Source of the DNA: a virus | Lineage: Duplodnaviria; Caudoviricetes | Strand: one strand, 5' to 3' | Length of the DNA stretch: 62,930 nt | IMG/VR virus record: IMGVR_UViG_3300009164_000073 | Location: 1-62,930 of that record | Shown: piece by piece, positions 1-62,930 of the stretch | Layout of the letters: the number at the start of each line of letters is the position of its first letter | How positions within the stretch are numbered: the stretch's first letter is position 1 | Notes under the pieces: model-generated | The model's database searches: none | The model's input: the letters and a program-made list of their open reading frames with translations, nothing else | What the model was told of the DNA's origin: nothing | Made by a program: the position numbers and the translations under genes

Positions 1-2
1 CC

Positions 3-97
3 ATATAAAAACATACTGGATCTTCTAGTAGGTAAGAAGCTGATAAAAGAAATTGGCGAACGTGGTGTTCGAATCCCACTCTAGTGTGTTTCTATAT
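3..97 (+). ncRNA. tRNA-like element with extended (~18 bp) acceptor-like stem (element E1)
   Basis: ATATAAAAACATACTGGA (3-20) pairs with TCTAGTGTGTTTCTATAT (80-97). Inside are a D-like arm CTTC/GAAG, an arm CTGAT-AAAAGAA-ATTGG and a bulged T-arm GTGGTG-TTCGAAT-CCCAC. No CCA. Preceded by CCA (1-3) and abuts the next tRNA. Confidence 0.6.
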
Positions 98-173
98 GGT
101 AATATAGCATAGTGGCTAATGCAGTTGCTTCATACGCAGCCTATCGTTGGTTCGAGTCCAACTATTACCACCA
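98..173 (+). tRNA. tRNA-Met/Ile2 (CAT)
   Basis: Acceptor GGTAATA/TATTACC, anticodon loop TT-CAT-AC, T-loop TTCGAGT, encoded CCA. Met versus lysidine-Ile cannot be resolved by eye. Confidence 0.9.
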
Positions 174-174
174 A

Positions 175-370
175 GACGTTCCGAGTGTCGTCGGATACTG
201 TGACCCGCAGGATGAGAAGTAGTTTGACAACTACGGGTGGTTCTAGTCAAACCGAACTAGCGTTAGCGACACGAGAGTCTTCCCTGGTCGGGGAGCGGGT
301 GGAAGGTGAGGTCAGACTGGGGCAACCCGGGAAAGGATGCACTAAATTACCGCCGCAGGGAAGAAGCACC
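175..370 (+). ncRNA. GC-rich multi-pseudoknot structured RNA, unknown family
   Basis: Lies between two tRNAs. Hairpins TCCGA/TCGGA, GTAGTT/AACTAC and CTGGG-GCAA-CCCGG; long-range stem TCTTCCCTG(278-286)/CAGGGAAGA(356-364); several loop-complementary segments. Confidence 0.65.
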
Positions 371-377
371 TAATTCA

Positions 378-455
378 GGTCCCATAGTTCAGCCTGGCCT
401 AGAATAACTGCCTGTCACGCAGTAGACACGGGTTCGAATCCCGTTGGGACCGCCA
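378..455 (+). tRNA. tRNA-Asp (GTC)
   Basis: Cloverleaf GGTCCCA/TGGGACC, loop CT-GTC-AC, G discriminator, CCA. Confidence 0.95.
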
Positions 456-478
456 GACATTTTTATAAGTAATACACT

Positions 479-561
479 GCCCCGATGGTGGAATTGGTAG
501 ACACGGTGGTCTTAGAAGCCACTGCTTCGGCATCCGAGTTCGAGTCTCGGTTGGGGCACCA
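479..561 (+). tRNA. tRNA-Leu (TAG)
   Basis: GCCCCGA/TTGGGGC acceptor, loop CT-TAG-AA, variable arm, CCA. Confidence 0.95.
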
Positions 562-662
562 TATATAAATGTACTTAAATCCGTTAAAAGATCAGGTTTG
601 GTATCCCAGTCTCTGCGTTGGCATAGCCCGCATACTTAATACACCTTAGTATGTTTATATAT
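561..662 (+). ncRNA. Long-stem-closed structured element (E2), closing stem related to E1/E3
   Basis: ATATATAAATGTACT (561-575) pairs with AGTATGTTTATATAT (648-662) with 2 G-U pairs. Starts at the CCA of tRNA-Leu and ends 7 nt before tRNA-Val. Confidence 0.5.
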
Positions 663-669
663 GATTTAT

Positions 670-745
670 GGGTCGTTAGCTCAGTTGGTAGAGCGTCTGC
701 CTTACACGCAGAATGTCGGCAGTTCGAGACTGTCACGACCCACCA
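670..745 (+). tRNA. tRNA-Val (TAC)
   Basis: GGGTCGT/ACGACCC, loop CT-TAC-AC, CCA. Confidence 0.95.
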
Positions 746-761
746 TCCGAGGAGAAACTGT

Positions 762-902
762 ATGTCGAGTAAAGAAACGTTAGACAAGGCATACGGTAAT
801 ATGCCTAAAGAAGTAGGCTTCAATGTTGACTGGGGATTCATTCCAAGTTGGCGAGGTGTAAAGTACTATTGGTATACATTAGTACGCAAGGTTACAAGAT
901 AA
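762..902 (+). CDS. small hypothetical protein (46 aa)
   Basis: GAGGAG RBS then ATG at 762 (MSSKETLDK...). The track's upstream extension overlaps tRNA-Val. Confidence 0.6.
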   Translation: MSSKETLDKAYGNMPKEVGFNVDWGFIPSWRGVKYYWYTLVRKVTR

Positions 903-904
903 AT

Positions 905-994
905 GGAATGGTCCCATAATGGTATTGGAGCGGATTGCTAATCCGTCGATCGGCGAAAGTCGGTTTCTGGGTTCAAGTCCCAGTCATTCCGCCA
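905..994 (+). tRNA. tRNA-Ser (GCT)
   Basis: GGAATGG/TCATTCC, loop TT-GCT-AA, long variable arm, G discriminator, CCA. Confidence 0.95.
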
Positions 995-1006
995 GTTTTA
1001 GTTTTT

Positions 1007-1082
1007 GGGGGTTTAGCTCATCTGGGAGAGCGGCAGCTTTGCAAGCTGTAGGTGATCGGTTCGAGTCCGATAACCTCCACCA
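1007..1082 (+). tRNA. tRNA-Ala (TGC)
   Basis: G3:U70 pair, loop TT-TGC-AA, CCA. Confidence 0.95.
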
Positions 1083-1088
1083 AAATAT

Positions 1089-1164
1089 TCCCTAGTAGCT
1101 CAGAGGTAGAAGCACCTGACTGTTAATCAGGGTGTCGGTGGTTCGATCCCACCCTGGGGAGCCA
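1089..1164 (+). tRNA. tRNA-Asn (GTT)
   Basis: TCCCTAG/CTGGGGA, loop CT-GTT-AA, CCA. Confidence 0.95.
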
Positions 1165-1206
1165 GTTTTTTAAATTCTAGCCTATGCTAGACATATATAC
1201 TTTTAC

Positions 1207-1280
1207 GCCCTGCTAGTTAAATGGTATAACTCCTGTTTTGTAATCAGGCGTCGGCAGTTCGATTCTGTCGCGGGGCACCA
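1207..1280 (+). tRNA. tRNA-Thr (TGT)
   Basis: GCCCTGC/GCGGGGC, loop TT-TGT-AA, CCA; U-U mismatch at the base of the anticodon stem. Confidence 0.9.
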
Positions 1281-1295
1281 TTAATTAGGAGACAT

Positions 1296-1919
1296 ATGAA
1301 ATTTGCATTTTTAAATCCAACTGTAATAGCATTAGATGATGTTCCACAGGATGTATTCGATAAACTGTATGATATGGTGCACCTAGCACACACGCATTCA
1401 GATCACGATGATTCAGGGAACCCACAGCTAAGTGTTAGAGGCGGACAGCAAATTCAATTAGTCCCTAACGAGTTTGGTCTAGATACTGATGTACTAAAAG
1501 ACTATATTGAAAAAATAGCACAAGAGTACTTAGATTCCATTCAACAACAAAATCCGTTGGTTAATCTTGCGTCAGTGAAACCTTTGTTGATCTCTGCTTG
1601 GACTATTAAACAAGGTCCAGGGGATTATCAAGCACTTCACAGTCACGAGTCGAACCTAAGCGGAAATATCTATATCGATGTACCAGTGTTGGAAAACGCT
1701 AAACCATCAGATAGTCAAATTGAATTCAAGTTACCAATGACCAAAGACATCGCTCATTTTATCTTTTCAGATAGTTGGAGATTCCACCCAGAGAAAGGCA
1801 AGATGATCGTGTTTCCAGGTCACATACCACACACCGTCTATCCGTGGAACGGACAAGGGCATAGAATTGTTTTAGCCTGGGATGTCCAATTAGTGGATAG
1901 AGCGGTTGACATTAAGTAA
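1296..1919 (+). CDS. putative 2OG-Fe(II) oxygenase (TIGR02466-like)
   Basis: HSH...LSGNIY...FPGHIPHTV...R pattern; GGAG RBS. Confidence 0.75.
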   Translation: MKFAFLNPTVIALDDVPQDVFDKLYDMVHLAHTHSDHDDSGNPQLSVRGGQQIQLVPNEFGLDTDVLKDYIEKIAQEYLDSIQQQNPLVNLASVKPLLISAWTIKQGPGDYQALHSHESNLSGNIYIDVPVLENAKPSDSQIEFKLPMTKDIAHFIFSDSWRFHPEKGKMIVFPGHIPHTVYPWNGQGHRIVLAWDVQLVDRAVDIK

Positions 1920-1934
1920 GAAATAACGTATAAT
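1906..1934 (+). promoter_or_regulatory. consensus sigma70 promoter
   Basis: TTGACA-17 nt-TATAAT, perfect consensus. Confidence 0.9.
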
Positions 1935-1940
1935 AAGTTT

Positions 1941-2200
1941 TGTTGTGTAGCAATACACAACCGGTGAAGCGAAAGGTAGAAGAGGATAGACACATAGGAA
2001 TGAGCTTCACGCTTACTCCGAAACTTACAATCCAACTTGAAACTGGATCGTGTTTATGTGTTCCGATCCCTAATAAACTGTCATTTGTTAATCGGAAATA
2101 TATGGACCTCTGTGTATTGTATTTTGCACGTTGTCAACGAAGATTATAACCCTTCATTGTATATTGTCCGGTCTATTACTTGACCTTTCGTAGATCCGTC
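1941..2200 (+). ncRNA. large pseudoknotted RNA at the 5' end of the rpoZ/DIP1984-like transcript
   Basis: Begins at the predicted TSS with GTTGTGTA-GCAA-TACACAAC. Long-range pairs GTGAAGC/GCTTCAC, CGAAAGGT/ACCTTTCG, AGAGG/CCTCT, ATAGAC/GTCTAT, ACACATAG/TTATGTGT, TTCCGAT/ATCGGAA. Confidence 0.65.
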
Positions 2201-2222
2201 ATTTTTAACACAAAGGAGCCCT

Positions 2223-2447
2223 ATGGCTAGGTATTGTTCGGACGAAGCAGCGAAAATGGTTGGCGGAAGATTTAACTTAGTCTTGGTGGCATCACAGAGA
2301 TCAAGAGAACTTAAAAATGGTTCAATGCAGAGAGTAGAAGGCAAAGATGCCACTACCAATGTAACCGCCTTGAGAGAAATCGAAGAAGGCAAATATACAT
2401 TTCAAGAATATTTAGACAAATTGCACAAGAAGGAAAGACAACTATGA
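2223..2447 (+). CDS. rpoZ: RNA polymerase omega subunit homolog
   Basis: MAR N-terminus, GRFNLVLVASQRSREL and TALREIEEGK match omega motifs; AAGGAG RBS. Confidence 0.85.
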   Translation: MARYCSDEAAKMVGGRFNLVLVASQRSRELKNGSMQRVEGKDATTNVTALREIEEGKYTFQEYLDKLHKKERQL

Positions 2448-3019
2448 ACATCTCTTTAAGAAAAGCCAGTGCGTTACAGAACGCAATCAATGATGCTATC
2501 AAAGGCATCAAGTTCAATCTGTCTGTTGAACTCAATGAGTTCCAGGACGTGGCAGAAGAACTAAAGAAAGCCAATGACGAGCTAATGACAAACGACACAC
2601 GTCGTCAGAAACTGCTGTTGGCATTGTACAACATCCGTGGATTGGTCGGCGCTGCTAATGCCAGCGCAGGTATCGATCTCAAGTTGGCAACTGCCGCATT
2701 CGTTGACAAACGTATTGCACAGTTGGAAACTATCGCTCAAGCAGAGCCACATACCGATCTTAAAGTGATCGCTGGCAAGTTGGACAAGATCCGAAATGAC
2801 AAGAGCGACACTGCTCGTAGCCGTATCTACGGTTACAGCGATACAGTATCAACCACTGTGGTTAGCAAAGAGCAGATCAGTGAAGCTAAGGCTGAGATTC
2901 AAAATCTCAAGAAGCAGAAGCAGAAGCTCAATGACGAAGTTCTTGAGTTAAACATCAAGACAGAAGTTCCTCTGACTGACGATGTGGTGGCAACACTACA
3001 AGCAGAAGGACTACTGTAA
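2444..3019 (+). CDS. coiled-coil protein, DIP1984/DUF6847-like
   Basis: All-helical pattern; motifs IR..V..AN and C-terminal KQKLNDEVLELNIKTEV resemble the DIP1984 family as recalled (not searched). Confidence 0.55.
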   Translation: MNISLRKASALQNAINDAIKGIKFNLSVELNEFQDVAEELKKANDELMTNDTRRQKLLLALYNIRGLVGAANASAGIDLKLATAAFVDKRIAQLETIAQAEPHTDLKVIAGKLDKIRNDKSDTARSRIYGYSDTVSTTVVSKEQISEAKAEIQNLKKQKQKLNDEVLELNIKTEVPLTDDVVATLQAEGLL

Positions 3020-3021
3020 TA

Positions 3022-3227
3022 GACCCCGGTTTACTCTTTTACGTTATAATAAGAGCGTCCCTGAAACGATAGAACAGGGGGTACACTAGGACCTGACCTC
3101 ACAGTCCCTCTTTAAGGGATACTGGAAACTGCCTAGGGTTAGGTTTAACACCTTCTCCAGAAGAACAAATGTTATGGACAGAGTAACCGCTCAGTCTAGG
3201 GCCTATGTGGTGTAGGTAGCTAGACAC
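3022..3227 (+). ncRNA. multi-hairpin/pseudoknot structured RNA, unknown family
   Basis: No ORF. Hairpins CTCTT/AAGAG, CCTG/CAGG, CAGT.CCCT/AGGG.ACTG, TAACA/TGTTA, GTCTAG..CCTATG/TGTAGG..CTAGAC, with complementary loops. Confidence 0.6.
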
Positions 3228-3362
3228 TTTATAAAAGCTCTTTGAAGTTTAACTACACTGGAAAAAGCGAGTAACTGCTAAGTCGACTACACAGTGAAAG
3301 TCTCCAGGAAGATACGGAGTTAGACAGTTTGGTTCGATTCCAACAGAGAGCCTCTATAAAGT
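3226..3362 (+). ncRNA. tRNA-like element with long closing stem and bulged T-arm (E3)
   Basis: ACTTTATAAAAGCTCTTT pairs with AGAGAGCCTCTATAAAGT; T-arm GTTTGG-TTCGATT-CCAAC lies immediately 5' of the closing strand; ends 3 nt before a tRNA. Confidence 0.6.
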
Positions 3363-3365
3363 TAT

Positions 3366-3440
3366 AGCGGGTTGGAGAAGAGGAATCTCGGGAGTCTCAT
3401 AAGCTCCAGATCGGCGGTTCGAATCCGTCACCCGCAACCA
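3366..3440 (+). tRNA. tRNA-Met (CAT), initiator-like
   Basis: 1:72 mismatch (A/A), purine11:pyrimidine24, loop CT-CAT-AA, CCA. Confidence 0.9.
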
Positions 3441-3443
3441 TTT

Positions 3444-3520
3444 CGGAGTGTAGCGCAGCCTGGTAGCGCACCTGGTTTGGGACCAGGGGGTCCAAGGTTC
3501 GAATCCTTGTACTCCGACCA
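3444..3520 (+). tRNA. tRNA-Pro (TGG)
   Basis: CGGAGTG/TACTCCG, loop TT-TGG-GA, CCA. Confidence 0.95.
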
Positions 3521-3538
3521 ATTACTAAAAGGACATAA

Positions 3539-3724
3539 ATGATCAACGAAGAAGATACAAGCAGTGAAGATGCACTAGCAGAGTTCTTAGCTAAGGGTGG
3601 TGTAATACAACAGTTAAAACCAAACCAAAGTGGCAGAGTCGATGGTGCAAGCTATTCTTCTTGGTCAAAGAAAAAACCTTCTGTAAGTCCTTTAGCCAGT
3701 CCTCCAGAGGATCAAGACAGTTAA
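3539..3724 (+). CDS. small hypothetical protein
   Basis: AAGGA RBS; AEFLAKGGVIQ motif typical of a small phage/bacterial protein family. Confidence 0.65.
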   Translation: MINEEDTSSEDALAEFLAKGGVIQQLKPNQSGRVDGASYSSWSKKKPSVSPLASPPEDQDS

Positions 3725-3744
3725 TTATTAAATAGAAGCACGAT

Positions 3745-3820
3745 GCGGGAATAGCTCAGCTGGTAGAGCGATACCTTGCCAAGGTATAGGTCGGGAGTTC
3801 GAACCTCCTTTCCCGCTCCA
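3745..3820 (+). tRNA. tRNA-Gly (GCC)
   Basis: GCGGGAA/TTCCCGC, loop TT-GCC-AA, U discriminator, CCA. Confidence 0.95.
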
Positions 3821-3829
3821 AAGGATAAT

Positions 3830-4396
3830 ATGAAAGTAATAGATCAAAATGATGTGTTTCGCAAATATGATTTTAGCTCAGTGATAACTGAAGCTGACAA
3901 TCAACAGGCAATGGACATTGTTCGAGATATCATAGGCAATGGCAATTACTTTCACAACAGTCCAAAATATCAAACTAAAGAAAACATATTCGCTAGACCA
4001 GAACCCGTTTGGTTAAAGTATAGAATGAGCTTTTTAATGAGTGTGTTTATGTATCTAGGCCGTGAAGTTAAAGTACACGATATGATGGCTTGGTCGTTTA
4101 TGACTAACCTAGCCACAGCAGAAGATCGTGATAAACTTTGGCATCACCATCACAAAAACGGAACCCATATGTTAAGTGGAGTCTTTTATCTACACATTCC
4201 ACCAGACGTAAAAGATCGTGACTATGCTGGAACAGAGATGGCTCCATTCGGTCCTACTCACGAAGAAAAGTTTTTTGTTCGTCCTACCGACAATGCTTGG
4301 TTGATATATCCTTCAAAGGAATGGCATCGTCCAGGCATTGTGCAAAGTGATCAATATCGCTTTATTCTTGCCGCTGACATTGTGATCGAACTATGA
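3830..4396 (+). CDS. putative 2OG-Fe(II) oxygenase
   Basis: WHHH...LSGVFY...YPSKEWHRP...R; start reassigned to the ATG after tRNA-Gly (AAGGA RBS). Confidence 0.75.
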   Translation: MKVIDQNDVFRKYDFSSVITEADNQQAMDIVRDIIGNGNYFHNSPKYQTKENIFARPEPVWLKYRMSFLMSVFMYLGREVKVHDMMAWSFMTNLATAEDRDKLWHHHHKNGTHMLSGVFYLHIPPDVKDRDYAGTEMAPFGPTHEEKFFVRPTDNAWLIYPSKEWHRPGIVQSDQYRFILAADIVIEL

Positions 4397-5100
4397 ACAT
4401 AGCGTGGACACTATATACAGACCCTAAGTATGCTGATGTCAGTCAGTGGAAAGACCTTGTCTACTTTGAACCAGAAGCTCTTTGGCCCTTGGTCATTGAA
4501 GAACGTGGGAGTGCCGATTATACAAAATGTCCGGCTGTTTCGGACTTCTTTGACAATGTATTTGTTATACGTTGCCCTTATGATGTTATAATAAGTTATC
4601 AGCAAGAAGGAGATATGTTTACTACAGATCGACTAGGACAGGATTGGTACAATCAAACGTTCTATCCAAGATTTCCAGTTGTTGATAAAAATGGTAATCT
4701 AGTCAGTTCTTGCATAACACTTCGCATCAATTATCTATTTGTTGCGGATGAGGACGTTGAAATTGAAACCTTCGATGTGCCTTTGCTCTCTAACAATTTA
4801 ACTAGAAACATAAAGATGATTCCGGGCAAGATGAATATACATCGCTGGGTACGGCCTGTGGACTTTACATTCGAAGTAGTAGACTTGACTAAGCCTATCG
4901 AACTAAAGCGTGGTGATCCAATGTTTGCTATCCGCTTTAAAACCGACAGTAAAGTCAAGTTGACTCACATAGACTACAGCGAAGATTTAAAACACGCTGC
5001 TGAAGCTTGTCTAGCTTCTAAGACCTATGTTCCACGCAAAAGCCTCAAGTACAGATACGAGATGGCCAAACGTTTTTTGAAAAATAAAAAATGGTTATGA
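4393..5100 (+). CDS. conserved phage protein (DUF6065-like beta-fold)
   Basis: CPAV...IPG...W.RP...KRGDPM pattern; ATGA overlap with the upstream gene. Confidence 0.6.
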   Translation: MNIAWTLYTDPKYADVSQWKDLVYFEPEALWPLVIEERGSADYTKCPAVSDFFDNVFVIRCPYDVIISYQQEGDMFTTDRLGQDWYNQTFYPRFPVVDKNGNLVSSCITLRINYLFVADEDVEIETFDVPLLSNNLTRNIKMIPGKMNIHRWVRPVDFTFEVVDLTKPIELKRGDPMFAIRFKTDSKVKLTHIDYSEDLKHAAEACLASKTYVPRKSLKYRYEMAKRFLKNKKWL

Positions 5101-5651
5101 AATATCGTATGGATTGTCCGTTTGTAATTGGACAGTTTGAAAAACACAGCGACTTAAAAGAACAGGTACTTTCTGCTATCAATAAAGCGGAAGCTGATCA
5201 TTTAGTTGAGCCAGAAGATAATATGGACATATCTAGGTGTGACTGGAGATTAGGTCGTTGGGATCACACTAGACCGTGGTTTCAATCACTGCAACCTCAT
5301 TGGCACGATCATATGACTGCTGTTAGCAAAGAACTCGGCTACGAGTTTTTTAGACTTAAAGAAATTTGGTTTCAACAGTATAATACAAATGCGCATCACG
5401 GGTGGCACGTACACGGTAGTAATTGGACCAATGTTTATTTTTTAGAAATGCCCGAAGACAGTCCTAAAACTCAATTTATCAATCCATTTAATCAAACAGA
5501 GATAGGAACATTTGAAATCAAAGAAGGTGACATATTAACCTTTCCTAGTTTTGTAGTTCATAGAGCACCGATCAATTTAAGCAATAATAGAAAGACTATT
5601 ATTTCTTGGAATATGGATACTGAAATTGCTCCAGGACTATATCAAGAATAA
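5091..5651 (+). CDS. putative 2OG-Fe(II) oxygenase
   Basis: WFQQY...HGWHVH...FPSFVVHRA...RKTIISWN. Confidence 0.8.
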   Translation: MVMKYRMDCPFVIGQFEKHSDLKEQVLSAINKAEADHLVEPEDNMDISRCDWRLGRWDHTRPWFQSLQPHWHDHMTAVSKELGYEFFRLKEIWFQQYNTNAHHGWHVHGSNWTNVYFLEMPEDSPKTQFINPFNQTEIGTFEIKEGDILTFPSFVVHRAPINLSNNRKTIISWNMDTEIAPGLYQE

Positions 5652-5652
5652 C

Positions 5653-5726
5653 GCGGGGTTGGCATATTGGTTGTGTCCCAGCCTTCCAAGCTGGTTAAAC
5701 GAGTTCGATTCTCGTACCCCGCTCCA
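5653..5726 (+). tRNA. tRNA-Gly (TCC)
   Basis: GCGGGGT/ACCCCGC, loop CT-TCC-AA, CCA. Confidence 0.95.
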
Positions 5727-5732
5727 AATAAT

Positions 5733-5807
5733 CTGGCGTTCGTTCAACGGATAGGACACGATTCTTCTAAAGTCGTTATAGGGGTTCGATTCCCTTACGC
5801 CGGACCA
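5733..5807 (+). tRNA. tRNA-Arg (TCT)
   Basis: CTGGCGT/ACGCCGG, loop CT-TCT-AA, CCA. Confidence 0.95.
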
Positions 5808-5818
5808 GTGTTAAAAAT

Positions 5819-5903
5819 GCGACTGTGGTGAAATAGGTAGACACAAGAGACTTAAAATCTCTCGCTTTCGGGCGTGCCGGTTCGATTCCGGCCAGTCGCA
5901 CCA
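5819..5903 (+). tRNA. tRNA-Leu (TAA)
   Basis: GCGACTG/CAGTCGC, loop CT-TAA-AA, variable arm, CCA. Confidence 0.95.
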
Positions 5904-5907
5904 TTTT

Positions 5908-5940
5908 GAAAGCCCTGCTGGTTGACAGGGCTTTCGTTTG
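5908..5940 (+). terminator. intrinsic terminator ending the tRNA cluster
   Basis: GAAAGCCCTG-loop-CAGGGCTTTC followed by GTTT. Confidence 0.7.
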
Positions 5941-5950
5941 ATTGTATAAT
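5922..5950 (+). promoter_or_regulatory. sigma70 promoter overlapping the terminator
   Basis: TTGACA-17-TATAAT. Confidence 0.85.
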
Positions 5951-5982
5951 ATATGTTAAATAAATGTTCTTAAGGAGTTGGT

Positions 5983-6234
5983 ATGATTAAAGAGTACGAA
6001 AGCATTCAAGGTGATAATTTAGAAGAAGCTGATATGGCTCAACTGCTATCAGTGACTGCTAATGCAGATGCTGTAGCACGAGTTCGAGCTGCCATTCCAA
6101 CAGGACCTAGCCAAAGCCATTGTGACGAATGCGGAGAAGAAATCCCAATGGCACGTCAAAAAGCAGTGCGTGGCTGTAAGACCTGCATTGACTGCCAAAA
6201 TCTACTAGATAGGATTAAGAAAAATTATGGTTGA
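5983..6234 (+). CDS. TraR/DksA C4 zinc-finger protein
   Basis: CDECGEEIP..RQ.AV.GC.TCIDCQ; N-terminal EEADMA acidic tip; AAGGAG RBS. Confidence 0.85.
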   Translation: MIKEYESIQGDNLEEADMAQLLSVTANADAVARVRAAIPTGPSQSHCDECGEEIPMARQKAVRGCKTCIDCQNLLDRIKKNYG

Positions 6235-6403
6235 TACTTTTTTAGCATTATGGTTAATGGCATTTGCTAATAATTCCTATAATGAAATGACAGCACTGCC
6301 TCCGGTGGTTAAAGTAGAGAAATTAACAGTACCAGCAGAATTGTATTATCCAGAGTTAACGGACAATATGTGGGATCCAAATTGGATTAACAAGAAAAGT
6401 TAA
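6227..6403 (+). CDS. small hypothetical protein (58 aa)
   Basis: ORF MVDTFLALWLMAF... overlapping the upstream stop; below the track's length cutoff. Confidence 0.5.
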   Translation: MVDTFLALWLMAFANNSYNEMTALPPVVKVEKLTVPAELYYPELTDNMWDPNWINKKS

Positions 6404-6422
6404 TCTGTGGCATCTTTACAAC

Positions 6423-6467
6423 ACCCCGTTAATTTTGGTTGACGGGGTTTTTGTTTGGCGTTATAAT
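6423..6467 (+). promoter_or_regulatory. terminator hairpin fused to a sigma70 promoter
   Basis: ACCCCGTTAA/TTGACGGGGT + TTTT; TTGACG(6439)-17-TATAAT(6462). Confidence 0.75.
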
Positions 6468-6473
6468 TATGGT

Positions 6474-6674
6474 ATGATAGAAGTAAAAAGTAAAACAAAA
6501 ACAGAAAAATTCGAAACACTAGCCCTTGCAATGACTTGGGCTAAGACTGTAGATGAGTTCGTAACCATTAATGTTAATGGTATGGAAATAGTAGGACGAT
6601 TTGGCGCTGACAGCATTGTCAACGGCAAGTGTCCAGATGGTGTAGATTACACCTGGAAAAAACGGAGAATATAA
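6474..6674 (+). CDS. hypothetical protein (probably leaderless)
   Basis: ATG 6 nt after the -10 box; MIEVKSK... Confidence 0.6.
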   Translation: MIEVKSKTKTEKFETLALAMTWAKTVDEFVTINVNGMEIVGRFGADSIVNGKCPDGVDYTWKKRRI

Positions 6675-7186
6675 TGCCTTGGATTGAAAACATACCGTTG
6701 GAAAATGTAGCAAAAGGTCAACATCACGATTGCGGGGCTAACAGTATGCTGATCCAAATTTCGGATCACGATATGGCTTTTCCTACACCAAAGCATACAT
6801 TCAAAGAAGTGCATCAGTTTACTTTTTTGGATATTGAAGAAGACGGTATGACCAATACCGGCGGTGGTATGATTGACCTCAGCGAGTTTGCTATTACAGA
6901 TGAACAGGCTGCAGAACTTGTTCGCTTGCTACAACACGCAATGGAAAATCGTATGAACGTAGTGGTTCATTGCCACGCAGGTATCTGCCGTAGTGGTGCA
7001 GTCTGTGAAGTTGGGGTTATGCTGGGTTTTGGAGACTGTGAACGATTCCGAGCACCTAACCTGCTAGTCAAGCATAAAATGATGCGGGTACTTGGTTGGA
7101 CTTACGACAGCGAAGAAAAGTCCTATGATGTACACGGTACGACAAACGAGTGGGGTTTCATCACTCCAAACAAAGCGATTGACTAA
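6674..7186 (+). CDS. protein-tyrosine-phosphatase-like (CX5R) protein
   Basis: VVHCHAGICRSGA P-loop; GGAG RBS before MPWIENIP. Confidence 0.8.
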   Translation: MPWIENIPLENVAKGQHHDCGANSMLIQISDHDMAFPTPKHTFKEVHQFTFLDIEEDGMTNTGGGMIDLSEFAITDEQAAELVRLLQHAMENRMNVVVHCHAGICRSGAVCEVGVMLGFGDCERFRAPNLLVKHKMMRVLGWTYDSEEKSYDVHGTTNEWGFITPNKAID

Positions 7187-7207
7187 TTAACTGTTTGATG
7201 CTATAAT
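7179..7207 (+). promoter_or_regulatory. sigma70 promoter
   Basis: TTGACT-17-TATAAT with extended TG. Confidence 0.8.
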
Positions 7208-7234
7208 TGTATATTAAACAGTGAAAGGCATAAA

Positions 7235-7405
7235 ATGGCTGGCAAAGCGAAATCGGTTTACCTAACAGTGACAACAATGGATCACAAATCAGTTTTCCAT
7301 CGTATGTTTTTCAATGCAAAAGAATTCAACGAGTTTGTTAAAACTGATGAGTTCAAAGCAAAGTACCCAACAACAGAATTTAAAATTGTAAAAGAAGTTT
7401 ACTAA
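7235..7405 (+). CDS. small hypothetical protein (56 aa)
   Basis: AAAGG RBS, MAGKAKSVYLTV...; not in the track. Confidence 0.6.
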   Translation: MAGKAKSVYLTVTTMDHKSVFHRMFFNAKEFNEFVKTDEFKAKYPTTEFKIVKEVY

Positions 7406-7420
7406 AGAAAGGAGGCGAGT

Positions 7421-8026
7421 ATGCCAAGTGTATTCTTAGTAAGCGATACACACTTTGGACACTCAGGTGTATGTCGCTTCACCCGCAATGACGGGTCAAA
7501 ATTGCGTCCGTGGACAGATCCAGATGAAATGGACGAAGCAATGATTTTAGCCTGGAACGAGCGAGTCAAGCCCACTGACAAGGTCTATCATTTGGGCGAT
7601 GTTGTCATTAACCGTAAGGCTATGAAAACATTGGCTCGACTGAACGGTGATAAAGTATTGATCCGCGGTAACCACGACATCTTTAGAGATGACGAATATC
7701 GCGAATACTTTAGAGAGTTGCGAGCTTATCACGTTATGAACGGTATGATCTTGAGTCATATTCCAGTACATAGCGACAGCTTGGGGCGTTTTGGAGTTAA
7801 CATTCACGGACACTTGCACAGTAATCGTGTTAAGAAACCCCGAGGAGTGGACGCTAAAACAGGAGAAATCTTGTATAGCGATCAAAACGATGTGCGTTAT
7901 CACTGCGTTTGCGTAGAGCAAACACCGGACTTTGCACCTATCTTGTTTGAAGATGTTATCAAACGCATCGAAGCAGAAGGCGGATCAGTTGGATTTAGGA
8001 ACGGAAACGGACCTACAGTGGATTAA
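7421..8026 (+). CDS. calcineurin-like metallophosphoesterase
   Basis: SDTHFGH, HLGD, GNHD, SH.P and HGHLH motifs. Confidence 0.9.
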   Translation: MPSVFLVSDTHFGHSGVCRFTRNDGSKLRPWTDPDEMDEAMILAWNERVKPTDKVYHLGDVVINRKAMKTLARLNGDKVLIRGNHDIFRDDEYREYFRELRAYHVMNGMILSHIPVHSDSLGRFGVNIHGHLHSNRVKKPRGVDAKTGEILYSDQNDVRYHCVCVEQTPDFAPILFEDVIKRIEAEGGSVGFRNGNGPTVD

Positions 8027-8040
8027 ACTGCGTAGTTTTA

Positions 8041-8066
8041 ATAGGGCCTTAGGGCCCTATTTTTTT
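8041..8066 (+). terminator. intrinsic terminator
   Basis: ATAGGGC-CTTAGG-GCCCTAT + T run; followed by a TAAATA late-type motif at 8075. Confidence 0.75.
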
Positions 8067-8112
8067 GGCTGGCATAAATATATTGAATACCTTACATCCA
8101 GGAGTTTTAGAT

Positions 8113-9741
8113 ATGCCATTACAGATTCGCAGAGGCCTTGACGCGGAAAGACTAGCCCTAACGCCAGCTACAGGCCTAGCACAAGGCGAACTAGTCTATG
8201 TTACAGACTCAAAACGTCTTTACATAGGAACCGGTTCAGCAGGCGAGCATCAAGGCGTTGCTATTACTGGTTATACCAACGAGGACGCACAGGATGCGGC
8301 CGCTGGACTTTTTACCGCTACTACAACTAGCGGTACTACAAATACTAACATTTCATTTGCCTACAACGATTCAGCAAATAAAGTAGTAGCCACAGTTGAC
8401 CTTACCGCATTAGGCACTAACATCGGTCTTAACGGTCATACAATTACAGGTAACGGTAGCATTACTATCAGCGGACTTGTTACAGCAGACCTAAAAGGTT
8501 CTGTTGCAGGTGACGACTCAGTGCTGCTAGTAAACGGTGCCGATTCAACGGTTAACCTAAGCGAAACTATTGTTGCAGATGTTAAACCAAGAATTAACTT
8601 TTCGCCAAATCTAGGAGCAACATCAAGAAGATTCAATGCTCTATTTGTTAGCGGAACAGGTGGTGTTGACGTAGGCGGTGCACTTATCACTGGTACTGGC
8701 GGCATACTTAATCTACCAGCTGGTTCATTAATTAATGGCCGTCCTATCACTCCAATAGACGGTGCGTTTACGGTACTAGATATCAAAGGCTCTGTGTTCG
8801 GTGATGATTCTACACTGCTAGTCGATTCTGTGGCAGGCACCATCAAAGGTGCTGTGGACAGTACTACAGTCAAAGCTAGTTCGTATGTGCAATCTCCATT
8901 AATAAATGCAGGTAGTCTTACACAGAATGGCGTGTTCAATGTTTATAATACTACAGACTTTTTTGGAACATTCTTTACCATAACAACATCTGGTCCCGGA
9001 GCTTTCCTAGATTTCCACGCTTCGAGAGGAACCCTTGCTTCACCTGCTGCATCACAAAATAATGATTACATCAGTGGTATTCTTTTAAAAGGACATAACG
9101 GAACTGCCTATGTACGTGCTGCGGCAGTTGTTGCTCTAGCAGACGGTAATGTCGTTAACGGTGAAGTTCCTGGAAAAGTTGTTATTTCTACTAAGAACTA
9201 TGCAGGTACTTTAGACAATTCATTCACGTTTAACAGTCGCGGAGTATTCGAAGCTCCGGTAATTAAACATACACCATTCGCAGATGCTACTGCACGTGAT
9301 GTGGGTATGAATGCTGGTGCTGGTATGATAGTATATAATACAGCACTTGGCCAATTCCAAGGTTACACATCAGGTTGGTACAGTGTATTAACTTCTGACA
9401 AGATTGGTTATACTACAGGTGTTGGTGGCGCAGTTACACAGATTAATACCAAAGCAACATCAGTTACACTAAACAAGATTTCTGGACAGATTACCTCTCA
9501 TACAGAATCCCTAGCAGGTAATGCCACTGTTATTTTTGATGTTCTAAATAGCACTGTATCACAAACAGATACTATCATTATTAATATGAAATCTTCAGGA
9601 TCAAATATTGGACAGTATCAATGCTGGATCGCTTCTATTGGTAATAACACATTTACGGTTGCTCTAAGAAATATGAGTGGAAGTCCGCTCGCAGAAGCAG
9701 TGACAATGAACTTTGCTGTAATTAAAGCTGTTGCAGCTTAA
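8113..9741 (+). CDS. tail fibre / virion structural protein
   Basis: MPLQIRRG...GELVYVTD..RLYIG N-terminus typical of phage fibres; Gly/Thr-rich beta repeats; GGAG RBS. Confidence 0.75.
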   Translation: MPLQIRRGLDAERLALTPATGLAQGELVYVTDSKRLYIGTGSAGEHQGVAITGYTNEDAQDAAAGLFTATTTSGTTNTNISFAYNDSANKVVATVDLTALGTNIGLNGHTITGNGSITISGLVTADLKGSVAGDDSVLLVNGADSTVNLSETIVADVKPRINFSPNLGATSRRFNALFVSGTGGVDVGGALITGTGGILNLPAGSLINGRPITPIDGAFTVLDIKGSVFGDDSTLLVDSVAGTIKGAVDSTTVKASSYVQSPLINAGSLTQNGVFNVYNTTDFFGTFFTITTSGPGAFLDFHASRGTLASPAASQNNDYISGILLKGHNGTAYVRAAAVVALADGNVVNGEVPGKVVISTKNYAGTLDNSFTFNSRGVFEAPVIKHTPFADATARDVGMNAGAGMIVYNTALGQFQGYTSGWYSVLTSDKIGYTTGVGGAVTQINTKATSVTLNKISGQITSHTESLAGNATVIFDVLNSTVSQTDTIIINMKSSGSNIGQYQCWIASIGNNTFTVALRNMSGSPLAEAVTMNFAVIKAVAA

Positions 9742-10289
9742 TTCCAACGAGGATAGCGATTTAAATTCTCAAGAAACCTGTCTGGATATATACGCCAGAC
9801 AGTTTGATCCGTACTGCGATAATTCATTTCGCACACACGTTCTACAATACCTAACTTAGCAAGTGTAGGAAAGTAATGTCTGTGTACAAGTCTTTGACTT
9901 GCTGCTGTGCTTTCATTACTAGTAGCATACAACTCTCCCTTGGCCCAATTGATACAGGCAGGCAGTAGGAACTGGTCTGTTAAATTCTGATGTTCGGCGA
10001 TTAGTTTTTTAGGTGTAATCAATCCACCATTCTGACGGGCTGTACCAAATGTACAAGTACGTGCTAACACACGATAAGCAGTTGGGCCCATAAGTGTAAA
10101 AGAATGAGCGGCAACACTACCGACAGCCTTGTCGTCTTGATACAATATCCACGCAGCCCATTCTGGTTCATTTCGAAAACAATCTATCATTGCCTGTTGA
10201 CTAGAGTTGTTAAAAAATCCTCGACTGGCTGCTTCTTTGTAAAACTCTGTTAGATTAAGATCTTCACTCCAGGGAATTATTTTATACAT
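9738..10289 (-). CDS. GNAT-like acyltransferase (putative)
   Basis: WILY.DDKAVGSVA beta-strands and acyl-CoA-binding-like helix order; weak. Confidence 0.45.
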   Translation of the reverse strand: MYKIIPWSEDLNLTEFYKEAASRGFFNNSSQQAMIDCFRNEPEWAAWILYQDDKAVGSVAAHSFTLMGPTAYRVLARTCTFGTARQNGGLITPKKLIAEHQNLTDQFLLPACINWAKGELYATSNESTAASQRLVHRHYFPTLAKLGIVERVCEMNYRSTDQTVWRIYPDRFLENLNRYPRWN

Positions 10290-11176
10290 TCTAAATACCT
10301 AAGCAACGGACTTAGTCCTATAACTTTATTATTTTTTGTAGCCATATGAATAGTGTCACTAGGAGTAAGACCAAAATCATTACAAATTTTAAAGTGATTA
10401 TCACCGTGGTGATTCCAAAGATAATCCGGCTCACTGTTTTCTAAAATATAATTTGCTATCACAACTGGATAAGCAGTTACCTGTAAATGATCATTCATCA
10501 GAGTGATTGAATCCTCATTTAAAATTTTAGTCCAACGCAGTCCTATACGATTCCATCCGCTAGTACCATAACCCTTGCTCATACTTACTCCTAGACTTTC
10601 GATAGCAGGATGACTAAAATCTATATTAACGTTCCTAGCTGCCGTTAACCAGGCTGCATCGATATGCACGGGGATCTTCAGTTCAGCACAGGAGTCTAAT
10701 ATTTGATTCATATCGGCACGTTGTTTTCCAATACTACTAAATGGCGCTGAAATGATCAACGGCACTTTTGGGCGTAATGTACTAGGTAGTGATCCAACAA
10801 TAAATTTCCCTAATCGATGGTGATAGCTGTATTCTTTTTCTAATACCTGTACCTCTCCTTTTAAATGCAGGTTATCTATATACTGTGTACATCCTTGGAT
10901 AATATCAACACGATGTGCTAGGTCAAGGCCTGTTATTTTGTTTAGGGTCGATCCTACAATGTGTTGAGAAAATAGTCTTCTAAACTTTTCGTATATCGGC
11001 GAGGTTCCTTCAATTTGTGCTACTGAAAATGAATCGTCTATGCAATTCCAGTCGTAGTCTTTTTTATCTATTATATTTTGTATAAGAGACTGATGATGTT
11101 TATCAACAAACGGCCGGCATTTTGTTTTTTCTAAATACTGTTCATCATACGCACTAGGTGCAACTATATTAATCAT
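10277..11176 (-). CDS. PLP-dependent fold-type I enzyme
   Basis: PVHIDAAW, SMSKGYG (PLP Lys), RIGLR; start set at MINIVAP. Confidence 0.7.
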   Translation of the reverse strand: MINIVAPSAYDEQYLEKTKCRPFVDKHHQSLIQNIIDKKDYDWNCIDDSFSVAQIEGTSPIYEKFRRLFSQHIVGSTLNKITGLDLAHRVDIIQGCTQYIDNLHLKGEVQVLEKEYSYHHRLGKFIVGSLPSTLRPKVPLIISAPFSSIGKQRADMNQILDSCAELKIPVHIDAAWLTAARNVNIDFSHPAIESLGVSMSKGYGTSGWNRIGLRWTKILNEDSITLMNDHLQVTAYPVVIANYILENSEPDYLWNHHGDNHFKICNDFGLTPSDTIHMATKNNKVIGLSPLLRYLECIK

Positions 11177-11885
11177 AGTTGAAATCCTCAGAAAACTTGC
11201 CTTCAACTTTAATAGTCAAGCTGGATTTGTTATAAGAATTGATATTACCGTGCCAGTTATAATGATTAAAAGTAGCTGTATGTCCTTCTACAGGAACTTT
11301 ATGAGTTATGTTTCCAGACTCATTTATATCATACAAAAAAAACTCTCTATCAGTATCAAATCTAAACCAAATCAAATCTTGTAATTTATCTGGTTGACAT
11401 TGTTCTCCCTTTTCATAAGGTAAGAAGTTAAAGTCTCTATGGAACTTTAACGGGCAATAATGATCATTATAAAAAAAACTAACAGAGTCGATCTTCTTAA
11501 AAGGTAAGGTGTGTATCCAGTTGTGTATCACAGGAGTTACCCAAGGTTCGATATTTTTTTGCGGTGTGTAATCTATCAAATGCAAGATTTTATAAGGATT
11601 AAAAGATCCATATTTTAATTGTAGATATACAGCCAATTGCTCTTTATTGTCAAATTCTGTAAATTTAGAATCTTGATTTTTGTGCAATGTATAATACAAA
11701 AACGGATTTTCGATTATGTATCTCCATTGACAATCTATCGGAATACTTCCAGCATTCCAACTAGATACTGCTCGATCTTTATTTTTAGCAAACAAGAAGT
11801 AAAACTCATCTTTTAAACTTAAGAAGTGTTCTATGTCTAAATAGTTGTCTAGTGTGTAAAACGGTTTTTGTTTTAATAAAAGCAT
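11169..11885 (-). CDS. non-heme Fe oxygenase-like protein (HxD...H)
   Basis: FHRD...FNHYNWH...KVEG; paralog of 19321..20103. Confidence 0.6.
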   Translation of the reverse strand: MLLLKQKPFYTLDNYLDIEHFLSLKDEFYFLFAKNKDRAVSSWNAGSIPIDCQWRYIIENPFLYYTLHKNQDSKFTEFDNKEQLAVYLQLKYGSFNPYKILHLIDYTPQKNIEPWVTPVIHNWIHTLPFKKIDSVSFFYNDHYCPLKFHRDFNFLPYEKGEQCQPDKLQDLIWFRFDTDREFFLYDINESGNITHKVPVEGHTATFNHYNWHGNINSYNKSSLTIKVEGKFSEDFNYD

Positions 11886-11913
11886 ACTATTATTTATAGG
11901 AGTAAAACAGCCA

Positions 11914-12630
11914 ATGACAATTTCTAAATTTACCTACGATAAAAAATGGTTTGGTTTAGGAATTCCTAACGCTGACTTAACAGCTCCGTGGCAAACCCCA
12001 AATCTGGAAACTGATAAGTTTTATCCAGACCTAAGCGGCAGCATAGATTATAAATTAAATTCTCAAGGGTACCGAGATGTCGATTGGACCCCAGATCAGT
12101 TGAATAACAGTATATGGTGTGTAGGGCATAGTGATGTTGCAGGAATAGGCGTGGAGCACAAAGATAGTTGGCCTGCGTTATTAGAAAAGAGCACAGGAGT
12201 AAAAACAATTAATCTAGGAGTTGTTGGCGGCAGCTGGGACACTATCTCTAGAGTACTATCTTCTGCACTTACAACGCACAAACCAAAATTTGTTTTCATT
12301 CAGGCAACAACTAGAGATCGCAGAGAATACATTACTAACGAAAGACAACAGGTTGTATTACCAAGTATGGAAGACGATCGGCAAGTTGATTTAAATTTTT
12401 GGAAATTCATTGACGAAGAGAATAGCCAATATTCTTTAGAAAAAAATATAACTATTATTGATCTAGCCTGTAAAGTAGCTGGCGTTAACTATTTAATTTT
12501 TGATTTTGCTGATAGATGGAATATTATTAGAACATATCCTGCTGCTGACGGAAAACATATAGGTGTTGTACCTCACCGTATGATTTCAGAATACCTTACT
12601 GCTGAACTAAAGAAACACCAACTTGATTAA
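11914..12630 (+). CDS. SGNH/GDSL-fold hydrolase/acyltransferase-like
   Basis: NSQGYRD, CVGHS..GIGV, NLGV.GGS, DGKH. Confidence 0.65.
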   Translation: MTISKFTYDKKWFGLGIPNADLTAPWQTPNLETDKFYPDLSGSIDYKLNSQGYRDVDWTPDQLNNSIWCVGHSDVAGIGVEHKDSWPALLEKSTGVKTINLGVVGGSWDTISRVLSSALTTHKPKFVFIQATTRDRREYITNERQQVVLPSMEDDRQVDLNFWKFIDEENSQYSLEKNITIIDLACKVAGVNYLIFDFADRWNIIRTYPAADGKHIGVVPHRMISEYLTAELKKHQLD

Positions 12631-13273
12631 GAAATATTTTATCTAGAGTTAGTATTTCATCTAAGAAGATACTGTCGATAGTAAAACTTACAACACCTTC
12701 CTCAAATTTAAAATTAGTTATTTTCCCATCCTTGTTAGCATAATTTAACCAAGGACTAACAATTTGATCAAACGCATATCGATGCTTAACTGCTCCACTA
12801 ATAATAATATTTGTTGGGTTAGCTATTTCAGTTCTGTTCAATAGATTACGAACAACTAATTGATACCGGTCGGTATTTCCAAAATTAACAGCAGAATGTA
12901 GTACACCAGCATTCATTATCATCCAGGATGTGTGAGGTAAGGTTGGGTACAATTCCTTAGTGTTTAAATCTACAAGATAAGAGTTTTCGCCTAATATAGT
13001 AATATGCCATCGATCATCGATATCTGCGTGGACGGTGTAGCAGGCCCCTTCGGTTAACTTTATAAGTCTGGCCTCACCGTGATTGGGAAGTGTAGATAAA
13101 ATTTCTTCCCATACTGTGTTTTTGTATTCGGTTTTAATAATCCAAGGGTCGTAGAAAAAATCACCAGACGGAGTGTTTAATGACAGTTTAGTCTGCTCAA
13201 CGAAATTAGGAATAGACTGTTGAGCCCTTCCTAACTGCGTTTGACTAATTTGGTATTCAGTGTTGGTTAGCAT
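12596..13273 (-). CDS. Asp/Asn beta-hydroxylase-like 2OG-Fe(II) oxygenase
   Basis: EARLIKL...HADID.RWH...HSAVNFG..DR. Confidence 0.7.
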   Translation of the reverse strand: MLTNTEYQISQTQLGRAQQSIPNFVEQTKLSLNTPSGDFFYDPWIIKTEYKNTVWEEILSTLPNHGEARLIKLTEGACYTVHADIDDRWHITILGENSYLVDLNTKELYPTLPHTSWMIMNAGVLHSAVNFGNTDRYQLVVRNLLNRTEIANPTNIIISGAVKHRYAFDQIVSPWLNYANKDGKITNFKFEEGVVSFTIDSIFLDEILTLDKIFLNQVGVSLVQQ

Positions 13274-13313
13274 TGAAATATTTATGTGCTATTATTATAG
13301 GGTAAATATTAAT

Positions 13314-14162
13314 ATGGAACGATATAAGGTAGCCCCAACATACGAAGAACACTGGTTAGAGACAGATAGACCTCAACCACTATCCGACACAAGAATAGAA
13401 ACTGTTATACAAGGTATTCTAGATGGTCGGTTAGGTATGGATATTACTGATAAAGTTTATACTGATTTTAAAAAAGAAACCAGCGATTGGATTTTTAATA
13501 CTCAACTAAACAGCCTAACCGGGTTTGATTCATTTAATCGATTAGATATTACCCAAGGCTGTACACAGTTTATTGACACTATCTATATGAAAGGTCCCGT
13601 CCAGGTGTTACAGGGTGATTATAAGTATCATCATAGATTAGGCAACTGGGGACGAACCGTTGGCAATCTATCTGCTAATATTCCACTAATCATAGCAATG
13701 CCCTTTCCTAGCACAGGATCGGTACACACTCAAATGGAGGATATATTGAATGAATGTTTGGACAAAAAGATTGAAGTACATATCGACGGCGCTTGGATCA
13801 GTTGCTGTCGTGATATTGATTTTGATTTTAGTAATGATGCTATTAGATCCGTTGGCATCAGTCTTAGCAAAGGTCTTGGTCTCGGCTGGAACCGCGTAGG
13901 ACTTAGGTGGACAAAAGACGACAAGCCAGATGCAATTACTTTAATGAATGATTTTAGAATGAACCTTAGAGCAGTATCAATGATTGGCTTACATTTTATA
14001 AGAAATTTCCCCAGTGATTACCTATGGACAACCTACGGTGATATCTACCATAAAGTCTGCAAAGATTTTAATCTGACTCCTACCAAGAGTATACATCTTG
14101 CACTTAGAAACGGTCAAGCCGTTGGCATTAGCCCATTAATAAGATATGCCTCAAACAATTAA
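13314..14162 (+). CDS. PLP-dependent fold-type I enzyme (paralog of 10277..11176)
   Basis: VHIDGAW, SLSKGLG, RVGLR; shares QGCTQ.ID with its paralog. Confidence 0.7.
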   Translation: MERYKVAPTYEEHWLETDRPQPLSDTRIETVIQGILDGRLGMDITDKVYTDFKKETSDWIFNTQLNSLTGFDSFNRLDITQGCTQFIDTIYMKGPVQVLQGDYKYHHRLGNWGRTVGNLSANIPLIIAMPFPSTGSVHTQMEDILNECLDKKIEVHIDGAWISCCRDIDFDFSNDAIRSVGISLSKGLGLGWNRVGLRWTKDDKPDAITLMNDFRMNLRAVSMIGLHFIRNFPSDYLWTTYGDIYHKVCKDFNLTPTKSIHLALRNGQAVGISPLIRYASNN

Positions 14163-15414
14163 TCCACCAACATTTTGTATGCACCCATTTACTGGGCTTG
14201 CTACTAGAGAAGACGGCGCAATACAGGTATGTTGTCGTAGCCATCCTATTGGTAATATAAAAGATAACACCCTGGAAGAGATCTGGAACGGAGACAATAT
14301 GAAACGTATCCGTAAGCAAGTGCTCACAGGGTATCGACCAAAGGAGTGTGAGCCCTGTTTTAGTTTAGAAGACCAAGGTGTTGAAAGTTTACGGCAACGA
14401 CACGTACTTGGAAAAATCCCAGAGGCACGGATTAATTTATATCCCAATGCCGTTAGTACAATGCGTAAAGATCATACAATGCCGTTTGAGATTCCTACTA
14501 TGGAACTTAAACTTAATAACTTATGTAATTTAAAATGTCGTATGTGTCATCCGGGGGATAGTACCGCTTGGAATGATTGGGCAGAAGTTAAAGAGTTTTA
14601 CAAAGGTGAAGGGCAGGTTATATTCGATATCGTTGAAGAACACAATTTAGAAAAGAAACCGTTACTAGATAAGTTTGAAGATAATCCCAATTGGTGGATT
14701 AGTTTAGAAAAGAACTTACCCTACTTCCGACGTGTGGAATTCGCAGGAGGCGAGCCTCTAATGGATCCGCAACACTTTCGAATATTAGATATGCTTGCTC
14801 CGTATGGTGATCAAATTGAAATCAAATATGCCACTAACTTAACCACGCTAGGTAAGAGCAATCGCACAGTTTGGCAATACTGGCCTAAATTTAAATCAGT
14901 AGCGGTAAATGTAAGTATTGACGGTATTGGCACTAGCTATGAATACATTCGCGGCAATGCCAGCTGGGCTGAACTTATAAACAACATTAAACAAATACAA
15001 ACTATTCCAAATATTAGTCGCATTGTGGGAGCAGTGGCTGTGCAGGTCAGTAACATTCTCATACTTGACAAAATGATAGAATATTTTTTAAACGATTTAG
15101 GTATTGTATTTTATACTAATATGGTACAATATCCCAACGTATTATCTGCACAAGTTATTCCTAACGAATTAAAATCAATAGCTATTATTCGTTTAAAAGA
15201 TGTTAGGGAATTAGTTCCGACTTTTAAATTAGTAAAAGAACATCCGATGTTAGAAGAGCTAACTTACAAACAAATCGACGGCATAATTAATTTCATCCTA
15301 GCAAAGGATAATACCCACTTGTGGAATGATTGCATAGAGTATAACCGTCGATTAGATGTCACAAGAGAACAGAGTTTCTTTGATGTAACTCCAGAGTTTA
15401 AACCCTATGTTTAA
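14146..15414 (+). CDS. radical SAM protein with N-terminal twitch/SPASM-like domain
   Basis: CNLKCRMC, AGGEP, SIDG; N-terminal FC.HP...CC...C..C. Confidence 0.9.
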   Translation: MPQTINPPTFCMHPFTGLATREDGAIQVCCRSHPIGNIKDNTLEEIWNGDNMKRIRKQVLTGYRPKECEPCFSLEDQGVESLRQRHVLGKIPEARINLYPNAVSTMRKDHTMPFEIPTMELKLNNLCNLKCRMCHPGDSTAWNDWAEVKEFYKGEGQVIFDIVEEHNLEKKPLLDKFEDNPNWWISLEKNLPYFRRVEFAGGEPLMDPQHFRILDMLAPYGDQIEIKYATNLTTLGKSNRTVWQYWPKFKSVAVNVSIDGIGTSYEYIRGNASWAELINNIKQIQTIPNISRIVGAVAVQVSNILILDKMIEYFLNDLGIVFYTNMVQYPNVLSAQVIPNELKSIAIIRLKDVRELVPTFKLVKEHPMLEELTYKQIDGIINFILAKDNTHLWNDCIEYNRRLDVTREQSFFDVTPEFKPYV

Positions 15415-16303
15415 AGTTACCAGTGCTTGGCCGCATCAGGATCAATTAAAGGTTGAATGGAATCTTGGCAAAAGGTGCAACTACGATTGTACATATTGTC
15501 CGGCAAGCATACACGATCACCATAGCCCTCATACTGACATAAATTTGTTGGAGGCAACTGTAGATAAACTGTGTGCGATTGGTAAGCCATTGCGCATTAG
15601 CCTAACAGGAGGCGAACCTTGTGTACACCCGGACATTGAAGACTTATTAGAATACTTTAGACGCAAAGATGTGTTCTGGGTAAATTTGACAACTAACGGT
15701 ACACGCCCCAGTAACTGGTACCTACAAAATGAGATGTTTTTCAACCACTTAGTGTTCAGTCTGCATTTCGAACACGATTGGGAACGGGTGCATAGAAATA
15801 TCATACAGTACCAGGCAGGGACTCAAACAGATTTCTTTGTCAATGTTATGGCACATCATAAACATATGGACAGTGTTCGCAAGGTAGTTAAAGAGTACAG
15901 CGATCGTGGAATAAAATATGCTGTTAGGCGTATTCGATGGACTGACGGCGACCACAATATATTTGATGATTTAAAATATGAAGGTAAAGATCTTGAATGG
16001 ATACTGAATCAAGATTCTACTGTAAAACCCAATTGTAGGATAGATGAGTCAGAAATAATGCACAGTAACGATGTTATTAAAAAACATTTAAATCAATTTA
16101 AAGATTGGTCTTGCAACGCCGGACTCGAAAGTCTTATGATAAATTGGGACGGTGATGTTCATCGTGCGACCTGTAGAGTCGGTGGCAGTCTAGGTAACAT
16201 TTATAAAGGTAGCTTTGTTGTTCCTAGCAACCCCATTGTATGTACTAGAGACTGGTGTACCTGTGCTGCAGATATTCCATTAACAAAAATTAAAAATGAT
16301 TAA
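15407..16303 (+). CDS. radical SAM protein, C-terminal SPASM/twitch
   Basis: CNYDCTYC, TGGEP, TTNG; C-terminal C..G...C...C.C. Confidence 0.9.
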   Translation: MFKVTSAWPHQDQLKVEWNLGKRCNYDCTYCPASIHDHHSPHTDINLLEATVDKLCAIGKPLRISLTGGEPCVHPDIEDLLEYFRRKDVFWVNLTTNGTRPSNWYLQNEMFFNHLVFSLHFEHDWERVHRNIIQYQAGTQTDFFVNVMAHHKHMDSVRKVVKEYSDRGIKYAVRRIRWTDGDHNIFDDLKYEGKDLEWILNQDSTVKPNCRIDESEIMHSNDVIKKHLNQFKDWSCNAGLESLMINWDGDVHRATCRVGGSLGNIYKGSFVVPSNPIVCTRDWCTCAADIPLTKIKND

Positions 16304-17402
16304 AACTACCGCAATTAGACTGCTAAATCCTACAGCAATGTCGGTTACCTGGGATACTGGTCGCAGATGCAACTACGATTGTACATATTGTGAATCAACA
16401 AGACACGACTTAAAAAGTTCATATCACAGTTTTGAAGAACTTAAAAATACATATCATTTTATCAAAGAGTGGACCACAGAATACAATAGCAGACGAAAAG
16501 AAAACAAAGGAGTTAACATTGTGTTCACTGGCGGTGAACCAACAATTAATCCTAATTTCTGGAACCTTGTAGAATATATTAAAAACGATAGCGACAATTT
16601 TAATTTACAATTAACTACTAACGGTACTTGGGGCCCTAGTTATAGAGAAAAAATATTAAAATATCTCGACTGTGTTACTATCAGTTGGCACGCCGAAGGA
16701 CCGGCTAATCTCAAGCAACGAGCCATAGATAACATATTACATCTAAGCAACAGTGAAATCGTATTGCAGGTTAATCTTATGCTACACGCTGATCACTGGG
16801 ATGAAGCTATGGACGTCTGCAAGTTGCTAGATGACAATAATGTAAAGTATAATCCTAGACCAATTGGAGATGGAAACATAACTCGAGTTGGGTGGTTTAT
16901 CGATGCCGATGGCACTAATCGCAGAACATCTCATACCTATAGTAAAGAACAGCAAGAATGGTTTTTTAAAAAAATGGGAAGTAGTTTGCCTGGGTCTGAA
17001 AAAGCAGAAGGTAACCAATTAGGACGTGGGTGTTGTGGAGGTCGCTGCCTCGAAGCAAAAGTAGACGACCAGTGGCAAACTGTTAAGTTAGTTAATACTG
17101 AATTTAAAGGTTGGCAATGTATGGTTGATTGGTTTTTCCTACACATCGATCAACATACAGGACTAGTCTATCATCATCAAACCTGTCAGGCATTGCATAA
17201 TCAAAAAAGAGGAGCACTAGGACATCTAGACGATAAAGGACAAATGCTAACTGATCTTAAATTAAGATTAGAAAATCCTAGTCCTATTATTTGTCCCAAT
17301 CAAAGATGCGGGTGTGGAATGTGTGTTCCTAAGGCACGGGATCCTGTAGATTTTAAAATTATGTGGCAGGCGCTAACAGATGTGCCAGCTCAGGAAATGT
17401 AG
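16296..17402 (+). CDS. radical SAM protein, Cys-rich C-terminus
   Basis: CNYDCTYC, TGGEP; GCCGGRC and CPNQRCGCGMC. Confidence 0.9.
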   Translation: MIKTTAIRLLNPTAMSVTWDTGRRCNYDCTYCESTRHDLKSSYHSFEELKNTYHFIKEWTTEYNSRRKENKGVNIVFTGGEPTINPNFWNLVEYIKNDSDNFNLQLTTNGTWGPSYREKILKYLDCVTISWHAEGPANLKQRAIDNILHLSNSEIVLQVNLMLHADHWDEAMDVCKLLDDNNVKYNPRPIGDGNITRVGWFIDADGTNRRTSHTYSKEQQEWFFKKMGSSLPGSEKAEGNQLGRGCCGGRCLEAKVDDQWQTVKLVNTEFKGWQCMVDWFFLHIDQHTGLVYHHQTCQALHNQKRGALGHLDDKGQMLTDLKLRLENPSPIICPNQRCGCGMCVPKARDPVDFKIMWQALTDVPAQEM

Positions 17403-18789
17403 ATTTAAAATCTGTGCCGCGCTGATTATCCATTACTGTAATATATTCTCTAAAATCGGGTAACAAATGAGTATGGTCTTGAGCATCCATCCAATCTAGT
17501 ATACCTTCCCAGCGTTTCCAACCATAGGGATTTTTTTCCCAAAAATCTGCATCTTGAGTATAGTTATCCCATAACCAGTCTTGCAATTCAGCAAACAGTT
17601 TACGAACTTCGAATTTATCTTCCTTAGGCAGCACACGTAAACTTAACCACGTAGGAATCCACAATAAATGAACACTGGCTAATCCGCCACCGGTAACCTG
17701 TCCTGCAACATTTAATTCAAAATTTAATTTTTTAAATCCGCTTCGGACTTTCCATTTAAGCAATTCGGGTATATGTTTTATATTCAGTATTTGCGCTGCC
17801 AATTCAATAGTGGTAGTAATATTATCAGGAGTGTTCTCTAATCTATGCAAATTTTTCTCTACAACATTAAAATCCATCGGATAGCGAATGTAATTTACAC
17901 GATCCCCAATTCCATCAAGACTTACTGCAAATTTAACTTTTCTAAAATGCTTCCATATATTAATGATAGTTTCATCTATTAAGATTCCATTAGAATTATA
18001 TCTAAGAAGTATTTTATCAGCATAGCCCCTACGAATTATTTCTTCAAGAAATATTTTGTGTTCTTTAATTAAAAGAGGCTCACCGCCAGCAAAGTATATT
18101 TGCTTTAAGTTTGGAATCTGGTTGTATATATCGTTCCAAAAAGATGGATGTTCGTACCAATAGTTGTTGAACTCTTTTTGTTCCCAGAACATTTGATTTT
18201 TTATCTGAGAACTTTGAAAAATAGGAAATACTTTTTTGTGCTCTGGAACCCACATTGAACTATCGTGCGGACTACACATAATACATTTTAGATTGCAGGT
18301 ATGACCTAATCGTAAATCTAGATACTCTAACTTATAAGGAACAGTGCCGTCTTCTTCAGTATTATTAACTAGTTCGGGAATATTAGCATTTTCAGTTTTA
18401 AACCACGTAACTGTTTCCCAAATCCTCTTACTAGCGATCTCAGACTCTTCTTCATCGAAACATTTCTTACAACTTGCAGGAATTTTTCCCTCGAGCATAG
18501 TTGTTCTAACAGACTTCATATAGTTATTATTAAATGCACCCGCCGGCGTATCTTTGCCGAAGTTAGTTGGAGTACCATCTTCTTTTTTTACAAGGCCTAC
18601 TCCGTAGTCACCGGTATCTGCTCCACTGGCGTTTGCTACACAGCACAGTCGAGCATCGCCGTTTGGCCTTGTTGCTAGGTGATTCCACGGCAGCACACAA
18701 AAAGATTTTGACCCAGACAGGTCTTCAATAACTTTTTGCCATTTACCTATTTCGGTTGTTTCAGGTTGAATCCAGTATACATCTTTCAT
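17359..18789 (-). CDS. radical SAM protein with N-terminal twitch-like domain
   Basis: CNLKCIMC, AGGEP, SLDG; start set at MKDVYW. Confidence 0.9.
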   Translation of the reverse strand: MKDVYWIQPETTEIGKWQKVIEDLSGSKSFCVLPWNHLATRPNGDARLCCVANASGADTGDYGVGLVKKEDGTPTNFGKDTPAGAFNNNYMKSVRTTMLEGKIPASCKKCFDEEESEIASKRIWETVTWFKTENANIPELVNNTEEDGTVPYKLEYLDLRLGHTCNLKCIMCSPHDSSMWVPEHKKVFPIFQSSQIKNQMFWEQKEFNNYWYEHPSFWNDIYNQIPNLKQIYFAGGEPLLIKEHKIFLEEIIRRGYADKILLRYNSNGILIDETIINIWKHFRKVKFAVSLDGIGDRVNYIRYPMDFNVVEKNLHRLENTPDNITTTIELAAQILNIKHIPELLKWKVRSGFKKLNFELNVAGQVTGGGLASVHLLWIPTWLSLRVLPKEDKFEVRKLFAELQDWLWDNYTQDADFWEKNPYGWKRWEGILDWMDAQDHTHLLPDFREYITVMDNQRGTDFKSTFPELAHLLAPAT

Positions 18790-18829
18790 AATAGTAATTA
18801 TGTCTATATAACTGCCGCTAAATATTTCT

Positions 18830-19327
18830 ATGTTATACAAAGGTAATTTTTCAAATATTTTTGAGCCCGAGGCATTGCAATTTATTCTTGCAAATCAAGG
18901 GGACCTTCGCCCGCAGACTAATATCGATAGTTACCAATTGGATAATTTCGGGAAGTGGAAATCTGCTGGGTATGATATGAACAAAATACGTTGGGAAGTA
19001 TTTTCCGGAGATACACCTAAATTTAATTTTAAAATATCTCTGCCATTCAAAGGAACGATCAAATGGTGGTTTGCAAAACTACATCCAGGCGATATGTTTC
19101 CGTTACATTTAGATACGTTTCCGGATAATACAAATGTAAGACGATATTGGATAGCCTGTCAAGATTATATACCTGGACATATTTTTGCCTACGATGATAA
19201 AATTTTAACAGGATATAAAGCTGGTGATATTTTTATGTTCGATCACAGCACTGTGTTACACGGATCTGCTAATATAGGATTTACTCCTAAGATATCTTTA
19301 CAGGTTGCTGTTACAGATGATCAGTAA
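18830..19327 (+). CDS. 2OG-Fe(II)/AspH-like oxygenase
   Basis: PG.MFPLHLD...HGSANIG..PK. Confidence 0.7.
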   Translation: MLYKGNFSNIFEPEALQFILANQGDLRPQTNIDSYQLDNFGKWKSAGYDMNKIRWEVFSGDTPKFNFKISLPFKGTIKWWFAKLHPGDMFPLHLDTFPDNTNVRRYWIACQDYIPGHIFAYDDKILTGYKAGDIFMFDHSTVLHGSANIGFTPKISLQVAVTDDQ

Positions 19328-20103
19328 TGAGTAAGATGTGCGATGCCTATCTTGGCACGAAACGCCTGGGTGAATACCCCGTCAACTCTTAGACTAAATG
19401 TCTGTTTGTTTATCTTGCCGCCTGAATGCCAATCTTGATCATTGAAGAAAGTTGCGTGACTATTAACTAGTACCTTTGTATCCGTTTCAGCATCCCATAT
19501 ATAAAAGGGCTTGTCTAAGTTAGTACGCAAATGGATGAACTCGTGTCTATGATTAAAGTAGTCGTGCTCATCAGGTAGTATTAAATCACGATGCATTGCC
19601 ATTTGACAATCGTGTTCTGCTTTAAAGAATATAATACGACCTAGATATTCGAAGACCCCATCGGTGACTAGATTTTCTAACCACTCCTTAAGTTCTGGAA
19701 ATAATTGAGAATCCTTCGTCCATTCTTTTTCTTGAAATCGTGTTTCCCATCCACCCTCTTCAGTTTTTAAAAATATAAACTGATATGGGTCATACGCACC
19801 TAATGCCAACTTAAGAAACAGCATAAATTGATCACGATTCTTGTACTCTCCTAATTCTTTACCCAAAATTCTAATTTCGTGATCTTCAGGGAGACTGTAA
19901 TATTCCTCTAATGCCTTATACGGCGGCTTAAATGATAATTCGTAGACACCTTCAAATCCTCCAGGCTTCTCCATATTACCTTCTTTCTTATGTTCAGCCA
20001 GAACAAGACCTTTGCATATCTTATAATGCAGAGATTTAAATTCTTCAATATTAAGATAAGAATCTAAATTGAGAAATGGTTTGTTGTCAATACCGCGTAT
20101 CAT
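19321..20103 (-). CDS. non-heme Fe oxygenase-like protein (HxD...H)
   Basis: MHRD...FNDQDWH...RVDG; paralog of 11169..11885. Confidence 0.6.
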   Translation of the reverse strand: MIRGIDNKPFLNLDSYLNIEEFKSLHYKICKGLVLAEHKKEGNMEKPGGFEGVYELSFKPPYKALEEYYSLPEDHEIRILGKELGEYKNRDQFMLFLKLALGAYDPYQFIFLKTEEGGWETRFQEKEWTKDSQLFPELKEWLENLVTDGVFEYLGRIIFFKAEHDCQMAMHRDLILPDEHDYFNHRHEFIHLRTNLDKPFYIWDAETDTKVLVNSHATFFNDQDWHSGGKINKQTFSLRVDGVFTQAFRAKIGIAHLTHY

Positions 20104-20132
20104 ATTGATATTTACCACATAAATATCGCACT

Positions 20133-20804
20133 ATGAATATAACCGATTGGAATCTTTATTACAACCTCGAAGACACTGAATACGTCAGAGCCAACTTAGT
20201 TTACACTCCCTATGTAAGTCCAGACAATACAACTTTCTGTATGAGCTTTAATCGAGACCGTGCTTACCACAAAAATGAAAATGAAAATATTCTATGGTCT
20301 GAAGAATTACTAACCGATAGATTTTTAAAAGAAATAAAATTTCACAAACAGGCCTCTGCCACAATTCCCACTTTACAGATCAAAGATATTGATCACAAAG
20401 AAAGAAAAATCTTTTTAGAATGGCACGGCAATGATTTTTATATGCAAGGACTAAAAGAAGGTGGGTATAATAAAGTATTACCTAATTGGCAAGAGCAATG
20501 GATTGCATTGATAGAGAAAATGCGAGCTGCGGATATATTTAAAATTAGCTTACATCCCAACAGTTGGGTGGCACATCAAGGAACACTGATTCCATTTAAC
20601 TGGTTCTTCTGCTATCGAGAGAACGATGAATCTGTTACCCTGAGATCCCTGTTGATACAAATTAGCTCTGGACGGCAAGAGAAACTAGGAACAATAGATC
20701 TAGATCAATTACAGAGTCCTAGACAACTACAGCAAATAGCATTTAATAGTTTTAGACATAACTATCCCACGGAGTTAATTGACGATGTTTTATCAAAATC
20801 TTAA
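20133..20804 (+). CDS. protein-kinase-like fold, degenerate catalytic motifs
   Basis: FLKEI helix, P..IKDID, IFLEW hinge, SLHPNS (catalytic-loop position), FNWF (DFG position). Confidence 0.45.
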   Translation: MNITDWNLYYNLEDTEYVRANLVYTPYVSPDNTTFCMSFNRDRAYHKNENENILWSEELLTDRFLKEIKFHKQASATIPTLQIKDIDHKERKIFLEWHGNDFYMQGLKEGGYNKVLPNWQEQWIALIEKMRAADIFKISLHPNSWVAHQGTLIPFNWFFCYRENDESVTLRSLLIQISSGRQEKLGTIDLDQLQSPRQLQQIAFNSFRHNYPTELIDDVLSKS

Positions 20805-21831
20805 AGAACTAGAAATAGAAACCTCATCAATATGTAATGCGGCTTGTCCGATGTGTCTTAGAGATTTAACTCCTAATGACAAAACTTGGTTTGAAGAAAC
20901 ATATCTCGATGCTGATTTTTATGAGAATAGAATTCCTAATCACGTTTGGGAGAAAATAACATCAGTACTGTTTTACGGAATACTAGGTGATCCGTGCGCT
21001 GCCCCGAATTTTTTAGAAGTTTGTGAAGTTGTAAAACGCAAAGCTCCACACGCAGCGATAAGAGTATCTACTAACGGTGGGCTTCGTTCCGAAGATTTTT
21101 GGAAAAAACTTGCGGCAATCTTTACTAAAGATGACACAGTTACTTTTGCTATAGACGGGTTACGAGATACTAACCACATCTATAGAGTTAACGTAAATTT
21201 TGACAAAGTAATGGCTAATGCAAAAACTTTTATCAACAGTGGTGGCAGGGCGTGGTGGCAATGGATTGGGTTTAAACACAATCAGCATCAGGTAGAGATT
21301 GCAAAATCGTTGGCAAAAGAAATGGGCTTTGATAGATTTTACGAAAAACCGTCTCATCGATTTGTGTTTGCTGATAACATCGGTGGGGTAAAATACGGTG
21401 GGGATAATGTGTTATTAGAATCTCCTACGGTGAACGCCCATCCTCTAGTATATACACCAAAATTTAATTTTGACGAATGGTATAAAGATACAAATTCTAG
21501 TAATATTAATTGCTATGCTCAAGATCGAGAAAGTATCTATATAGATGCAAATGGGAATTTATTTCCGTGTTGCTCGATGGCGTCTGGACAAATGTACAAT
21601 CGAGTCATTGATTTTAAAGACGGATGGAATGATATTTGGGATCGATTCGGAGGCGACAAAATTAATCTCAAACATACGCAATGGGACGACATTGTCAATG
21701 GCCCGTTCTTTACAGGAGTAATGGATCGATGGGGAGCAGATTACACCAACGGAAGATTAGCTGTTTGCGCCAGTGTATGTTCTGATAGTAAATTTAAATT
21801 CAATAATAAGGTTTACACAAAAAAAACTTAA
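20785..21831 (+). CDS. radical SAM protein with SPASM/twitch domain
   Basis: CNAACPMC, G..GDP, STNG, AIDG, PCC. Confidence 0.9.
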   Translation: MFYQNLKELEIETSSICNAACPMCLRDLTPNDKTWFEETYLDADFYENRIPNHVWEKITSVLFYGILGDPCAAPNFLEVCEVVKRKAPHAAIRVSTNGGLRSEDFWKKLAAIFTKDDTVTFAIDGLRDTNHIYRVNVNFDKVMANAKTFINSGGRAWWQWIGFKHNQHQVEIAKSLAKEMGFDRFYEKPSHRFVFADNIGGVKYGGDNVLLESPTVNAHPLVYTPKFNFDEWYKDTNSSNINCYAQDRESIYIDANGNLFPCCSMASGQMYNRVIDFKDGWNDIWDRFGGDKINLKHTQWDDIVNGPFFTGVMDRWGADYTNGRLAVCASVCSDSKFKFNNKVYTKKT

Positions 21832-22391
21832 TGGCTGCTGTAAAATTAATTGAACACGATTTAACGTTTGTCCACATACCTAAAAGTGCTGGGTCGAGTG
21901 TTGTTCGATGGTTGACTAGAATGCCATATCAAATGATTAAAGGTCATCCGTCGTTGACTATAATTAAAGAACAATGGCCAGTTACGCAAACTTTTGCTGT
22001 TGTAAGGAATCCTTGGGCACGAATGGTTAGCGCATATTTCTATCTAAAACAATACGGATTCTATTGGGAAGATAACAATATCGCTTCCGTTGAAGAATTT
22101 CCAACCTGGAATGATTTTGTTGATCGGCTAGACTATGATACTAAAAGTTGGAATACCTTAACTACCAATCAATGTGAGTGGATTACTGATGGAGTGACCT
22201 ATCTTTTTAAAGCAGAAACACTAGATCAAGAATTCAATGTAATACAAAAACTACTACGTCGCGAAGATCCGTTACCCTATATCAATACATCGGACCACGA
22301 AGACTATCGTACATACTATACCGATGCTCAGAAGGCAAAAATAGGTCGAGCCTTTGAAAAAGACATTGACCTATACAAGTACACGTTCTAG
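21831..22391 (+). CDS. sulfotransferase (family 2-like)
   Basis: HIPKSAGSS (5'-PSB), VRNPWARMVSAY (3'-PB). Confidence 0.85.
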   Translation: MAAVKLIEHDLTFVHIPKSAGSSVVRWLTRMPYQMIKGHPSLTIIKEQWPVTQTFAVVRNPWARMVSAYFYLKQYGFYWEDNNIASVEEFPTWNDFVDRLDYDTKSWNTLTTNQCEWITDGVTYLFKAETLDQEFNVIQKLLRREDPLPYINTSDHEDYRTYYTDAQKAKIGRAFEKDIDLYKYTF

Positions 22392-22564
22392 GGAATTTTA
22401 TTCCAAACTGTTTCGTGTATGTAATATAAGATAGTGTTTACTATCATCTGCGCTATTGCAATTCCTGTAGCGACTACAAGCTGTCCAGTAACAACATAAG
22501 AAATTACAAAAGTCGAAGTAGATCCAACTAGTCTCCAAGTTAAGGTCTTTATCAGTGTTCTCAT
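22388..22564 (-). CDS. DUF2061-like small membrane protein (58 aa)
   Basis: MRTLIKTLTWRLVG...LYYIHETVWNKI; not in the track. Confidence 0.75.
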   Translation of the reverse strand: MRTLIKTLTWRLVGSTSTFVISYVVTGQLVVATGIAIAQMIVNTILYYIHETVWNKIP

Positions 22565-23352
22565 TTTAATCCTAGATCCTTACGGATTTTTGTAGCACTA
22601 ATATCGGTAACTGATTCGTCAAAGGTTTCTTCGCCGCTAGTGTAACCCACTCCACGACCCCAACCAATATGTATAATGTTAGGAACTAGCATAATATCGT
22701 ATTGCCCTTGATATAGAGGATCTAGATCACGTTTAATAAAACGCACAACGTCAACGAAATTAAACGGATTACTGTCTTGCCAACCTTGTACATCGCGTAC
22801 TTGGATAATAACTTGTCCGGTCTTGGTCAGCAGCCTTTCAAACAATGCACGATGACCATCGTGCCAAGGTTGCCAACGTCCTAGCATCTGTACAGTTTCT
22901 TTACGATTATCCCAACGTGGACGTCTGCGATTGTCTACAATATGATCAGCAACGAAGTCTGACCATTTGTCGGCATTCTGTTCTGTGATGCGGAAGTCAT
23001 AGATCTCCGGTTCAATAAACATCTTGTTAGTATCTGCGTAACGCCCTTCACGGATAGTATCCATCCAGACAGTCCAATCTGCTTTAAAGTTGTGACGCAT
23101 TTCGACTAGTGGTGCAACAAAGTCACAGAGTGCATAATCAGTACCACAGGTTTCTGCTAGATCATACATACGCTTACTTTGTCGTATGCGACCTTGCTCA
23201 CTGAAATCCCAATCGTCAAACTGCTTACGTACTTCGTCAGCGTTGAACCACGTAACTGTTTTCCCAGCATCTTCTAGTAGGCGTAGGAGTTTTTCTGCTA
23301 AGGTAGTTTTACCTGATCCAGGCAATCCCATAATTAAAATTCGTTGTGTCAT
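22561..23352 (-). CDS. cysC: adenylylsulfate kinase-like domain fused to an HxGH nucleotidyltransferase domain
   Basis: GLPGSGKTT P-loop, NADEVR, DFS..GR; C-terminal GRWQPWHDGH. Confidence 0.75.
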   Translation of the reverse strand: MTQRILIMGLPGSGKTTLAEKLLRLLEDAGKTVTWFNADEVRKQFDDWDFSEQGRIRQSKRMYDLAETCGTDYALCDFVAPLVEMRHNFKADWTVWMDTIREGRYADTNKMFIEPEIYDFRITEQNADKWSDFVADHIVDNRRRPRWDNRKETVQMLGRWQPWHDGHRALFERLLTKTGQVIIQVRDVQGWQDSNPFNFVDVVRFIKRDLDPLYQGQYDIMLVPNIIHIGWGRGVGYTSGEETFDESVTDISATKIRKDLGLK

Positions 23353-23942
23353 TTTTTCTTTCCTATAATCATATATCTATTGTAGAGAGGCAGCGACAGT
23401 TCGCCTTTCCAAAGTACATTTAAATTACTCTGATCTACAAATTCTCCCAAGCCTTGAACTATTCTTATATGCTCTGGTATATCGTAGTTATTACTCTGTA
23501 ATACAATTAGACTGTCTTTAGATATTCCGTTCAGCCACTGATCGTATTGCTCTTGTGTAATATGTTCACAGCTTGTGTTAATTATCACATCTGCCATAGT
23601 TGGGATCGTACACATATCGTGTGTAACCGCATTGAATTTTCCGGAAATTTCTTCTAGCTTGTTAATAGTGTTTGCTATCGTTTCACAGGAAGGATCGAGG
23701 TCCACACTGCGAATATGGCTTACGTATATGTCTGATTGGAATAGTAAACTGGCTAGCACCCCATTCCAACCGCCGTGTATATCTATGCTGACAACTTTAT
23801 TAACGTGTTTTCTTAAATTTGTTATCAACCAAATTTTAGACTTGATCTGCCCTTTCCAGAAACTTTCAAGTGTACGTTTAGGATCATCGCTGTCACGAAT
23901 AGCATCCATCCAAAATAAAACGTGATTTATATCAACCTGCAT
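23349..23942 (-). CDS. class I SAM-dependent methyltransferase-like
   Basis: IHGGWNG, SVDLD, INTSCEH. Confidence 0.7.
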   Translation of the reverse strand: MQVDINHVLFWMDAIRDSDDPKRTLESFWKGQIKSKIWLITNLRKHVNKVVSIDIHGGWNGVLASLLFQSDIYVSHIRSVDLDPSCETIANTINKLEEISGKFNAVTHDMCTIPTMADVIINTSCEHITQEQYDQWLNGISKDSLIVLQSNNYDIPEHIRIVQGLGEFVDQSNLNVLWKGELSLPLYNRYMIIGKKK

Positions 23943-24520
23943 AATTCCTCCGCATACACTTTATGACATTCTAGTCCTGGATGATTATCATCAAGAGCCA
24001 ATGGATATTTACTCGCATAATCTCTAATATACACAGGTAAGTGTGGTACTGTTATTCCAGCCATTGTTAACAGATGAGTATGTTTAATTCCTGGAACGAG
24101 ATTATGTATTCCTTTTCTAATTAAATTCGAATGGCTAATGTACAGTTTAGTCTGCATCGTTGCATCATACTCTGAATGATATTTCTTATAATAGTCTTCG
24201 TTATCCATCCAGGGTCCAATATCTTTAATCGTATTCTGATCTGTTAGCACACAGTTTCTATCAGGGCTCGCCCATAGGACAAATACAATATCCGATTCAC
24301 GAAAGCTGAAATTGATCAAAGTATGCCAGATGCGTTTGTTGCTTGATCCTGGCTCGGAAAGATTAACACACTCTCTTCCCAGCTTTTCGGCAAGTAGCTG
24401 AGGCCAGGCAAAGTAACTGGGTTCTAATCCAGGTTCGGTTGGTGGCACGTGACAGTCCGGTAACCCGTGACCGTAAGTTAGTGAACACCCAAATGCTATC
24501 AGTCTAGAGGAATTGCTCAT
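23927..24520 (-). CDS. SGNH-fold hydrolase/acyltransferase-like
   Basis: FGCSLTYG, NLS.PGSSN, DDNHPG. Confidence 0.7.
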   Translation of the reverse strand: MSNSSRLIAFGCSLTYGHGLPDCHVPPTEPGLEPSYFAWPQLLAEKLGRECVNLSEPGSSNKRIWHTLINFSFRESDIVFVLWASPDRNCVLTDQNTIKDIGPWMDNEDYYKKYHSEYDATMQTKLYISHSNLIRKGIHNLVPGIKHTHLLTMAGITVPHLPVYIRDYASKYPLALDDNHPGLECHKVYAEELCRLI

Positions 24521-25487
24521 TTAATCTGTCAAATGATCCGCAGTTCTTTGAACACTCGATCAGTCCTGTGGTATTCCAACAACCGGATATTTTATTAAAA
24601 AATCCCGATGTAAAAATTTCTTTCAGTGTCTGTTCTTTGAGGCTGGGGAATTCACCTACCTTAGACATATATTCAATCCTGCTGTCCTGCTTAGGAACAG
24701 TCCATTCCATATCTAGCCAGCAGCAGGGAGATACGATGCCAGACGCACTAACATAAATTTGTTCTGCTCGCTGTGCTTTACAAGTTATGATAGGTGTAAC
24801 TTCTTCAATGGCTGATTTTATACGAGGTACCATTTCGATACTTTTTGAAGTTGGCTTTAATGTATAAAGCTGTTTACCATTATCATCTAGCACAGGAAAT
24901 TCAGGATCTCGAAATCTACTTGTATGCTTACTAGAAAAATCTGCAAAACCTAATTGGTCACTTAACGCTCTACATTCTTTAACCTGATGTTCATTGTGTT
25001 CGAATATTAACATATCCCAACGAGCCCATCCACCGGCATTGATAAATGCTGCGGCATTTTCGATAATCTTATGCCAATCTGTACCAATGCGATATAAGTG
25101 ATGAGTGTCTTCTAATCCATCAATGCCGAATATAACTTTAACTTCTAATTCTGCTAGTCGCTCCCACCAAGCTAAATCTCTTGCGCTGCCGTTGGTGTGC
25201 ATATGAAGTATGATATCAGGGCTAATTGATCTTAAATATTCAAATATTTTTAAAGTATCTTTGGCAATGATCGGGTCGCCTAGATTACCACACATATTCA
25301 CGTGTTCTAGTCGTGAACAAAAATCAGCATCGAACCAACTCTTAAATTGTGCCAGTGTTATTTCGTCTAAGGTAATAAACGGGTTCATTGGTCCGCCGTT
25401 GAATCGACGAGGACACATTGGACACCGTGCTTGGCACTTAGAAGTAACTTCTAGATGTATTGATTTTATATCTTCATAATTATACAT
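24504..25487 (-). CDS. radical SAM protein (paralog of 20785..21831)
   Basis: CQARCPMC, G..GDP, HTNG, GIDG, PCC. Confidence 0.9.
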   Translation of the reverse strand: MYNYEDIKSIHLEVTSKCQARCPMCPRRFNGGPMNPFITLDEITLAQFKSWFDADFCSRLEHVNMCGNLGDPIIAKDTLKIFEYLRSISPDIILHMHTNGSARDLAWWERLAELEVKVIFGIDGLEDTHHLYRIGTDWHKIIENAAAFINAGGWARWDMLIFEHNEHQVKECRALSDQLGFADFSSKHTSRFRDPEFPVLDDNGKQLYTLKPTSKSIEMVPRIKSAIEEVTPIITCKAQRAEQIYVSASGIVSPCCWLDMEWTVPKQDSRIEYMSKVGEFPSLKEQTLKEIFTSGFFNKISGCWNTTGLIECSKNCGSFDRLNEQFL

Positions 25488-26463
25488 TTTTTATCTTTGG
25501 TATTTTTGAGTCTGCCGAGCTCACACAGCTAGGAGTGATACAGAGCTGCGGGGCCTTGAATAACTCAAAGTTTTCCAAAGTTCCTAATGGTTGGTCGTGA
25601 CAGCTATATGACCGTTTAACTTCGTTACCTCTTATTATAACACTTTGAAAGCCACTATTGCAACTCCAATCTTTAAACTTATTAAATCCAAAAGCATTAA
25701 ATCTTTCTGCCTGGTCAAACAGATGTTCTTGGTTATCTATATCATATAACGCAATCTGATAAACTTCCTCACCGTTAGAACGTTGTGGAAACCCAGTCTG
25801 CATCTTGTTGATCATATCTTCAGTATACCCATCGACTACCGTGCTGGCGGTAGGATCACTCTGTGGTTTGAGTGTTACATTAATTCCACGCTGATGGAAC
25901 CTTTCCATACGAGCATACAGCTCGTCAAACTTCTCAGGCACCATTACTTGATTGATTGTAACGTGTACTAGCTCGTACTGTAACTGTAAACACTTGTCGC
26001 CAAACTCTTGCTCCCTAGCAAACTCATCGTGAAAGCTGGCTGTGATACTTCTTCGCTGTAACAGAGCTGTGGCATCACACCACGATTTCCACCATTTTGA
26101 GCCCGGGGATAAATTGGTAGTCATATGAATACTTTGATACCTAGATTCTTTTTCATCTAGGTGCCTAATTAATTCAATTAAATCTTTGTAGGCTGTAGGT
26201 TCGCCACCACTGAAGCTCCAATGGAATTCTGTAAATCCGTTTTCACGAGCCTGTCTTTTGATTTGATCTACTGTTCTTTTGTAGACCACTAACGACTGGT
26301 GGTCAACTTTGTCACTGCGAGCATAGGGCCAACAGTAGGAGCAGTTGTAGTTACAGAAGCGACCTAATATCCAACTTATAGAAAAACGAGGATTGTCTAG
26401 CATAGTACGTTGACCAAAACGCACAATATGTTCAAATGGTATTGTTTGAAAATTGGTTATCAT
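25480..26463 (-). CDS. radical SAM protein
   Basis: CNYNCSYC, SGGEP, TTN; C-terminal C..G...C...C...C. Confidence 0.9.
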   Translation of the reverse strand: MITNFQTIPFEHIVRFGQRTMLDNPRFSISWILGRFCNYNCSYCWPYARSDKVDHQSLVVYKRTVDQIKRQARENGFTEFHWSFSGGEPTAYKDLIELIRHLDEKESRYQSIHMTTNLSPGSKWWKSWCDATALLQRRSITASFHDEFAREQEFGDKCLQLQYELVHVTINQVMVPEKFDELYARMERFHQRGINVTLKPQSDPTASTVVDGYTEDMINKMQTGFPQRSNGEEVYQIALYDIDNQEHLFDQAERFNAFGFNKFKDWSCNSGFQSVIIRGNEVKRSYSCHDQPLGTLENFELFKAPQLCITPSCVSSADSKIPKIKNV

Positions 26464-26491
26464 AAAGTGCTAATATTTAACCTATATGGGG

Positions 26492-26520
26492 TTGTATTCC
26501 TACAAACAAGAGTATATACT
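26492..26520 (+). promoter_or_regulatory. sigma70-type promoter for the tRNA-like RNA
   Basis: TTGTAT-17-TATACT, 6 nt upstream of the RNA 5' end. Confidence 0.6.
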
Positions 26521-26526
26521 ATACTT

Positions 26527-26638
26527 GTGGTCGTTAGTGGAATACGGTAGACCTCCGGCTCGTTGGGAAACGATGCTTGGGAATTGGGCAACGTCCTAGA
26601 CAACGCCTTTGCAGGTTCGAATCCTGCCGACCACACCA
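26527..26638 (+). ncRNA. tRNA-like RNA (112 nt) lacking a canonical anticodon arm
   Basis: Perfect acceptor GTGGTCG/CGACCAC + A + CCA; Leu-type D-loop GGAATACGGTAGAC; perfect T-arm GCAGG-TTCGAAT-CCTGC; centre has two hairpins and no 7-nt U33 loop. Confidence 0.75.
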
Positions 26639-26681
26639 ATTACTATCATAAGTAAAGACACATAACCTAAGGAAAACAATT

Positions 26682-26870
26682 ATGTCAACAGTAGAACAAT
26701 TAAAAGCAGACTTCGAAACATTCTTATCAGAGGACGCAAAATTCACAGCAGGTAATGGTGCCGCTGGTACCCGTGCTCGTAAGGCATTGCAAGAAGTTGC
26801 CAAAGGTGTTAAGGCTCGCCGCAATGAAATTACAGAAGAAAAGAACGCTCGTAAAGAAGCCAAGGCCTAA
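26682..26870 (+). CDS. histone H1-like (Hc1 family) protein
   Basis: GN.AAGTRARKAL.E.AK..K..R pattern; AAGGA RBS. Confidence 0.75.
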   Translation: MSTVEQLKADFETFLSEDAKFTAGNGAAGTRARKALQEVAKGVKARRNEITEEKNARKEAKA

Positions 26871-26871
26871 C

Positions 26872-27276
26872 GTGTCATACACTACTACCGGCAATGTAAC
26901 AATCCCTATGGGAGGTACAATAGGTAGCGGTTCTGGTACCACATACACCATCAACACCGGAGCAGGAATCGGTGGAGGTGGTGGCGGTGCCGGTCAAGTT
27001 TTTACTACTACTGGCACAGGATATCAATGGGCACAACCACTCATTAATAATAACGGTTCTAGTATACAGGTAAAAGGTGATGCAGAATTTGACGGCAATG
27101 TTAAAATCAAAGGCCACGATATTGTTAAGCTATTAGAAAAAATGGAAGACCGGTTAGCCATACTAATGGAACCAGATCCGAAGAAGTTAGAAAAATTTCA
27201 GGCACTTAAAAAGGCCTACGACAACTATAAGTTAATGGAGAAACTCTGCATTGACGAAAACGAAGGTAGTAAATAA
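26872..27276 (+). CDS. hypothetical protein, Gly/Thr-rich N-terminus
   Basis: GTG start right after the Hc1 stop; C-terminal EDRLAIL.PD..KLEKF.ALKKAY. Confidence 0.6.
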   Translation: MSYTTTGNVTIPMGGTIGSGSGTTYTINTGAGIGGGGGGAGQVFTTTGTGYQWAQPLINNNGSSIQVKGDAEFDGNVKIKGHDIVKLLEKMEDRLAILMEPDPKKLEKFQALKKAYDNYKLMEKLCIDENEGSK

Positions 27277-27965
27277 TGAATGTTAAATTGTTATCGTACT
27301 CAAAGCCGTCCGATGAATTCTCAGATATGGGTATTGGAGACGCACAGGAACTCATTGCCTATTGCGCCCGTGTCAGCAATCCAAGCAACCAACTCAACAC
27401 AGAGACGTCTGACAAACTCATCCGATACTTGGTCAAACACCAACACTGGTCACCACTTGAAATGGTCTCCGCCTGTATCGAAATTACCACAACAAGAGAT
27501 ATTGCACGACAGATCCTTAGACATCGCAGTTTCAGCTTCCAAGAATTCAGTCAGCGATATGCTGACCCTACTCAAGACCTGTCGTTTGTACTGCGAGAAG
27601 CACGACTCCAAGACCCAAAAAACAGACAAAACTCAGTCTCTTTGGAACCAACGATTGGCAATGCAATGCTACAAGACCAATGGAGAGACAAACAGCTTGA
27701 ACTCATCAAGCTCGCAAAAGAAACATACGAATGGGCTGTCGGTAAAGGCATAGCTAAGGAACAGGCCCGAGCTGTTTTACCAGAAGGTAATACAGTTAGT
27801 AAACTTTATATGAATGGTACACTACGCTCTTGGGTACACTTCATACAACTGCGTTCAGCCAATGGCACACAACTTGAACATCAAGAAGTTGCCAAGGCCT
27901 GTGCAACTGTCATTGCAACTGTGTTTCCAATGACAACAGAATTTATTTCAGATCAAGGAGAATAA
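27276..27965 (+). CDS. thyX: flavin-dependent thymidylate synthase
   Basis: H.SPLE, RQILRHRSFSFQEFSQRY, EQARAVLP. Confidence 0.95.
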   Translation: MNVKLLSYSKPSDEFSDMGIGDAQELIAYCARVSNPSNQLNTETSDKLIRYLVKHQHWSPLEMVSACIEITTTRDIARQILRHRSFSFQEFSQRYADPTQDLSFVLREARLQDPKNRQNSVSLEPTIGNAMLQDQWRDKQLELIKLAKETYEWAVGKGIAKEQARAVLPEGNTVSKLYMNGTLRSWVHFIQLRSANGTQLEHQEVAKACATVIATVFPMTTEFISDQGE

Positions 27966-27966
27966 T

Positions 27967-28662
27967 ATGTTTGGTGCAAATTATACAGATGGCGGAATTC
28001 TAAGCTATCGTTCAGCAGAAGAAATTAACAGTGCTATGGGCCGTGTCTACGGACATATGAGTCTTGCTGTTATTGTTTCAATGTTAGTTAGTTACTTTGT
28101 AGGCACAAGTCCAGAGCTACTACAATTCTTTTTTACAGGTGTACTAAAGTGGATTGTGATCTTTGCTCCGCTCGCGGCAATCTTCGGTGTCAGTTATGTG
28201 CTAGGCAACAATCCTAGTAAGGGTGTTGCTCAATTATGCTTACACGGATTTGCGGCTCTAATGGGATTGAGCTTTGCCACAATCTTTGCCATATTCACTA
28301 TGGGATCAATTGTGTCAGCCTTTATGGGTGCAGCAATCTTGTTCGGTACTATGAGCTTCTATGGTTACTTTACTAAACGCAGTCTAGAAAGCCTAGGACA
28401 GTTTATGTTCATTGGATTGATTGCCATTGTTATTGCCAGTATTGTTAATATCTTTATTGGATCTAGTGTAATGGCTATGGTTATTTCAGCGTTGGCTATC
28501 ATTATCTTCCTAGGACTGACTGCCTATGACACACAACAGATCCGTGAAATGGTCAGTGTAGATACCAGTGATGCTGCAGAAGTATCGGGTGCATTAACAT
28601 TGTATATGGACTTTATTAACCTATTCATTAATCTACTGCAACTGTTTGGGGATCGCAAGTAA
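27967..28662 (+). CDS. Bax inhibitor-1/YccA family membrane protein
   Basis: About 7 TM segments; TAYDTQ.I and ALTLYMDFINLF. Confidence 0.9.
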   Translation: MFGANYTDGGILSYRSAEEINSAMGRVYGHMSLAVIVSMLVSYFVGTSPELLQFFFTGVLKWIVIFAPLAAIFGVSYVLGNNPSKGVAQLCLHGFAALMGLSFATIFAIFTMGSIVSAFMGAAILFGTMSFYGYFTKRSLESLGQFMFIGLIAIVIASIVNIFIGSSVMAMVISALAIIIFLGLTAYDTQQIREMVSVDTSDAAEVSGALTLYMDFINLFINLLQLFGDRK

Positions 28663-29045
28663 TGTCCGAAGGTCTTGAAAAATTTTGCAAGAACTACGAA
28701 GTTCGGGTACTGAATGATCAAAAACGTAGAGCACGATACCATCCTGCAAGGTTCTTCACAGACCCGTTCCGTGCAGATATTATTCGTAACGATGTAGTTG
28801 AGTACGAAACCGAAAAGGTCTATACAGTAGAAATACCCGAAGGCAGACTACGGACATTGGTAGAAATGGAACGCAAGTTCTTCAATTATGTTTCTCATCA
28901 CGATCAACCAGTAGACCTATTCCAAACCCTGATGGAAAAAGAGCGAGAAGAAGCTCACTATAGAAATACCAATCAGGCAGTCCAAAAAGCCTATGAGCAG
29001 TACAGCATTATGCTTAATTTGGCAGGGTACCAAAGAAAATTTTAA
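28662..29045 (+). CDS. hypothetical protein
   Basis: Translationally coupled ORF (TAATG). Confidence 0.7.
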   Translation: MSEGLEKFCKNYEVRVLNDQKRRARYHPARFFTDPFRADIIRNDVVEYETEKVYTVEIPEGRLRTLVEMERKFFNYVSHHDQPVDLFQTLMEKEREEAHYRNTNQAVQKAYEQYSIMLNLAGYQRKF

Positions 29046-29066
29046 ACGATTCAAAAAAGAATCATA

Positions 29067-29095
29067 TTGACAGGTTTCTAGAAAGATAGTATAAT
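29067..29095 (+). promoter_or_regulatory. sigma70 promoter
   Basis: TTGACA-17-TATAAT. Confidence 0.85.
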
Positions 29096-29130
29096 TAAAT
29101 TGTTCAGCAGAATAATCTTAAGGAATAAAA

Positions 29131-29961
29131 ATGCGCAGTCATTATTGGACTTGTTCGAAATTTGCAGATTGGCTACGTGGTACCACGAAGCTGAAGTGCG
29201 GCACCAGCGAAGAATGGCACGAATGGGAAGATCGAGCCAAGGCCTCCCACCCTGTTCGTTGGTGGATTGCCGAAGAAGGTTTAGATCACCTTCAAAAATT
29301 TGTTTATTATATTCCGGACAAACTAAATGACATACGCTATTATATTAATAATCGTTGGGTTTCTCGCAGTCATAGTCTTACCGCACATCCTCGAGACATC
29401 AAACCTGGTGATTGGAGTGATGTCGGCAATCGCTTTTTGCCTTGCTTGTTCAATGAGCTTGTGGATTTTGTTGAAATAGAGCAGGCCTGGCACCACTGTA
29501 TGTGGAGTGACGAAGCCAAGACTGAATTCGAAGTGCCTTGGTGGCGCAGTGGTTGGCTACGTTTACGCACTTGGCGAAGTCCAGAAGCAGGTATGCAATA
29601 CCTCAAATGGGCAAGTGGTCTGACTAATGCAGAATTCTTAGACGAGGATAAGAAGCACGAAGCAGTACCAACTTATCAAGCTAAAGCTGCTAAAGAAATT
29701 ATCGAGCTTTATACTTGGTGGACTGTTACCTATCGTAATCGCCCAGACCCATACGAAGCAAGTGGTTGGAGTGCGGCCTGCGAAGCAAGTCGTATTGCCA
29801 ACGGTGGCCGACTAAGTTTCAGCGGTGAGAAAGATCCAGTGCTTAAAAAGGCCAGCGACAAGGCGCATAAGCTACTTCAGAAGATGGAAAAAGATTATGC
29901 AGACGAAGAAGAAAAGATGATGATTCGTCTTATTAAGATCCGTGAGAGCCTATGGACCTAA
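29131..29961 (+). CDS. hypothetical Trp-rich phage protein
   Basis: 276-aa ORF with AAGGA RBS. Confidence 0.75.
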   Translation: MRSHYWTCSKFADWLRGTTKLKCGTSEEWHEWEDRAKASHPVRWWIAEEGLDHLQKFVYYIPDKLNDIRYYINNRWVSRSHSLTAHPRDIKPGDWSDVGNRFLPCLFNELVDFVEIEQAWHHCMWSDEAKTEFEVPWWRSGWLRLRTWRSPEAGMQYLKWASGLTNAEFLDEDKKHEAVPTYQAKAAKEIIELYTWWTVTYRNRPDPYEASGWSAACEASRIANGGRLSFSGEKDPVLKKASDKAHKLLQKMEKDYADEEEKMMIRLIKIRESLWT

Positions 29962-30131
29962 CTCCAGAAAAGCAGTCCGAATTCCGCTTGTGGGTGCATC
30001 AACTTTGGATAGAAAATATCGAAGAGCACTTGACATACGGCGAAGAACCGTATAAAATAAACGAATACTGGAACAAATATAAGTACTGGCTTAAAAGAGA
30101 ATATAAACATCAAAAGGCAAATAATGACTGA
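29952..30131 (+). CDS. small hypothetical protein (59 aa)
   Basis: MDLTPEKQSEFRLWV... fills the gap between neighbours; contains an internal TTGACA-17-TAAAAT promoter (30030-30058). Confidence 0.55.
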   Translation: MDLTPEKQSEFRLWVHQLWIENIEEHLTYGEEPYKINEYWNKYKYWLKREYKHQKANND

Positions 30132-30345
30132 CGACAAACTTCAAAGGTTGTACAATAACTATCTAGAATTTACAGACCATATGTGTGTAGAGCATTCACC
30201 GATGGAAGTTGCAGCCATTATGATGACACAGGCGTTGAGCCTTTATCGTTCTTCTTTAAACGAAGATGAATACAACAATATGGTCGATATGATCTCTGCG
30301 AGCCGTTCCCAAGTTAAAACTTTTGACAAGCCAGTAATACAATGA
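30124..30345 (+). CDS. hypothetical protein
   Basis: ORF in tightly packed operon. Confidence 0.65.
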   Translation: MTDDKLQRLYNNYLEFTDHMCVEHSPMEVAAIMMTQALSLYRSSLNEDEYNNMVDMISASRSQVKTFDKPVIQ

Positions 30346-30719
30346 AAACACAAATTCCAGCAGAAGGTATTATGAAAACAAACGACTGGGGAGACAGTAG
30401 AGTCTACCGAATCGCTTGTAACTGCGGCGACGAAAATCACAACCATAATATGTGGGTGGAGGCAGATGACCACGACATTCAGGTAACCATTTATACTACA
30501 GGCAAAACAAATTGGTGGAGTAAAACACGTTGGCATCATATTTGGACATTGTTAACTAAAGGTTATATTGATACCGAATCAAGTGTACACTTGACTAAAC
30601 AACAAGCACTCAATTATGCAGACACGTTAAAGTCTGCTATAAAAGATGTTGAAACATTCCGCAGACCAAAAGAGAATTCTGCGATTATTAGAGAAGCAAA
30701 CGAACAAGACTGTGTATGA
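30342..30719 (+). CDS. hypothetical protein
   Basis: ATGA-coupled; CNC...H.H motif. Confidence 0.7.
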   Translation: MKTQIPAEGIMKTNDWGDSRVYRIACNCGDENHNHNMWVEADDHDIQVTIYTTGKTNWWSKTRWHHIWTLLTKGYIDTESSVHLTKQQALNYADTLKSAIKDVETFRRPKENSAIIREANEQDCV

Positions 30720-31252
30720 CCATTGTAAGTAAAAGTCCCCAACGACATTCCTTTCAGCTTGATGCTGCTAAGGAACGTGCAGTAGAAGATGGCCGGACTG
30801 AAATCCCAGAAATCTACGAACAACTGTTTAAGTCTGCCAAAGAGCAAGACGAAGCCAATCTCATAGATCCAGAGTGGCAGAAAGATAATATGGAATACGA
30901 TCTTCGCAGTAGCGAATGGATGTGTGCCAAAGTTCGAAGATCTGACACCTATGCACAAAATCTATATGCGGCTATGTGTAATATGCAGTTCCAAAAACTA
31001 GATGTTCTTCCTATTCTTAAAAATCAACGATGGAGTGCTAGTTGGCGACACGCCGGGGGCATTGTGGCAGATATGCAACAGAAGGGAGACTATATAGATT
31101 GGTACTGCTCTGGGATCGGAAACGAAGGATTAGGTAACGGAGATGTTAATGGAGATAAAGGATATGTTCCTGAAGGCCAGGTTACAGAAGAAATCCAAAT
31201 GGATCTAAAAGCATTGGGCTGGTTGCCTGTGGAGTGGGACGAAGAAGAATGA
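30716..31252 (+). CDS. hypothetical phage protein
   Basis: ATGA-coupled; YAQNLYAAMCN...SWR.AGG..AD...DY.DWYCSG. Confidence 0.75.
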   Translation: MTIVSKSPQRHSFQLDAAKERAVEDGRTEIPEIYEQLFKSAKEQDEANLIDPEWQKDNMEYDLRSSEWMCAKVRRSDTYAQNLYAAMCNMQFQKLDVLPILKNQRWSASWRHAGGIVADMQQKGDYIDWYCSGIGNEGLGNGDVNGDKGYVPEGQVTEEIQMDLKALGWLPVEWDEEE

Positions 31253-31449
31253 GCTATATGCTTTTTGAAGTTTGGTTGCTTGATGGTATTGGCCATCAAG
31301 AACTAGTAGATACTACGGCTAGCCAAAAAGAAGCCTTTGAATTAGCCCAAACTAGTCTAACTGAAGATTGGATTGAAGCTATCGTTTATCAAGAAAACGA
31401 GGAAGGCGACAGCATTGTTATCAAACGATTCCAAAATACAGCCACTTGA
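31249..31449 (+). CDS. hypothetical protein
   Basis: ATGA-coupled small ORF. Confidence 0.55.
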   Translation: MSYMLFEVWLLDGIGHQELVDTTASQKEAFELAQTSLTEDWIEAIVYQENEEGDSIVIKRFQNTAT

Positions 31450-31474
31450 CATCTGTCGAAAACGATGCTATAAT
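31446..31474 (+). promoter_or_regulatory. sigma70 promoter
   Basis: TTGACA-17-TATAAT with extended TG. Confidence 0.85.
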
Positions 31475-31507
31475 ATAAGTATTGTTTAATTAAGTATAGG
31501 AGCAACA

Positions 31508-32707
31508 ATGGCTACAAAGACAGCAACCAAAACTCGTGTAACTAAAAAGCAAGTTACAGCCCATCGTACTCGTGCAGTTAAAGATCACAGTCCTGTTTGG
31601 GAAGGTTGCGAAACTTGGGATGACAACACATTCCATCGCCACTTCAAACGCTCAATGGACTATTATCGTCTAGAATCTGAAATCAAAACTTATAAGCCAG
31701 TCGTAGTTCGTTGGATGGAGTCAGTTGGCTGTACCAAAGAAGACATTGCGGCTTTTAAGAAAGTCAAAGACAATCGTATTAGTACCACAATGGGTGCTGT
31801 TGCTGCCTGTTTGAATCGTGGTATGACTTCACAACGTCCTGGATTTAATAGTGGACGAGACACAGCAGCCTGGATGCGAACAGAGATCGTTAAAGTTCTT
31901 GCCGAAGGCAAAAACGATATTGACGAAGATGAAGCTAAAGCAATTGAAGCTGCAAAGCCAGCAGTTTACACTCCGTCAATTCAAGAGCGTGTTCGCGAAG
32001 CAAGTTTTAAAATGACAGAGGAGATTGAAGATGCCCTTGAATCGTTTGCACAAGATCCAGAGGCGTTTGATGCCAAACAGTTCAAACTGGTAAATCTACT
32101 TCGCGGCAAACAGGCCAAAGCCGCACACGCCCGTATTATTAAAGACCTTTATGTACGACAATATGACGAGTATCTTGAAGTTGCAGAAGGAAAAGACGAG
32201 CAACTAAAAGAAGGATACAGTCATTTAAGCAAAGCACAGTTAAAAAAGATCACGGCATTTTACAGTGAAATACTGTCAGCTTGCGATATGCTGGCACAAG
32301 AAGCTAAAATTAATCGTGCGCCACGTGCTAAGAAAGCAGTGCCAGCAGACAAGATTGTTAGCAAACTGAAATATCTAAAGAGCAATGAACAGTTGAAACT
32401 GGTATCTATCAATCCGACAGATATCGTTGGTGCTAAAGAGTTGTGGGTGTTTAACGTCAAGACCCGTAAAATTGGCAAGTATGTTGCTGACGAATACAAA
32501 GACCTCAGCGTTAAAGGTACTACGATCATTGGGTTTAACGAAACACTCAGTGTCCAAAAGACCCTGCGTAAGCCTGAAGAACAGCTTAAAGAGTTCAAAG
32601 CTGCTGGCAAGGTACAGTTACGTAAGTTCTTAGATGATATTAAAGCAGTAGATATCAAGCTCAACGGTCGTGTAAACGAAGAAACGATATTACTTAAAGT
32701 ACAATAA
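31508..32707 (+). CDS. conserved hypothetical protein (basic, helical)
   Basis: 399-aa ORF with GGAG RBS and its own early promoter. Confidence 0.8.
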   Translation: MATKTATKTRVTKKQVTAHRTRAVKDHSPVWEGCETWDDNTFHRHFKRSMDYYRLESEIKTYKPVVVRWMESVGCTKEDIAAFKKVKDNRISTTMGAVAACLNRGMTSQRPGFNSGRDTAAWMRTEIVKVLAEGKNDIDEDEAKAIEAAKPAVYTPSIQERVREASFKMTEEIEDALESFAQDPEAFDAKQFKLVNLLRGKQAKAAHARIIKDLYVRQYDEYLEVAEGKDEQLKEGYSHLSKAQLKKITAFYSEILSACDMLAQEAKINRAPRAKKAVPADKIVSKLKYLKSNEQLKLVSINPTDIVGAKELWVFNVKTRKIGKYVADEYKDLSVKGTTIIGFNETLSVQKTLRKPEEQLKEFKAAGKVQLRKFLDDIKAVDIKLNGRVNEETILLKVQ

Positions 32708-32725
32708 CATAGTAAATACTCAGTA

Positions 32726-32752
32726 GAAAAGCGGGCCTTGAGCCCGCTTTTC
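32726..32752. terminator. bidirectional intrinsic terminator
   Basis: GAAAAGCGGGC-CTTGA-GCCCGCTTTTC. Confidence 0.8.
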
Positions 32753-32793
32753 ATTTATTGATAAATACCTTACTAAGAGAGTATGGTAAAACT

Positions 32794-33618
32794 ATGACCA
32801 CTAAAGATAAAATCGATTCAATAACTAAAAATCTAAAAGAACTCCTGTCCAACAACGTAGGAACTACCGTTTCTAGCATTCAATTTGACGACGAGATCGT
32901 AGGCAAGGGGTTGAAATGGACTGGTAGCGGACACATCAAACAAATTGTGTATGTTGATAATCCTTCCAGATTTAGCTTTTCAGAAAGCATCGATATCGCT
33001 AAAAACAATAACCTAATGATCAACGGTGATATAGTATTATCTAGCACCGCTCTAGGCGACAATGTAAAACACAGTAATCTAACACAGCTGGGTATTTTAG
33101 AAGGACTGTTAATTGAAGGTTCAGTATCGATCAATCAACACGTTTATTTTAATGCTGAAACAAACAATCTAGGATTTGGAACAGACAATCCACGTGCTCA
33201 AATCAGCATCGTGAATAGCAGTCGTGAGACTGGTCTCGACGACAGCAAAGTAGGTACCTTTTCCAAGGACAGCTTTGATATTGTCACTGATAACATCTCA
33301 AGAATAACAGTCACTGACATAGGTGATATACAGTTTGGTAACATTAAACAGCCGTTATCGAAAGTGTCAATTCACGGGCAAGTGGCTATTAAAGTTACTA
33401 ACCCAGACCCAACTGTTGATCTACACGTTAACGGCGCTGTAAAATTCAGCGGACACTTACAGAAATATGCAGCACATCCGCCAACTTCTGGATACCATAA
33501 TGTTGGCGATATCACTTGGAACGAACAGCCAAGAATCGATTCCTATGTGGGGTGGATATGTATTACCGCAGGCGATCCCGGACGCTGGGAACCATTCGGT
33601 AAAATTGGAAATCAATAA
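32794..33618 (+). CDS. virion/tail-fibre-related protein
   Basis: LG.GT..P beta repeats; C-terminal GDI.WN..P....GW.C...G.PG.W; preceded by TAAATA. Confidence 0.65.
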   Translation: MTTKDKIDSITKNLKELLSNNVGTTVSSIQFDDEIVGKGLKWTGSGHIKQIVYVDNPSRFSFSESIDIAKNNNLMINGDIVLSSTALGDNVKHSNLTQLGILEGLLIEGSVSINQHVYFNAETNNLGFGTDNPRAQISIVNSSRETGLDDSKVGTFSKDSFDIVTDNISRITVTDIGDIQFGNIKQPLSKVSIHGQVAIKVTNPDPTVDLHVNGAVKFSGHLQKYAAHPPTSGYHNVGDITWNEQPRIDSYVGWICITAGDPGRWEPFGKIGNQ

Positions 33619-33620
33619 TT

Positions 33621-34436
33621 ATGACCAGTAAAGATAAAATAGATTCACTAGTTGAAGATCTCAAATCAGTTCTAGTACAGGGCTCAAATACGTTTGACGG
33701 TGACGTTGATGGTCAGGGACTACTATGGATACAACAAGATTATAACAAACAGTTTGTGTTTCATCGAAGTCCGGACAGATTCTTTTCATCAGAGAGCATA
33801 GACCTAGCCCGCGGCAAGGGTATTACTGTCGACGGAGTTCCGTTAATCAACGAGAAAGAACTAGGAACAACTATCACAAAAAGCAACCTAAAAGAGATTG
33901 GTAGATTACGAAAACTAGACGTTGATGGTCCTTTTAGTGTCAATCAATTTTTATTCTATGACCCTAACAGCGACCGATTAGGACTAGGAACAGATACTCC
34001 AAATGCAGCCTTTAGCATTTTCGATGAGGGTGTTGAGCTTGTATTAGGATCTAGAGAATACAACAAAGGTGGCATTGGTACTTTCAATCATACTCCACTT
34101 GAACTAGTTACTGATAACACTACAAGAATTACTATCACTGCTGGTGGTGACATCGAACTTGGTAATAAGAATTTTGATCAAATTAAAGTTTTAGTACGTG
34201 GATCAGTAAGCATCAACAATACCACCGTCGACCCTAGAGCAGATCTAGATGTTCAAGGTCCTGCAAAAATTAACGGAATATTACATCTTAAGAGTAACGA
34301 AGTACCTAAAACAGGTAACTTTAATCAAGGCGACATAGTCTGGAATAGTCAACCACGTTCGGGATCTAATATTGGTTGGGTCTGCACTAAATCTGGAGCG
34401 CCGGGCGTGTGGAACGCATTCGGTGACATCAAATAA
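33621..34436 (+). CDS. virion/tail-fibre-related protein (tandem paralog)
   Basis: Shares MT.KDKIDS N-terminus and GDIVWN...GWVC C-terminus with the upstream gene. Confidence 0.65.
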   Translation: MTSKDKIDSLVEDLKSVLVQGSNTFDGDVDGQGLLWIQQDYNKQFVFHRSPDRFFSSESIDLARGKGITVDGVPLINEKELGTTITKSNLKEIGRLRKLDVDGPFSVNQFLFYDPNSDRLGLGTDTPNAAFSIFDEGVELVLGSREYNKGGIGTFNHTPLELVTDNTTRITITAGGDIELGNKNFDQIKVLVRGSVSINNTTVDPRADLDVQGPAKINGILHLKSNEVPKTGNFNQGDIVWNSQPRSGSNIGWVCTKSGAPGVWNAFGDIK

Positions 34437-35040
34437 AGCACTAGTCATTGGCAACGGTGAGAGCCGTAGCTCGATCGACCTAGAAAACTATCGCAACGAT
34501 TACGTTCTTGTTGGCTGTAATGCCGTGCATAGAGATCTTGATGTCGATCATCTTATCTGTTGCGATAAGAGAATGGCTGAAGAAGCTGCCAACGCTACTA
34601 GCTATCCAACTATCTATACACGAACTGATTGGATCACATACTTTAAATCAACGTACCCTAATGTAGAACAATTACCAGAACTACCATATTCTGGCACTCT
34701 CAAACAGGACCTTCCTATCAACTGGGGCAGTGGCGTTTATGCGTTACTGTTAGCGACTACATTGCCGGTCAGCACTATCACAGTTATCGGATTTGATCTT
34801 TATCCGACAAACGATACTGTTAATAACATATACAAAGACACTGTAAATTATGCTAAGTCTAGCAGTAGACCAGTTGATTATTCTTATTGGGTGTACCAAA
34901 CTGCTAAACTTATAGAACTAAATCCTAACAAGACCTTTCAATTTGTCAACAATGAAGAATGGTCTATCCCATCAGAATGGAAAAAATTTAACGTACAGAG
35001 CTTGACAATAAATAGTTTTACTAGTATACTAGTTCAATAG
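34423..35040 (+). CDS. DUF115/glycosyltransferase-like Rossmann protein
   Basis: VIGNGESR, GCNA, SG..A, IGFD; GTG start assumed. Confidence 0.6.
   Translation: MTSNKALVIGNGESRSSIDLENYRNDYVLVGCNAVHRDLDVDHLICCDKRMAEEAANATSYPTIYTRTDWITYFKSTYPNVEQLPELPYSGTLKQDLPINWGSGVYALLLATTLPVSTITVIGFDLYPTNDTVNNIYKDTVNYAKSSSRPVDYSYWVYQTAKLIELNPNKTFQFVNNEEWSIPSEWKKFNVQSLTINSFTSILVQ
35002..35030 (+). promoter_or_regulatory. sigma70 promoter (with embedded TAAATA) for queD
   Basis: TTGACA-17-TATACT. Confidence 0.8.
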
Positions 35041-35049
35041 ACACACACA

Positions 35050-35096
35050 TAGAGGACTCTATGGCATCATCCCTCTTTAAACATTCTGCAGTCATC
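35050..35096 (+). promoter_or_regulatory. preQ1-I-like H-type pseudoknot (riboswitch candidate)
   Basis: P1 AGAGG/CCTCT; loop ATGGC pairs with downstream GTCAT; A-rich tail TTAAACA; in the queD 5' UTR. Confidence 0.5.
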
Positions 35097-35127
35097 AAAC
35101 TTGCTACCTATATAAAGGAGACTAGAG

Positions 35128-35613
35128 ATGGCAAAATTTTTCTCAACAAAAACGTACGGCAATGACAGAGGTCTTAGTTGCTGCTTTAGACAATGGCGTG
35201 CCACACACAGTCATTGTTCAACACTACACGGTTATTCAATCGGTATCAAACTTGTATTTGAGTGCGATACGCTAGATGACAAAAACTGGTGTATGGACTT
35301 TGGTGGACTCAAGGAATTCAAAGCCTGGGCCGATCATATGTTCGATCACACTTTGGTGATCGCTGAAGATGATCCTCATTTAGAAGTATTCAAACAACTA
35401 AATGAAATCAAAGGTGGCTTTAACGAAAGTGGAGTATGTGACCTACGCATCGTTCCAGGAGTAGGATGTGAAATGTTTGCTAAACTTGCCTATGACAAGA
35501 TGGCTGAACTATTAGCATCAGGAGATATGCGTTACCCAATTAATCCAAGTGTTCGTATTAAAACTGTAGAAGTTTTTGAACACAATGCTAATTCGGCAAC
35601 ATACGAAGGCTAA
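35128..35613 (+). CDS. queD: 6-pyruvoyl-tetrahydropterin / 6-carboxytetrahydropterin synthase
   Basis: HSHC..LHGY, DFG, FDH, GCE.FA, EVFEH. Confidence 0.85.
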   Translation: MAKFFSTKTYGNDRGLSCCFRQWRATHSHCSTLHGYSIGIKLVFECDTLDDKNWCMDFGGLKEFKAWADHMFDHTLVIAEDDPHLEVFKQLNEIKGGFNESGVCDLRIVPGVGCEMFAKLAYDKMAELLASGDMRYPINPSVRIKTVEVFEHNANSATYEG

Positions 35614-35771
35614 TGAAAAGAGTATGGCGCCTTTGGGCTAAAGCCCTAGGAGAAAAGACAGGTGCTACAGACAGCGAAGCTGATCGAATAGCACTTGTCC
35701 GGACCGTCATAGTTCTAACCTATCTTATTACAAATCTGTTTATTATCGCTGGAGTTATTAGACATTGGTAA
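35613..35771 (+). CDS. small membrane protein (52 aa)
   Basis: MKRVWRLWAKALGEK...ITNLFIIAGVIRHW; TAATG-coupled. Confidence 0.65.
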   Translation: MKRVWRLWAKALGEKTGATDSEADRIALVRTVIVLTYLITNLFIIAGVIRHW

Positions 35772-36454
35772 CTATTTTATGCGTTCGCTTCGGCAAGAAG
35801 TACGGTAAAGAATATGTAGAACGACTGCGTAATATGGTCGCTAGACATTGCACCGTTCCTTACGAGTTTGTCTGCCTAACAGACGATGATCGCCCAATCG
35901 ATGGTGTTAGATTAATTGTAGAATCAAATGCTGGCTATCAACGAGGGTGGTGGCATAAGGTTCATATGTTTAAACCTGATCTCGATGTGTCAGAAAGAGT
36001 TTTATATTTTGATCTCGACACTGTTATTATTGAAAACATTGATAAACTAGTCGACTATACCACAGAGTTCGTTGGCATCCGTGACTTCAATAGACAGTTT
36101 CATCCTAATTGGAACATACTAAACAGTTCTATTATGACCTGGTTACATCAATCCGAAAGCGATATTTGGGAAAAATTTGCGGCCAATCCACAGGCAGCGC
36201 AGACACTTGCTGGAGATCAGGATTGGATATATCGTGTGGCCAAGGATAGAATTATATATTACCCGAGAGATTGGGTTATGAGTTATAAATGGGAAATACG
36301 ATCCAAAGAAGAACTTGTGTTCATCGATGGCGTTCGTAAGTTCAAAGAGCCAAAAAATCCCGAAATCCCTAAAGACTGTAGTGTACTGGTCTTTCACGGT
36401 GATCCAAAACCAGAGGATGTAACGGATCCAGTAGTTGTTGACAACTGGCGATAA
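35765..36454 (+). CDS. GT-A (GT8-like) glycosyltransferase
   Basis: WW.K, YFDLD (DxD), NSS, GDQ, FHG.PKP. Confidence 0.8.
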   Translation: MVTILCVRFGKKYGKEYVERLRNMVARHCTVPYEFVCLTDDDRPIDGVRLIVESNAGYQRGWWHKVHMFKPDLDVSERVLYFDLDTVIIENIDKLVDYTTEFVGIRDFNRQFHPNWNILNSSIMTWLHQSESDIWEKFAANPQAAQTLAGDQDWIYRVAKDRIIYYPRDWVMSYKWEIRSKEELVFIDGVRKFKEPKNPEIPKDCSVLVFHGDPKPEDVTDPVVVDNWR

Positions 36455-36466
36455 AGGTGTTATACT
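36438..36466 (+). promoter_or_regulatory. sigma70 promoter
   Basis: TTGACA-17-TATACT; ATG 6 nt downstream. Confidence 0.8.
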
Positions 36467-36472
36467 AGTAGT

Positions 36473-36703
36473 ATGCAAATTACTACTCACCACAGTCAAA
36501 TTCGTACAATCAAACAAGACGATTCACGATTTCGCATCGTTGATAAATTTACAACCTGCGGTAGAGCGGGGTTTGAAATTTCAAAACAATGCCCGCGTGA
36601 GTACGGATTGATATTAGCCGAATGTATTGATCGGGGCTGGATCAAACCTGTGGCCTATATGACAGAACGTGAACTTCTTATTTCAGGATTATCTAATGGT
36701 TAA
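36473..36703 (+). CDS. hypothetical protein
   Basis: ORF at the predicted TSS. Confidence 0.6.
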   Translation: MQITTHHSQIRTIKQDDSRFRIVDKFTTCGRAGFEISKQCPREYGLILAECIDRGWIKPVAYMTERELLISGLSNG

Positions 36704-37721
36704 ACGCATAGGCTTTGCCTGCAAATGGATCGATGGCCCGTCACAGATCGATGGTATCAAACAAAAAGACGACTGCAAACAGTATAATACAGGCAGTACT
36801 ACCGTTGCCTGGTTAAATAGACAGACAACAGAAGTTGCAGAACAAAAGCTCTGGGACCTAATGGTAGGTAACATCGAAAGTGTTCGCAAACTTGTTGAAA
36901 AGGTAGGAACACTTGATGAAAATCTTAGAATGGTACGACTCAGTAGCGATATCCTTCCTGTCTACACTGAGCCTACTTGGGGCCGGTTTTGGCGGGATTC
37001 CGATGTACGAGCCTATTGCGAGAGAGCATTTCTCACCGTCGGCGATTTGGCTCGCCAGAATAATGTTCGGCTTAGTATGCACCCTGGGCAGTTTACTGTG
37101 CTGGCATCTGATTCAGATGATATTGTAAATAGATCAATTGAAGAATTTGAATACCACGTGGATATGGCTCGCTGGATGGGCTATGGTAAAACGTTTCAAG
37201 ACTTTAAAATCAATGTGCATATCGCAGGCCGAAGAGGCCCAATGGGAATACGTGCTGCATTGGGCAGGATGACACCCGAAGCTCGAAATACTCTTACAAT
37301 CGAAAACGATGAAATGACTTGGGGTATCGAAGACAGTATCGAATTAGTTAATGATTGTGCGTTAGTTCTTGACATCCACCACCATTGGGTTAAGACTGGA
37401 GAATATATTGAAGCAAATGACGACCGTGTTAAAAAGGTTATTGATAGTTGGCGTGGTGTTCGCCCTGTGCTACATTATAGTGTCAGTAGGGAGGACATAC
37501 TTGTTGGACACCCCACAGATAGCGCACCCGTTCTTGAGACATTACTTCTAGAAGGATACAAAAAGCAAAAGCTCAGAGCACATTCAAACTTTTACTGGAA
37601 TCCAGTAGTGAATGAATGGGCACTGAGCTTTAGAGATTCACACGATATAATGTGCGAAAGCAAGGCTAAGAATTTAGCCAGCTTTGCTCTCTACCAACAA
37701 TCTTTAAGCCTGGGGCTTTGA
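36696..37721 (+). CDS. uvsE: UV damage endonuclease
   Basis: RIGFAC, RLSSD, RLSMHPGQF, IENDE, LDIHHH, RAHS, IMCESKAK. Confidence 0.9.
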   Translation: MVKRIGFACKWIDGPSQIDGIKQKDDCKQYNTGSTTVAWLNRQTTEVAEQKLWDLMVGNIESVRKLVEKVGTLDENLRMVRLSSDILPVYTEPTWGRFWRDSDVRAYCERAFLTVGDLARQNNVRLSMHPGQFTVLASDSDDIVNRSIEEFEYHVDMARWMGYGKTFQDFKINVHIAGRRGPMGIRAALGRMTPEARNTLTIENDEMTWGIEDSIELVNDCALVLDIHHHWVKTGEYIEANDDRVKKVIDSWRGVRPVLHYSVSREDILVGHPTDSAPVLETLLLEGYKKQKLRAHSNFYWNPVVNEWALSFRDSHDIMCESKAKNLASFALYQQSLSLGL

Positions 37722-37946
37722 TTTTGGTTTGCGTGGCGCTTTTTTAGGTGCAGCTGGCTTTTGACCTGCTGGCTTTTTAGGCGCTGGCTTCTTTGCAGGT
37801 TTAGCAATTGATGTAACAACAGCTTCAGAAGCTTTTTCCGCTACAGGAGTAGGTGCAACTGGTGCTTCTACTTTGTATGGAACTTCTGGTGCTGTAGTAG
37901 CTTCTGCTGGCTTAGAACCAAATAGTTTTTTAATAAATCCGATCAT
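37704..37946 (-). CDS. Pro/Ala/Lys-rich small protein
   Basis: MIGFIKKLFG amphipathic start, KKPA repeats; AAGGAG RBS and TAAATA upstream. Confidence 0.7.
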   Translation of the reverse strand: MIGFIKKLFGSKPAEATTAPEVPYKVEAPVAPTPVAEKASEAVVTSIAKPAKKPAPKKPAGQKPAAPKKAPRKPKSKPQA

Positions 37947-38001
37947 ATCGAAATCTCCTTAGGAGTTTTATTTACTTCAATTTGCAGGCTTAAATACAAA
38001 T

Positions 38002-38385
38002 ATGGCATATTCAGACAAAGTTATCGATCATTACGAAAACCCGAGAAACGTTGGATCTTTTCCAAAAGACGATCCTAGTGTTGGCACGGGTATGGTTGGC
38101 GCTCCTGCTTGTGGCGATGTAATGAAACTACAAATAAAGGTGAACGACAATGGCATTATTGAGGACGCAAAATTTAAAACTTACGGTTGCGGTTCAGCGA
38201 TTGCTTCGTCGTCATTGGTTACGGAATGGCTTAAAGGGAAGACGCTGGACGAGGCAGGAACAATTAAGAATGCTGAAATCGCTACAGAATTGGCGTTGCC
38301 CCCAGTTAAAATACATTGTTCCATCCTTGCAGAAGATGCTATCAAGGCGGCTGTAAATGATTACCGTAACCGACACAGCATATAA
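38002..38385 (+). CDS. iscU: Fe-S cluster scaffold
   Basis: DHYENPRNVG, GAPACGD, GCGSAIAS, LPPVKIHC. Confidence 0.95.
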   Translation: MAYSDKVIDHYENPRNVGSFPKDDPSVGTGMVGAPACGDVMKLQIKVNDNGIIEDAKFKTYGCGSAIASSSLVTEWLKGKTLDEAGTIKNAEIATELALPPVKIHCSILAEDAIKAAVNDYRNRHSI

Positions 38386-38683
38386 AAAGATCAAACAGAA
38401 TTTAGAAAAGCGCGGCAAAGGTGTCGGAATTCGGTTAGGTGTAAAAACCACAGGCTGTAGTGGATTGGCATACACTATAGAATATGTAGATGCGTACACA
38501 GCAGAACCAGGTGTAACCAATTATGCCCAACGAGATTTTGTTGTGTTAGTAGATGCAAAGAGTTTAGCCTATCTAAACGGGCTAACAGTAGATTGGGTTC
38601 GCAACGGACTCAACGAAGGGTTTGACTTTGTCAATCCAAATGAACGTGATCGCTGTGGGTGTGGCGAATCGTTTAGAGTCTAG
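38357..38683 (+). CDS. iscA: A-type Fe-S carrier
   Basis: GCSG, NPN...CGCGESF. Confidence 0.95.
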   Translation: MITVTDTAYKKIKQNLEKRGKGVGIRLGVKTTGCSGLAYTIEYVDAYTAEPGVTNYAQRDFVVLVDAKSLAYLNGLTVDWVRNGLNEGFDFVNPNERDRCGCGESFRV

Positions 38684-38967
38684 TACTTACCTACGGGTAA
38701 CGTAGTACTAGCTGGCATATCCCAAATTTGTTTACGTTCGACGCCTTTGCGTTGTGCAAATCTCTTATGATCACAATTCGAACAGCAATGGAAATAGTTA
38801 TTGCTCAATCTCTTTCTCGCAATTTTCTTTAGATCACGATGAAACATCTCATCACAATTGTCACAACGAAACTCAGCAACTGTTTTGAGTTTTGAATAAC
38901 AATGCTCTTTACCTAGCTTGCTGACCCTTATATATTCGGTTATCTGTTGTCGTGTACGAAGGAACAT
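38680..38967 (-). CDS. putative zinc-binding protein
   Basis: CDNC and CSNC pairs; basic. Confidence 0.65.
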   Translation of the reverse strand: MFLRTRQQITEYIRVSKLGKEHCYSKLKTVAEFRCDNCDEMFHRDLKKIARKRLSNNYFHCCSNCDHKRFAQRKGVERKQIWDMPASTTLPVGKY

Positions 38968-39038
38968 ATTGTATTTACATTAGGCTTTTAAAAATTTGGG
39001 CTAAATACTCCAGTAAGCATTAAATCTTGGGATGAGCT

Positions 39039-42000
39039 ATGGCAAGAAAAATAATTGATATTGGTACAGTTGGTAATGACGGTACAGGCGATAGTATTCG
39101 CGATTCGTTTAATAAAGTTAACGACAACTTCTTAGAACTATACAGTTCCTTAGGATTAGGTGATAGACTTAAATTCACAGGACTTTCAGATGTTCCGACA
39201 TCTTATATAGGACAAGAAGGCGCAGTACTTACAGTTAATCAAACTACAACCGGACTTAAATTTAAACAAATTACCCCTGGTGTAGGTATAACGATTGATA
39301 CAACTACTAACGCTAATGAGATCAAGCTCAACGCAGTATTCTCACGTATCTCGGCAGACAAATCACCGCAACTAGGCGGAGATCTTAGCGCCACAAGTGG
39401 CGGTATTAATTATCGAATTAAAGATCTTTCAACACCGATTTTTGTTAATGAAGCGGCAAACAAAGGCTACGTTGACACTAAAATATCTAGAGCAGGGGTA
39501 TACACTATAGATCCTGCTACAAATACTACCAATTCCGCAGCAGGACGTATGACTGGGCCATTGATCCTAAGTCGAAACCCAGAACCAGAAGATGACACAG
39601 TCTATGACGGATTAATTGCTGCTACTAAATCATATGTTGATAATGCAGCGTTTGGATCGATCGCTAACTTATACGTTGCTACGTCAGGACAGGATGCTCG
39701 AGTTGGAGTATCCGACGAACTTCAAGGTCGTGCGTTAGCCTACGCTTATCGCACGGTTGAAGCAGCACTAAGACGTGCTGAAGAATTAATGTTAGAGTCC
39801 CGAGTTGAAATCGGCCCTTACAAAAAGACACTGACTTACAGTAACGGAGCTGGTGTCTGTACACTAAGCAACATTGGAGTATCTAACGAGTCAGGCACAG
39901 GATTTTCTGCTGCTGCGTTAATGAGTGTAGACGTTGCTATATTAAGTTCTCCCGGTGCTAACTATCAAGTAAACGATATCATAACTATTTCCGGTGGAAC
40001 TGTTGCAACCAGCGGACAACGAGCAACCATTAAAGTATTGAGCACTACTGCAAGTCCTGGTGCTATTGTTACATTTTCTATTATTTCAACCGGTGTATAC
40101 TCAGCTGTTCCGGGCAACCTAGCAATATCAACTACCAGCAACAGCGCCTTTGGATCTGGTGCAAAGTTTGATCTGACCTATAAAGTCAACAATATAAAGA
40201 TCAATAACCCAGGTACGGGATACGGATTGGTATCTGTTCGAATTACCGGCGGTGGCGGAAGTGGTGCGTTTGGTGTTGCCAACGTTGTCGGTGGAACAAT
40301 TAACAGTGTTAGTATTACCGATCCAGGTACTGGATTTACCAGTGTTCCAACAGTGGTTGCCAACCTTCCAACATTCGCTATCTACACAGCAGGTTTAAAA
40401 ACTGACTTCACCGGTAACTATGCTTCAAACACATTAACTGCGGCAGCGACTAGAGATATTCGTCCAGGCCTGTATCTACGAGGCGAAACATCTGGTGCGT
40501 TAGCGCAGATTCTAACACATACCGGAGACCTTGACGGACAAGGTAACGAACTATTTGACGTTGATATTGTCTACGGTAACTTTGTTATCGGCGAAGCTAT
40601 CTCATACGGTGACATAACTAAAAACAAACAGATTACTGTGTTTATTGAAAGTGGTACATATGAAGAAAACTATCCGTTAAAAGTACCTCAAAACGTTTCG
40701 ATCATCGGGGATGAATTTAGACGTGTTATTATTAGACCAAGACCGGGTTCTAGTTCAAGTCCGTGGTCATTTCAAAATTTTAGAAGAGATCTAACTGTTG
40801 ACGGTATCACTACTGCATCAACACTTTTCGGTAATCATTACTTAACAAACCCAGCTCAACCAGTCTATCCGATCGTTGTTAACGCAGGAAAGTATAAAGC
40901 GGCTGCTCAATTACTGTATCTTAATAAATTTTTCATCCAAGAAGAACTGATCGGTTGGATTGATTATCAAGTAACAAATCGAATCGAACCATTCGATGGC
41001 GGATACGTTTTTAATTCTGCAAAATGTTCTAGAGACGTAGGACTAATTATCGAAGCAGTATTAGCTGATACAGTTCTAGGAAGCACATACCTTTCTACTG
41101 CTGCCGGTATTTCATACCTACGTTCTTATAGCAGTGTTGTAACTACATCACAGAAAGCACAGACAATCGCTGGTATTAACAAAGCCAGAGATTTAGTACT
41201 AACTACAATCTATGGTTCATCGACTTATGTAAGTTCATCAACTAAGATTACGGCACTGTTTAAAATTGTCACTGATATTATTCAATCGTTATCATATCCA
41301 ACAGCCACATTAACGTATGAAAACCCGTCAAGCATCACTACTGACGGAACTCGCGCTAAAAATATTTTAGTTGCTAACAGATCATTTATAAGAGATGAGG
41401 TAATTGGCTATCTTGCCGACTCTGGTATCGCTGCAGGTATTACCAGCTATGATGCAGTAAAATTTAGTCGCAATATTGGCTATCTTGTTGATGCAGTTGT
41501 ATTCGATCTAACATACAGCAGTACAAGTCAGTCTATTTTGTATGGTCAATCTTTTTACAATGCAGCTGGAGCAATTGCATTTGTATGGGAAAGAAATACA
41601 TTTGCTTCGGCTCTTACACAACTTAAAGTTATTATTCCACAGGTTATATCAAACAGCACTAGCTGGGCAAATAAATCTAGTTCAAACACAACCAGTCAAG
41701 TTATAAATTTAACCGCAGCCTCGAGCAGCGGCGCATCTGCAACAAAACTAAATGCAGCAGTTGACATTATTAAAGATATTGTGGCTAACGGTATTAATGC
41801 ACCATCCTCAATTACTCCAGTACCACCAACTTATACCGATGGCGTTAATGCTCCAGCAAATGCCAATCGACTTACAGTTATCGCTGCTAAGACAACTATA
41901 CAGGCGCAGACGATTGCGTTCCTAAATGCTGAATACAACTCAGGAATATTCAGTTACAATGCTAGATTATGTAAAAGAGATGCTGGACTAATTGTCGATG

Positions 42001-45000
42001 CATTGGTATTTGATCTACGCTATGGTGGATATAATCGTACAATATCTGCGGCGCTGAAGTATTTTCAAAGTGTTAGCGCATTAATCGCAATTACCACACA
42101 GTTAGAACAAACTGTGGCAGCAATGTTAAAAATTGCCAGCTTGGCAAGAAGTGTTATCCAAAATACATCAGCAGCAGTGGCAGGACCGTTCAGTGGTTAC
42201 TATCAAGAAGCAGCGGCCCAAATTATTGATCAGGCCTATATCTATGAAGTAGGAACTCCGGCGATTCTCACTAACTTGATAAATGCTGTTATTGATATCA
42301 TTAGCGGATCTACTGCTTTAAATCTTCCAAAAGACAATAATAAACTAGACGTATTCTTGTGCAACGATGCAGTGATGATTAGAAAGGTCAGCGCACAAGG
42401 CCAAGGTGGCTTTATGATGGTGCTAGATCCGCAAGGTCAGATTCTTGCTAAATCGCCGTACTGTCAGGAATCAGCGTCCTTCATCGGATCCACTGGCCGT
42501 AAACAATTTGCAGGCGGTATGTTCGTTGATGGATTTGCAGGTAACTTAGAATTTAGAATGTCAGCAGCAGCCAGTACTACTAAGATTTCTATTACTGGTC
42601 TAGATCGATTCCCTAATTTGCCAGCTTCGGTTATTGTTACTGATAGTGTATATAGATTAAACTATGTTAGAGATTTTGTATACGGCCCAGCCGGTACATT
42701 TAGTTATGATCAAACAGCATTTTCAACCAACATTGGTAGAATCGTTAATGCGGCATTAGACGATTTAATATTTTCAACAAACTATCGTTCAATTACTGTG
42801 GGGCTATCTTATCTACAGAGTTCTACGATACAGCAACAGCGGGTTCAAACAATAGCAGGTATCAACAAAGCTAAAGAATATGTATTAGCATTGATATCAG
42901 ACCCTACTGAGAAGGCAGCAATTACTGCATCAATTGGTATTGTTACAACTATTATTAATAGCAGTGCCGCAAGCAGTGCTCCGGCGCTAACATATACCAA
43001 TCCTCTTAATACAGCGTCCGGCGTTATCAATGGTGCTAGAGAGTTAATTGCCAACAGAGATTTCTTGATCGATGAAGTTATTTCATATATCAATGCTAAC
43101 CTAAGTCCAGAAGTTGTCTCAGGATATAATGAAGCTACACGACGAATTTCAGTTGGAGTACTTGTCGATGCACTGGCTTTCGACTTGTTCTATGGCGGTA
43201 ATAGTGCGTCTGTGGCTGCTGGTAAGTTATACTACGACGATGCCGGAGTTAGTATTCTTGGACTGCAAACTAGCCTAGTGGTATCAGCAAAAACTCGATT
43301 AAAGAATATCATTGGATTTGTAATCCAAGGTAATACCGGATGGACGAAGAATACCTCGTTAGTACAAAGTACTGCGCAAGGCGCTGGCTCTGCCGGAGCT
43401 GCTACAACCGTTAGTAACCTTATACAGGTTGTTATTGATATCATCAATACTGGTTTGTCTGCTGCACCGTCAGTGGTTAATCCAACTTATGTCAACGGGG
43501 CGAACTATGCATCTTACAGTACCGATAGAGCAACCATTGTTGCTGGTCTAAGTACTGTTCAATCAAACGTTATTAAATTTATAAATTCAACCTATGGTGC
43601 AGGCGGAAGTTCAGCAACTATTGTTTTAGATCCATCAACACCATATATATTTGACGTTGGTCCACAAAACTGTACAATCAGTAATGCAAGTCCGGCAGTT
43701 ATCACAAAAGTAAGTCATAATTTACAAGCTGGCGCTACATTGGTATTTTCGTCAACAGGTACATTACCAAGCGGACTTGTTGCAGGTCAACGATATTATG
43801 TTCTTCTTGATGGGCTAGGTGCAAACTTCTTCCGAGTTACAGACACATTAGGAAGCATTACTCCAGTAGCAACTACATCGGCAGGATCAGGTACACACAT
43901 TTACGATCGTATCTATGAAATCTTGATGCCTGGTAACAGATCTATGTTGTCAAACGACTTTACACAGATCGCAGACTTAGGCTATGGAGTTATTGCAACC
44001 AACGGAGGTTTAACAGAAGCAGTATCGATGTTTACATACTACTGTCAGATCAGTTACTACTCGATCAATGGTGGTCAGATTCGAAGCATCGCTGGATCAT
44101 CAGCACACGGTAGATTCGCCCTAGTCGCTGAAGGCAGCGATCCATTAGAAGTTCCAACGCCAACTGATCTATATTATAACCTATCACAAGCAGTTAGCTG
44201 TTACTACCCAACCGGTAATTATTCAAACTCTGTACAAGGCGTAGTTATCTATATTAACAATTACAGCTATGTTCCGTTGCCTAACTCAGAACTTGAAGTT
44301 GATCACGGAAACGGTATCTTATATCGATATCCTGTAAACTCTGCATATATTGGCAGCGACTTGCCTGCAGGTGTTGCTCGACTAACACTCGGTTCATCAA
44401 CTGGTGCTACTGGATTATCGGGACTGTATGCATCAGTTCCAGACGGTACAATTATGACTGTAAGACAAAGTCAGTCATTGATGTTGTCTGGCAATTTAGC
44501 TGGTGTAACCGTTAGACCATCAACTGGTTTAGTGTTTACAGAATCATCAACAAACGTATATCGTGTATTACAATTTACAGATTATACAGATCCATTGGGT
44601 CCATTTACCTGTACAATAAGCACAGCCACTCCTGCAGTTATTACTAAAGCCGATCACGGTCTACTGGTAAATTATCCGGTCGTGTTTTCAACGTCAGGTG
44701 CATTGCCTGCAGGAATTACAGCTGGCCAAACCTATTATGTTCTAGGAACTAATTTAACTCAAAATACATTTACAATATCAACATTGAAAGGTGGTGGAGC
44801 TGTTGCTACAACTGCTAACGGGTCTGGCGTACACAAATACACTCCAACAGGTATTACAACTACCCTGTTGAGAGAAAACTATAGCTATATCTATCTAACA
44901 GTATATCAACCGAACGATTACTCTGCAATAGCAACTACTGCTACTGCTACTGCTACAACAACTGCGTCGATGACTGGTTCAAGTATCAGCGGCACTACAT

Positions 45001-48000
45001 TAACCGTAGGCACACTAGCATCCGGCACAATCGTATCAGGTATGGTATTAACTGGTGGAAGTATTGTCGCCGGAACATATATTGTTTCTAATATTCCAGG
45101 TGTTATAACTGGTACAACGACTTATATTTCATTAAGTGGTACTAGCGTTACTGCTGCCGCAACATACACCGCAGTATCACAATTATCAACTAGTGGCTCG
45201 GGTACCGGTGCAACATTCACTATTGTTAAAACTGGTGCTGGAACATCTTATAACGGTGTCACAACTGTTACCGTAGTAAATGGTGGCACTGGATATACTG
45301 TTGGCGATACTATTACAATCAGTGGTGCAGTACTAGGCGGAGTTGTAACAACCAACAACTTCACATTTACACTAGCGACTAGTGTAAACAGTACAACATA
45401 CTGGACTGTGAGTGCAAGTCAAACACAGACCTCAACTACTATCACTGGTACAAGTAATCAATTTACAGTAGGTGCTTCGACCGGAGCTGTGGTCAACCAA
45501 CCAATTAAGTTTGGTATTAGCACACAGGCTTCTGTTTCAGATGGGCCAACAGCATATATTACCGTGGGTACTACTGACGGAATGATCCTCAATATGCCTT
45601 TAGTATTCACAGTTACCAGTGGATCGGCATTTGGCGGATTGGTTAGTGGAACAACTTACTATGTTAAATCAATTATCAGTGGAACACAACTCACACTGAG
45701 TGCATCATCGGGTGGTACCACACTGTCAGTAACTTCAGGATCGGGCTCAATGAATGTTGTTACTGGTGGAACTATTCCAGGTGGAGTATCTGCTGGCACC
45801 CAATATTATATTTCTGCAATCCCTAGTTCGACCACTGTATCGATTAGCCCATATCAGCGTGTTGATTCAACAACTACAGCAACCACAGTAACCTCGGCAA
45901 CATTGCCAGGTTGTACAATCGTTGGCACAACACTTACAGTTGGTAGTGGTGTAACTGGTACTATCACAGCAGGTATGCTATTATCTGGTGGTACTGTTAC
46001 TGCCGGTACATATATTATTTCTAATATCAGTGGGGTCAGTGATGGCAGTACTTGGTTGATCAGCACAAGCCAAACAGTGTCATCACCGACAAGCATTACT
46101 GCTACAGGCTATAATGTTAACATTGGTAGCACTACTGGAATACAAAGAGGTCAACCGATCTCAATTACAGGTACTACGTTTGGCAACATTGTAAGTGGAA
46201 CTGAATACTACATCGCTGCTATTTCGTCATCATCAACTGTGGTCTTAAGTTCAACCGCAGCAATGACTGCCGTGTTTGTTGTTACCGCAGCGACCGGTAC
46301 TGCATCAACAGTTGCTAAATTTAAGCAGTATGCAGTTTCAACAACTTCAGGATCTATATCAACTGTTATCAGCGGCGGAATTACTGCGACTGTAACTGCT
46401 AATAGTGGTACTGGAGTATTCACTACTCCCTACGCACACGGATTTGTAGCAGGTGATGTTATTAAAGTTAGTTCGTCAGGAACACTGGCAACTGGCCTAG
46501 TTACCAATGCACATTACTTTGTTCTAGCTGCTGGATTAACTACAACATCATTTACTCTATCACTATCTCCAGGTGGTACTGCTATATTGACATCAGGTAC
46601 TCCTACCGGAACAATGTATGTTGGAAAAGTACAAGGACGTGCTGGTGATAACTATGTTGCCGTAGTTGCACTAGGGCCATACGACAGAGCGAGAGCAGTT
46701 GGATCAGTATTCAACTTCAAAGGTGTTGATTATATTATCACTCGTTACGATCCAGAAACTGTAACTAACACAGCGTTCGGTCGTGTCTATGTCGAAAGAA
46801 TCAATCTCACAACTGGCGTACAAACTGCTACAGGTTTTGCAGACAGCGTGGTTTCATATGTATCAGCAGTAACACTAAAAGCTTCTGTGCGCAGAGGCAG
46901 TTCAAATGCCAACGGTACACTAACAATTCGTATTGCGTTGACTCGTGTTACAGGACACGACTTACTAGATATCGGTACTGGATCATATGCAGATACAAAC
47001 TATCCAAACGAAATCTACGGGCCAGCTGTTAATGCTCGTAACCCCGCAGGCGAAACTGTCGAACGATCAGTGGGTCGTGTGTTCTATGTAACCACTGACC
47101 AATACGGTAACTTTAGAGTAGGCCCGTACTTCAGCGTTGATCAAGGTACTGGTAAGGTATCGTTCTCTGCAGCGATTGCGTTGAGTAACTTGGACGGTCT
47201 AGGATTTAAACGTGGTGTTCCGATCAGTGAATTCTCAACAGACTCGTCATTCGCTAATAATGCAACTGACACAGTACCGACACAGAATGCTACACGTATC
47301 TACATTGAACGTAGACTAGGCCTAACACACTCTGGTGCTGCTGTTGATCCTGGACAATTAATTCCAATCAACACTGGTGGTTTCTTAGCATTGAACGGTT
47401 CCTTGAAGATGAAGGGCAATGCAGACTTTAATAATAATAAGATTATTAATTTAACAAACCCAACAGATCCTCAAGATGCAGTTAACCTAAGAAGTTTAAC
47501 ACTGGCTAACATTACTGGTTTTACATTTACTAGCCCGTCAAATAGTCAACTTGCCACATTCAATAGCAGTGGTTTTGTTGTTAACTCATCAATGGCTGGT
47601 GATGCTACAGTAGTCTTAAGTGGAAATACGCTAACACTTACAATATCAGCAGGTGCCATTGTAAACAGCAAGATTAGTGCTTCGGCAGCTATTGACCAAA
47701 GTAAATTGGCAATGACCGCTGCAGGTACGAGAACAAATGCCACAGGTATCACACAGGCAGAAAGAGGACTTGCAAGTTTTGATGATACTCAATTTACAGT
47801 AACCAATGGCTGGGTAACTGTCAAGGATAATGGCCTAACACTACCTAAGATTGCACAGATTTCAGCATACAGTGTGTTAGGTAATAATACCAATAGTACA
47901 GCTAATATAACTGCTGTCGGATATTCATCGGTCGTCGACACTGGCGGTGGTATTAAAAAATCACAGTACGGATCAACTGGTTTCTTGAGAAGAACTAACT

Positions 48001-48827
48001 CATCAGTCAGTGGTGGAACACTCGATACCGATTATTCAATTGTTGAAATGTCGGCAAATGCAGACGCCAGCAAATTAGTTGTTCGTGACAGTAACGGTGA
48101 TTTTGCTGCTAGAGTCATTAGCGTTGATCAAATTAAAGTTGACACTAACTTAGCTATTGATACTTCTACTGCGGCTAGTGGTGGATATGTTAGATTCTAC
48201 GGTTGGAACACAGTCGGTGGTGTGTTAATACAATCCGGATCAACAGCCAGTGATAACAAAACATTGTACTGGAATGACACTCATCAATTCAAGTCCAAAG
48301 ATGGTGCAACTGATGCACCAATTACAGCGTCTTCGATACAGGTAACTGCGATCACAACAGGCGGCAATACTGCAACTGGTACGATAACTGGACGATGGAC
48401 ATTAACTGGAACTTCGCCGAGCGAATCAAGATTACAATCGACATACTCCGCTGACTTAGCCGAGTACTATGAAGGTGACAAAGAGTATGAAGTTGGTACT
48501 GTCTTAGTATTTGGTGGGGATAAAGAAGTCACAGTCGACGGTAAACTTGGCAGTACAAGAGTTGCAGGTGTTGTTTCTAACACAGCGGCCTTTGTGATGT
48601 ATGATGCTTGCCCAGGACTTAAGAACTTAGTAGCCTTGCAAGGTCGTGTACCAGTTAAGGTTGTTGGTAAAATACAAAAAGGAGATCTGCTAGTGACATC
48701 CAAAATTCCAGGTGTTGCTGTATCAGCTGGCGAAGATGCTAAGACCGGTACAGTAATCGGTAAAGCATTAGAAACATATGATTCGGATCATATAGGTACA
48801 ATTGAAGTAGCGGTAGGGAGATCATAA
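39039..48827 (+). CDS. giant virion structural protein (baseplate/tail fibre, 3262 aa)
   Basis: T4 gp9/gp10-like N-terminus IDIG...NDGTGD.IRD.F.KVN.NF; helical and beta repeats; C-terminal ADLAEYY...GRVPVKV chaperone-like domain; TAAATA at 39002. Confidence 0.85.
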   Translation: MARKIIDIGTVGNDGTGDSIRDSFNKVNDNFLELYSSLGLGDRLKFTGLSDVPTSYIGQEGAVLTVNQTTTGLKFKQITPGVGITIDTTTNANEIKLNAVFSRISADKSPQLGGDLSATSGGINYRIKDLSTPIFVNEAANKGYVDTKISRAGVYTIDPATNTTNSAAGRMTGPLILSRNPEPEDDTVYDGLIAATKSYVDNAAFGSIANLYVATSGQDARVGVSDELQGRALAYAYRTVEAALRRAEELMLESRVEIGPYKKTLTYSNGAGVCTLSNIGVSNESGTGFSAAALMSVDVAILSSPGANYQVNDIITISGGTVATSGQRATIKVLSTTASPGAIVTFSIISTGVYSAVPGNLAISTTSNSAFGSGAKFDLTYKVNNIKINNPGTGYGLVSVRITGGGGSGAFGVANVVGGTINSVSITDPGTGFTSVPTVVANLPTFAIYTAGLKTDFTGNYASNTLTAAATRDIRPGLYLRGETSGALAQILTHTGDLDGQGNELFDVDIVYGNFVIGEAISYGDITKNKQITVFIESGTYEENYPLKVPQNVSIIGDEFRRVIIRPRPGSSSSPWSFQNFRRDLTVDGITTASTLFGNHYLTNPAQPVYPIVVNAGKYKAAAQLLYLNKFFIQEELIGWIDYQVTNRIEPFDGGYVFNSAKCSRDVGLIIEAVLADTVLGSTYLSTAAGISYLRSYSSVVTTSQKAQTIAGINKARDLVLTTIYGSSTYVSSSTKITALFKIVTDIIQSLSYPTATLTYENPSSITTDGTRAKNILVANRSFIRDEVIGYLADSGIAAGITSYDAVKFSRNIGYLVDAVVFDLTYSSTSQSILYGQSFYNAAGAIAFVWERNTFASALTQLKVIIPQVISNSTSWANKSSSNTTSQVINLTAASSSGASATKLNAAVDIIKDIVANGINAPSSITPVPPTYTDGVNAPANANRLTVIAAKTTIQAQTIAFLNAEYNSGIFSYNARLCKRDAGLIVDALVFDLRYGGYNRTISAALKYFQSVSALIAITTQLEQTVAAMLKIASLARSVIQNTSAAVAGPFSGYYQEAAAQIIDQAYIYEVGTPAILTNLINAVIDIISGSTALNLPKDNNKLDVFLCNDAVMIRKVSAQGQGGFMMVLDPQGQILAKSPYCQESASFIGSTGRKQFAGGMFVDGFAGNLEFRMSAAASTTKISITGLDRFPNLPASVIVTDSVYRLNYVRDFVYGPAGTFSYDQTAFSTNIGRIVNAALDDLIFSTNYRSITVGLSYLQSSTIQQQRVQTIAGINKAKEYVLALISDPTEKAAITASIGIVTTIINSSAASSAPALTYTNPLNTASGVINGARELIANRDFLIDEVISYINANLSPEVVSGYNEATRRISVGVLVDALAFDLFYGGNSASVAAGKLYYDDAGVSILGLQTSLVVSAKTRLKNIIGFVIQGNTGWTKNTSLVQSTAQGAGSAGAATTVSNLIQVVIDIINTGLSAAPSVVNPTYVNGANYASYSTDRATIVAGLSTVQSNVIKFINSTYGAGGSSATIVLDPSTPYIFDVGPQNCTISNASPAVITKVSHNLQAGATLVFSSTGTLPSGLVAGQRYYVLLDGLGANFFRVTDTLGSITPVATTSAGSGTHIYDRIYEILMPGNRSMLSNDFTQIADLGYGVIATNGGLTEAVSMFTYYCQISYYSINGGQIRSIAGSSAHGRFALVAEGSDPLEVPTPTDLYYNLSQAVSCYYPTGNYSNSVQGVVIYINNYSYVPLPNSELEVDHGNGILYRYPVNSAYIGSDLPAGVARLTLGSSTGATGLSGLYASVPDGTIMTVRQSQSLMLSGNLAGVTVRPSTGLVFTESSTNVYRVLQFTDYTDPLGPFTCTISTATPAVITKADHGLLVNYPVVFSTSGALPAGITAGQTYYVLGTNLTQNTFTISTLKGGGAVATTANGSGVHKYTPTGITTTLLRENYSYIYLTVYQPNDYSAIATTATATATTTASMTGSSISGTTLTVGTLASGTIVSGMVLTGGSIVAGTYIVSNIPGVITGTTTYISLSGTSVTAAATYTAVSQLSTSGSGTGATFTIVKTGAGTSYNGVTTVTVVNGGTGYTVGDTITISGAVLGGVVTTNNFTFTLATSVNSTTYWTVSASQTQTSTTITGTSNQFTVGASTGAVVNQPIKFGISTQASVSDGPTAYITVGTTDGMILNMPLVFTVTSGSAFGGLVSGTTYYVKSIISGTQLTLSASSGGTTLSVTSGSGSMNVVTGGTIPGGVSAGTQYYISAIPSSTTVSISPYQRVDSTTTATTVTSATLPGCTIVGTTLTVGSGVTGTITAGMLLSGGTVTAGTYIISNISGVSDGSTWLISTSQTVSSPTSITATGYNVNIGSTTGIQRGQPISITGTTFGNIVSGTEYYIAAISSSSTVVLSSTAAMTAVFVVTAATGTASTVAKFKQYAVSTTSGSISTVISGGITATVTANSGTGVFTTPYAHGFVAGDVIKVSSSGTLATGLVTNAHYFVLAAGLTTTSFTLSLSPGGTAILTSGTPTGTMYVGKVQGRAGDNYVAVVALGPYDRARAVGSVFNFKGVDYIITRYDPETVTNTAFGRVYVERINLTTGVQTATGFADSVVSYVSAVTLKASVRRGSSNANGTLTIRIALTRVTGHDLLDIGTGSYADTNYPNEIYGPAVNARNPAGETVERSVGRVFYVTTDQYGNFRVGPYFSVDQGTGKVSFSAAIALSNLDGLGFKRGVPISEFSTDSSFANNATDTVPTQNATRIYIERRLGLTHSGAAVDPGQLIPINTGGFLALNGSLKMKGNADFNNNKIINLTNPTDPQDAVNLRSLTLANITGFTFTSPSNSQLATFNSSGFVVNSSMAGDATVVLSGNTLTLTISAGAIVNSKISASAAIDQSKLAMTAAGTRTNATGITQAERGLASFDDTQFTVTNGWVTVKDNGLTLPKIAQISAYSVLGNNTNSTANITAVGYSSVVDTGGGIKKSQYGSTGFLRRTNSSVSGGTLDTDYSIVEMSANADASKLVVRDSNGDFAARVISVDQIKVDTNLAIDTSTAASGGYVRFYGWNTVGGVLIQSGSTASDNKTLYWNDTHQFKSKDGATDAPITASSIQVTAITTGGNTATGTITGRWTLTGTSPSESRLQSTYSADLAEYYEGDKEYEVGTVLVFGGDKEVTVDGKLGSTRVAGVVSNTAAFVMYDACPGLKNLVALQGRVPVKVVGKIQKGDLLVTSKIPGVAVSAGEDAKTGTVIGKALETYDSDHIGTIEVAVGRS

Positions 48828-50785
48828 TGGCTATCAATCAAAATATCAAACTCGGTCCTGCTCCTCTACTATGGAGTAACCTCGACAGTGCCTTTAAATT
48901 AATTAATCAAAACTTTGATGTTATTGCTGCAAACATCGGCGGCTCGGCTGCTGATTTTTCTAGTTTAAATTCCTCTGTAACTCCGGCAACCACTAACTCA
49001 TTTGTACTAGGCACTGATACAAAACAGTGGAAGGAATTGCGTCTAGCTGATGCTTCAGCGATACCAGGTTCGGAATTTAACGGACTGTGGTTAGGTGCTG
49101 CACAGATTAAGAGCGCAAGTGGCATTGTAGATCTACCTGCAGGTACTACAGTTGCAGGTGCTCAAATTTTCGATACTAATAGAACTGCATTTAAAACAAT
49201 TTCTGTTAGCGGACAATCAGACGTAGTTGCAGATAGTTATACCGATACACTAACATTAGCAGCTGGTACTGCTATGACAGTGACTACCAATGCAGCCACT
49301 GATACAATCACATTTACCAACACTGGTGTTACTAGCCTAACAGGTAGTGCTGCTATCAGTGTGTCTAATTCAACTGGCGCTATTACAATTACTAATACAG
49401 GTGTTACAAGAATTACCGCTGGCGCTGGTATGACCATTGATCAGAACACTGGGAATGTCACAATCACTAACAGTGGTATTAGAGGTATAGCTGTTGTTAC
49501 CGGTCTTAGTTTGTCAATCGATGCCACCACAAAAATTGCAACATTAAACAATACTTCCCCAGCATCGGCACTGTTTACATTTAGAAACTTATCTGTACCG
49601 GGAGCAAGTTTGATTACTGCTTCAAGTAGTACTGATACGCTGACAATGATCAAAGGATATGGTATTGGTATCACGACCGTCCCATTAACTAAGACAATGA
49701 CCATCAGTGTAGATCCAAAGATCGACATCACTGGATCTGTATTCTCTGATAACTCCTCATTGCTGGTTGATGGTACTGGCGCAAGAATTGTAGGTGATGT
49801 TTATACGTCTGTATTGAGAACCAGTGAAACAAAAATAACACTTGGATATAGTGCGGGTGCTACATCACAAGGCAACGCTACTGTTGCAATTGGTGCGTTT
49901 GCCGGACAAACTACACAAGGTGCCAATGCAGTAGCTGTCGGATTTAATGCCGGCCAAACTACACAAGGTGCCAATGCAGTAGCTATCGGTCAGACTGCTG
50001 GATATAATGGTCAAGGTCTCGATGCAGTAGCTGTCGGAATAGGGGCTGGATATACTGGTCAAGGTGCGCAGGCCATTGCAATCGGTAAACTAGCAGGTCA
50101 AACCAATCAACACGCAAACTCAATAATTCTAAATGCTAGTGGTAGTGCATTACAAAGCGATGGTACAAGTAGATTCTACGTGAACCCTGTGCGCAGTGGT
50201 GCTAACACTGGAAACATCCTACAGTACAATACATCAACAAAAGAAATTTCATATGGCTCAACTGTTACTGCAACAGTTGTTGGTAATGTCACAGGTAACG
50301 TAGTTGGCGACTTAAAAGGTACCGTAGTTGCAGATGATTCAACAATACTAGTAGATGCTGTAGCAGGCAAAGTAGTTGGACCTATTGATACAACCACAAT
50401 CAATGCTACTGGAGCAACGCAGCTCTATGCTGTTAAGAAAACCTATGCATCGATCGCTGGTGCGACAGGTACAGTTATACACGACATCAACAACGGTGAT
50501 GTGTTTGTACACACTGGGCTACAAGGTAACTTCAACGTTGACCTGTACAACCTAAATCTAGCCAATGGTCAGTTTATGGAAATCAAAATGATACTGATAC
50601 AAGGAGCAACAGCTCGTGTTCCAAACGCTATTTTGATTAACGGCAGTAACACTGGCATTACATTAAACTGGGAAAATAATGTTGTTATTACCGGTAACAA
50701 TAACAAGAAAGACATAGTAACATTTAGTTTATATAGAAACGGATCTGCTTACAGCGTATTTGGTATGCTGAGAACATTCGGATAA
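48827..50785 (+). CDS. tail fibre / structural protein
   Basis: NTGVT repeats, 16-aa AG..QG.NAVA.G repeats, D.KG.V..DDS modules. Confidence 0.75.
   Translation: MAINQNIKLGPAPLLWSNLDSAFKLINQNFDVIAANIGGSAADFSSLNSSVTPATTNSFVLGTDTKQWKELRLADASAIPGSEFNGLWLGAAQIKSASGIVDLPAGTTVAGAQIFDTNRTAFKTISVSGQSDVVADSYTDTLTLAAGTAMTVTTNAATDTITFTNTGVTSLTGSAAISVSNSTGAITITNTGVTRITAGAGMTIDQNTGNVTITNSGIRGIAVVTGLSLSIDATTKIATLNNTSPASALFTFRNLSVPGASLITASSSTDTLTMIKGYGIGITTVPLTKTMTISVDPKIDITGSVFSDNSSLLVDGTGARIVGDVYTSVLRTSETKITLGYSAGATSQGNATVAIGAFAGQTTQGANAVAVGFNAGQTTQGANAVAIGQTAGYNGQGLDAVAVGIGAGYTGQGAQAIAIGKLAGQTNQHANSIILNASGSALQSDGTSRFYVNPVRSGANTGNILQYNTSTKEISYGSTVTATVVGNVTGNVVGDLKGTVVADDSTILVDAVAGKVVGPIDTTTINATGATQLYAVKKTYASIAGATGTVIHDINNGDVFVHTGLQGNFNVDLYNLNLANGQFMEIKMILIQGATARVPNAILINGSNTGITLNWENNVVITGNNNKKDIVTFSLYRNGSAYSVFGMLRTFG
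49850..50110 (+). repeat. 48-nt coding tandem repeats (YadA-head-like 16-aa units)
   Basis: GCCGG.CAAACTACACAAGGTGCCAATGCAGTAGCT at 49901 and 49949, plus degenerate copies. Confidence 0.75.
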
Positions 50786-50815
50786 TAGGGTAAATATTAA
50801 AAGAGAGCGTAGACA

Positions 50816-51373
50816 ATGACCATACAAACAATAAACATAGGTAATGTAGTTAATGACGGGTTAGGTGATGACCTGCGAACTGCATTCCAAAAAGTAAACG
50901 CAAACTTTACAGGGCTATCCGCAGAACTAACAATTACCGGTCGAAATCTCGGAGCCAGTGGTGCTGCTGTGTTTAAACAGAAACTTGGTACAGAATTAGA
51001 ATTTAGAAATCTAGTTGCTGGCACTAAGATGCAGTTTAACGAAACCAGTGATTCTATCATTGTTAATAGTACGGCTCCTGATTCGTTTACGCGGATCGAT
51101 ACTAATGCTGGATATGTAACGGCCAATCCTAGTAATGCAGGACATATTACTTTGCAGGGCGGGCGTGATATTGATGTTACAACATTAGGTAATACGATCA
51201 CAGTTAATACTATTTTGCCAGTTACAAAAATTTTAACCACATTCGACTTTGGTCCGATAGGCAGAAACTTCACAACGTCCACGCAACTTTCCCTAGCATT
51301 TGCCAACATAGATTTTGGAACTATAACTACCCCGAGCCTGATAAATGTTGACAGTGGCTTGTTAACAATCTAA
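50816..51373 (+). CDS. baseplate-related structural protein
   Basis: INIGNVVNDGLGDDLRTAFQKVNANF gp9/gp10-like N-terminus. Confidence 0.75.
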   Translation: MTIQTINIGNVVNDGLGDDLRTAFQKVNANFTGLSAELTITGRNLGASGAAVFKQKLGTELEFRNLVAGTKMQFNETSDSIIVNSTAPDSFTRIDTNAGYVTANPSNAGHITLQGGRDIDVTTLGNTITVNTILPVTKILTTFDFGPIGRNFTTSTQLSLAFANIDFGTITTPSLINVDSGLLTI

Positions 51374-51384
51374 GGAATTAACCG

Positions 51385-54039
51385 ATGGCATTAGCTTGGT
51401 CAACAGCCGCAGGAAGCCTAGGAATTATAACTGAACGTATTACAGTTGATATTCCATTAACAGTTACCACGACAACTTCACATCCAATAGTATATACAGT
51501 AATCTCAGGTGATTTACCTAGAGGATTAAGACTGTACAATAATAGAATTGTAGGAAGTCCGGTTGAAGTTATTAGATTCACTACCAGTAGATTTGTTATA
51601 AGAGCAACAGATACAGTCGACGTAGAAGATCGAACATTTAGTTTATCTGTAGATGGCTCTGATGTTCCGCAGTGGCTTACGCAAGATGGATTCCTTAATG
51701 TAGGACCACAAGAAGCATATTATGTTCTAGACAACGCCTATGTAGATTTTCAACTAGAAGTCTATGATCCAGATGTTATTGCTGGTGATGTATTAAGCTT
51801 CTATCTCATACCCACTGGTGGTCAACTACCGCCTGGACTGTCATTAACAAAAGATGGTAGAATTTTTGGATTCACTGATCCTATATTTTCTGTAGAATAT
51901 AATTATTTTACATCCGGCTCGTACGACACATTTCCATATGATAATATTCCGTTAGATTTTGTCGATGCAAAAAGTAACGGTTACGATTCTTTCTTCTACG
52001 ATGATACTACCTATGACTTCAGTTTAGTCAGTCGTGTCCCGCGACATCTGAGTCGGATCTATACATTTGCTGTGGCAGTCACAGACGGCGCTAATACAGT
52101 TAATAGAGCATTTAAAATTTATGTCGTAACAGAAGAATTCTTAAAATCAGATAACAGTCTGCTACAGGTAGATACCAATTTATTCCAGGCAGATGCCGAC
52201 AGTCGAAGAATTCCATTATGGATTACCGAAAGTTATTTAGGGAGATATAGGGCTAATAACTATCTAACGATTTTCTTAGAAGTATATCACCCAACATCAC
52301 TTAACGGATATTTGAGCTATTTCTTAGTGCAGGTATCAAAGACCTGGCAACCAATAACTAGTTATGCAGTTGATGATGTAGTTCATTATGTGTATACTGT
52401 CGACGGATTACCCCGAGATGGTGGAAATTGGATCTGTATCGCTAATCACACATCGATCACTGGAGTCACCCCAGATATTGATCCCACTCATTGGACTGAA
52501 TACGGACTCCCTCCAGGAATGACTTTAGATCAACTTACTGGCGAGGTTGCTGGTCGAATTCCATATCAAACTCGCATCAGTAAGACCTATACCTTTAGAA
52601 TACAAGCTGTGAATTTTGATGTCACAGAACTTTCTTCTAACTATAATCTTAGAGGAGAGTGGAATTCAATAACTATATACTATCCAAATGATGCTGTTCG
52701 TTATGACGGATTTGTCTACATCTGTCTAGTTACCAATAAAAATGTTAGCCCACTTGAAATATTATACTGGAAAAGCAGTATTTCAGAAACAACAAAAACA
52801 TTTACCATTGACCTAATTGGTGAAATTGAAAGTGGTATCACTTGGAACACTGACAGCGATCTAGGCTCCATTAAACCTAATCAGCCTAGCACTGTCAGTG
52901 TTAGTGCCACCAGTTTACTGTATGGCGGCAGAGTAGCCTACGAACTTGTAAAGGGATCATTACCACCTGGCTTAGGATTCTTGCCTTCTAATGGGATTAT
53001 CGAAGGTAAAGTAAAACAATTTGCAGATGCAGATGGTCCAGGGTTGACTAGATTTTATGAAGTTATAAACAGCGAAAATAACTTTTCGTCATTCTGGGAT
53101 GGTGGTACAACGACTTTTGATAAGAAATTTACATTTACCATTAAAGCCAGAGACAGTGTTAATTTTTCAGAAGTATTGAAATCGTTCTCACTAACTGTGA
53201 TAGCAGACAATGCCAAGACATTTGCCAACCTGTTTGTCAAAGCATTTCAATCCAAAGAAAAACGTTTAGAGTGGTATAATTTTATTACAGACGCAAACAC
53301 GTTTGTGCCAACAGAATTATATCGGTACGGCGATTTAAATTTTAGCGTACAAACAGAAATTAAAATGCTTGTATATGCAGGCATTGAAAGTACAACCGCG
53401 GTCAAATATGTGCAGGCAATGAGCAGAAATCATTACAGAAAACGTTTGAAATTTGGTGGACTGAAATCTGCACAGGCGAAAGATCCAATTACACAAAAAA
53501 CAATTTACGAAGTCGTCTATGTAGAGATAATAGACGATCTAGAAAAAGACATATCTTCAAATAATAATCCTGGATCAACATTGTCTATCAGTAATACTGT
53601 TCAGTTAAGTAACACTATCAATAGTCCAGTGCTAGTTAGTTACGATGCTATAAGAATCGACAGCGATATTCCATTGGCTAGCGATCGTGATCACCAGCGA
53701 GTTTTTCCAAACTCAATAAAGAATATGAGAAAAAGAATACAGGGTGTGGGTAATAGAGATCGAGAATTTTTACCGCTTTGGATGCGTAGTATACAAGACA
53801 AGGACAGCAGAGAAACAGGATTTGTTAAAGCATTGGTGCTGTGCTATGTAAATCCAGCATCGGGTAGTATTTCTTATTCAGAAAATATAATAAACAGAAT
53901 TAAGGCTAAAATCCGAGATGAGAATTTTGATTTTAGAGTGTTTGACTTTGAAATTGATCGATATCTAATCGACATCATCAACGGGGAAATACAGGATAAA
54001 TATCTTGCGTTTCCACAACGTAAGGAAAAATTACCGTGA
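51385..54039 (+). CDS. structural protein with Ig-like (He_PIG) repeats and CBM5/12-like modules
   Basis: G.LP.GL.L repeats; W.....Y..D.V.Y....W/Y.C modules. Confidence 0.75.
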   Translation: MALAWSTAAGSLGIITERITVDIPLTVTTTTSHPIVYTVISGDLPRGLRLYNNRIVGSPVEVIRFTTSRFVIRATDTVDVEDRTFSLSVDGSDVPQWLTQDGFLNVGPQEAYYVLDNAYVDFQLEVYDPDVIAGDVLSFYLIPTGGQLPPGLSLTKDGRIFGFTDPIFSVEYNYFTSGSYDTFPYDNIPLDFVDAKSNGYDSFFYDDTTYDFSLVSRVPRHLSRIYTFAVAVTDGANTVNRAFKIYVVTEEFLKSDNSLLQVDTNLFQADADSRRIPLWITESYLGRYRANNYLTIFLEVYHPTSLNGYLSYFLVQVSKTWQPITSYAVDDVVHYVYTVDGLPRDGGNWICIANHTSITGVTPDIDPTHWTEYGLPPGMTLDQLTGEVAGRIPYQTRISKTYTFRIQAVNFDVTELSSNYNLRGEWNSITIYYPNDAVRYDGFVYICLVTNKNVSPLEILYWKSSISETTKTFTIDLIGEIESGITWNTDSDLGSIKPNQPSTVSVSATSLLYGGRVAYELVKGSLPPGLGFLPSNGIIEGKVKQFADADGPGLTRFYEVINSENNFSSFWDGGTTTFDKKFTFTIKARDSVNFSEVLKSFSLTVIADNAKTFANLFVKAFQSKEKRLEWYNFITDANTFVPTELYRYGDLNFSVQTEIKMLVYAGIESTTAVKYVQAMSRNHYRKRLKFGGLKSAQAKDPITQKTIYEVVYVEIIDDLEKDISSNNNPGSTLSISNTVQLSNTINSPVLVSYDAIRIDSDIPLASDRDHQRVFPNSIKNMRKRIQGVGNRDREFLPLWMRSIQDKDSRETGFVKALVLCYVNPASGSISYSENIINRIKAKIRDENFDFRVFDFEIDRYLIDIINGEIQDKYLAFPQRKEKLP

Positions 54040-54629
54040 CCAGTGCAATTAACTACAATATAATAAACGAAAACTTTCCTGTTCCAGGACAGGACAACGA
54101 TACTCAGACCTTTAGAGATAACTTCAACTCGATTAAAAATAACTTTAGAGAAGCACAAGGCGAAATAACAGCCTTGCAGACAAATTCAGCTAAAACTAAT
54201 ACATCAAATGATTTTAAATATAACACAGTATCTAAGGCAAAATTCCAAAATAACATAGAAGCTGTATTTGATTTTGGTGGACCAATGACTGCTGCACCGG
54301 TCGCACAAGAAGTAAATTTTGAAAACGGTCCATACCAAGTTATACGATTAGCCACTAACTTTGTTTTAAACTTTAAAGGATTCCCAGGGGATCCGACAAA
54401 TATTGAAACTACTAAAGTGGGTGTCGGTCGTGTGACATTAGAAATTTATAGCGATAGCACAACTCCTAGAACTGTAACATTTAGCACTTCGGGTGGTACT
54501 GTTATTAAAAAGAGTGCAAACTGGCCTGTTGATTTAACTGCTGATTCAACTTCCAATCCTACCATAATTGAAATTTGGAGACGCAGTCAAAACACAATTT
54601 TCATTAACTATCTAGGAAAATTTAGTTAA
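54036..54629 (+). CDS. virion structural protein
   Basis: FPV.GQDND.Q.FRDNF..IK N-terminal motif. Confidence 0.7.
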   Translation: MTSAINYNIINENFPVPGQDNDTQTFRDNFNSIKNNFREAQGEITALQTNSAKTNTSNDFKYNTVSKAKFQNNIEAVFDFGGPMTAAPVAQEVNFENGPYQVIRLATNFVLNFKGFPGDPTNIETTKVGVGRVTLEIYSDSTTPRTVTFSTSGGTVIKKSANWPVDLTADSTSNPTIIEIWRRSQNTIFINYLGKFS

Positions 54630-54862
54630 TGTTCCATCCATTTGAAGGCGATCTAAGCCAACTCAAAGACAACGAAGTAGAAGAAAAGCTCTTCGAACTC
54701 AATCGTAAATATTTTGCTGCCGCACGTTTAGGTAAACCTGACCTCTTGACACAGCTCGCTACTTTTGTTACAATATATAAAAATGAACTTTCTCGTAGAT
54801 ATATGTTGAGATCGAAACAAAACTTAGATGGCGATATGGATCAATTGATTAATGTGGACTGA
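54629..54862 (+). CDS. hypothetical protein
   Basis: TAATG-coupled; contains an internal TTGACA-17-TACAAT promoter (54746-54774). Confidence 0.65.
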   Translation: MFHPFEGDLSQLKDNEVEEKLFELNRKYFAAARLGKPDLLTQLATFVTIYKNELSRRYMLRSKQNLDGDMDQLINVD

Positions 54863-55322
54863 AAATAATACTGAAGCAGAACTAATAGAAGGCATACTAC
54901 GACACGGTCCAGATATTTTGGAACATTGTCAAACTTCTGATGATCTAACAAAATACATCAATCGATTATCCGAAGAACATCTGCATTACCCAACTCCTAA
55001 AAATACTGTCGATATGACAAACTGGTTTATACCATACGAGTATAAAACAATGGATATTTTAGATTGGCTCTATCAGCGATGTCCAACTCCGGAAATACGA
55101 GAGAGGGTAGTTGAAGAACTTCGACTATTTGCCAAACACGATATGATTCCAGTACTTAAAGCAATGAAATATATCGTTGATACCCTGCGAGCTAATAACA
55201 TAGTTTGGGGAGTAGGGCGTGGATCTAGTGTAGCCAGCTATGTGCTTCACATTATAGGCGTCCACAAGATAGACAGCATTAAATACAATATACCAATAAC
55301 AGAGTTCTTTAAAGGAGAATAA
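54852..55322 (+). CDS. dnaE: DNA polymerase III alpha fragment (palm N-part only)
   Basis: R..EEL, GVGRGSSVAS.V...IGV..ID..KY; ends before the PDxDxD motif. Confidence 0.75.
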   Translation: MWTENNTEAELIEGILRHGPDILEHCQTSDDLTKYINRLSEEHLHYPTPKNTVDMTNWFIPYEYKTMDILDWLYQRCPTPEIRERVVEELRLFAKHDMIPVLKAMKYIVDTLRANNIVWGVGRGSSVASYVLHIIGVHKIDSIKYNIPITEFFKGE

Positions 55323-55323
55323 A

Positions 55324-55548
55324 ATGGGTAAAACTTATACAAGTATGCAGGGTAAAGAGATTGATATGGAAAAGCTCTCTTTGCAAAATGAAACAACACC
55401 GGCAGTAGGCAATGCTAAAGTTAATGCTCGCGGTGACGAACTAGGCCCAGGCGGAAAAATTGTTCGCACACGTGAACAGATTCTACAAGACTACTATGCT
55501 CAAAACTCTAGATCAGTGGACGAAAAAGCACTAAGTCGCAAAGCCTAA
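55324..55548 (+). CDS. hypothetical protein
   Basis: GGAG RBS; AVGNAKVNARGDELGPGG. Confidence 0.7.
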   Translation: MGKTYTSMQGKEIDMEKLSLQNETTPAVGNAKVNARGDELGPGGKIVRTREQILQDYYAQNSRSVDEKALSRKA

Positions 55549-55557
55549 GGAATCAAA

Positions 55558-55977
55558 ATGTCATTTGCATTTGAAGCAAAAAAGGTTAAAGTACGAGCGT
55601 TGTCTAAAGATGTCCTAGTGATCAATATGGATATGGGCGAGATGGTCACAGCAGGTGGCATCGTAGTTGCCAGCGATAACGGTAAAGCACACGGTGTCAA
55701 ACCACGCTGGGCCAAAGTTTATAAGGTTGGCAGTGAAGTTGACTTTGTTAAAGAAGGCCAATGGATTTTAATCGAACACGGCCGATGGACCCGCAAGATC
55801 AAGATCGATGACGGCGAAGGCGAGAAAGAGTTTCAGAAGGTAGAAACCAAATCAATATTACTGGTATCCGACGAACAACCTGATACTGCATATTGGGGAC
55901 AGGAATTTTCAAATGGCGACAGTATGAACATCCGTCCAGACGACTTTATGCCAGGCAATCTACAAAATTTCCAATAA
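55558..55977 (+). CDS. groES: co-chaperonin GroES-like
   Basis: TAGGIV mobile loop, V..VG, VK.G..IL. Confidence 0.75.
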   Translation: MSFAFEAKKVKVRALSKDVLVINMDMGEMVTAGGIVVASDNGKAHGVKPRWAKVYKVGSEVDFVKEGQWILIEHGRWTRKIKIDDGEGEKEFQKVETKSILLVSDEQPDTAYWGQEFSNGDSMNIRPDDFMPGNLQNFQ

Positions 55978-56213
55978 TGGGCTTTAGAAAAAATTGGGAT
56001 ATTGGTGAAGTATCACGCCAGGTACACACCATAGCCCGTGAATGTTCCAGCCCATACAATGACGGCTTTACTGCATTCGAACTTAAAAAAGATCTATACC
56101 AAATTAAGTTTATGGTTGAAGCTGCATTATCCAATTCTCCAAAATTCGAAGGCGAAGAAAACTGGTTGACAGAACAAGAAAAAAAGCGTATAATAAACAT
56201 ATTAAAATCATAA
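55977..56213 (+). CDS. hypothetical protein
   Basis: TAATG-coupled MGFRKNW...; contains an internal TTGACA-17-TATAAT (56166-56194). Confidence 0.65.
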   Translation: MGFRKNWDIGEVSRQVHTIARECSSPYNDGFTAFELKKDLYQIKFMVEAALSNSPKFEGEENWLTEQEKKRIINILKS

Positions 56214-56228
56214 TAAGAAAGTAGTGTA

Positions 56229-57020
56229 ATGAAAATTGGATTGATAGGTTGTGGATTTGTAGGCAACGCTATTGCCTGGGCGCATAGAGCAGACGAAATT
56301 ATTATACGTGATCCTAAGCTCAAAGATTCTGCTAGTTTAGATCAATTTAATAGCTGTGATGCAATCTACGTATGCGTACCCACTCCGTCGACTGAAGACG
56401 GCCACTGCGATACTTCTATTTTGGAAAGTGTTCTTAAAGAACTATTGTTTGTTAACATCAATAAACGTATTCCAATTATTTCAAAAGTAACTGCACCGCC
56501 TAGCGTTTACGAACGACTAGGCAAAGAATACCCAAATCTCGTACATTGCCCAGAGTTCTTAACTGCGGCCAATGCTATGACCGATTATCAAAACTCAGAC
56601 TACTTTGTGTTAGGCGGCGATAAAGAATACTGTGAGATGGCAAAAGAAGTTATCGAATGTGGTGTTCCGTTAGTACACGAAAAATTCCTGATGACTGATA
56701 TTAAAACTGCGTCATTATACAAATATATGATGAACAGCTATCTTGCTATGAAGGTTACATTTATGAACGACTTCAAAGCACTTGCAGATGTTCACAATAT
56801 TGAATTTGACAAACTAACAGAATTGTCTGTCTTTGATGACCGCATTGGGCACACACATATGAAGGTTCCTGGTCCTGACGGCCAATACGGTTGGGGCGGC
56901 GCCTGCTTTCCTAAAGACGTTGCTGCCATAATAATGGAAGCTATCGATCAAGGTGTTGACTTTGAGCTAATGGATCGAGTAGAATCAATTAATAAAAAAC
57001 AAAGGAAAAACAATGACTAA
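56229..57020 (+). CDS. ugd: UDP-glucose/GDP-mannose 6-dehydrogenase family (short form)
   Basis: GxGxVG, CVPTP, PEFL, D.RIG, GGACFPKD. Confidence 0.85.
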   Translation: MKIGLIGCGFVGNAIAWAHRADEIIIRDPKLKDSASLDQFNSCDAIYVCVPTPSTEDGHCDTSILESVLKELLFVNINKRIPIISKVTAPPSVYERLGKEYPNLVHCPEFLTAANAMTDYQNSDYFVLGGDKEYCEMAKEVIECGVPLVHEKFLMTDIKTASLYKYMMNSYLAMKVTFMNDFKALADVHNIEFDKLTELSVFDDRIGHTHMKVPGPDGQYGWGGACFPKDVAAIIMEAIDQGVDFELMDRVESINKKQRKNND

Positions 57021-57375
57021 CGCATTTAGAGATCAAGAGAAGTTTATGAAGGCCTGTGATCAAACAGTCGACGGCTTTAATCAAGATCAGTTTAAGCTGT
57101 ACGTGAGTTTGATCGAAGAAGAATCTGACGAACTTAAAGTTGCTATTGATAATAATGATCAAGTAGAAACACTGGATGCACTAGTTGATATTCTTGTTGT
57201 GACCATTGGTGCTATCCATTCGATGGGTGCAGATGCAGAAGGTGCTTGGAAAGAAGTTATGAGTACTAATTTTGCCAAGATTGATAAAGAAACTGGTAAG
57301 GTTCGTAAGCGTGAAGATGGCAAAGTATTAAAGCCTACAGGATGGGTTCCTCCGAATCTCAAACCATTTGTTTAA
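57013..57375 (+). CDS. MazG-like/PRA-PH NTP pyrophosphohydrolase
   Basis: LIEEE..EL, DALVD, EV...N..K, KREDGKVLKP. Confidence 0.85.
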   Translation: MTNAFRDQEKFMKACDQTVDGFNQDQFKLYVSLIEEESDELKVAIDNNDQVETLDALVDILVVTIGAIHSMGADAEGAWKEVMSTNFAKIDKETGKVRKREDGKVLKPTGWVPPNLKPFV

Positions 57376-57393
57376 ATTTTGGTTAAAAAAATC

Positions 57394-57423
57394 TAGACAT
57401 TTAAACAATGTCTATGTTATAAT
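57394..57423 (+). promoter_or_regulatory. promoter with overlapping palindrome
   Basis: TAGACA-18-TATAAT; TAGACATT-N5-AATGTCTA inverted repeat. Confidence 0.55.
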
Positions 57424-57457
57424 ACAAGAAGCAGATTTTTAAATAAAAGGACATCAA

Positions 57458-57700
57458 ATGAGTAATCATTCAGAAGCAGTAGAAGATATTAAAAAAGCTA
57501 AGGAAGCACTAAATTCTCTTAATTACCACGATCTTAAGAAGACAGCTCATCCGGATCCAGTCAAGCACAAGTATATCAGTTTTATCAAAAGTGGATTTAG
57601 GATTGCTGCCGGCTTTACTCTAGCATTTGGATTTTTACAAGGCGCTGGCTTGTTGTTAGTACTGGCTGAAATTCTAGGTATTGCCGAGGAAGTGGTGTGA
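57458..57700 (+). CDS. small membrane protein
   Basis: S..KS.FRI...AE.LGI.EE; AAGGA RBS. Confidence 0.7.
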   Translation: MSNHSEAVEDIKKAKEALNSLNYHDLKKTAHPDPVKHKYISFIKSGFRIAAGFTLAFGFLQGAGLLLVLAEILGIAEEVV

Positions 57701-57930
57701 ATATAGATGTAGAAAATGCCGCTAGTTTTTTAGCGGGCAGTATTTTAATCAGCCTCGGTATCATTATATTTGTTATTTGCTGTGTTGTTATTAATAACAT
57801 CATACACAAATATTGGAAACCTATTAACCTGTTCACACCAGACAGTTGGAAGGGATTCTTTCCTCCAGCCGAAATAAGATACATTGAACCAGAAACGAAT
57901 ACGACGACTACGTCAAAGGAAATTAAATGA
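57697..57930 (+). CDS. small membrane protein
   Basis: One TM helix; GAGGA RBS. Confidence 0.6.
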   Translation: MNIDVENAASFLAGSILISLGIIIFVICCVVINNIIHKYWKPINLFTPDSWKGFFPPAEIRYIEPETNTTTTSKEIK

Positions 57931-58847
57931 AAGAATTATGGGTAGAGAAATATCGTCCTAAGACAATAGACGGTTATGTGTTTCGAGATGAGCATCAAAA
58001 GAAACAAATACAAACCTGGATCAAAGATCAATCTATCCCGCATTTAATTTTTAGTGGTACTGCTGGTATCGGTAAAACTACAATGGCAAAGATCCTAGTT
58101 GAAGAACTAGGTATTGAGGATTACGATGTTCTAGAGATTAACGCATCACGTACAAACTCTGTGGACGATGTTCGCGATAAGATTGTTAACTTTGTACAGA
58201 CAATTCCGTTTGGTCCGTTTAAGGTCGTACTACTTGACGAGGCCGATTATCTGTCACCAAACGCACAGGCAGCACTACGTGGTGTGATGGAAGAGTATCA
58301 TCAGACTGCTCGTTTTATTCTAACCTGTAACTATCCTAATCGTATTATTCCAGCATTACATAGTCGTTGTCAAGGCTTCCACGTTGAGAAAGTAGACCAG
58401 ACTGAATTCATTGCTCGTGTTGCCACTATACTTGTTGAAGAAAACATTGACTTTGATCTTGATACATTGGATCTCTACGTTAAAGTAGCCTATCCCGATC
58501 TACGTAAATGTATTAATCTCGTACAACAAAACTGCCAAGAAGGTAAACTGATATCACCAAATCAAAGTGATGCTGGTGAGCAAGACTGGAAGTTTGATAT
58601 GGTTACTCTGTTTAAGGCGGGAAAGATCTCAGAAGCACGTAAACTACTCTGTGGTAAAATACGTTCTGAAGAAATGGAAGAAGTCTATGTGTGGTTGTAT
58701 AACAATCTAGATGTATTTGGCGATGAGCAGAAACAAGATAGTGCTGTTCTCATTATTAAACAAGGTCTAGTAGATCACGGACTTGTAATTGATACTGAAA
58801 TTAACCTTGCGGCCACAATGATTAAACTGGCAAGACTAAACGGGTAA
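57927..58847 (+). CDS. clamp loader AAA+ subunit (RFC/gp44-like)
   Basis: WVEKYRP, G.AG.GKT, LDEAD, SRC. Confidence 0.95.
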   Translation: MKELWVEKYRPKTIDGYVFRDEHQKKQIQTWIKDQSIPHLIFSGTAGIGKTTMAKILVEELGIEDYDVLEINASRTNSVDDVRDKIVNFVQTIPFGPFKVVLLDEADYLSPNAQAALRGVMEEYHQTARFILTCNYPNRIIPALHSRCQGFHVEKVDQTEFIARVATILVEENIDFDLDTLDLYVKVAYPDLRKCINLVQQNCQEGKLISPNQSDAGEQDWKFDMVTLFKAGKISEARKLLCGKIRSEEMEEVYVWLYNNLDVFGDEQKQDSAVLIIKQGLVDHGLVIDTEINLAATMIKLARLNG

Positions 58848-58850
58848 TCT

Positions 58851-59087
58851 ATGGCTGATCGTTATATGATTGTCTACTATCATCAACAGCCCGATGGTAA
58901 GTTCCTTGAATTGACAGAATTCAAAGACAATCTAAAAAGTAAAACAAAAGCAAAAGCTTCTGTAGTTCTAGATTTTAAGAAACGTAAAGTTATAAAGAAC
59001 AGCATCAATCCTGATGCTGACTTTATCTCCATTCTTGAAATGTACAAAAAACTGCTAGGGGATCAGTTGACCCCCTACCTTAACTAA
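58851..59087 (+). CDS. hypothetical protein
   Basis: ORF after the clamp loader. Confidence 0.6.
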   Translation: MADRYMIVYYHQQPDGKFLELTEFKDNLKSKTKAKASVVLDFKKRKVIKNSINPDADFISILEMYKKLLGDQLTPYLN

Positions 59088-59803
59088 GCATCTCCGTAAA
59101 TCGCTAGAACCTCCTTAACTGCTTCGTGGCGTTCCACATCTTCTGCTGTGAAGCTGCACAGATCTACGTATCTGTGATTATGGAAATTATTAAACAACCC
59201 AAGGAATTCTAGTAGGCCATTGTTGCTAGGACGATCTGCTTGTTGCAGGTCTCCAGTAACTACCATTCTAGATCCTATCCCTAACCTAGTTAACAGCATT
59301 TTCATCTGACTAGGTGTCGCATTTTGCATTTCGTCTGCAATGATTACCGCATTTTTAAATGTACGGCCTCGCATATAAGCTAGAGGACTGGTTTCAATCA
59401 CCCCTTCTGATACAAAGTTTTCAATTTCTTTAACTGAGTAATTTTCTGCGAAGACATCCATAATTGGTCTAGTCCAAGGTTCCATTTTTTCTTGCAACGT
59501 ACCTGGAAGAAACCCGTGGTCTTCATCTACCGACACTGCTGGTCTTGTAATGATAATCTTATCACAGTGACCGTATTTCAATTGATCTATCGCCCACTGA
59601 ACGGCCAGCATAGTTTTGCCTGTACCGGCTGGGCCGATGGCAAAGACTATCATTTTCTGGGGATCGTTAAGTTTGAGTAAGTAAGTTTCCTGACTTAGGT
59701 TTTTGGGATAAATTTGAACTCTACGGCGTTTGTCATCTAGACGTTGATTGATATTTATTACATTTGCCTGCAGATGCACTGCTTGCGCTCTTTTTCGCTT
59801 CAT
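59084..59803 (-). CDS. phoH: PhoH family ATPase
   Basis: GPAGTGKT, GFLPG, MRGRTF, DEMQN, TRLG, GD..Q.D. Confidence 0.95.
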   Translation of the reverse strand: MKRKRAQAVHLQANVININQRLDDKRRRVQIYPKNLSQETYLLKLNDPQKMIVFAIGPAGTGKTMLAVQWAIDQLKYGHCDKIIITRPAVSVDEDHGFLPGTLQEKMEPWTRPIMDVFAENYSVKEIENFVSEGVIETSPLAYMRGRTFKNAVIIADEMQNATPSQMKMLLTRLGIGSRMVVTGDLQQADRPSNNGLLEFLGLFNNFHNHRYVDLCSFTAEDVERHEAVKEVLAIYGDA

Positions 59804-59950
59804 ATAAGGTTAGCCCTCCTTTAAATGTGTAAGGCACGGACCTTTTAAACCGTCGTGTCCGTGTCCGAACACAAACTTATTTAACGATCTAGTCAGAATA
59901 TAATAAGTTATGTTAAATTTTTAGCTGGAATAAATACAAAGGGAGATACT

Positions 59951-60490
59951 ATGGCGAATATTAAAGACGTACTTAAAAACATAGAACAGGTCTACGGGTC
60001 TAACAACAGCTTGAATATGCTTAAAGATTTCGAGCGAGTTATTGACGAACTCGACACTTATGTATACGATAACTGGATCGACGGGGAACTTGTAGAAGGA
60101 CCTAAAGAAGGTCGATATTTTGTAGAATGCACATTTATGTGGCCTAAGGACAAAATGCCAGAACCGGTGGGCGGAATGCGTCTATTAGAGTACGGCTGTA
60201 AAGTTCAATTCAAAGAAACACAAATTGCCAAAGTCCGCAAAATTAAAAAGCCAGACGATATTCGTCCAGGTACAAAGAAAGGCAAAATTGATCACGAAGA
60301 TGTATGGATGGTCAAAATTATGATGCCTAAGAAATTAATGAACGACATCGATCGCGGTTACACTGAATTAGATAAGAATAAAGTTGAAGATGCGATCACA
60401 CAGAATGGCGGTGTTAACGCACACATCGACCCAGCAGAACAACAGGCACAGGAGATGGCTAATGCACCAGCAGAACAACCAGCAGCTTAA
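59951..60490 (+). CDS. conserved hypothetical phage protein
   Basis: GGGAG RBS, TAAATA upstream; DFERV.D..D.Y...NW..GE. Confidence 0.75.
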   Translation: MANIKDVLKNIEQVYGSNNSLNMLKDFERVIDELDTYVYDNWIDGELVEGPKEGRYFVECTFMWPKDKMPEPVGGMRLLEYGCKVQFKETQIAKVRKIKKPDDIRPGTKKGKIDHEDVWMVKIMMPKKLMNDIDRGYTELDKNKVEDAITQNGGVNAHIDPAEQQAQEMANAPAEQPAA

Positions 60491-61211
60491 CGAAGGCCTT
60501 CGTCCGCTGGACTTGAAAGAAATGATCTATCCTACCTTTAAGGTAGACACCTATCGTTCAAAGATGGGCGAGGACAAAGATATTTGTGTTCTTACATTTG
60601 AAGTTAAAGATCGTCAACCTGCTAAAGACCTAATGGAGTTTTTAGAAAAAGGCTATGACTATGTGTTAGATGCAGATGTTAGTTCGGGCGAAAATGAAGA
60701 TGGTGAATATTTTGTATTCGTTGAACTTCCAAGATCGTCTCGCCTTGCAGAACACATTAGAGAAATCACCTACGGTGTACATAAACTAACAGGTATCGAC
60801 GATTTTAAATTTAAGTACTATAAAGACGATCGTGAACACGAAGTTTCTGAAGAAACACTGAGAAATATTATTCCCGAGTCAGCATCAACATATGAAAATA
60901 TGATGACTAAGGTTAGGACAGAAGAAGTTAAAAGATTCTTTACAAAAACGCTAATGGACGATTTTACATTAGAGGGTGATGTAATTACTATACACAAACC
61001 GTTTAATCAAAAAATACAATTAAGAATGGTCAAAGAAGGGGCTGTTGATTCTATCCTAGAAGGAGTCACAGATCCGATCACTATGGATCAAGATGCTATG
61101 AGTGAAATATTTTGGCTGACTAAAGTGCTAGGTGACTACAACATCAACAAAGTTGGTGACAGTTTTATGTTTGACAACAAAGGTCAAGCAATCTTACTAC
61201 AAAGGATATAA
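60462..61211 (+). CDS. conserved hypothetical phage protein
   Basis: LNEGL...SKMG.D...DADVS.GE; start uncertain. Confidence 0.7.
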   Translation: MHQQNNQQLNEGLRPLDLKEMIYPTFKVDTYRSKMGEDKDICVLTFEVKDRQPAKDLMEFLEKGYDYVLDADVSSGENEDGEYFVFVELPRSSRLAEHIREITYGVHKLTGIDDFKFKYYKDDREHEVSEETLRNIIPESASTYENMMTKVRTEEVKRFFTKTLMDDFTLEGDVITIHKPFNQKIQLRMVKEGAVDSILEGVTDPITMDQDAMSEIFWLTKVLGDYNINKVGDSFMFDNKGQAILLQRI

Positions 61212-61213
61212 CA

Positions 61214-61840
61214 ATGGCTTTTACATTTGATTTTACTAAAGAACAACTTTCTCAATTAATTCCAGGTAATCCGTATATTGATCATTGGTACGAAGCATTT
61301 TGTACTCTGTTACCTGACTACGAAATTGATACTCCTCAACGTGTTGCAGCTTTCCTAGCACAATGCGCTCACGAGAGTGGTGGCTTTAGAGCACTAAAAG
61401 AAAACTTAAATTACAAAGCAGAAAGTCTTTGCAGAGTATTTCCAAAGTACTTTCCTAATATGGACATAGCAAATCAGTATGCTCATAACCAAGAAAAAAT
61501 TGCAAACAGAGTTTATGGCGGACGTATGGGCAATGGCCCAGAAGATTCCGGCGATGGATTTAAATACTGCGGTAGAGGCCTTATACAACTCACAGGTAAA
61601 CAGAACTATACAAAATTCGCAGAAAGCATTGATACACCAGTTGAAGACATTCCAGAATTTCTAGCAACATTCGAAGGTGCTATCCAATCAGCCTGCTGGT
61701 TCTGGGAAACAAACAACCTAAATCAATATGCAGACAAAGGTGACATACTAACAATGACCAAACGTATTAACGGTGGCACCATTGGATTAGAAGATCGTCA
61801 GAAGCATTATAATCACGCACTACACGTATTTGGAGCTTAA
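61214..61840 (+). CDS. GH19 endolysin
   Basis: FLAQCAHESGGF, GRGLIQLTG..NY, SACWFW, INGG. Confidence 0.9.
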   Translation: MAFTFDFTKEQLSQLIPGNPYIDHWYEAFCTLLPDYEIDTPQRVAAFLAQCAHESGGFRALKENLNYKAESLCRVFPKYFPNMDIANQYAHNQEKIANRVYGGRMGNGPEDSGDGFKYCGRGLIQLTGKQNYTKFAESIDTPVEDIPEFLATFEGAIQSACWFWETNNLNQYADKGDILTMTKRINGGTIGLEDRQKHYNHALHVFGA

Positions 61841-61842
61841 TA

Positions 61843-62316
61843 ATGTGGCAATTTGGTTGGATGGTTAATCTAATTCCAGATAGCATTTTAATTTGGGTTT
61901 ACTACATAATACTAGGTCTAGGTGTGGCCTGTTACGTTGCCAGCAAACTGGTTTCGTGGATCCCAATGATGGGACAATACAAATTCCCCGTAGAAGTTGT
62001 TGGAGTGATACTATTAGTCATAGGATCTTATTTCTACGGCGGCTACGGTACTGAGATGTCTTGGCGTGAAAGAGTTAAAGAATTAGAAGGTAAGGTCACA
62101 GCAGCCGAAAAGAAATCAGATGAGGCAACTGCCAAAGTCGAAATTAAAGTAGTAGAGCGCATCAAAGTTGTAGAAAAGAAAGTTGAAGTTGTAAAATTAC
62201 AGATAGAAAAAGATAAAGAAATTATCAATGCAGACTGTAAAGTTAACGAAACAGCAATAAAAGATTACAATGCTGCGATCGCTGATCCGGACGATGCTGT
62301 AAAGGAGAAAAAATGA
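61843..62316 (+). CDS. i-spanin (Rz-like)
   Basis: N-terminal TM helices plus periplasmic coiled coil with Cys; follows the endolysin. Confidence 0.7.
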   Translation: MWQFGWMVNLIPDSILIWVYYIILGLGVACYVASKLVSWIPMMGQYKFPVEVVGVILLVIGSYFYGGYGTEMSWRERVKELEGKVTAAEKKSDEATAKVEIKVVERIKVVEKKVEVVKLQIEKDKEIINADCKVNETAIKDYNAAIADPDDAVKEKK

Positions 62317-62582
62317 GAAAACTAGCATTAGTATTCTTATTGGCAGTTTTAACAGGCTGTAGCACTACTGCTCCTGTCATTATGAAGTTTCCGGAAGCGC
62401 CTCCCTCATTAATGGAACCGGGTGATAAACTAACACCGTTAACCAAGGAAAAGCCCGAACTTAGCGATCTAATAGATAATGCTAACGAGAACGCCGGAAA
62501 GTACTATCAACTGAGAGAGAAGTACAGAGCCTGGCAGGAATGGTATACACAGCAGAAACAGATATTTGATAGTATCAAATAA
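62313..62582 (+). CDS. o-spanin lipoprotein (Rz1-like)
   Basis: Signal peptide with LTGC lipobox; Pro-rich. Confidence 0.75.
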   Translation: MRKLALVFLLAVLTGCSTTAPVIMKFPEAPPSLMEPGDKLTPLTKEKPELSDLIDNANENAGKYYQLREKYRAWQEWYTQQKQIFDSIK

Positions 62583-62608
62583 ATACAGTTATAATAGGAG
62601 CGGAGTAA

Positions 62609-62930
62609 ATGACAGAACAAAGCGCAAGCGAACAAAAGAAAGAAGATTGGATGAACAGCAAATGGCGTCCAATGATGGGTTGGATGTATATGTTAGTATG
62701 TATGTTCGATATGATTTTATTTCCAATCCTGTGGAGTTTGCTACAAACAGTAACGCATACTCCGATTACCCAATGGAACCCCCTAACATTACAAGGTGCT
62801 GGATTATTCCACATCGCAATGGGTGCAGTCCTTGGAATTGCGGCATTCGGTCGTACACAAGAAAAACTAAATGGAGCAAACAATGGCGGAGCAACAGTAC
62901 CATCAAGCAACTTTACAGCACCTAGCACAC
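62609..62930 (+). CDS. 3TM holin-like protein (partial, runs off the window)
   Basis: Read by hand: MTEQ...KWRPMMGW...GAVLGIAAFGRTQEK; GGAG RBS. Confidence 0.7.
   Translation, partial: MTEQSASEQKKEDWMNSKWRPMMGWMYMLVCMFDMILFPILWSLLQTVTHTPITQWNPLTLQGAGLFHIAMGAVLGIAAFGRTQEKLNGANNGGATVPSSNFTAPST

Follow-up and report, generated by a model that had tools for sequence, protein, structure and literature searches.

The window analysed here, a 62,930-nt stretch of phage DNA (Caudoviricetes; IMG/VR record IMGVR_UViG_3300009164_000073), contains what is probably a new phage RNA–protein module. The module consists of a structured non-coding RNA of about 265 nt, RNA1 (approximately 1937 to 2205), and the gene for a helical protein of 191 amino acids, p191 (2444 to 3019), both on the + strand, and we infer that their products form a ribonucleoprotein. 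We estimate a probability of about 0.5 that RNA1 is an independent, highly structured phage RNA that works as a functional pair with p191, most likely as such a particle. RNA1 is a large RNA with strong covariation and, apparently, high abundance; its carriers form a widespread group of jumbo phages, and its partner protein is named by the genome itself. To our knowledge most 'ornate' phage RNAs are without a known partner, which has held back functional work.

The elements of the locus follow one another on the + strand in the order promoter, RNA1, rpoZ, p191, RNA2, tRNA-like element E3 and tRNAs, and each was found where the initial annotation had placed it. RNA1 is preceded by a sigma-70-type promoter (1906 to 1934, TTGACA-17-TATAAT) that matches the consensus at 12 of 12 positions. 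Of 53 distinct upstream regions, 46 had a like promoter at the same distance from RNA1, and in three others RNA1 directly followed the CCA end of a tRNA. It is proposed that RNA1 is separately expressed, either from its own consensus promoter or from a tRNA-precursor junction. The claim that the locus has no evident terminator held as well, since no terminator-like site was detected on the + strand between 1700 and 3900. The tRNA array continues with tRNA-Met(CAT) and tRNA-Pro(TGG) (3366–3440 and 3444–3520, + strand); the module lies within the tRNA array in the clade of this phage, and in many loci tRNA-Met starts 10–13 nt past the p191 stop codon. The DNA of 1900–3400 gave no match to GenBank phages.

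RNA1 is a real, non-coding RNA with a conserved structure and a phased array of short motifs. Its ends are approximate, the 5′ end being set by the promoter and the tRNA-abutting homologues and the 3′ end by the last closing pair at 2198. None of 200 shuffles folded as well as the native sequence (z −3.4). In an alignment of 43 homologues, compensatory changes occurred in 35 of the 49 predicted pairs, with 97.6% of cells paired, compared with 16.7 ± 1.8 compensatory pairs in shuffled controls (none of 500 reached 35) and 9–13 in slid controls. A 69-aa frame in the region was open in only one of 121 homologues. Of the 1406 indel runs among homologues, 1145 had a length not divisible by 3. The predicted structure begins with a 5′ hairpin, P0 (1943–1960; 7 pairs, 7/7 compensatory), followed by the 5′ strand of the closing helix P1 (1962–1991), which pairs with 2171–2198. 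P1 comprises 23 pairs in three segments, of which 12 are compensatory, with 97.7–99.7% of cells paired; the P2/P3 arm (2052–2107) has 14 pairs, 11 of them compensatory. The 3′ strand of P1 holds an invariant TTGACC (2181–2186) that could have a second role as the −35 element of the downstream gene. A TATAAT-like hexamer 17 nt past it was counted in 10 of 72 rows by a rough regular-expression tally, and a separate full promoter lies between RNA1 and p191 in three loci (L061, L149 and L158). We also noted a possible alternative hairpin followed by a U-run at the 3′ end of RNA1, with U-runs in 35 of the 72 rows.

The initial annotation had pointed to repeated TTGT motifs, and these proved to be a conserved array in which six to eight YUGY motifs recur with a period of exactly 7 nt. 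Repeats 1 and 2 are located in the terminal loop of P2/P3 (UG at 2079–2080 and 2086–2087), whose conserved sequence is TGTCATTTG. Repeats 3–8 occupy 2109–2168 on the + strand, with UG at 2111, 2118, 2125 and 2132 in repeats 3–6 and at 2158 and 2165 in repeats 7 and 8. An optional hairpin, Hd (~2135–2156), separates repeats 6 and 7; it is absent in four loci (L021, L033, L050 and L069), so that six heptads become contiguous there. All 67 parsed homologues kept the exact 7-nt phase, with 4-nt spacers of variable sequence and UG alone conserved in each heptad, and in Brevundimonas phages the core is loosened to UG(C/U), often UGC. A four-repeat pattern occurred once in the window, compared with 0.01 expected, and Tandem Repeats Finder (TRF) detected no tandem-repeat array in 1936–2222. 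Phased repeats of this sort are the kind of array that is read by oligomeric RNA-binding proteins. HutP and TRAP, for example, are oligomeric proteins that read short motifs at fixed spacing on single-stranded RNA, and HutP recognises UAG with 4-nt spacers, the same 7-nt period as in the RNA1 heptads. The module differs from these systems in that the motif is YUGY and not NAG, p191 is all-helical with an unrelated fold, and RNA1, to which p191 may bind, is a stable RNA and not an attenuator.

RNA1 is a previously undescribed RNA, absent from Rfam. A search of 1936–2222 against Rfam 15, including GOLLD, ROOL, 6S, tmRNA, RNase P and T-box, gave nothing at E ≤ 1, and the RNA1-like places of five other loci (L239, L154, L256, L258 and L241) likewise had no Rfam match. 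As far as titles and the beginnings of abstracts tell, RNA1 is not described in the listed papers on structured-RNA discovery in phages and metagenomes, and the listings for vB_BpoS, Dolichocephalovirinae and CcrColossus showed no work about an RNA. RNA1 and RNA2, which lie beside tRNA-Met, resemble GOLLD and ROOL, structured non-coding RNAs of phages and prophages that have no assigned function and often lie near tRNA islands; one report places one GOLLD downstream of a Met-tRNA and gives no known protein partner for ROOL (10.1101/2024.12.08.627333). Unlike GOLLD and ROOL, RNA1 is much smaller (~265 nt), matches no Rfam family and carries a phased YUGY array, and in contrast to ROOL it is strictly linked to a protein gene. 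GOLLD and ROOL are themselves self-assembling RNAs. Small stable RNAs also occur in the tRNA cluster of phage T4, where RNAs C and D are processed together with the tRNAs; we know of no protein linked to them.

The linkage of p191 and RNA1 goes far beyond ordinary synteny, across lineages and gene orders. Among the 128 distinct p191 genes whose upstream DNA was long enough (identity to p191 down to 46%, the sample covering few of the relatives at 30–45%), RNA1 was just upstream in 127, just downstream in one and absent in none. For 156 of 158 viral and 76 of 80 metagenome loci, a same-strand RNA1 was located upstream of p191 at a distance of at most 330 nt, and five of the six exceptions lacked upstream DNA. 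The RNA1–p191 order is reversed in four loci (L154, L241, L256 and L258) and in the cultured Caulobacter phages CcrColossus, where the protein is gp272, and CcrPW. For the homologue of the latter two phages hhalign gave a probability of 97.95 (E 3.2e-13), and the 284-nt gap beside it folds with z −6.7 and contains six TTG heptads ending in TTGTCC. The reversed pair was also found in all three Brevundimonas jumbo phages examined, out of seven found. Protein identity between p191 and its homologues in the Caulobacter and Brevundimonas phages is 20–33%, and homology of the RNA there rests on shared architecture, nhmmer giving just E 0.37 on CcrColossus; RNA1 searches used nhmmer profiles, which missed GC-rich distant copies. 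Altogether the pair is present in hundreds of large freshwater phages in addition to the cultured Caulobacter and Brevundimonas phages.

Most loci were gathered via p191 and hence come from related phages, so some of the co-location is inherited. One could suppose that common descent alone keeps RNA1 and p191 adjacent, with no functional link, given that most loci belong to one broad freshwater jumbo-phage clade with a conserved tRNA-array layout. We disfavour this explanation as hardly credible: flanking genes, rpoZ, RNA2 and tRNAs change from lineage to lineage while the RNA1–p191 pair stays together, and it is kept when inverted and among other neighbours in the Caulobacter and Brevundimonas phages. 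In CcrColossus the annotation places no tRNA closer than 3.5 kb to the module, and among the neighbours of gp272 only a ComF-like PRTase was recognised, with neither omega nor SutA represented. One locus (L016) has two whole RNA1–p191 modules in tandem, a duplication of the pair as a unit. A pattern scan of IMG/VR that started from the RNA yielded 27 matches, 22 of which were plain 7-nt tandem repeats, and a p191 homologue adjoined each of the five non-repetitive ones. The same kind of scan, a narrow method, returned 54 matches in 185,579 species genomes, none of them a relative, and hinted at neither prophage nor cellular copies of the pair. Searches of viral contigs with the divergent relatives P0150 and P0124 found no contigs, and tblastn with P0143 gave a weak partial match at best. 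The connection between protein and RNA that had been suggested from the first reading was borne out by the 127 of 128 upstream copies and by its retention through inversion, tandem duplication and distant cultured lineages. Strict adjacency across lineages points to a probable joint function of RNA1 and p191, perhaps within a single particle.

In four of four freshwater metatranscriptomes, from four studies, RNA contigs were far deeper over RNA1 than over the adjacent genes. The ranges of contig word depth per bin over RNA1 and p191 were 2465–2529 versus 0–95 (X1), 0–240 versus 0–6.5 (X2), 1.4–38 versus 0–7.5 (X3) and 172–712 versus 0–9.5 (X4), values that describe assembled contigs summing related phages and cannot rank genes, that are inflated for RNA1 because it is more conserved than the adjacent genes, and that come from RNA libraries in which DNA can occur. 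RNA1 contigs ended at 2187–2190 in three of the four runs; 2192–2339 is without RNA-contig cover and is uninformative. From these deep contigs RNA1 is apparently abundant.

The position of RNA1 on the same strand and directly upstream of p191, in many loci 10–20 nt ahead of its start codon, would suit a cis-acting leader or untranslated region. Such an element could control p191, possibly with p191 feeding back by binding as in ribosomal-protein leaders, or could make RNA polymerase read through the tRNA array. The lack of a + strand terminator-like site in 1700–3900, the omega gene and a weak SutA-like gene nearby, and the possible alternative hairpin and U-run at the RNA1 3′ end would all fit. 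We nevertheless regard a cis-acting role as unlikely, since the RNA lies downstream of the gene in CcrColossus and CcrPW, in the Brevundimonas phages and in the four reversed loci. Moreover, p191 has a promoter of its own after RNA1 in three loci, rpoZ may sit between the two, and RNA contigs are far deeper over RNA1 than over p191.

The same excess of RNA1 over p191 message in contig depth, together with repeated motifs in the RNA, recalls type III toxin–antitoxin pairs, in which an abundant RNA neutralises the adjacent protein by direct binding. In ToxIN-type systems the gene for the RNA and that for the protein it binds are adjacent and co-oriented, the RNA being in excess, and the layout promoter–RNA–weak stop–protein is like that of toxIN. 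RNA1, however, has no tandem 36-nt units of the ToxI kind by TRF, and p191 has neither a PADLOC match nor a nuclease-like fold. The carriers are lytic jumbo phages, the pair was not found by the pattern scan of the 185,579 species genomes, and its order varies, being reversed in several lineages. We therefore judge a toxin–antitoxin function highly improbable.

The p191 protein is predicted to be almost wholly helical (AF2 mean pLDDT 86.9). Its family, which has no annotation, comprises 1427 phage clusters (50% identity) at E ≤ 1e-3, and in homologues down to 20% identity L5, R6, K7 and R65 are invariant and K159 is near-invariant. Structural homologues occur in Vibrio phage Vp_R1, Erwinia phage pEa_SNUABM_47, Catovirus and Yasminevirus. 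Self-association of p191 is predicted with a score of 0.63 (runs of 0.63, 0.66 and 0.51) against 0.00 for the best control, with contacts agreeing to at least 83% and partner pLDDT of at least 81; 20 of 30 solved homomers and one of 23 single chains passed the mark applied, which was calibrated on two copies, not four. The earlier suggestion of an oligomeric protein agrees with this modelled self-association, and the predicted interface is that of a two-fold dimer, with no obvious ring or filament. Searches of PHROGs, Pfam, NCBIfam and PADLOC returned nothing above cut-offs for p191, and PADLOC assigned no family to gp272 either. Domain searches recognised no RNA-binding domain in p191, which counts against a ribonucleoprotein.

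The initial annotation had likened p191 to the DIP1984/DUF6847 family, and this likeness was confined to a possible similarity of fold and to language-model features and failed for the family HMMs. Two independent searches of solved structures both ranked 3KDQ first, an entry that we take to be DIP1984 itself, its title giving only 'C. diphtheriae'. Foldseek gave a probability of 0.98, E 0.059 and TM 0.40/0.48, and VIA-align gave Z 10.5 over 142 of 152 residues with an rmsd of 6.7, Z and TM values in the range that helical proteins can reach by chance (Z < 13). Of the members of one ESM Atlas neighbour cluster of p191, 19% carried PF20935 (score 0.92). The DIP1984 model NF038048 (cut-off 70 bits) did not match p191 at E ≤ 1 or the six-frame translated record at E ≤ 10, and the DUF6847 model PF20935 (cut-off 27 bits) matched neither at E ≤ 10. 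PF20935 was also absent among the best 25 of 103 families for 48 p191 homologues at E ≤ 10 and gave no match to gp272, L154, P0124, P0143 or P0150. Unlike DIP1984/DUF6847 proteins, p191 is also about 40 residues longer. Literature listings for DUF6847 and DIP1984 contained nothing on the subject. DUF465/YdcH was considered and rejected, as PF04325 appeared in four of the 48 homologues with a best E of 0.96 and its members have about 70 aa; PDB entry 1zhc matched only residues 124–170 of p191 (E 0.0024). Some JGI records carry the DUF465/YdcH name.

A possible working of the pair as a ribonucleoprotein is as follows. RNA1 would be transcribed, presumably early, from its consensus promoter or be excised from a tRNA precursor, and would fold so that the long helix P1 closes a multi-helix junction. 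This junction would display six YUGY motifs single-stranded at exact 7-nt spacing, with two more in a hairpin loop. p191, made from the same strand, would form at least a symmetric dimer with a basic patch of R6, K7, R65 and K159, and several copies may bind the YUGY array, with the heptads as candidate sites. The exact phasing makes this a precise hypothesis that can be tested by mutation. Moreover, because the pair occurs in cultured phages of Caulobacter crescentus (CcrColossus and CcrPW) and Brevundimonas pondensis, binding, structure and knock-outs are directly testable. If true, the ribonucleoprotein would show an all-helical protein recognising RNA in a new way and would bring a new participant into the phage takeover of the host RNA or translation machinery.

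Alternatively, RNA1 might act alone on a host factor, for instance by sequestering, like a sponge or decoy, a host protein or nuclease specific for single-stranded YUGY. In that case p191 would merely assist it as a chaperone, stabiliser or processing factor, or would simply be an early gene expressed alongside it. Sponge RNAs typically contain phased short motifs, RNA1 is served by a consensus promoter of its own and seems to be far more plentiful than p191 message, and the module lies inside the tRNA array in this clade. In addition, YUGU corresponds to U33-G34-U35 of the Tyr, His, Asn and Asp anticodon loops; these loops are recognised and cut by colicin E5, according to two reports (PMC1635277, PMC1669751). 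A free-standing decoy, however, needs no adjacent protein gene, and linkage was complete in 128 of 128 genes and kept through inversion and duplication. The Brevundimonas phages often have a UGC core, and tRNA-guanine transglycosylase (TGT) was found in none of five related complete phage genomes. A decoy acting alone is possible, although we consider it doubtful. In the same five genomes QueC was weak in one and PTPS was present in all five, and a phage 7-deazaguanine (queuosine) pathway acting on RNA1 was rejected as unsupported. A variant that retains the ribonucleoprotein, and that seems to us quite improbable, is that its 7-nt YUGU array imitates these anticodon loops and soaks up a host enzyme. 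Each unit of seven bases would present U-G-U in place of U33-G34-U35 of tRNAs with G/Q-U-N anticodons, the candidate enzymes being a defence anticodon nuclease of the colicin E5 kind or TGT. Such mimicry would shield translation in the infected cell and account for the position of the module inside the phage tRNA array.

The remaining elements, rpoZ, RNA2 and E3, are optional neighbours outside the core formed by RNA1 and p191. The rpoZ open reading frame (2223–2447, + strand, 74 aa) encodes an RNA polymerase omega homologue that scored above the cut-offs of PF01192 RNA_pol_Rpb6 (39.5 bits, cut-off 26) and TIGR00690 (37.5 bits, cut-off 23.6). Among the 128 genes it was between RNA1 and p191 in 49, 3′ of p191 in 12 and not seen in the locus in 67. 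RNA2 (3021–3231, + strand) is a second structured RNA by conservation and covariation (19 pairs, 10 compensatory, 44 sequences). Its fold together with E3 is unremarkable (z −1.2), and 3020–3365 had no match in Rfam 15 at E ≤ 1. RNA2 was present in 132 of 238 loci, usually from about 5 nt after the p191 stop, and followed p191 in 67 of 135 distinct genes. The picture of a protein gene sandwiched between two RNAs consequently does not hold as a conserved feature. RNA contig depth over RNA2 was 72–640 in X1–X3 and 13.5–195 in X4, with a start at 3034 in two studies. E3 (3237–3357, + strand) is a tRNA-like element with an 8-bp acceptor-like stem, a T-arm-like hairpin and a long central arm; it occurs in 19 loci, and in eight sequences 7 of its 32 pairs were compensatory, only the acceptor-like and T-arm-like helices being conserved. 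Neither ARAGORN, with five option sets, nor the Rfam tRNA model called it a tRNA, and it was rejected as a true one. One RNA contig joins 3228 to 3362, skipping E3.

The window is a piece of a large phage (CheckV completeness 17%; complete relatives span 320–374 kb) whose auxiliary genes include radical SAM, ThyX, PhoH, NifU/IscA, a clamp-loader-like AAA protein and a piece of DNA polymerase III alpha. Positions 1–6000 hold a tRNA array with all 14 tRNAs on the plus strand and 2OG-Fe(II) oxygenase genes in between, and the locus considered here sits within this array. Downstream of a TTGACA-17-TATAAT promoter (1906–1934, plus strand, 12/12 match) come 288 nt in which no reading frame is conserved, the site of a structured RNA that we call RNA1. 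On the same strand lie an rpoZ (omega) homologue of 74 aa, identified by HMM matches (2223–2447), the ORF of p191, a helical protein of 191 aa (2444–3019), and 346 nt of non-coding DNA leading to tRNA-Met and tRNA-Pro. No terminator-like site was found on the plus strand in 1700–3900. The order proposed in the initial annotation (promoter, RNA, rpoZ, 191-aa protein, RNA and tRNAs, with no terminator) was borne out, all of these elements having been located. The omega homologue suggests phage interference with the RNA polymerase of the host. Three 2OG-FeII_Oxy_5 genes (1296–1919, 3830–4396 and 5091–5651) alternate with tRNA genes, and their place inside the array hints at RNA or tRNA modification.

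Using p191 as the query, we gathered 80 related viral loci (94 relatives), in which the DNA 5' of the genes was better conserved than the genes: blastn matched RNA1 in 74 of the 80 loci versus 30 for rpoZ. The consensus fold derived from an alignment of 43 distinct RNA1 copies has 49 pairs; compensatory double changes occur in 35, and pairing was maintained in 97.6% of cells. Shuffled alignments yielded 16.7 ± 1.8 double-change pairs (500 shuffles, none reaching 35) and controls with partners slid by 1–3 columns yielded 9–13; the covariation score was 0.395 versus at most 0.088 for the slid controls. The fold consists of a 5' hairpin (1943–1960), a long closing helix (1962–1991 with 2171–2198) and several inner hairpins, among them the P2/P3 arm (2052–2107), all on the plus strand. 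Of 121 unique homologues, just 1 keeps open the 69-aa frame present in the RNA1 of the window, and of 1406 indel runs 1145 have lengths not divisible by three; judged from sequence comparison, RNA1 is without a coding role. A search of Rfam 15 returned no match at E ≤ 1. That RNA1 is a genuine independent RNA we regard as practically certain.

RNA1 seems to be expressed as a unit of its own. A near-consensus promoter was present in 46 of 53 distinct upstream regions, ending 1–2 nt 5' of a conserved AGUUUUG. In three loci (L033, L061 and L158) the CCA end of a tRNA immediately precedes the RNA1 start in place of the promoter, and the remaining four regions showed weaker hexamers by eye. An invariant TTGACC lies inside the closing helix at the RNA1 3' end; the hexamer 17 nt 3' of it, classified with a rough regex in 72 rows (a few of them not RNA1), fell into three classes: TATAAT-like (10), U-run (35) and other (27). 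We also compared assembled contigs from four freshwater metatranscriptomes of four studies (X1–X4) over region 1600–3800. Word depth over RNA1 (bins 1970–2191) was 2465–2529 in X1, 0–240 in X2, 1.4–38 in X3 and 172–712 in X4, versus 0–95, 0–6.5, 0–7.5 and 0–9.5 over p191, a depth of contigs, not reads, that cannot rank genes. RNA contigs ended at 2187–2190 in X1 (two contigs), X3 and X4. Since contigs sum related phages and RNA1 is more conserved than its neighbours, these values are a hint, not proof, that RNA1 is a stable, abundant RNA.

Conserved unpaired UG dinucleotides occur at 2079 and 2086, at 2111, 2118, 2125 and 2132, and at 2158 and 2165. In all 67 parsed homologues the junction reads as four YUG-N4 heptads, an optional hairpin of variable length and sequence, and two further repeats ending in UUGUCC. 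The repeat cores (n = 67) are, in order, CUGU (64); YUGU (60); UUGC (40), UUGU (13) or UUGA (13); UUGU (56); UUGU (45) or UUGC (16); and UUGU (67). The four-base spacers vary freely. The junction hairpin is an insertion that preserves the array, because the six heptads run on without a break in the loci lacking it (L021, L033, L050 and L069). In the window, one occurrence of the four-repeat pattern was found, against 0.01 expected.

Linkage to p191 was followed in further p191-based sets of 372 relatives from IMG/VR and at least 477 from JGI metagenomes. In 156 of 158 viral loci, an nhmmer profile of RNA1 matched on the p191 strand no more than 330 nt before the gene; the exceptions were L106, in which the DNA 5' of the gene extends for 39 nt, and L154, where the RNA is on the downstream side. 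Among the matches listed, 76 of the 80 metagenome loci carried RNA1, and upstream DNA was limited to 155 nt or less in the other four. The matches listed comprised 140 distinct p191 proteins, 128 with at least 300 nt of upstream DNA; among these, to 46% identity, RNA1 was upstream in 127, downstream in one and absent in none. In this survey of p191 homologues RNA1 thus adjoined all 128 genes among the matches listed. In the same 128, rpoZ lay between RNA1 and p191 in 49, downstream of p191 in 12 and was not seen in the locus in 67, and the flanking tRNAs and oxygenases differ from locus to locus. RNA1 and p191 are very probably functionally coupled in some way, and we consider it highly improbable that their adjacency is mere inherited synteny. 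In L016 (580–3971) the whole module is present as a tandem duplicate, the copies being separated by an HNH endonuclease gene (2704–3105).

The p191 gene had been described as sandwiched between two RNAs; the RNA1 side of this arrangement held (127/128 upstream) and the other did not, since RNA2 (3021–3231) adjoined only 67 of 135 distinct p191 genes, both counts among the matches listed. In many others tRNA-Met begins 10–13 nt after the stop. RNA2 is a second conserved RNA, recovered by iterated nhmmer in 132 of 238 loci among the matches listed, with a consensus of 19 pairs (10 compensatory) and no match in Rfam. Its usual start is ~5 nt 3' of the p191 stop; L064, L092, L127 and L158 carry a copy elsewhere in the locus. 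Its contig depth was 72–640 in X1–X3 and 13.5–195 in X4, with contigs beginning at 3034 in two studies. RNA2 is a frequent neighbour outside the core module; it represents a second undescribed structured RNA class, sometimes at other places in the tRNA array. In the tRNA-like element E3 (3237–3357, plus strand), a long central arm accompanies an acceptor-like stem of 8 bp and a hairpin that resembles a T-arm and shows a swap from G-C to C-G. It was found in 19 loci among the matches listed, was not called by tRNA finders and is optional, one RNA contig linking 3228 to 3362 without it. A 61-aa ORF nearby (3539–3724), conserved in part of the related loci by tblastn, matched the SutA RNA-polymerase-binding domain below threshold (24.6 bits, cut-off 29.3).

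The pair was also found in reversed order. Among GenBank phages, tblastn with p191 matched only the Caulobacter phages CcrColossus and CcrPW (28% identity), and hhalign of the family profile with the CcrColossus homologue, gp272, gave a probability of 97.95 (E 3.2e-13, 187 columns). Directly 3' of the gene lies an unannotated gap (CcrColossus, 284 nt; CcrPW, 292 nt), with a 5' hairpin showing compensatory differences between both phages, a closing helix in which GGTGGAAGCGG pairs with CCGCTTCCAC, inner hairpins, and an array of six TTG with a 7-nt period that closes with TTGTCC; for the fold of the CcrColossus gap, z is −6.7. The gp272 query found homologues in seven Brevundimonas jumbo phages (28–33% identity), and in all three examined (Kikimora, Domovoi and Bambus) an unannotated gap of 286–314 nt comes directly after the gene; each gap has a 5' hairpin and a closing helix, and its five or six UG are spaced 7 nt apart. 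RNA homology in these GC-rich phages rests on shared architecture, with an nhmmer E of just 0.37. Four uncultured loci (L154, L241, L256 and L258) likewise place the protein first and the RNA second, and L258 retains the P3 loop sequence UUGUCAUUUGC. Starting from the RNA instead, we scanned IMG/VR for arrays of six TTG heptads with TTGTCC at the end and obtained 27 matches, 22 of them plain heptanucleotide tandem repeats; all five with varied spacers adjoin a p191 homologue on the same strand. CcrColossus has no tRNA annotated within 3.5 kb, and therefore the constant feature is the RNA–protein pair, not the tRNA array. By eye, gp272 has its own promoter-like site (L239, 3440–3500; TTGACA, 17 nt, TAAAAC), and the CcrColossus RNA would be a co-transcribed 3' extension of its message. 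A role of RNA1 as a cis-regulatory element is weakened by the reversed order and by separate promoters, a complete one lying between RNA1 and p191 in L061, L149 and L158, and we consider it improbable. In L258, ~600 nt downstream of the RNA1-like element, 5635–5701 (minus strand) matched Rfam freshwater-2 below the gathering score (41.2 versus 49.9 bits).

The p191 family is very large, unannotated and almost purely viral. With clusters drawn at 50% identity, a profile search gave 1427 of them at E ≤ 1e-3 and 277 at E ≤ 1e-30; clustering at 90% identity gives at least 2783, which bear the name 'hypothetical' or, from JGI, 'YdcH (DUF465)'. A pattern scan of 185,579 species genomes found no relatives. 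The AlphaFold model is a helical bundle (pLDDT 86.9) whose short N-terminal strand pairs with a C-terminal strand. In both fold searches the best solved match was 3KDQ, from C. diphtheriae and itself uncharacterised (Foldseek probability 0.98, E 0.059, TM 0.40/0.48; VIA-align Z 10.5, 142/152 residues aligned, rmsd 6.7), a likeness that, for helical proteins, is suggestive and not decisive. Of the DIP1984/DUF6847 resemblance noted initially there is a hint in this match and in an ESM Atlas neighbour cluster (DUF6847 in 19% of members); the DIP1984 and DUF6847 HMMs did not match p191. Predicted viral structures, among them those of CcrColossus, Vibrio phage Vp_R1 and Erwinia phage pEa_SNUABM_47, matched far better than 3KDQ (TM 0.77–0.92); matches in Catovirus and Yasminevirus were weaker. 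Across 17 homologues (to 20% identity) M1, L5, R6, K7, R65, L81 and A85 are invariant and A8, L57, G76, K159, D164 and N170 nearly so. The multimer prediction proposed in the initial annotation was run with four copies and scored 0.63 (runs 0.63, 0.66 and 0.51) versus 0.00 for the best control, with contacts agreeing at ≥83%, partner pLDDT ≥81 and a symmetric predicted interface over residues 24–144. In the calibration, on two copies and not four, solved homomers attained the mark in 20 of 30 cases and single chains in 1 of 23. The prediction supports p191 self-association and bears on the protein alone, not on the RNA.

We assign a probability of about one half to RNA1 and p191 forming a ribonucleoprotein, with the heptads read by several copies of the protein. 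This reading is based on the strict same-strand linkage in either order, the phased single-stranded array and the protein's predicted self-association and invariant basic patch. A stable RNA1 would present its single-stranded, exactly phased heptads, and several copies of p191 could read them. HutP and TRAP are oligomers recognising phased motifs, and ToxIN is an RNA–protein gene pair; the likeness of RNA1–p191 to these is functional analogy, not membership, and we judge a type III toxin–antitoxin-like pair very unlikely. The YUGU core is the U33-G34-U35 signature of Tyr/His/Asn/Asp anticodon loops, and the heptad has the length of an anticodon loop, which may, speculatively, be a clue to the cellular role. 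These loops are cut by colicin E5, according to two reports (PMC1635277, PMC1669751). Gene content in five complete relatives gave the clue no support (TGT in 0/5, QueC in 1/5, weak). That RNA1 acts as a host-factor decoy which p191 assists seems to us unlikely, if less so than the cis-regulatory role.

Among known RNAs, GOLLD and ROOL, both ornate RNAs of phages, come nearest. According to one report (10.1101/2024.12.08.627333), both are often encoded near tRNA islands, and ROOL has no known protein partner. RNA1 is smaller, has a dedicated protein gene in p191 and, because Rfam was negative, falls outside both families. Literature listings yielded nothing in print on RNA1 or on DUF6847/DIP1984 function. 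On the strength of the Rfam result, the dedicated protein and this literature search we rate the module as new in kind, its ribonucleoprotein mechanism being putative.

Elsewhere in the window, a 3262-aa ORF (39039–48827) has no Pfam match at E ≤ 1e-5. Directly 3' of tRNA-Leu, a G+C-rich hairpin seen by eye (5905–5955; AGCCCTG...CAGGGCT) overlaps a second perfect TTGACA-17-TATAAT promoter; its sole Rfam match was isrJ, on the other strand and at chance level. Seven clustered radical SAM proteins (one with a SPASM domain), a sulfotransferase and an APS-kinase-like gene lie at 14146–26463 on both strands and might form a pathway for modifying peptides or nucleotides.
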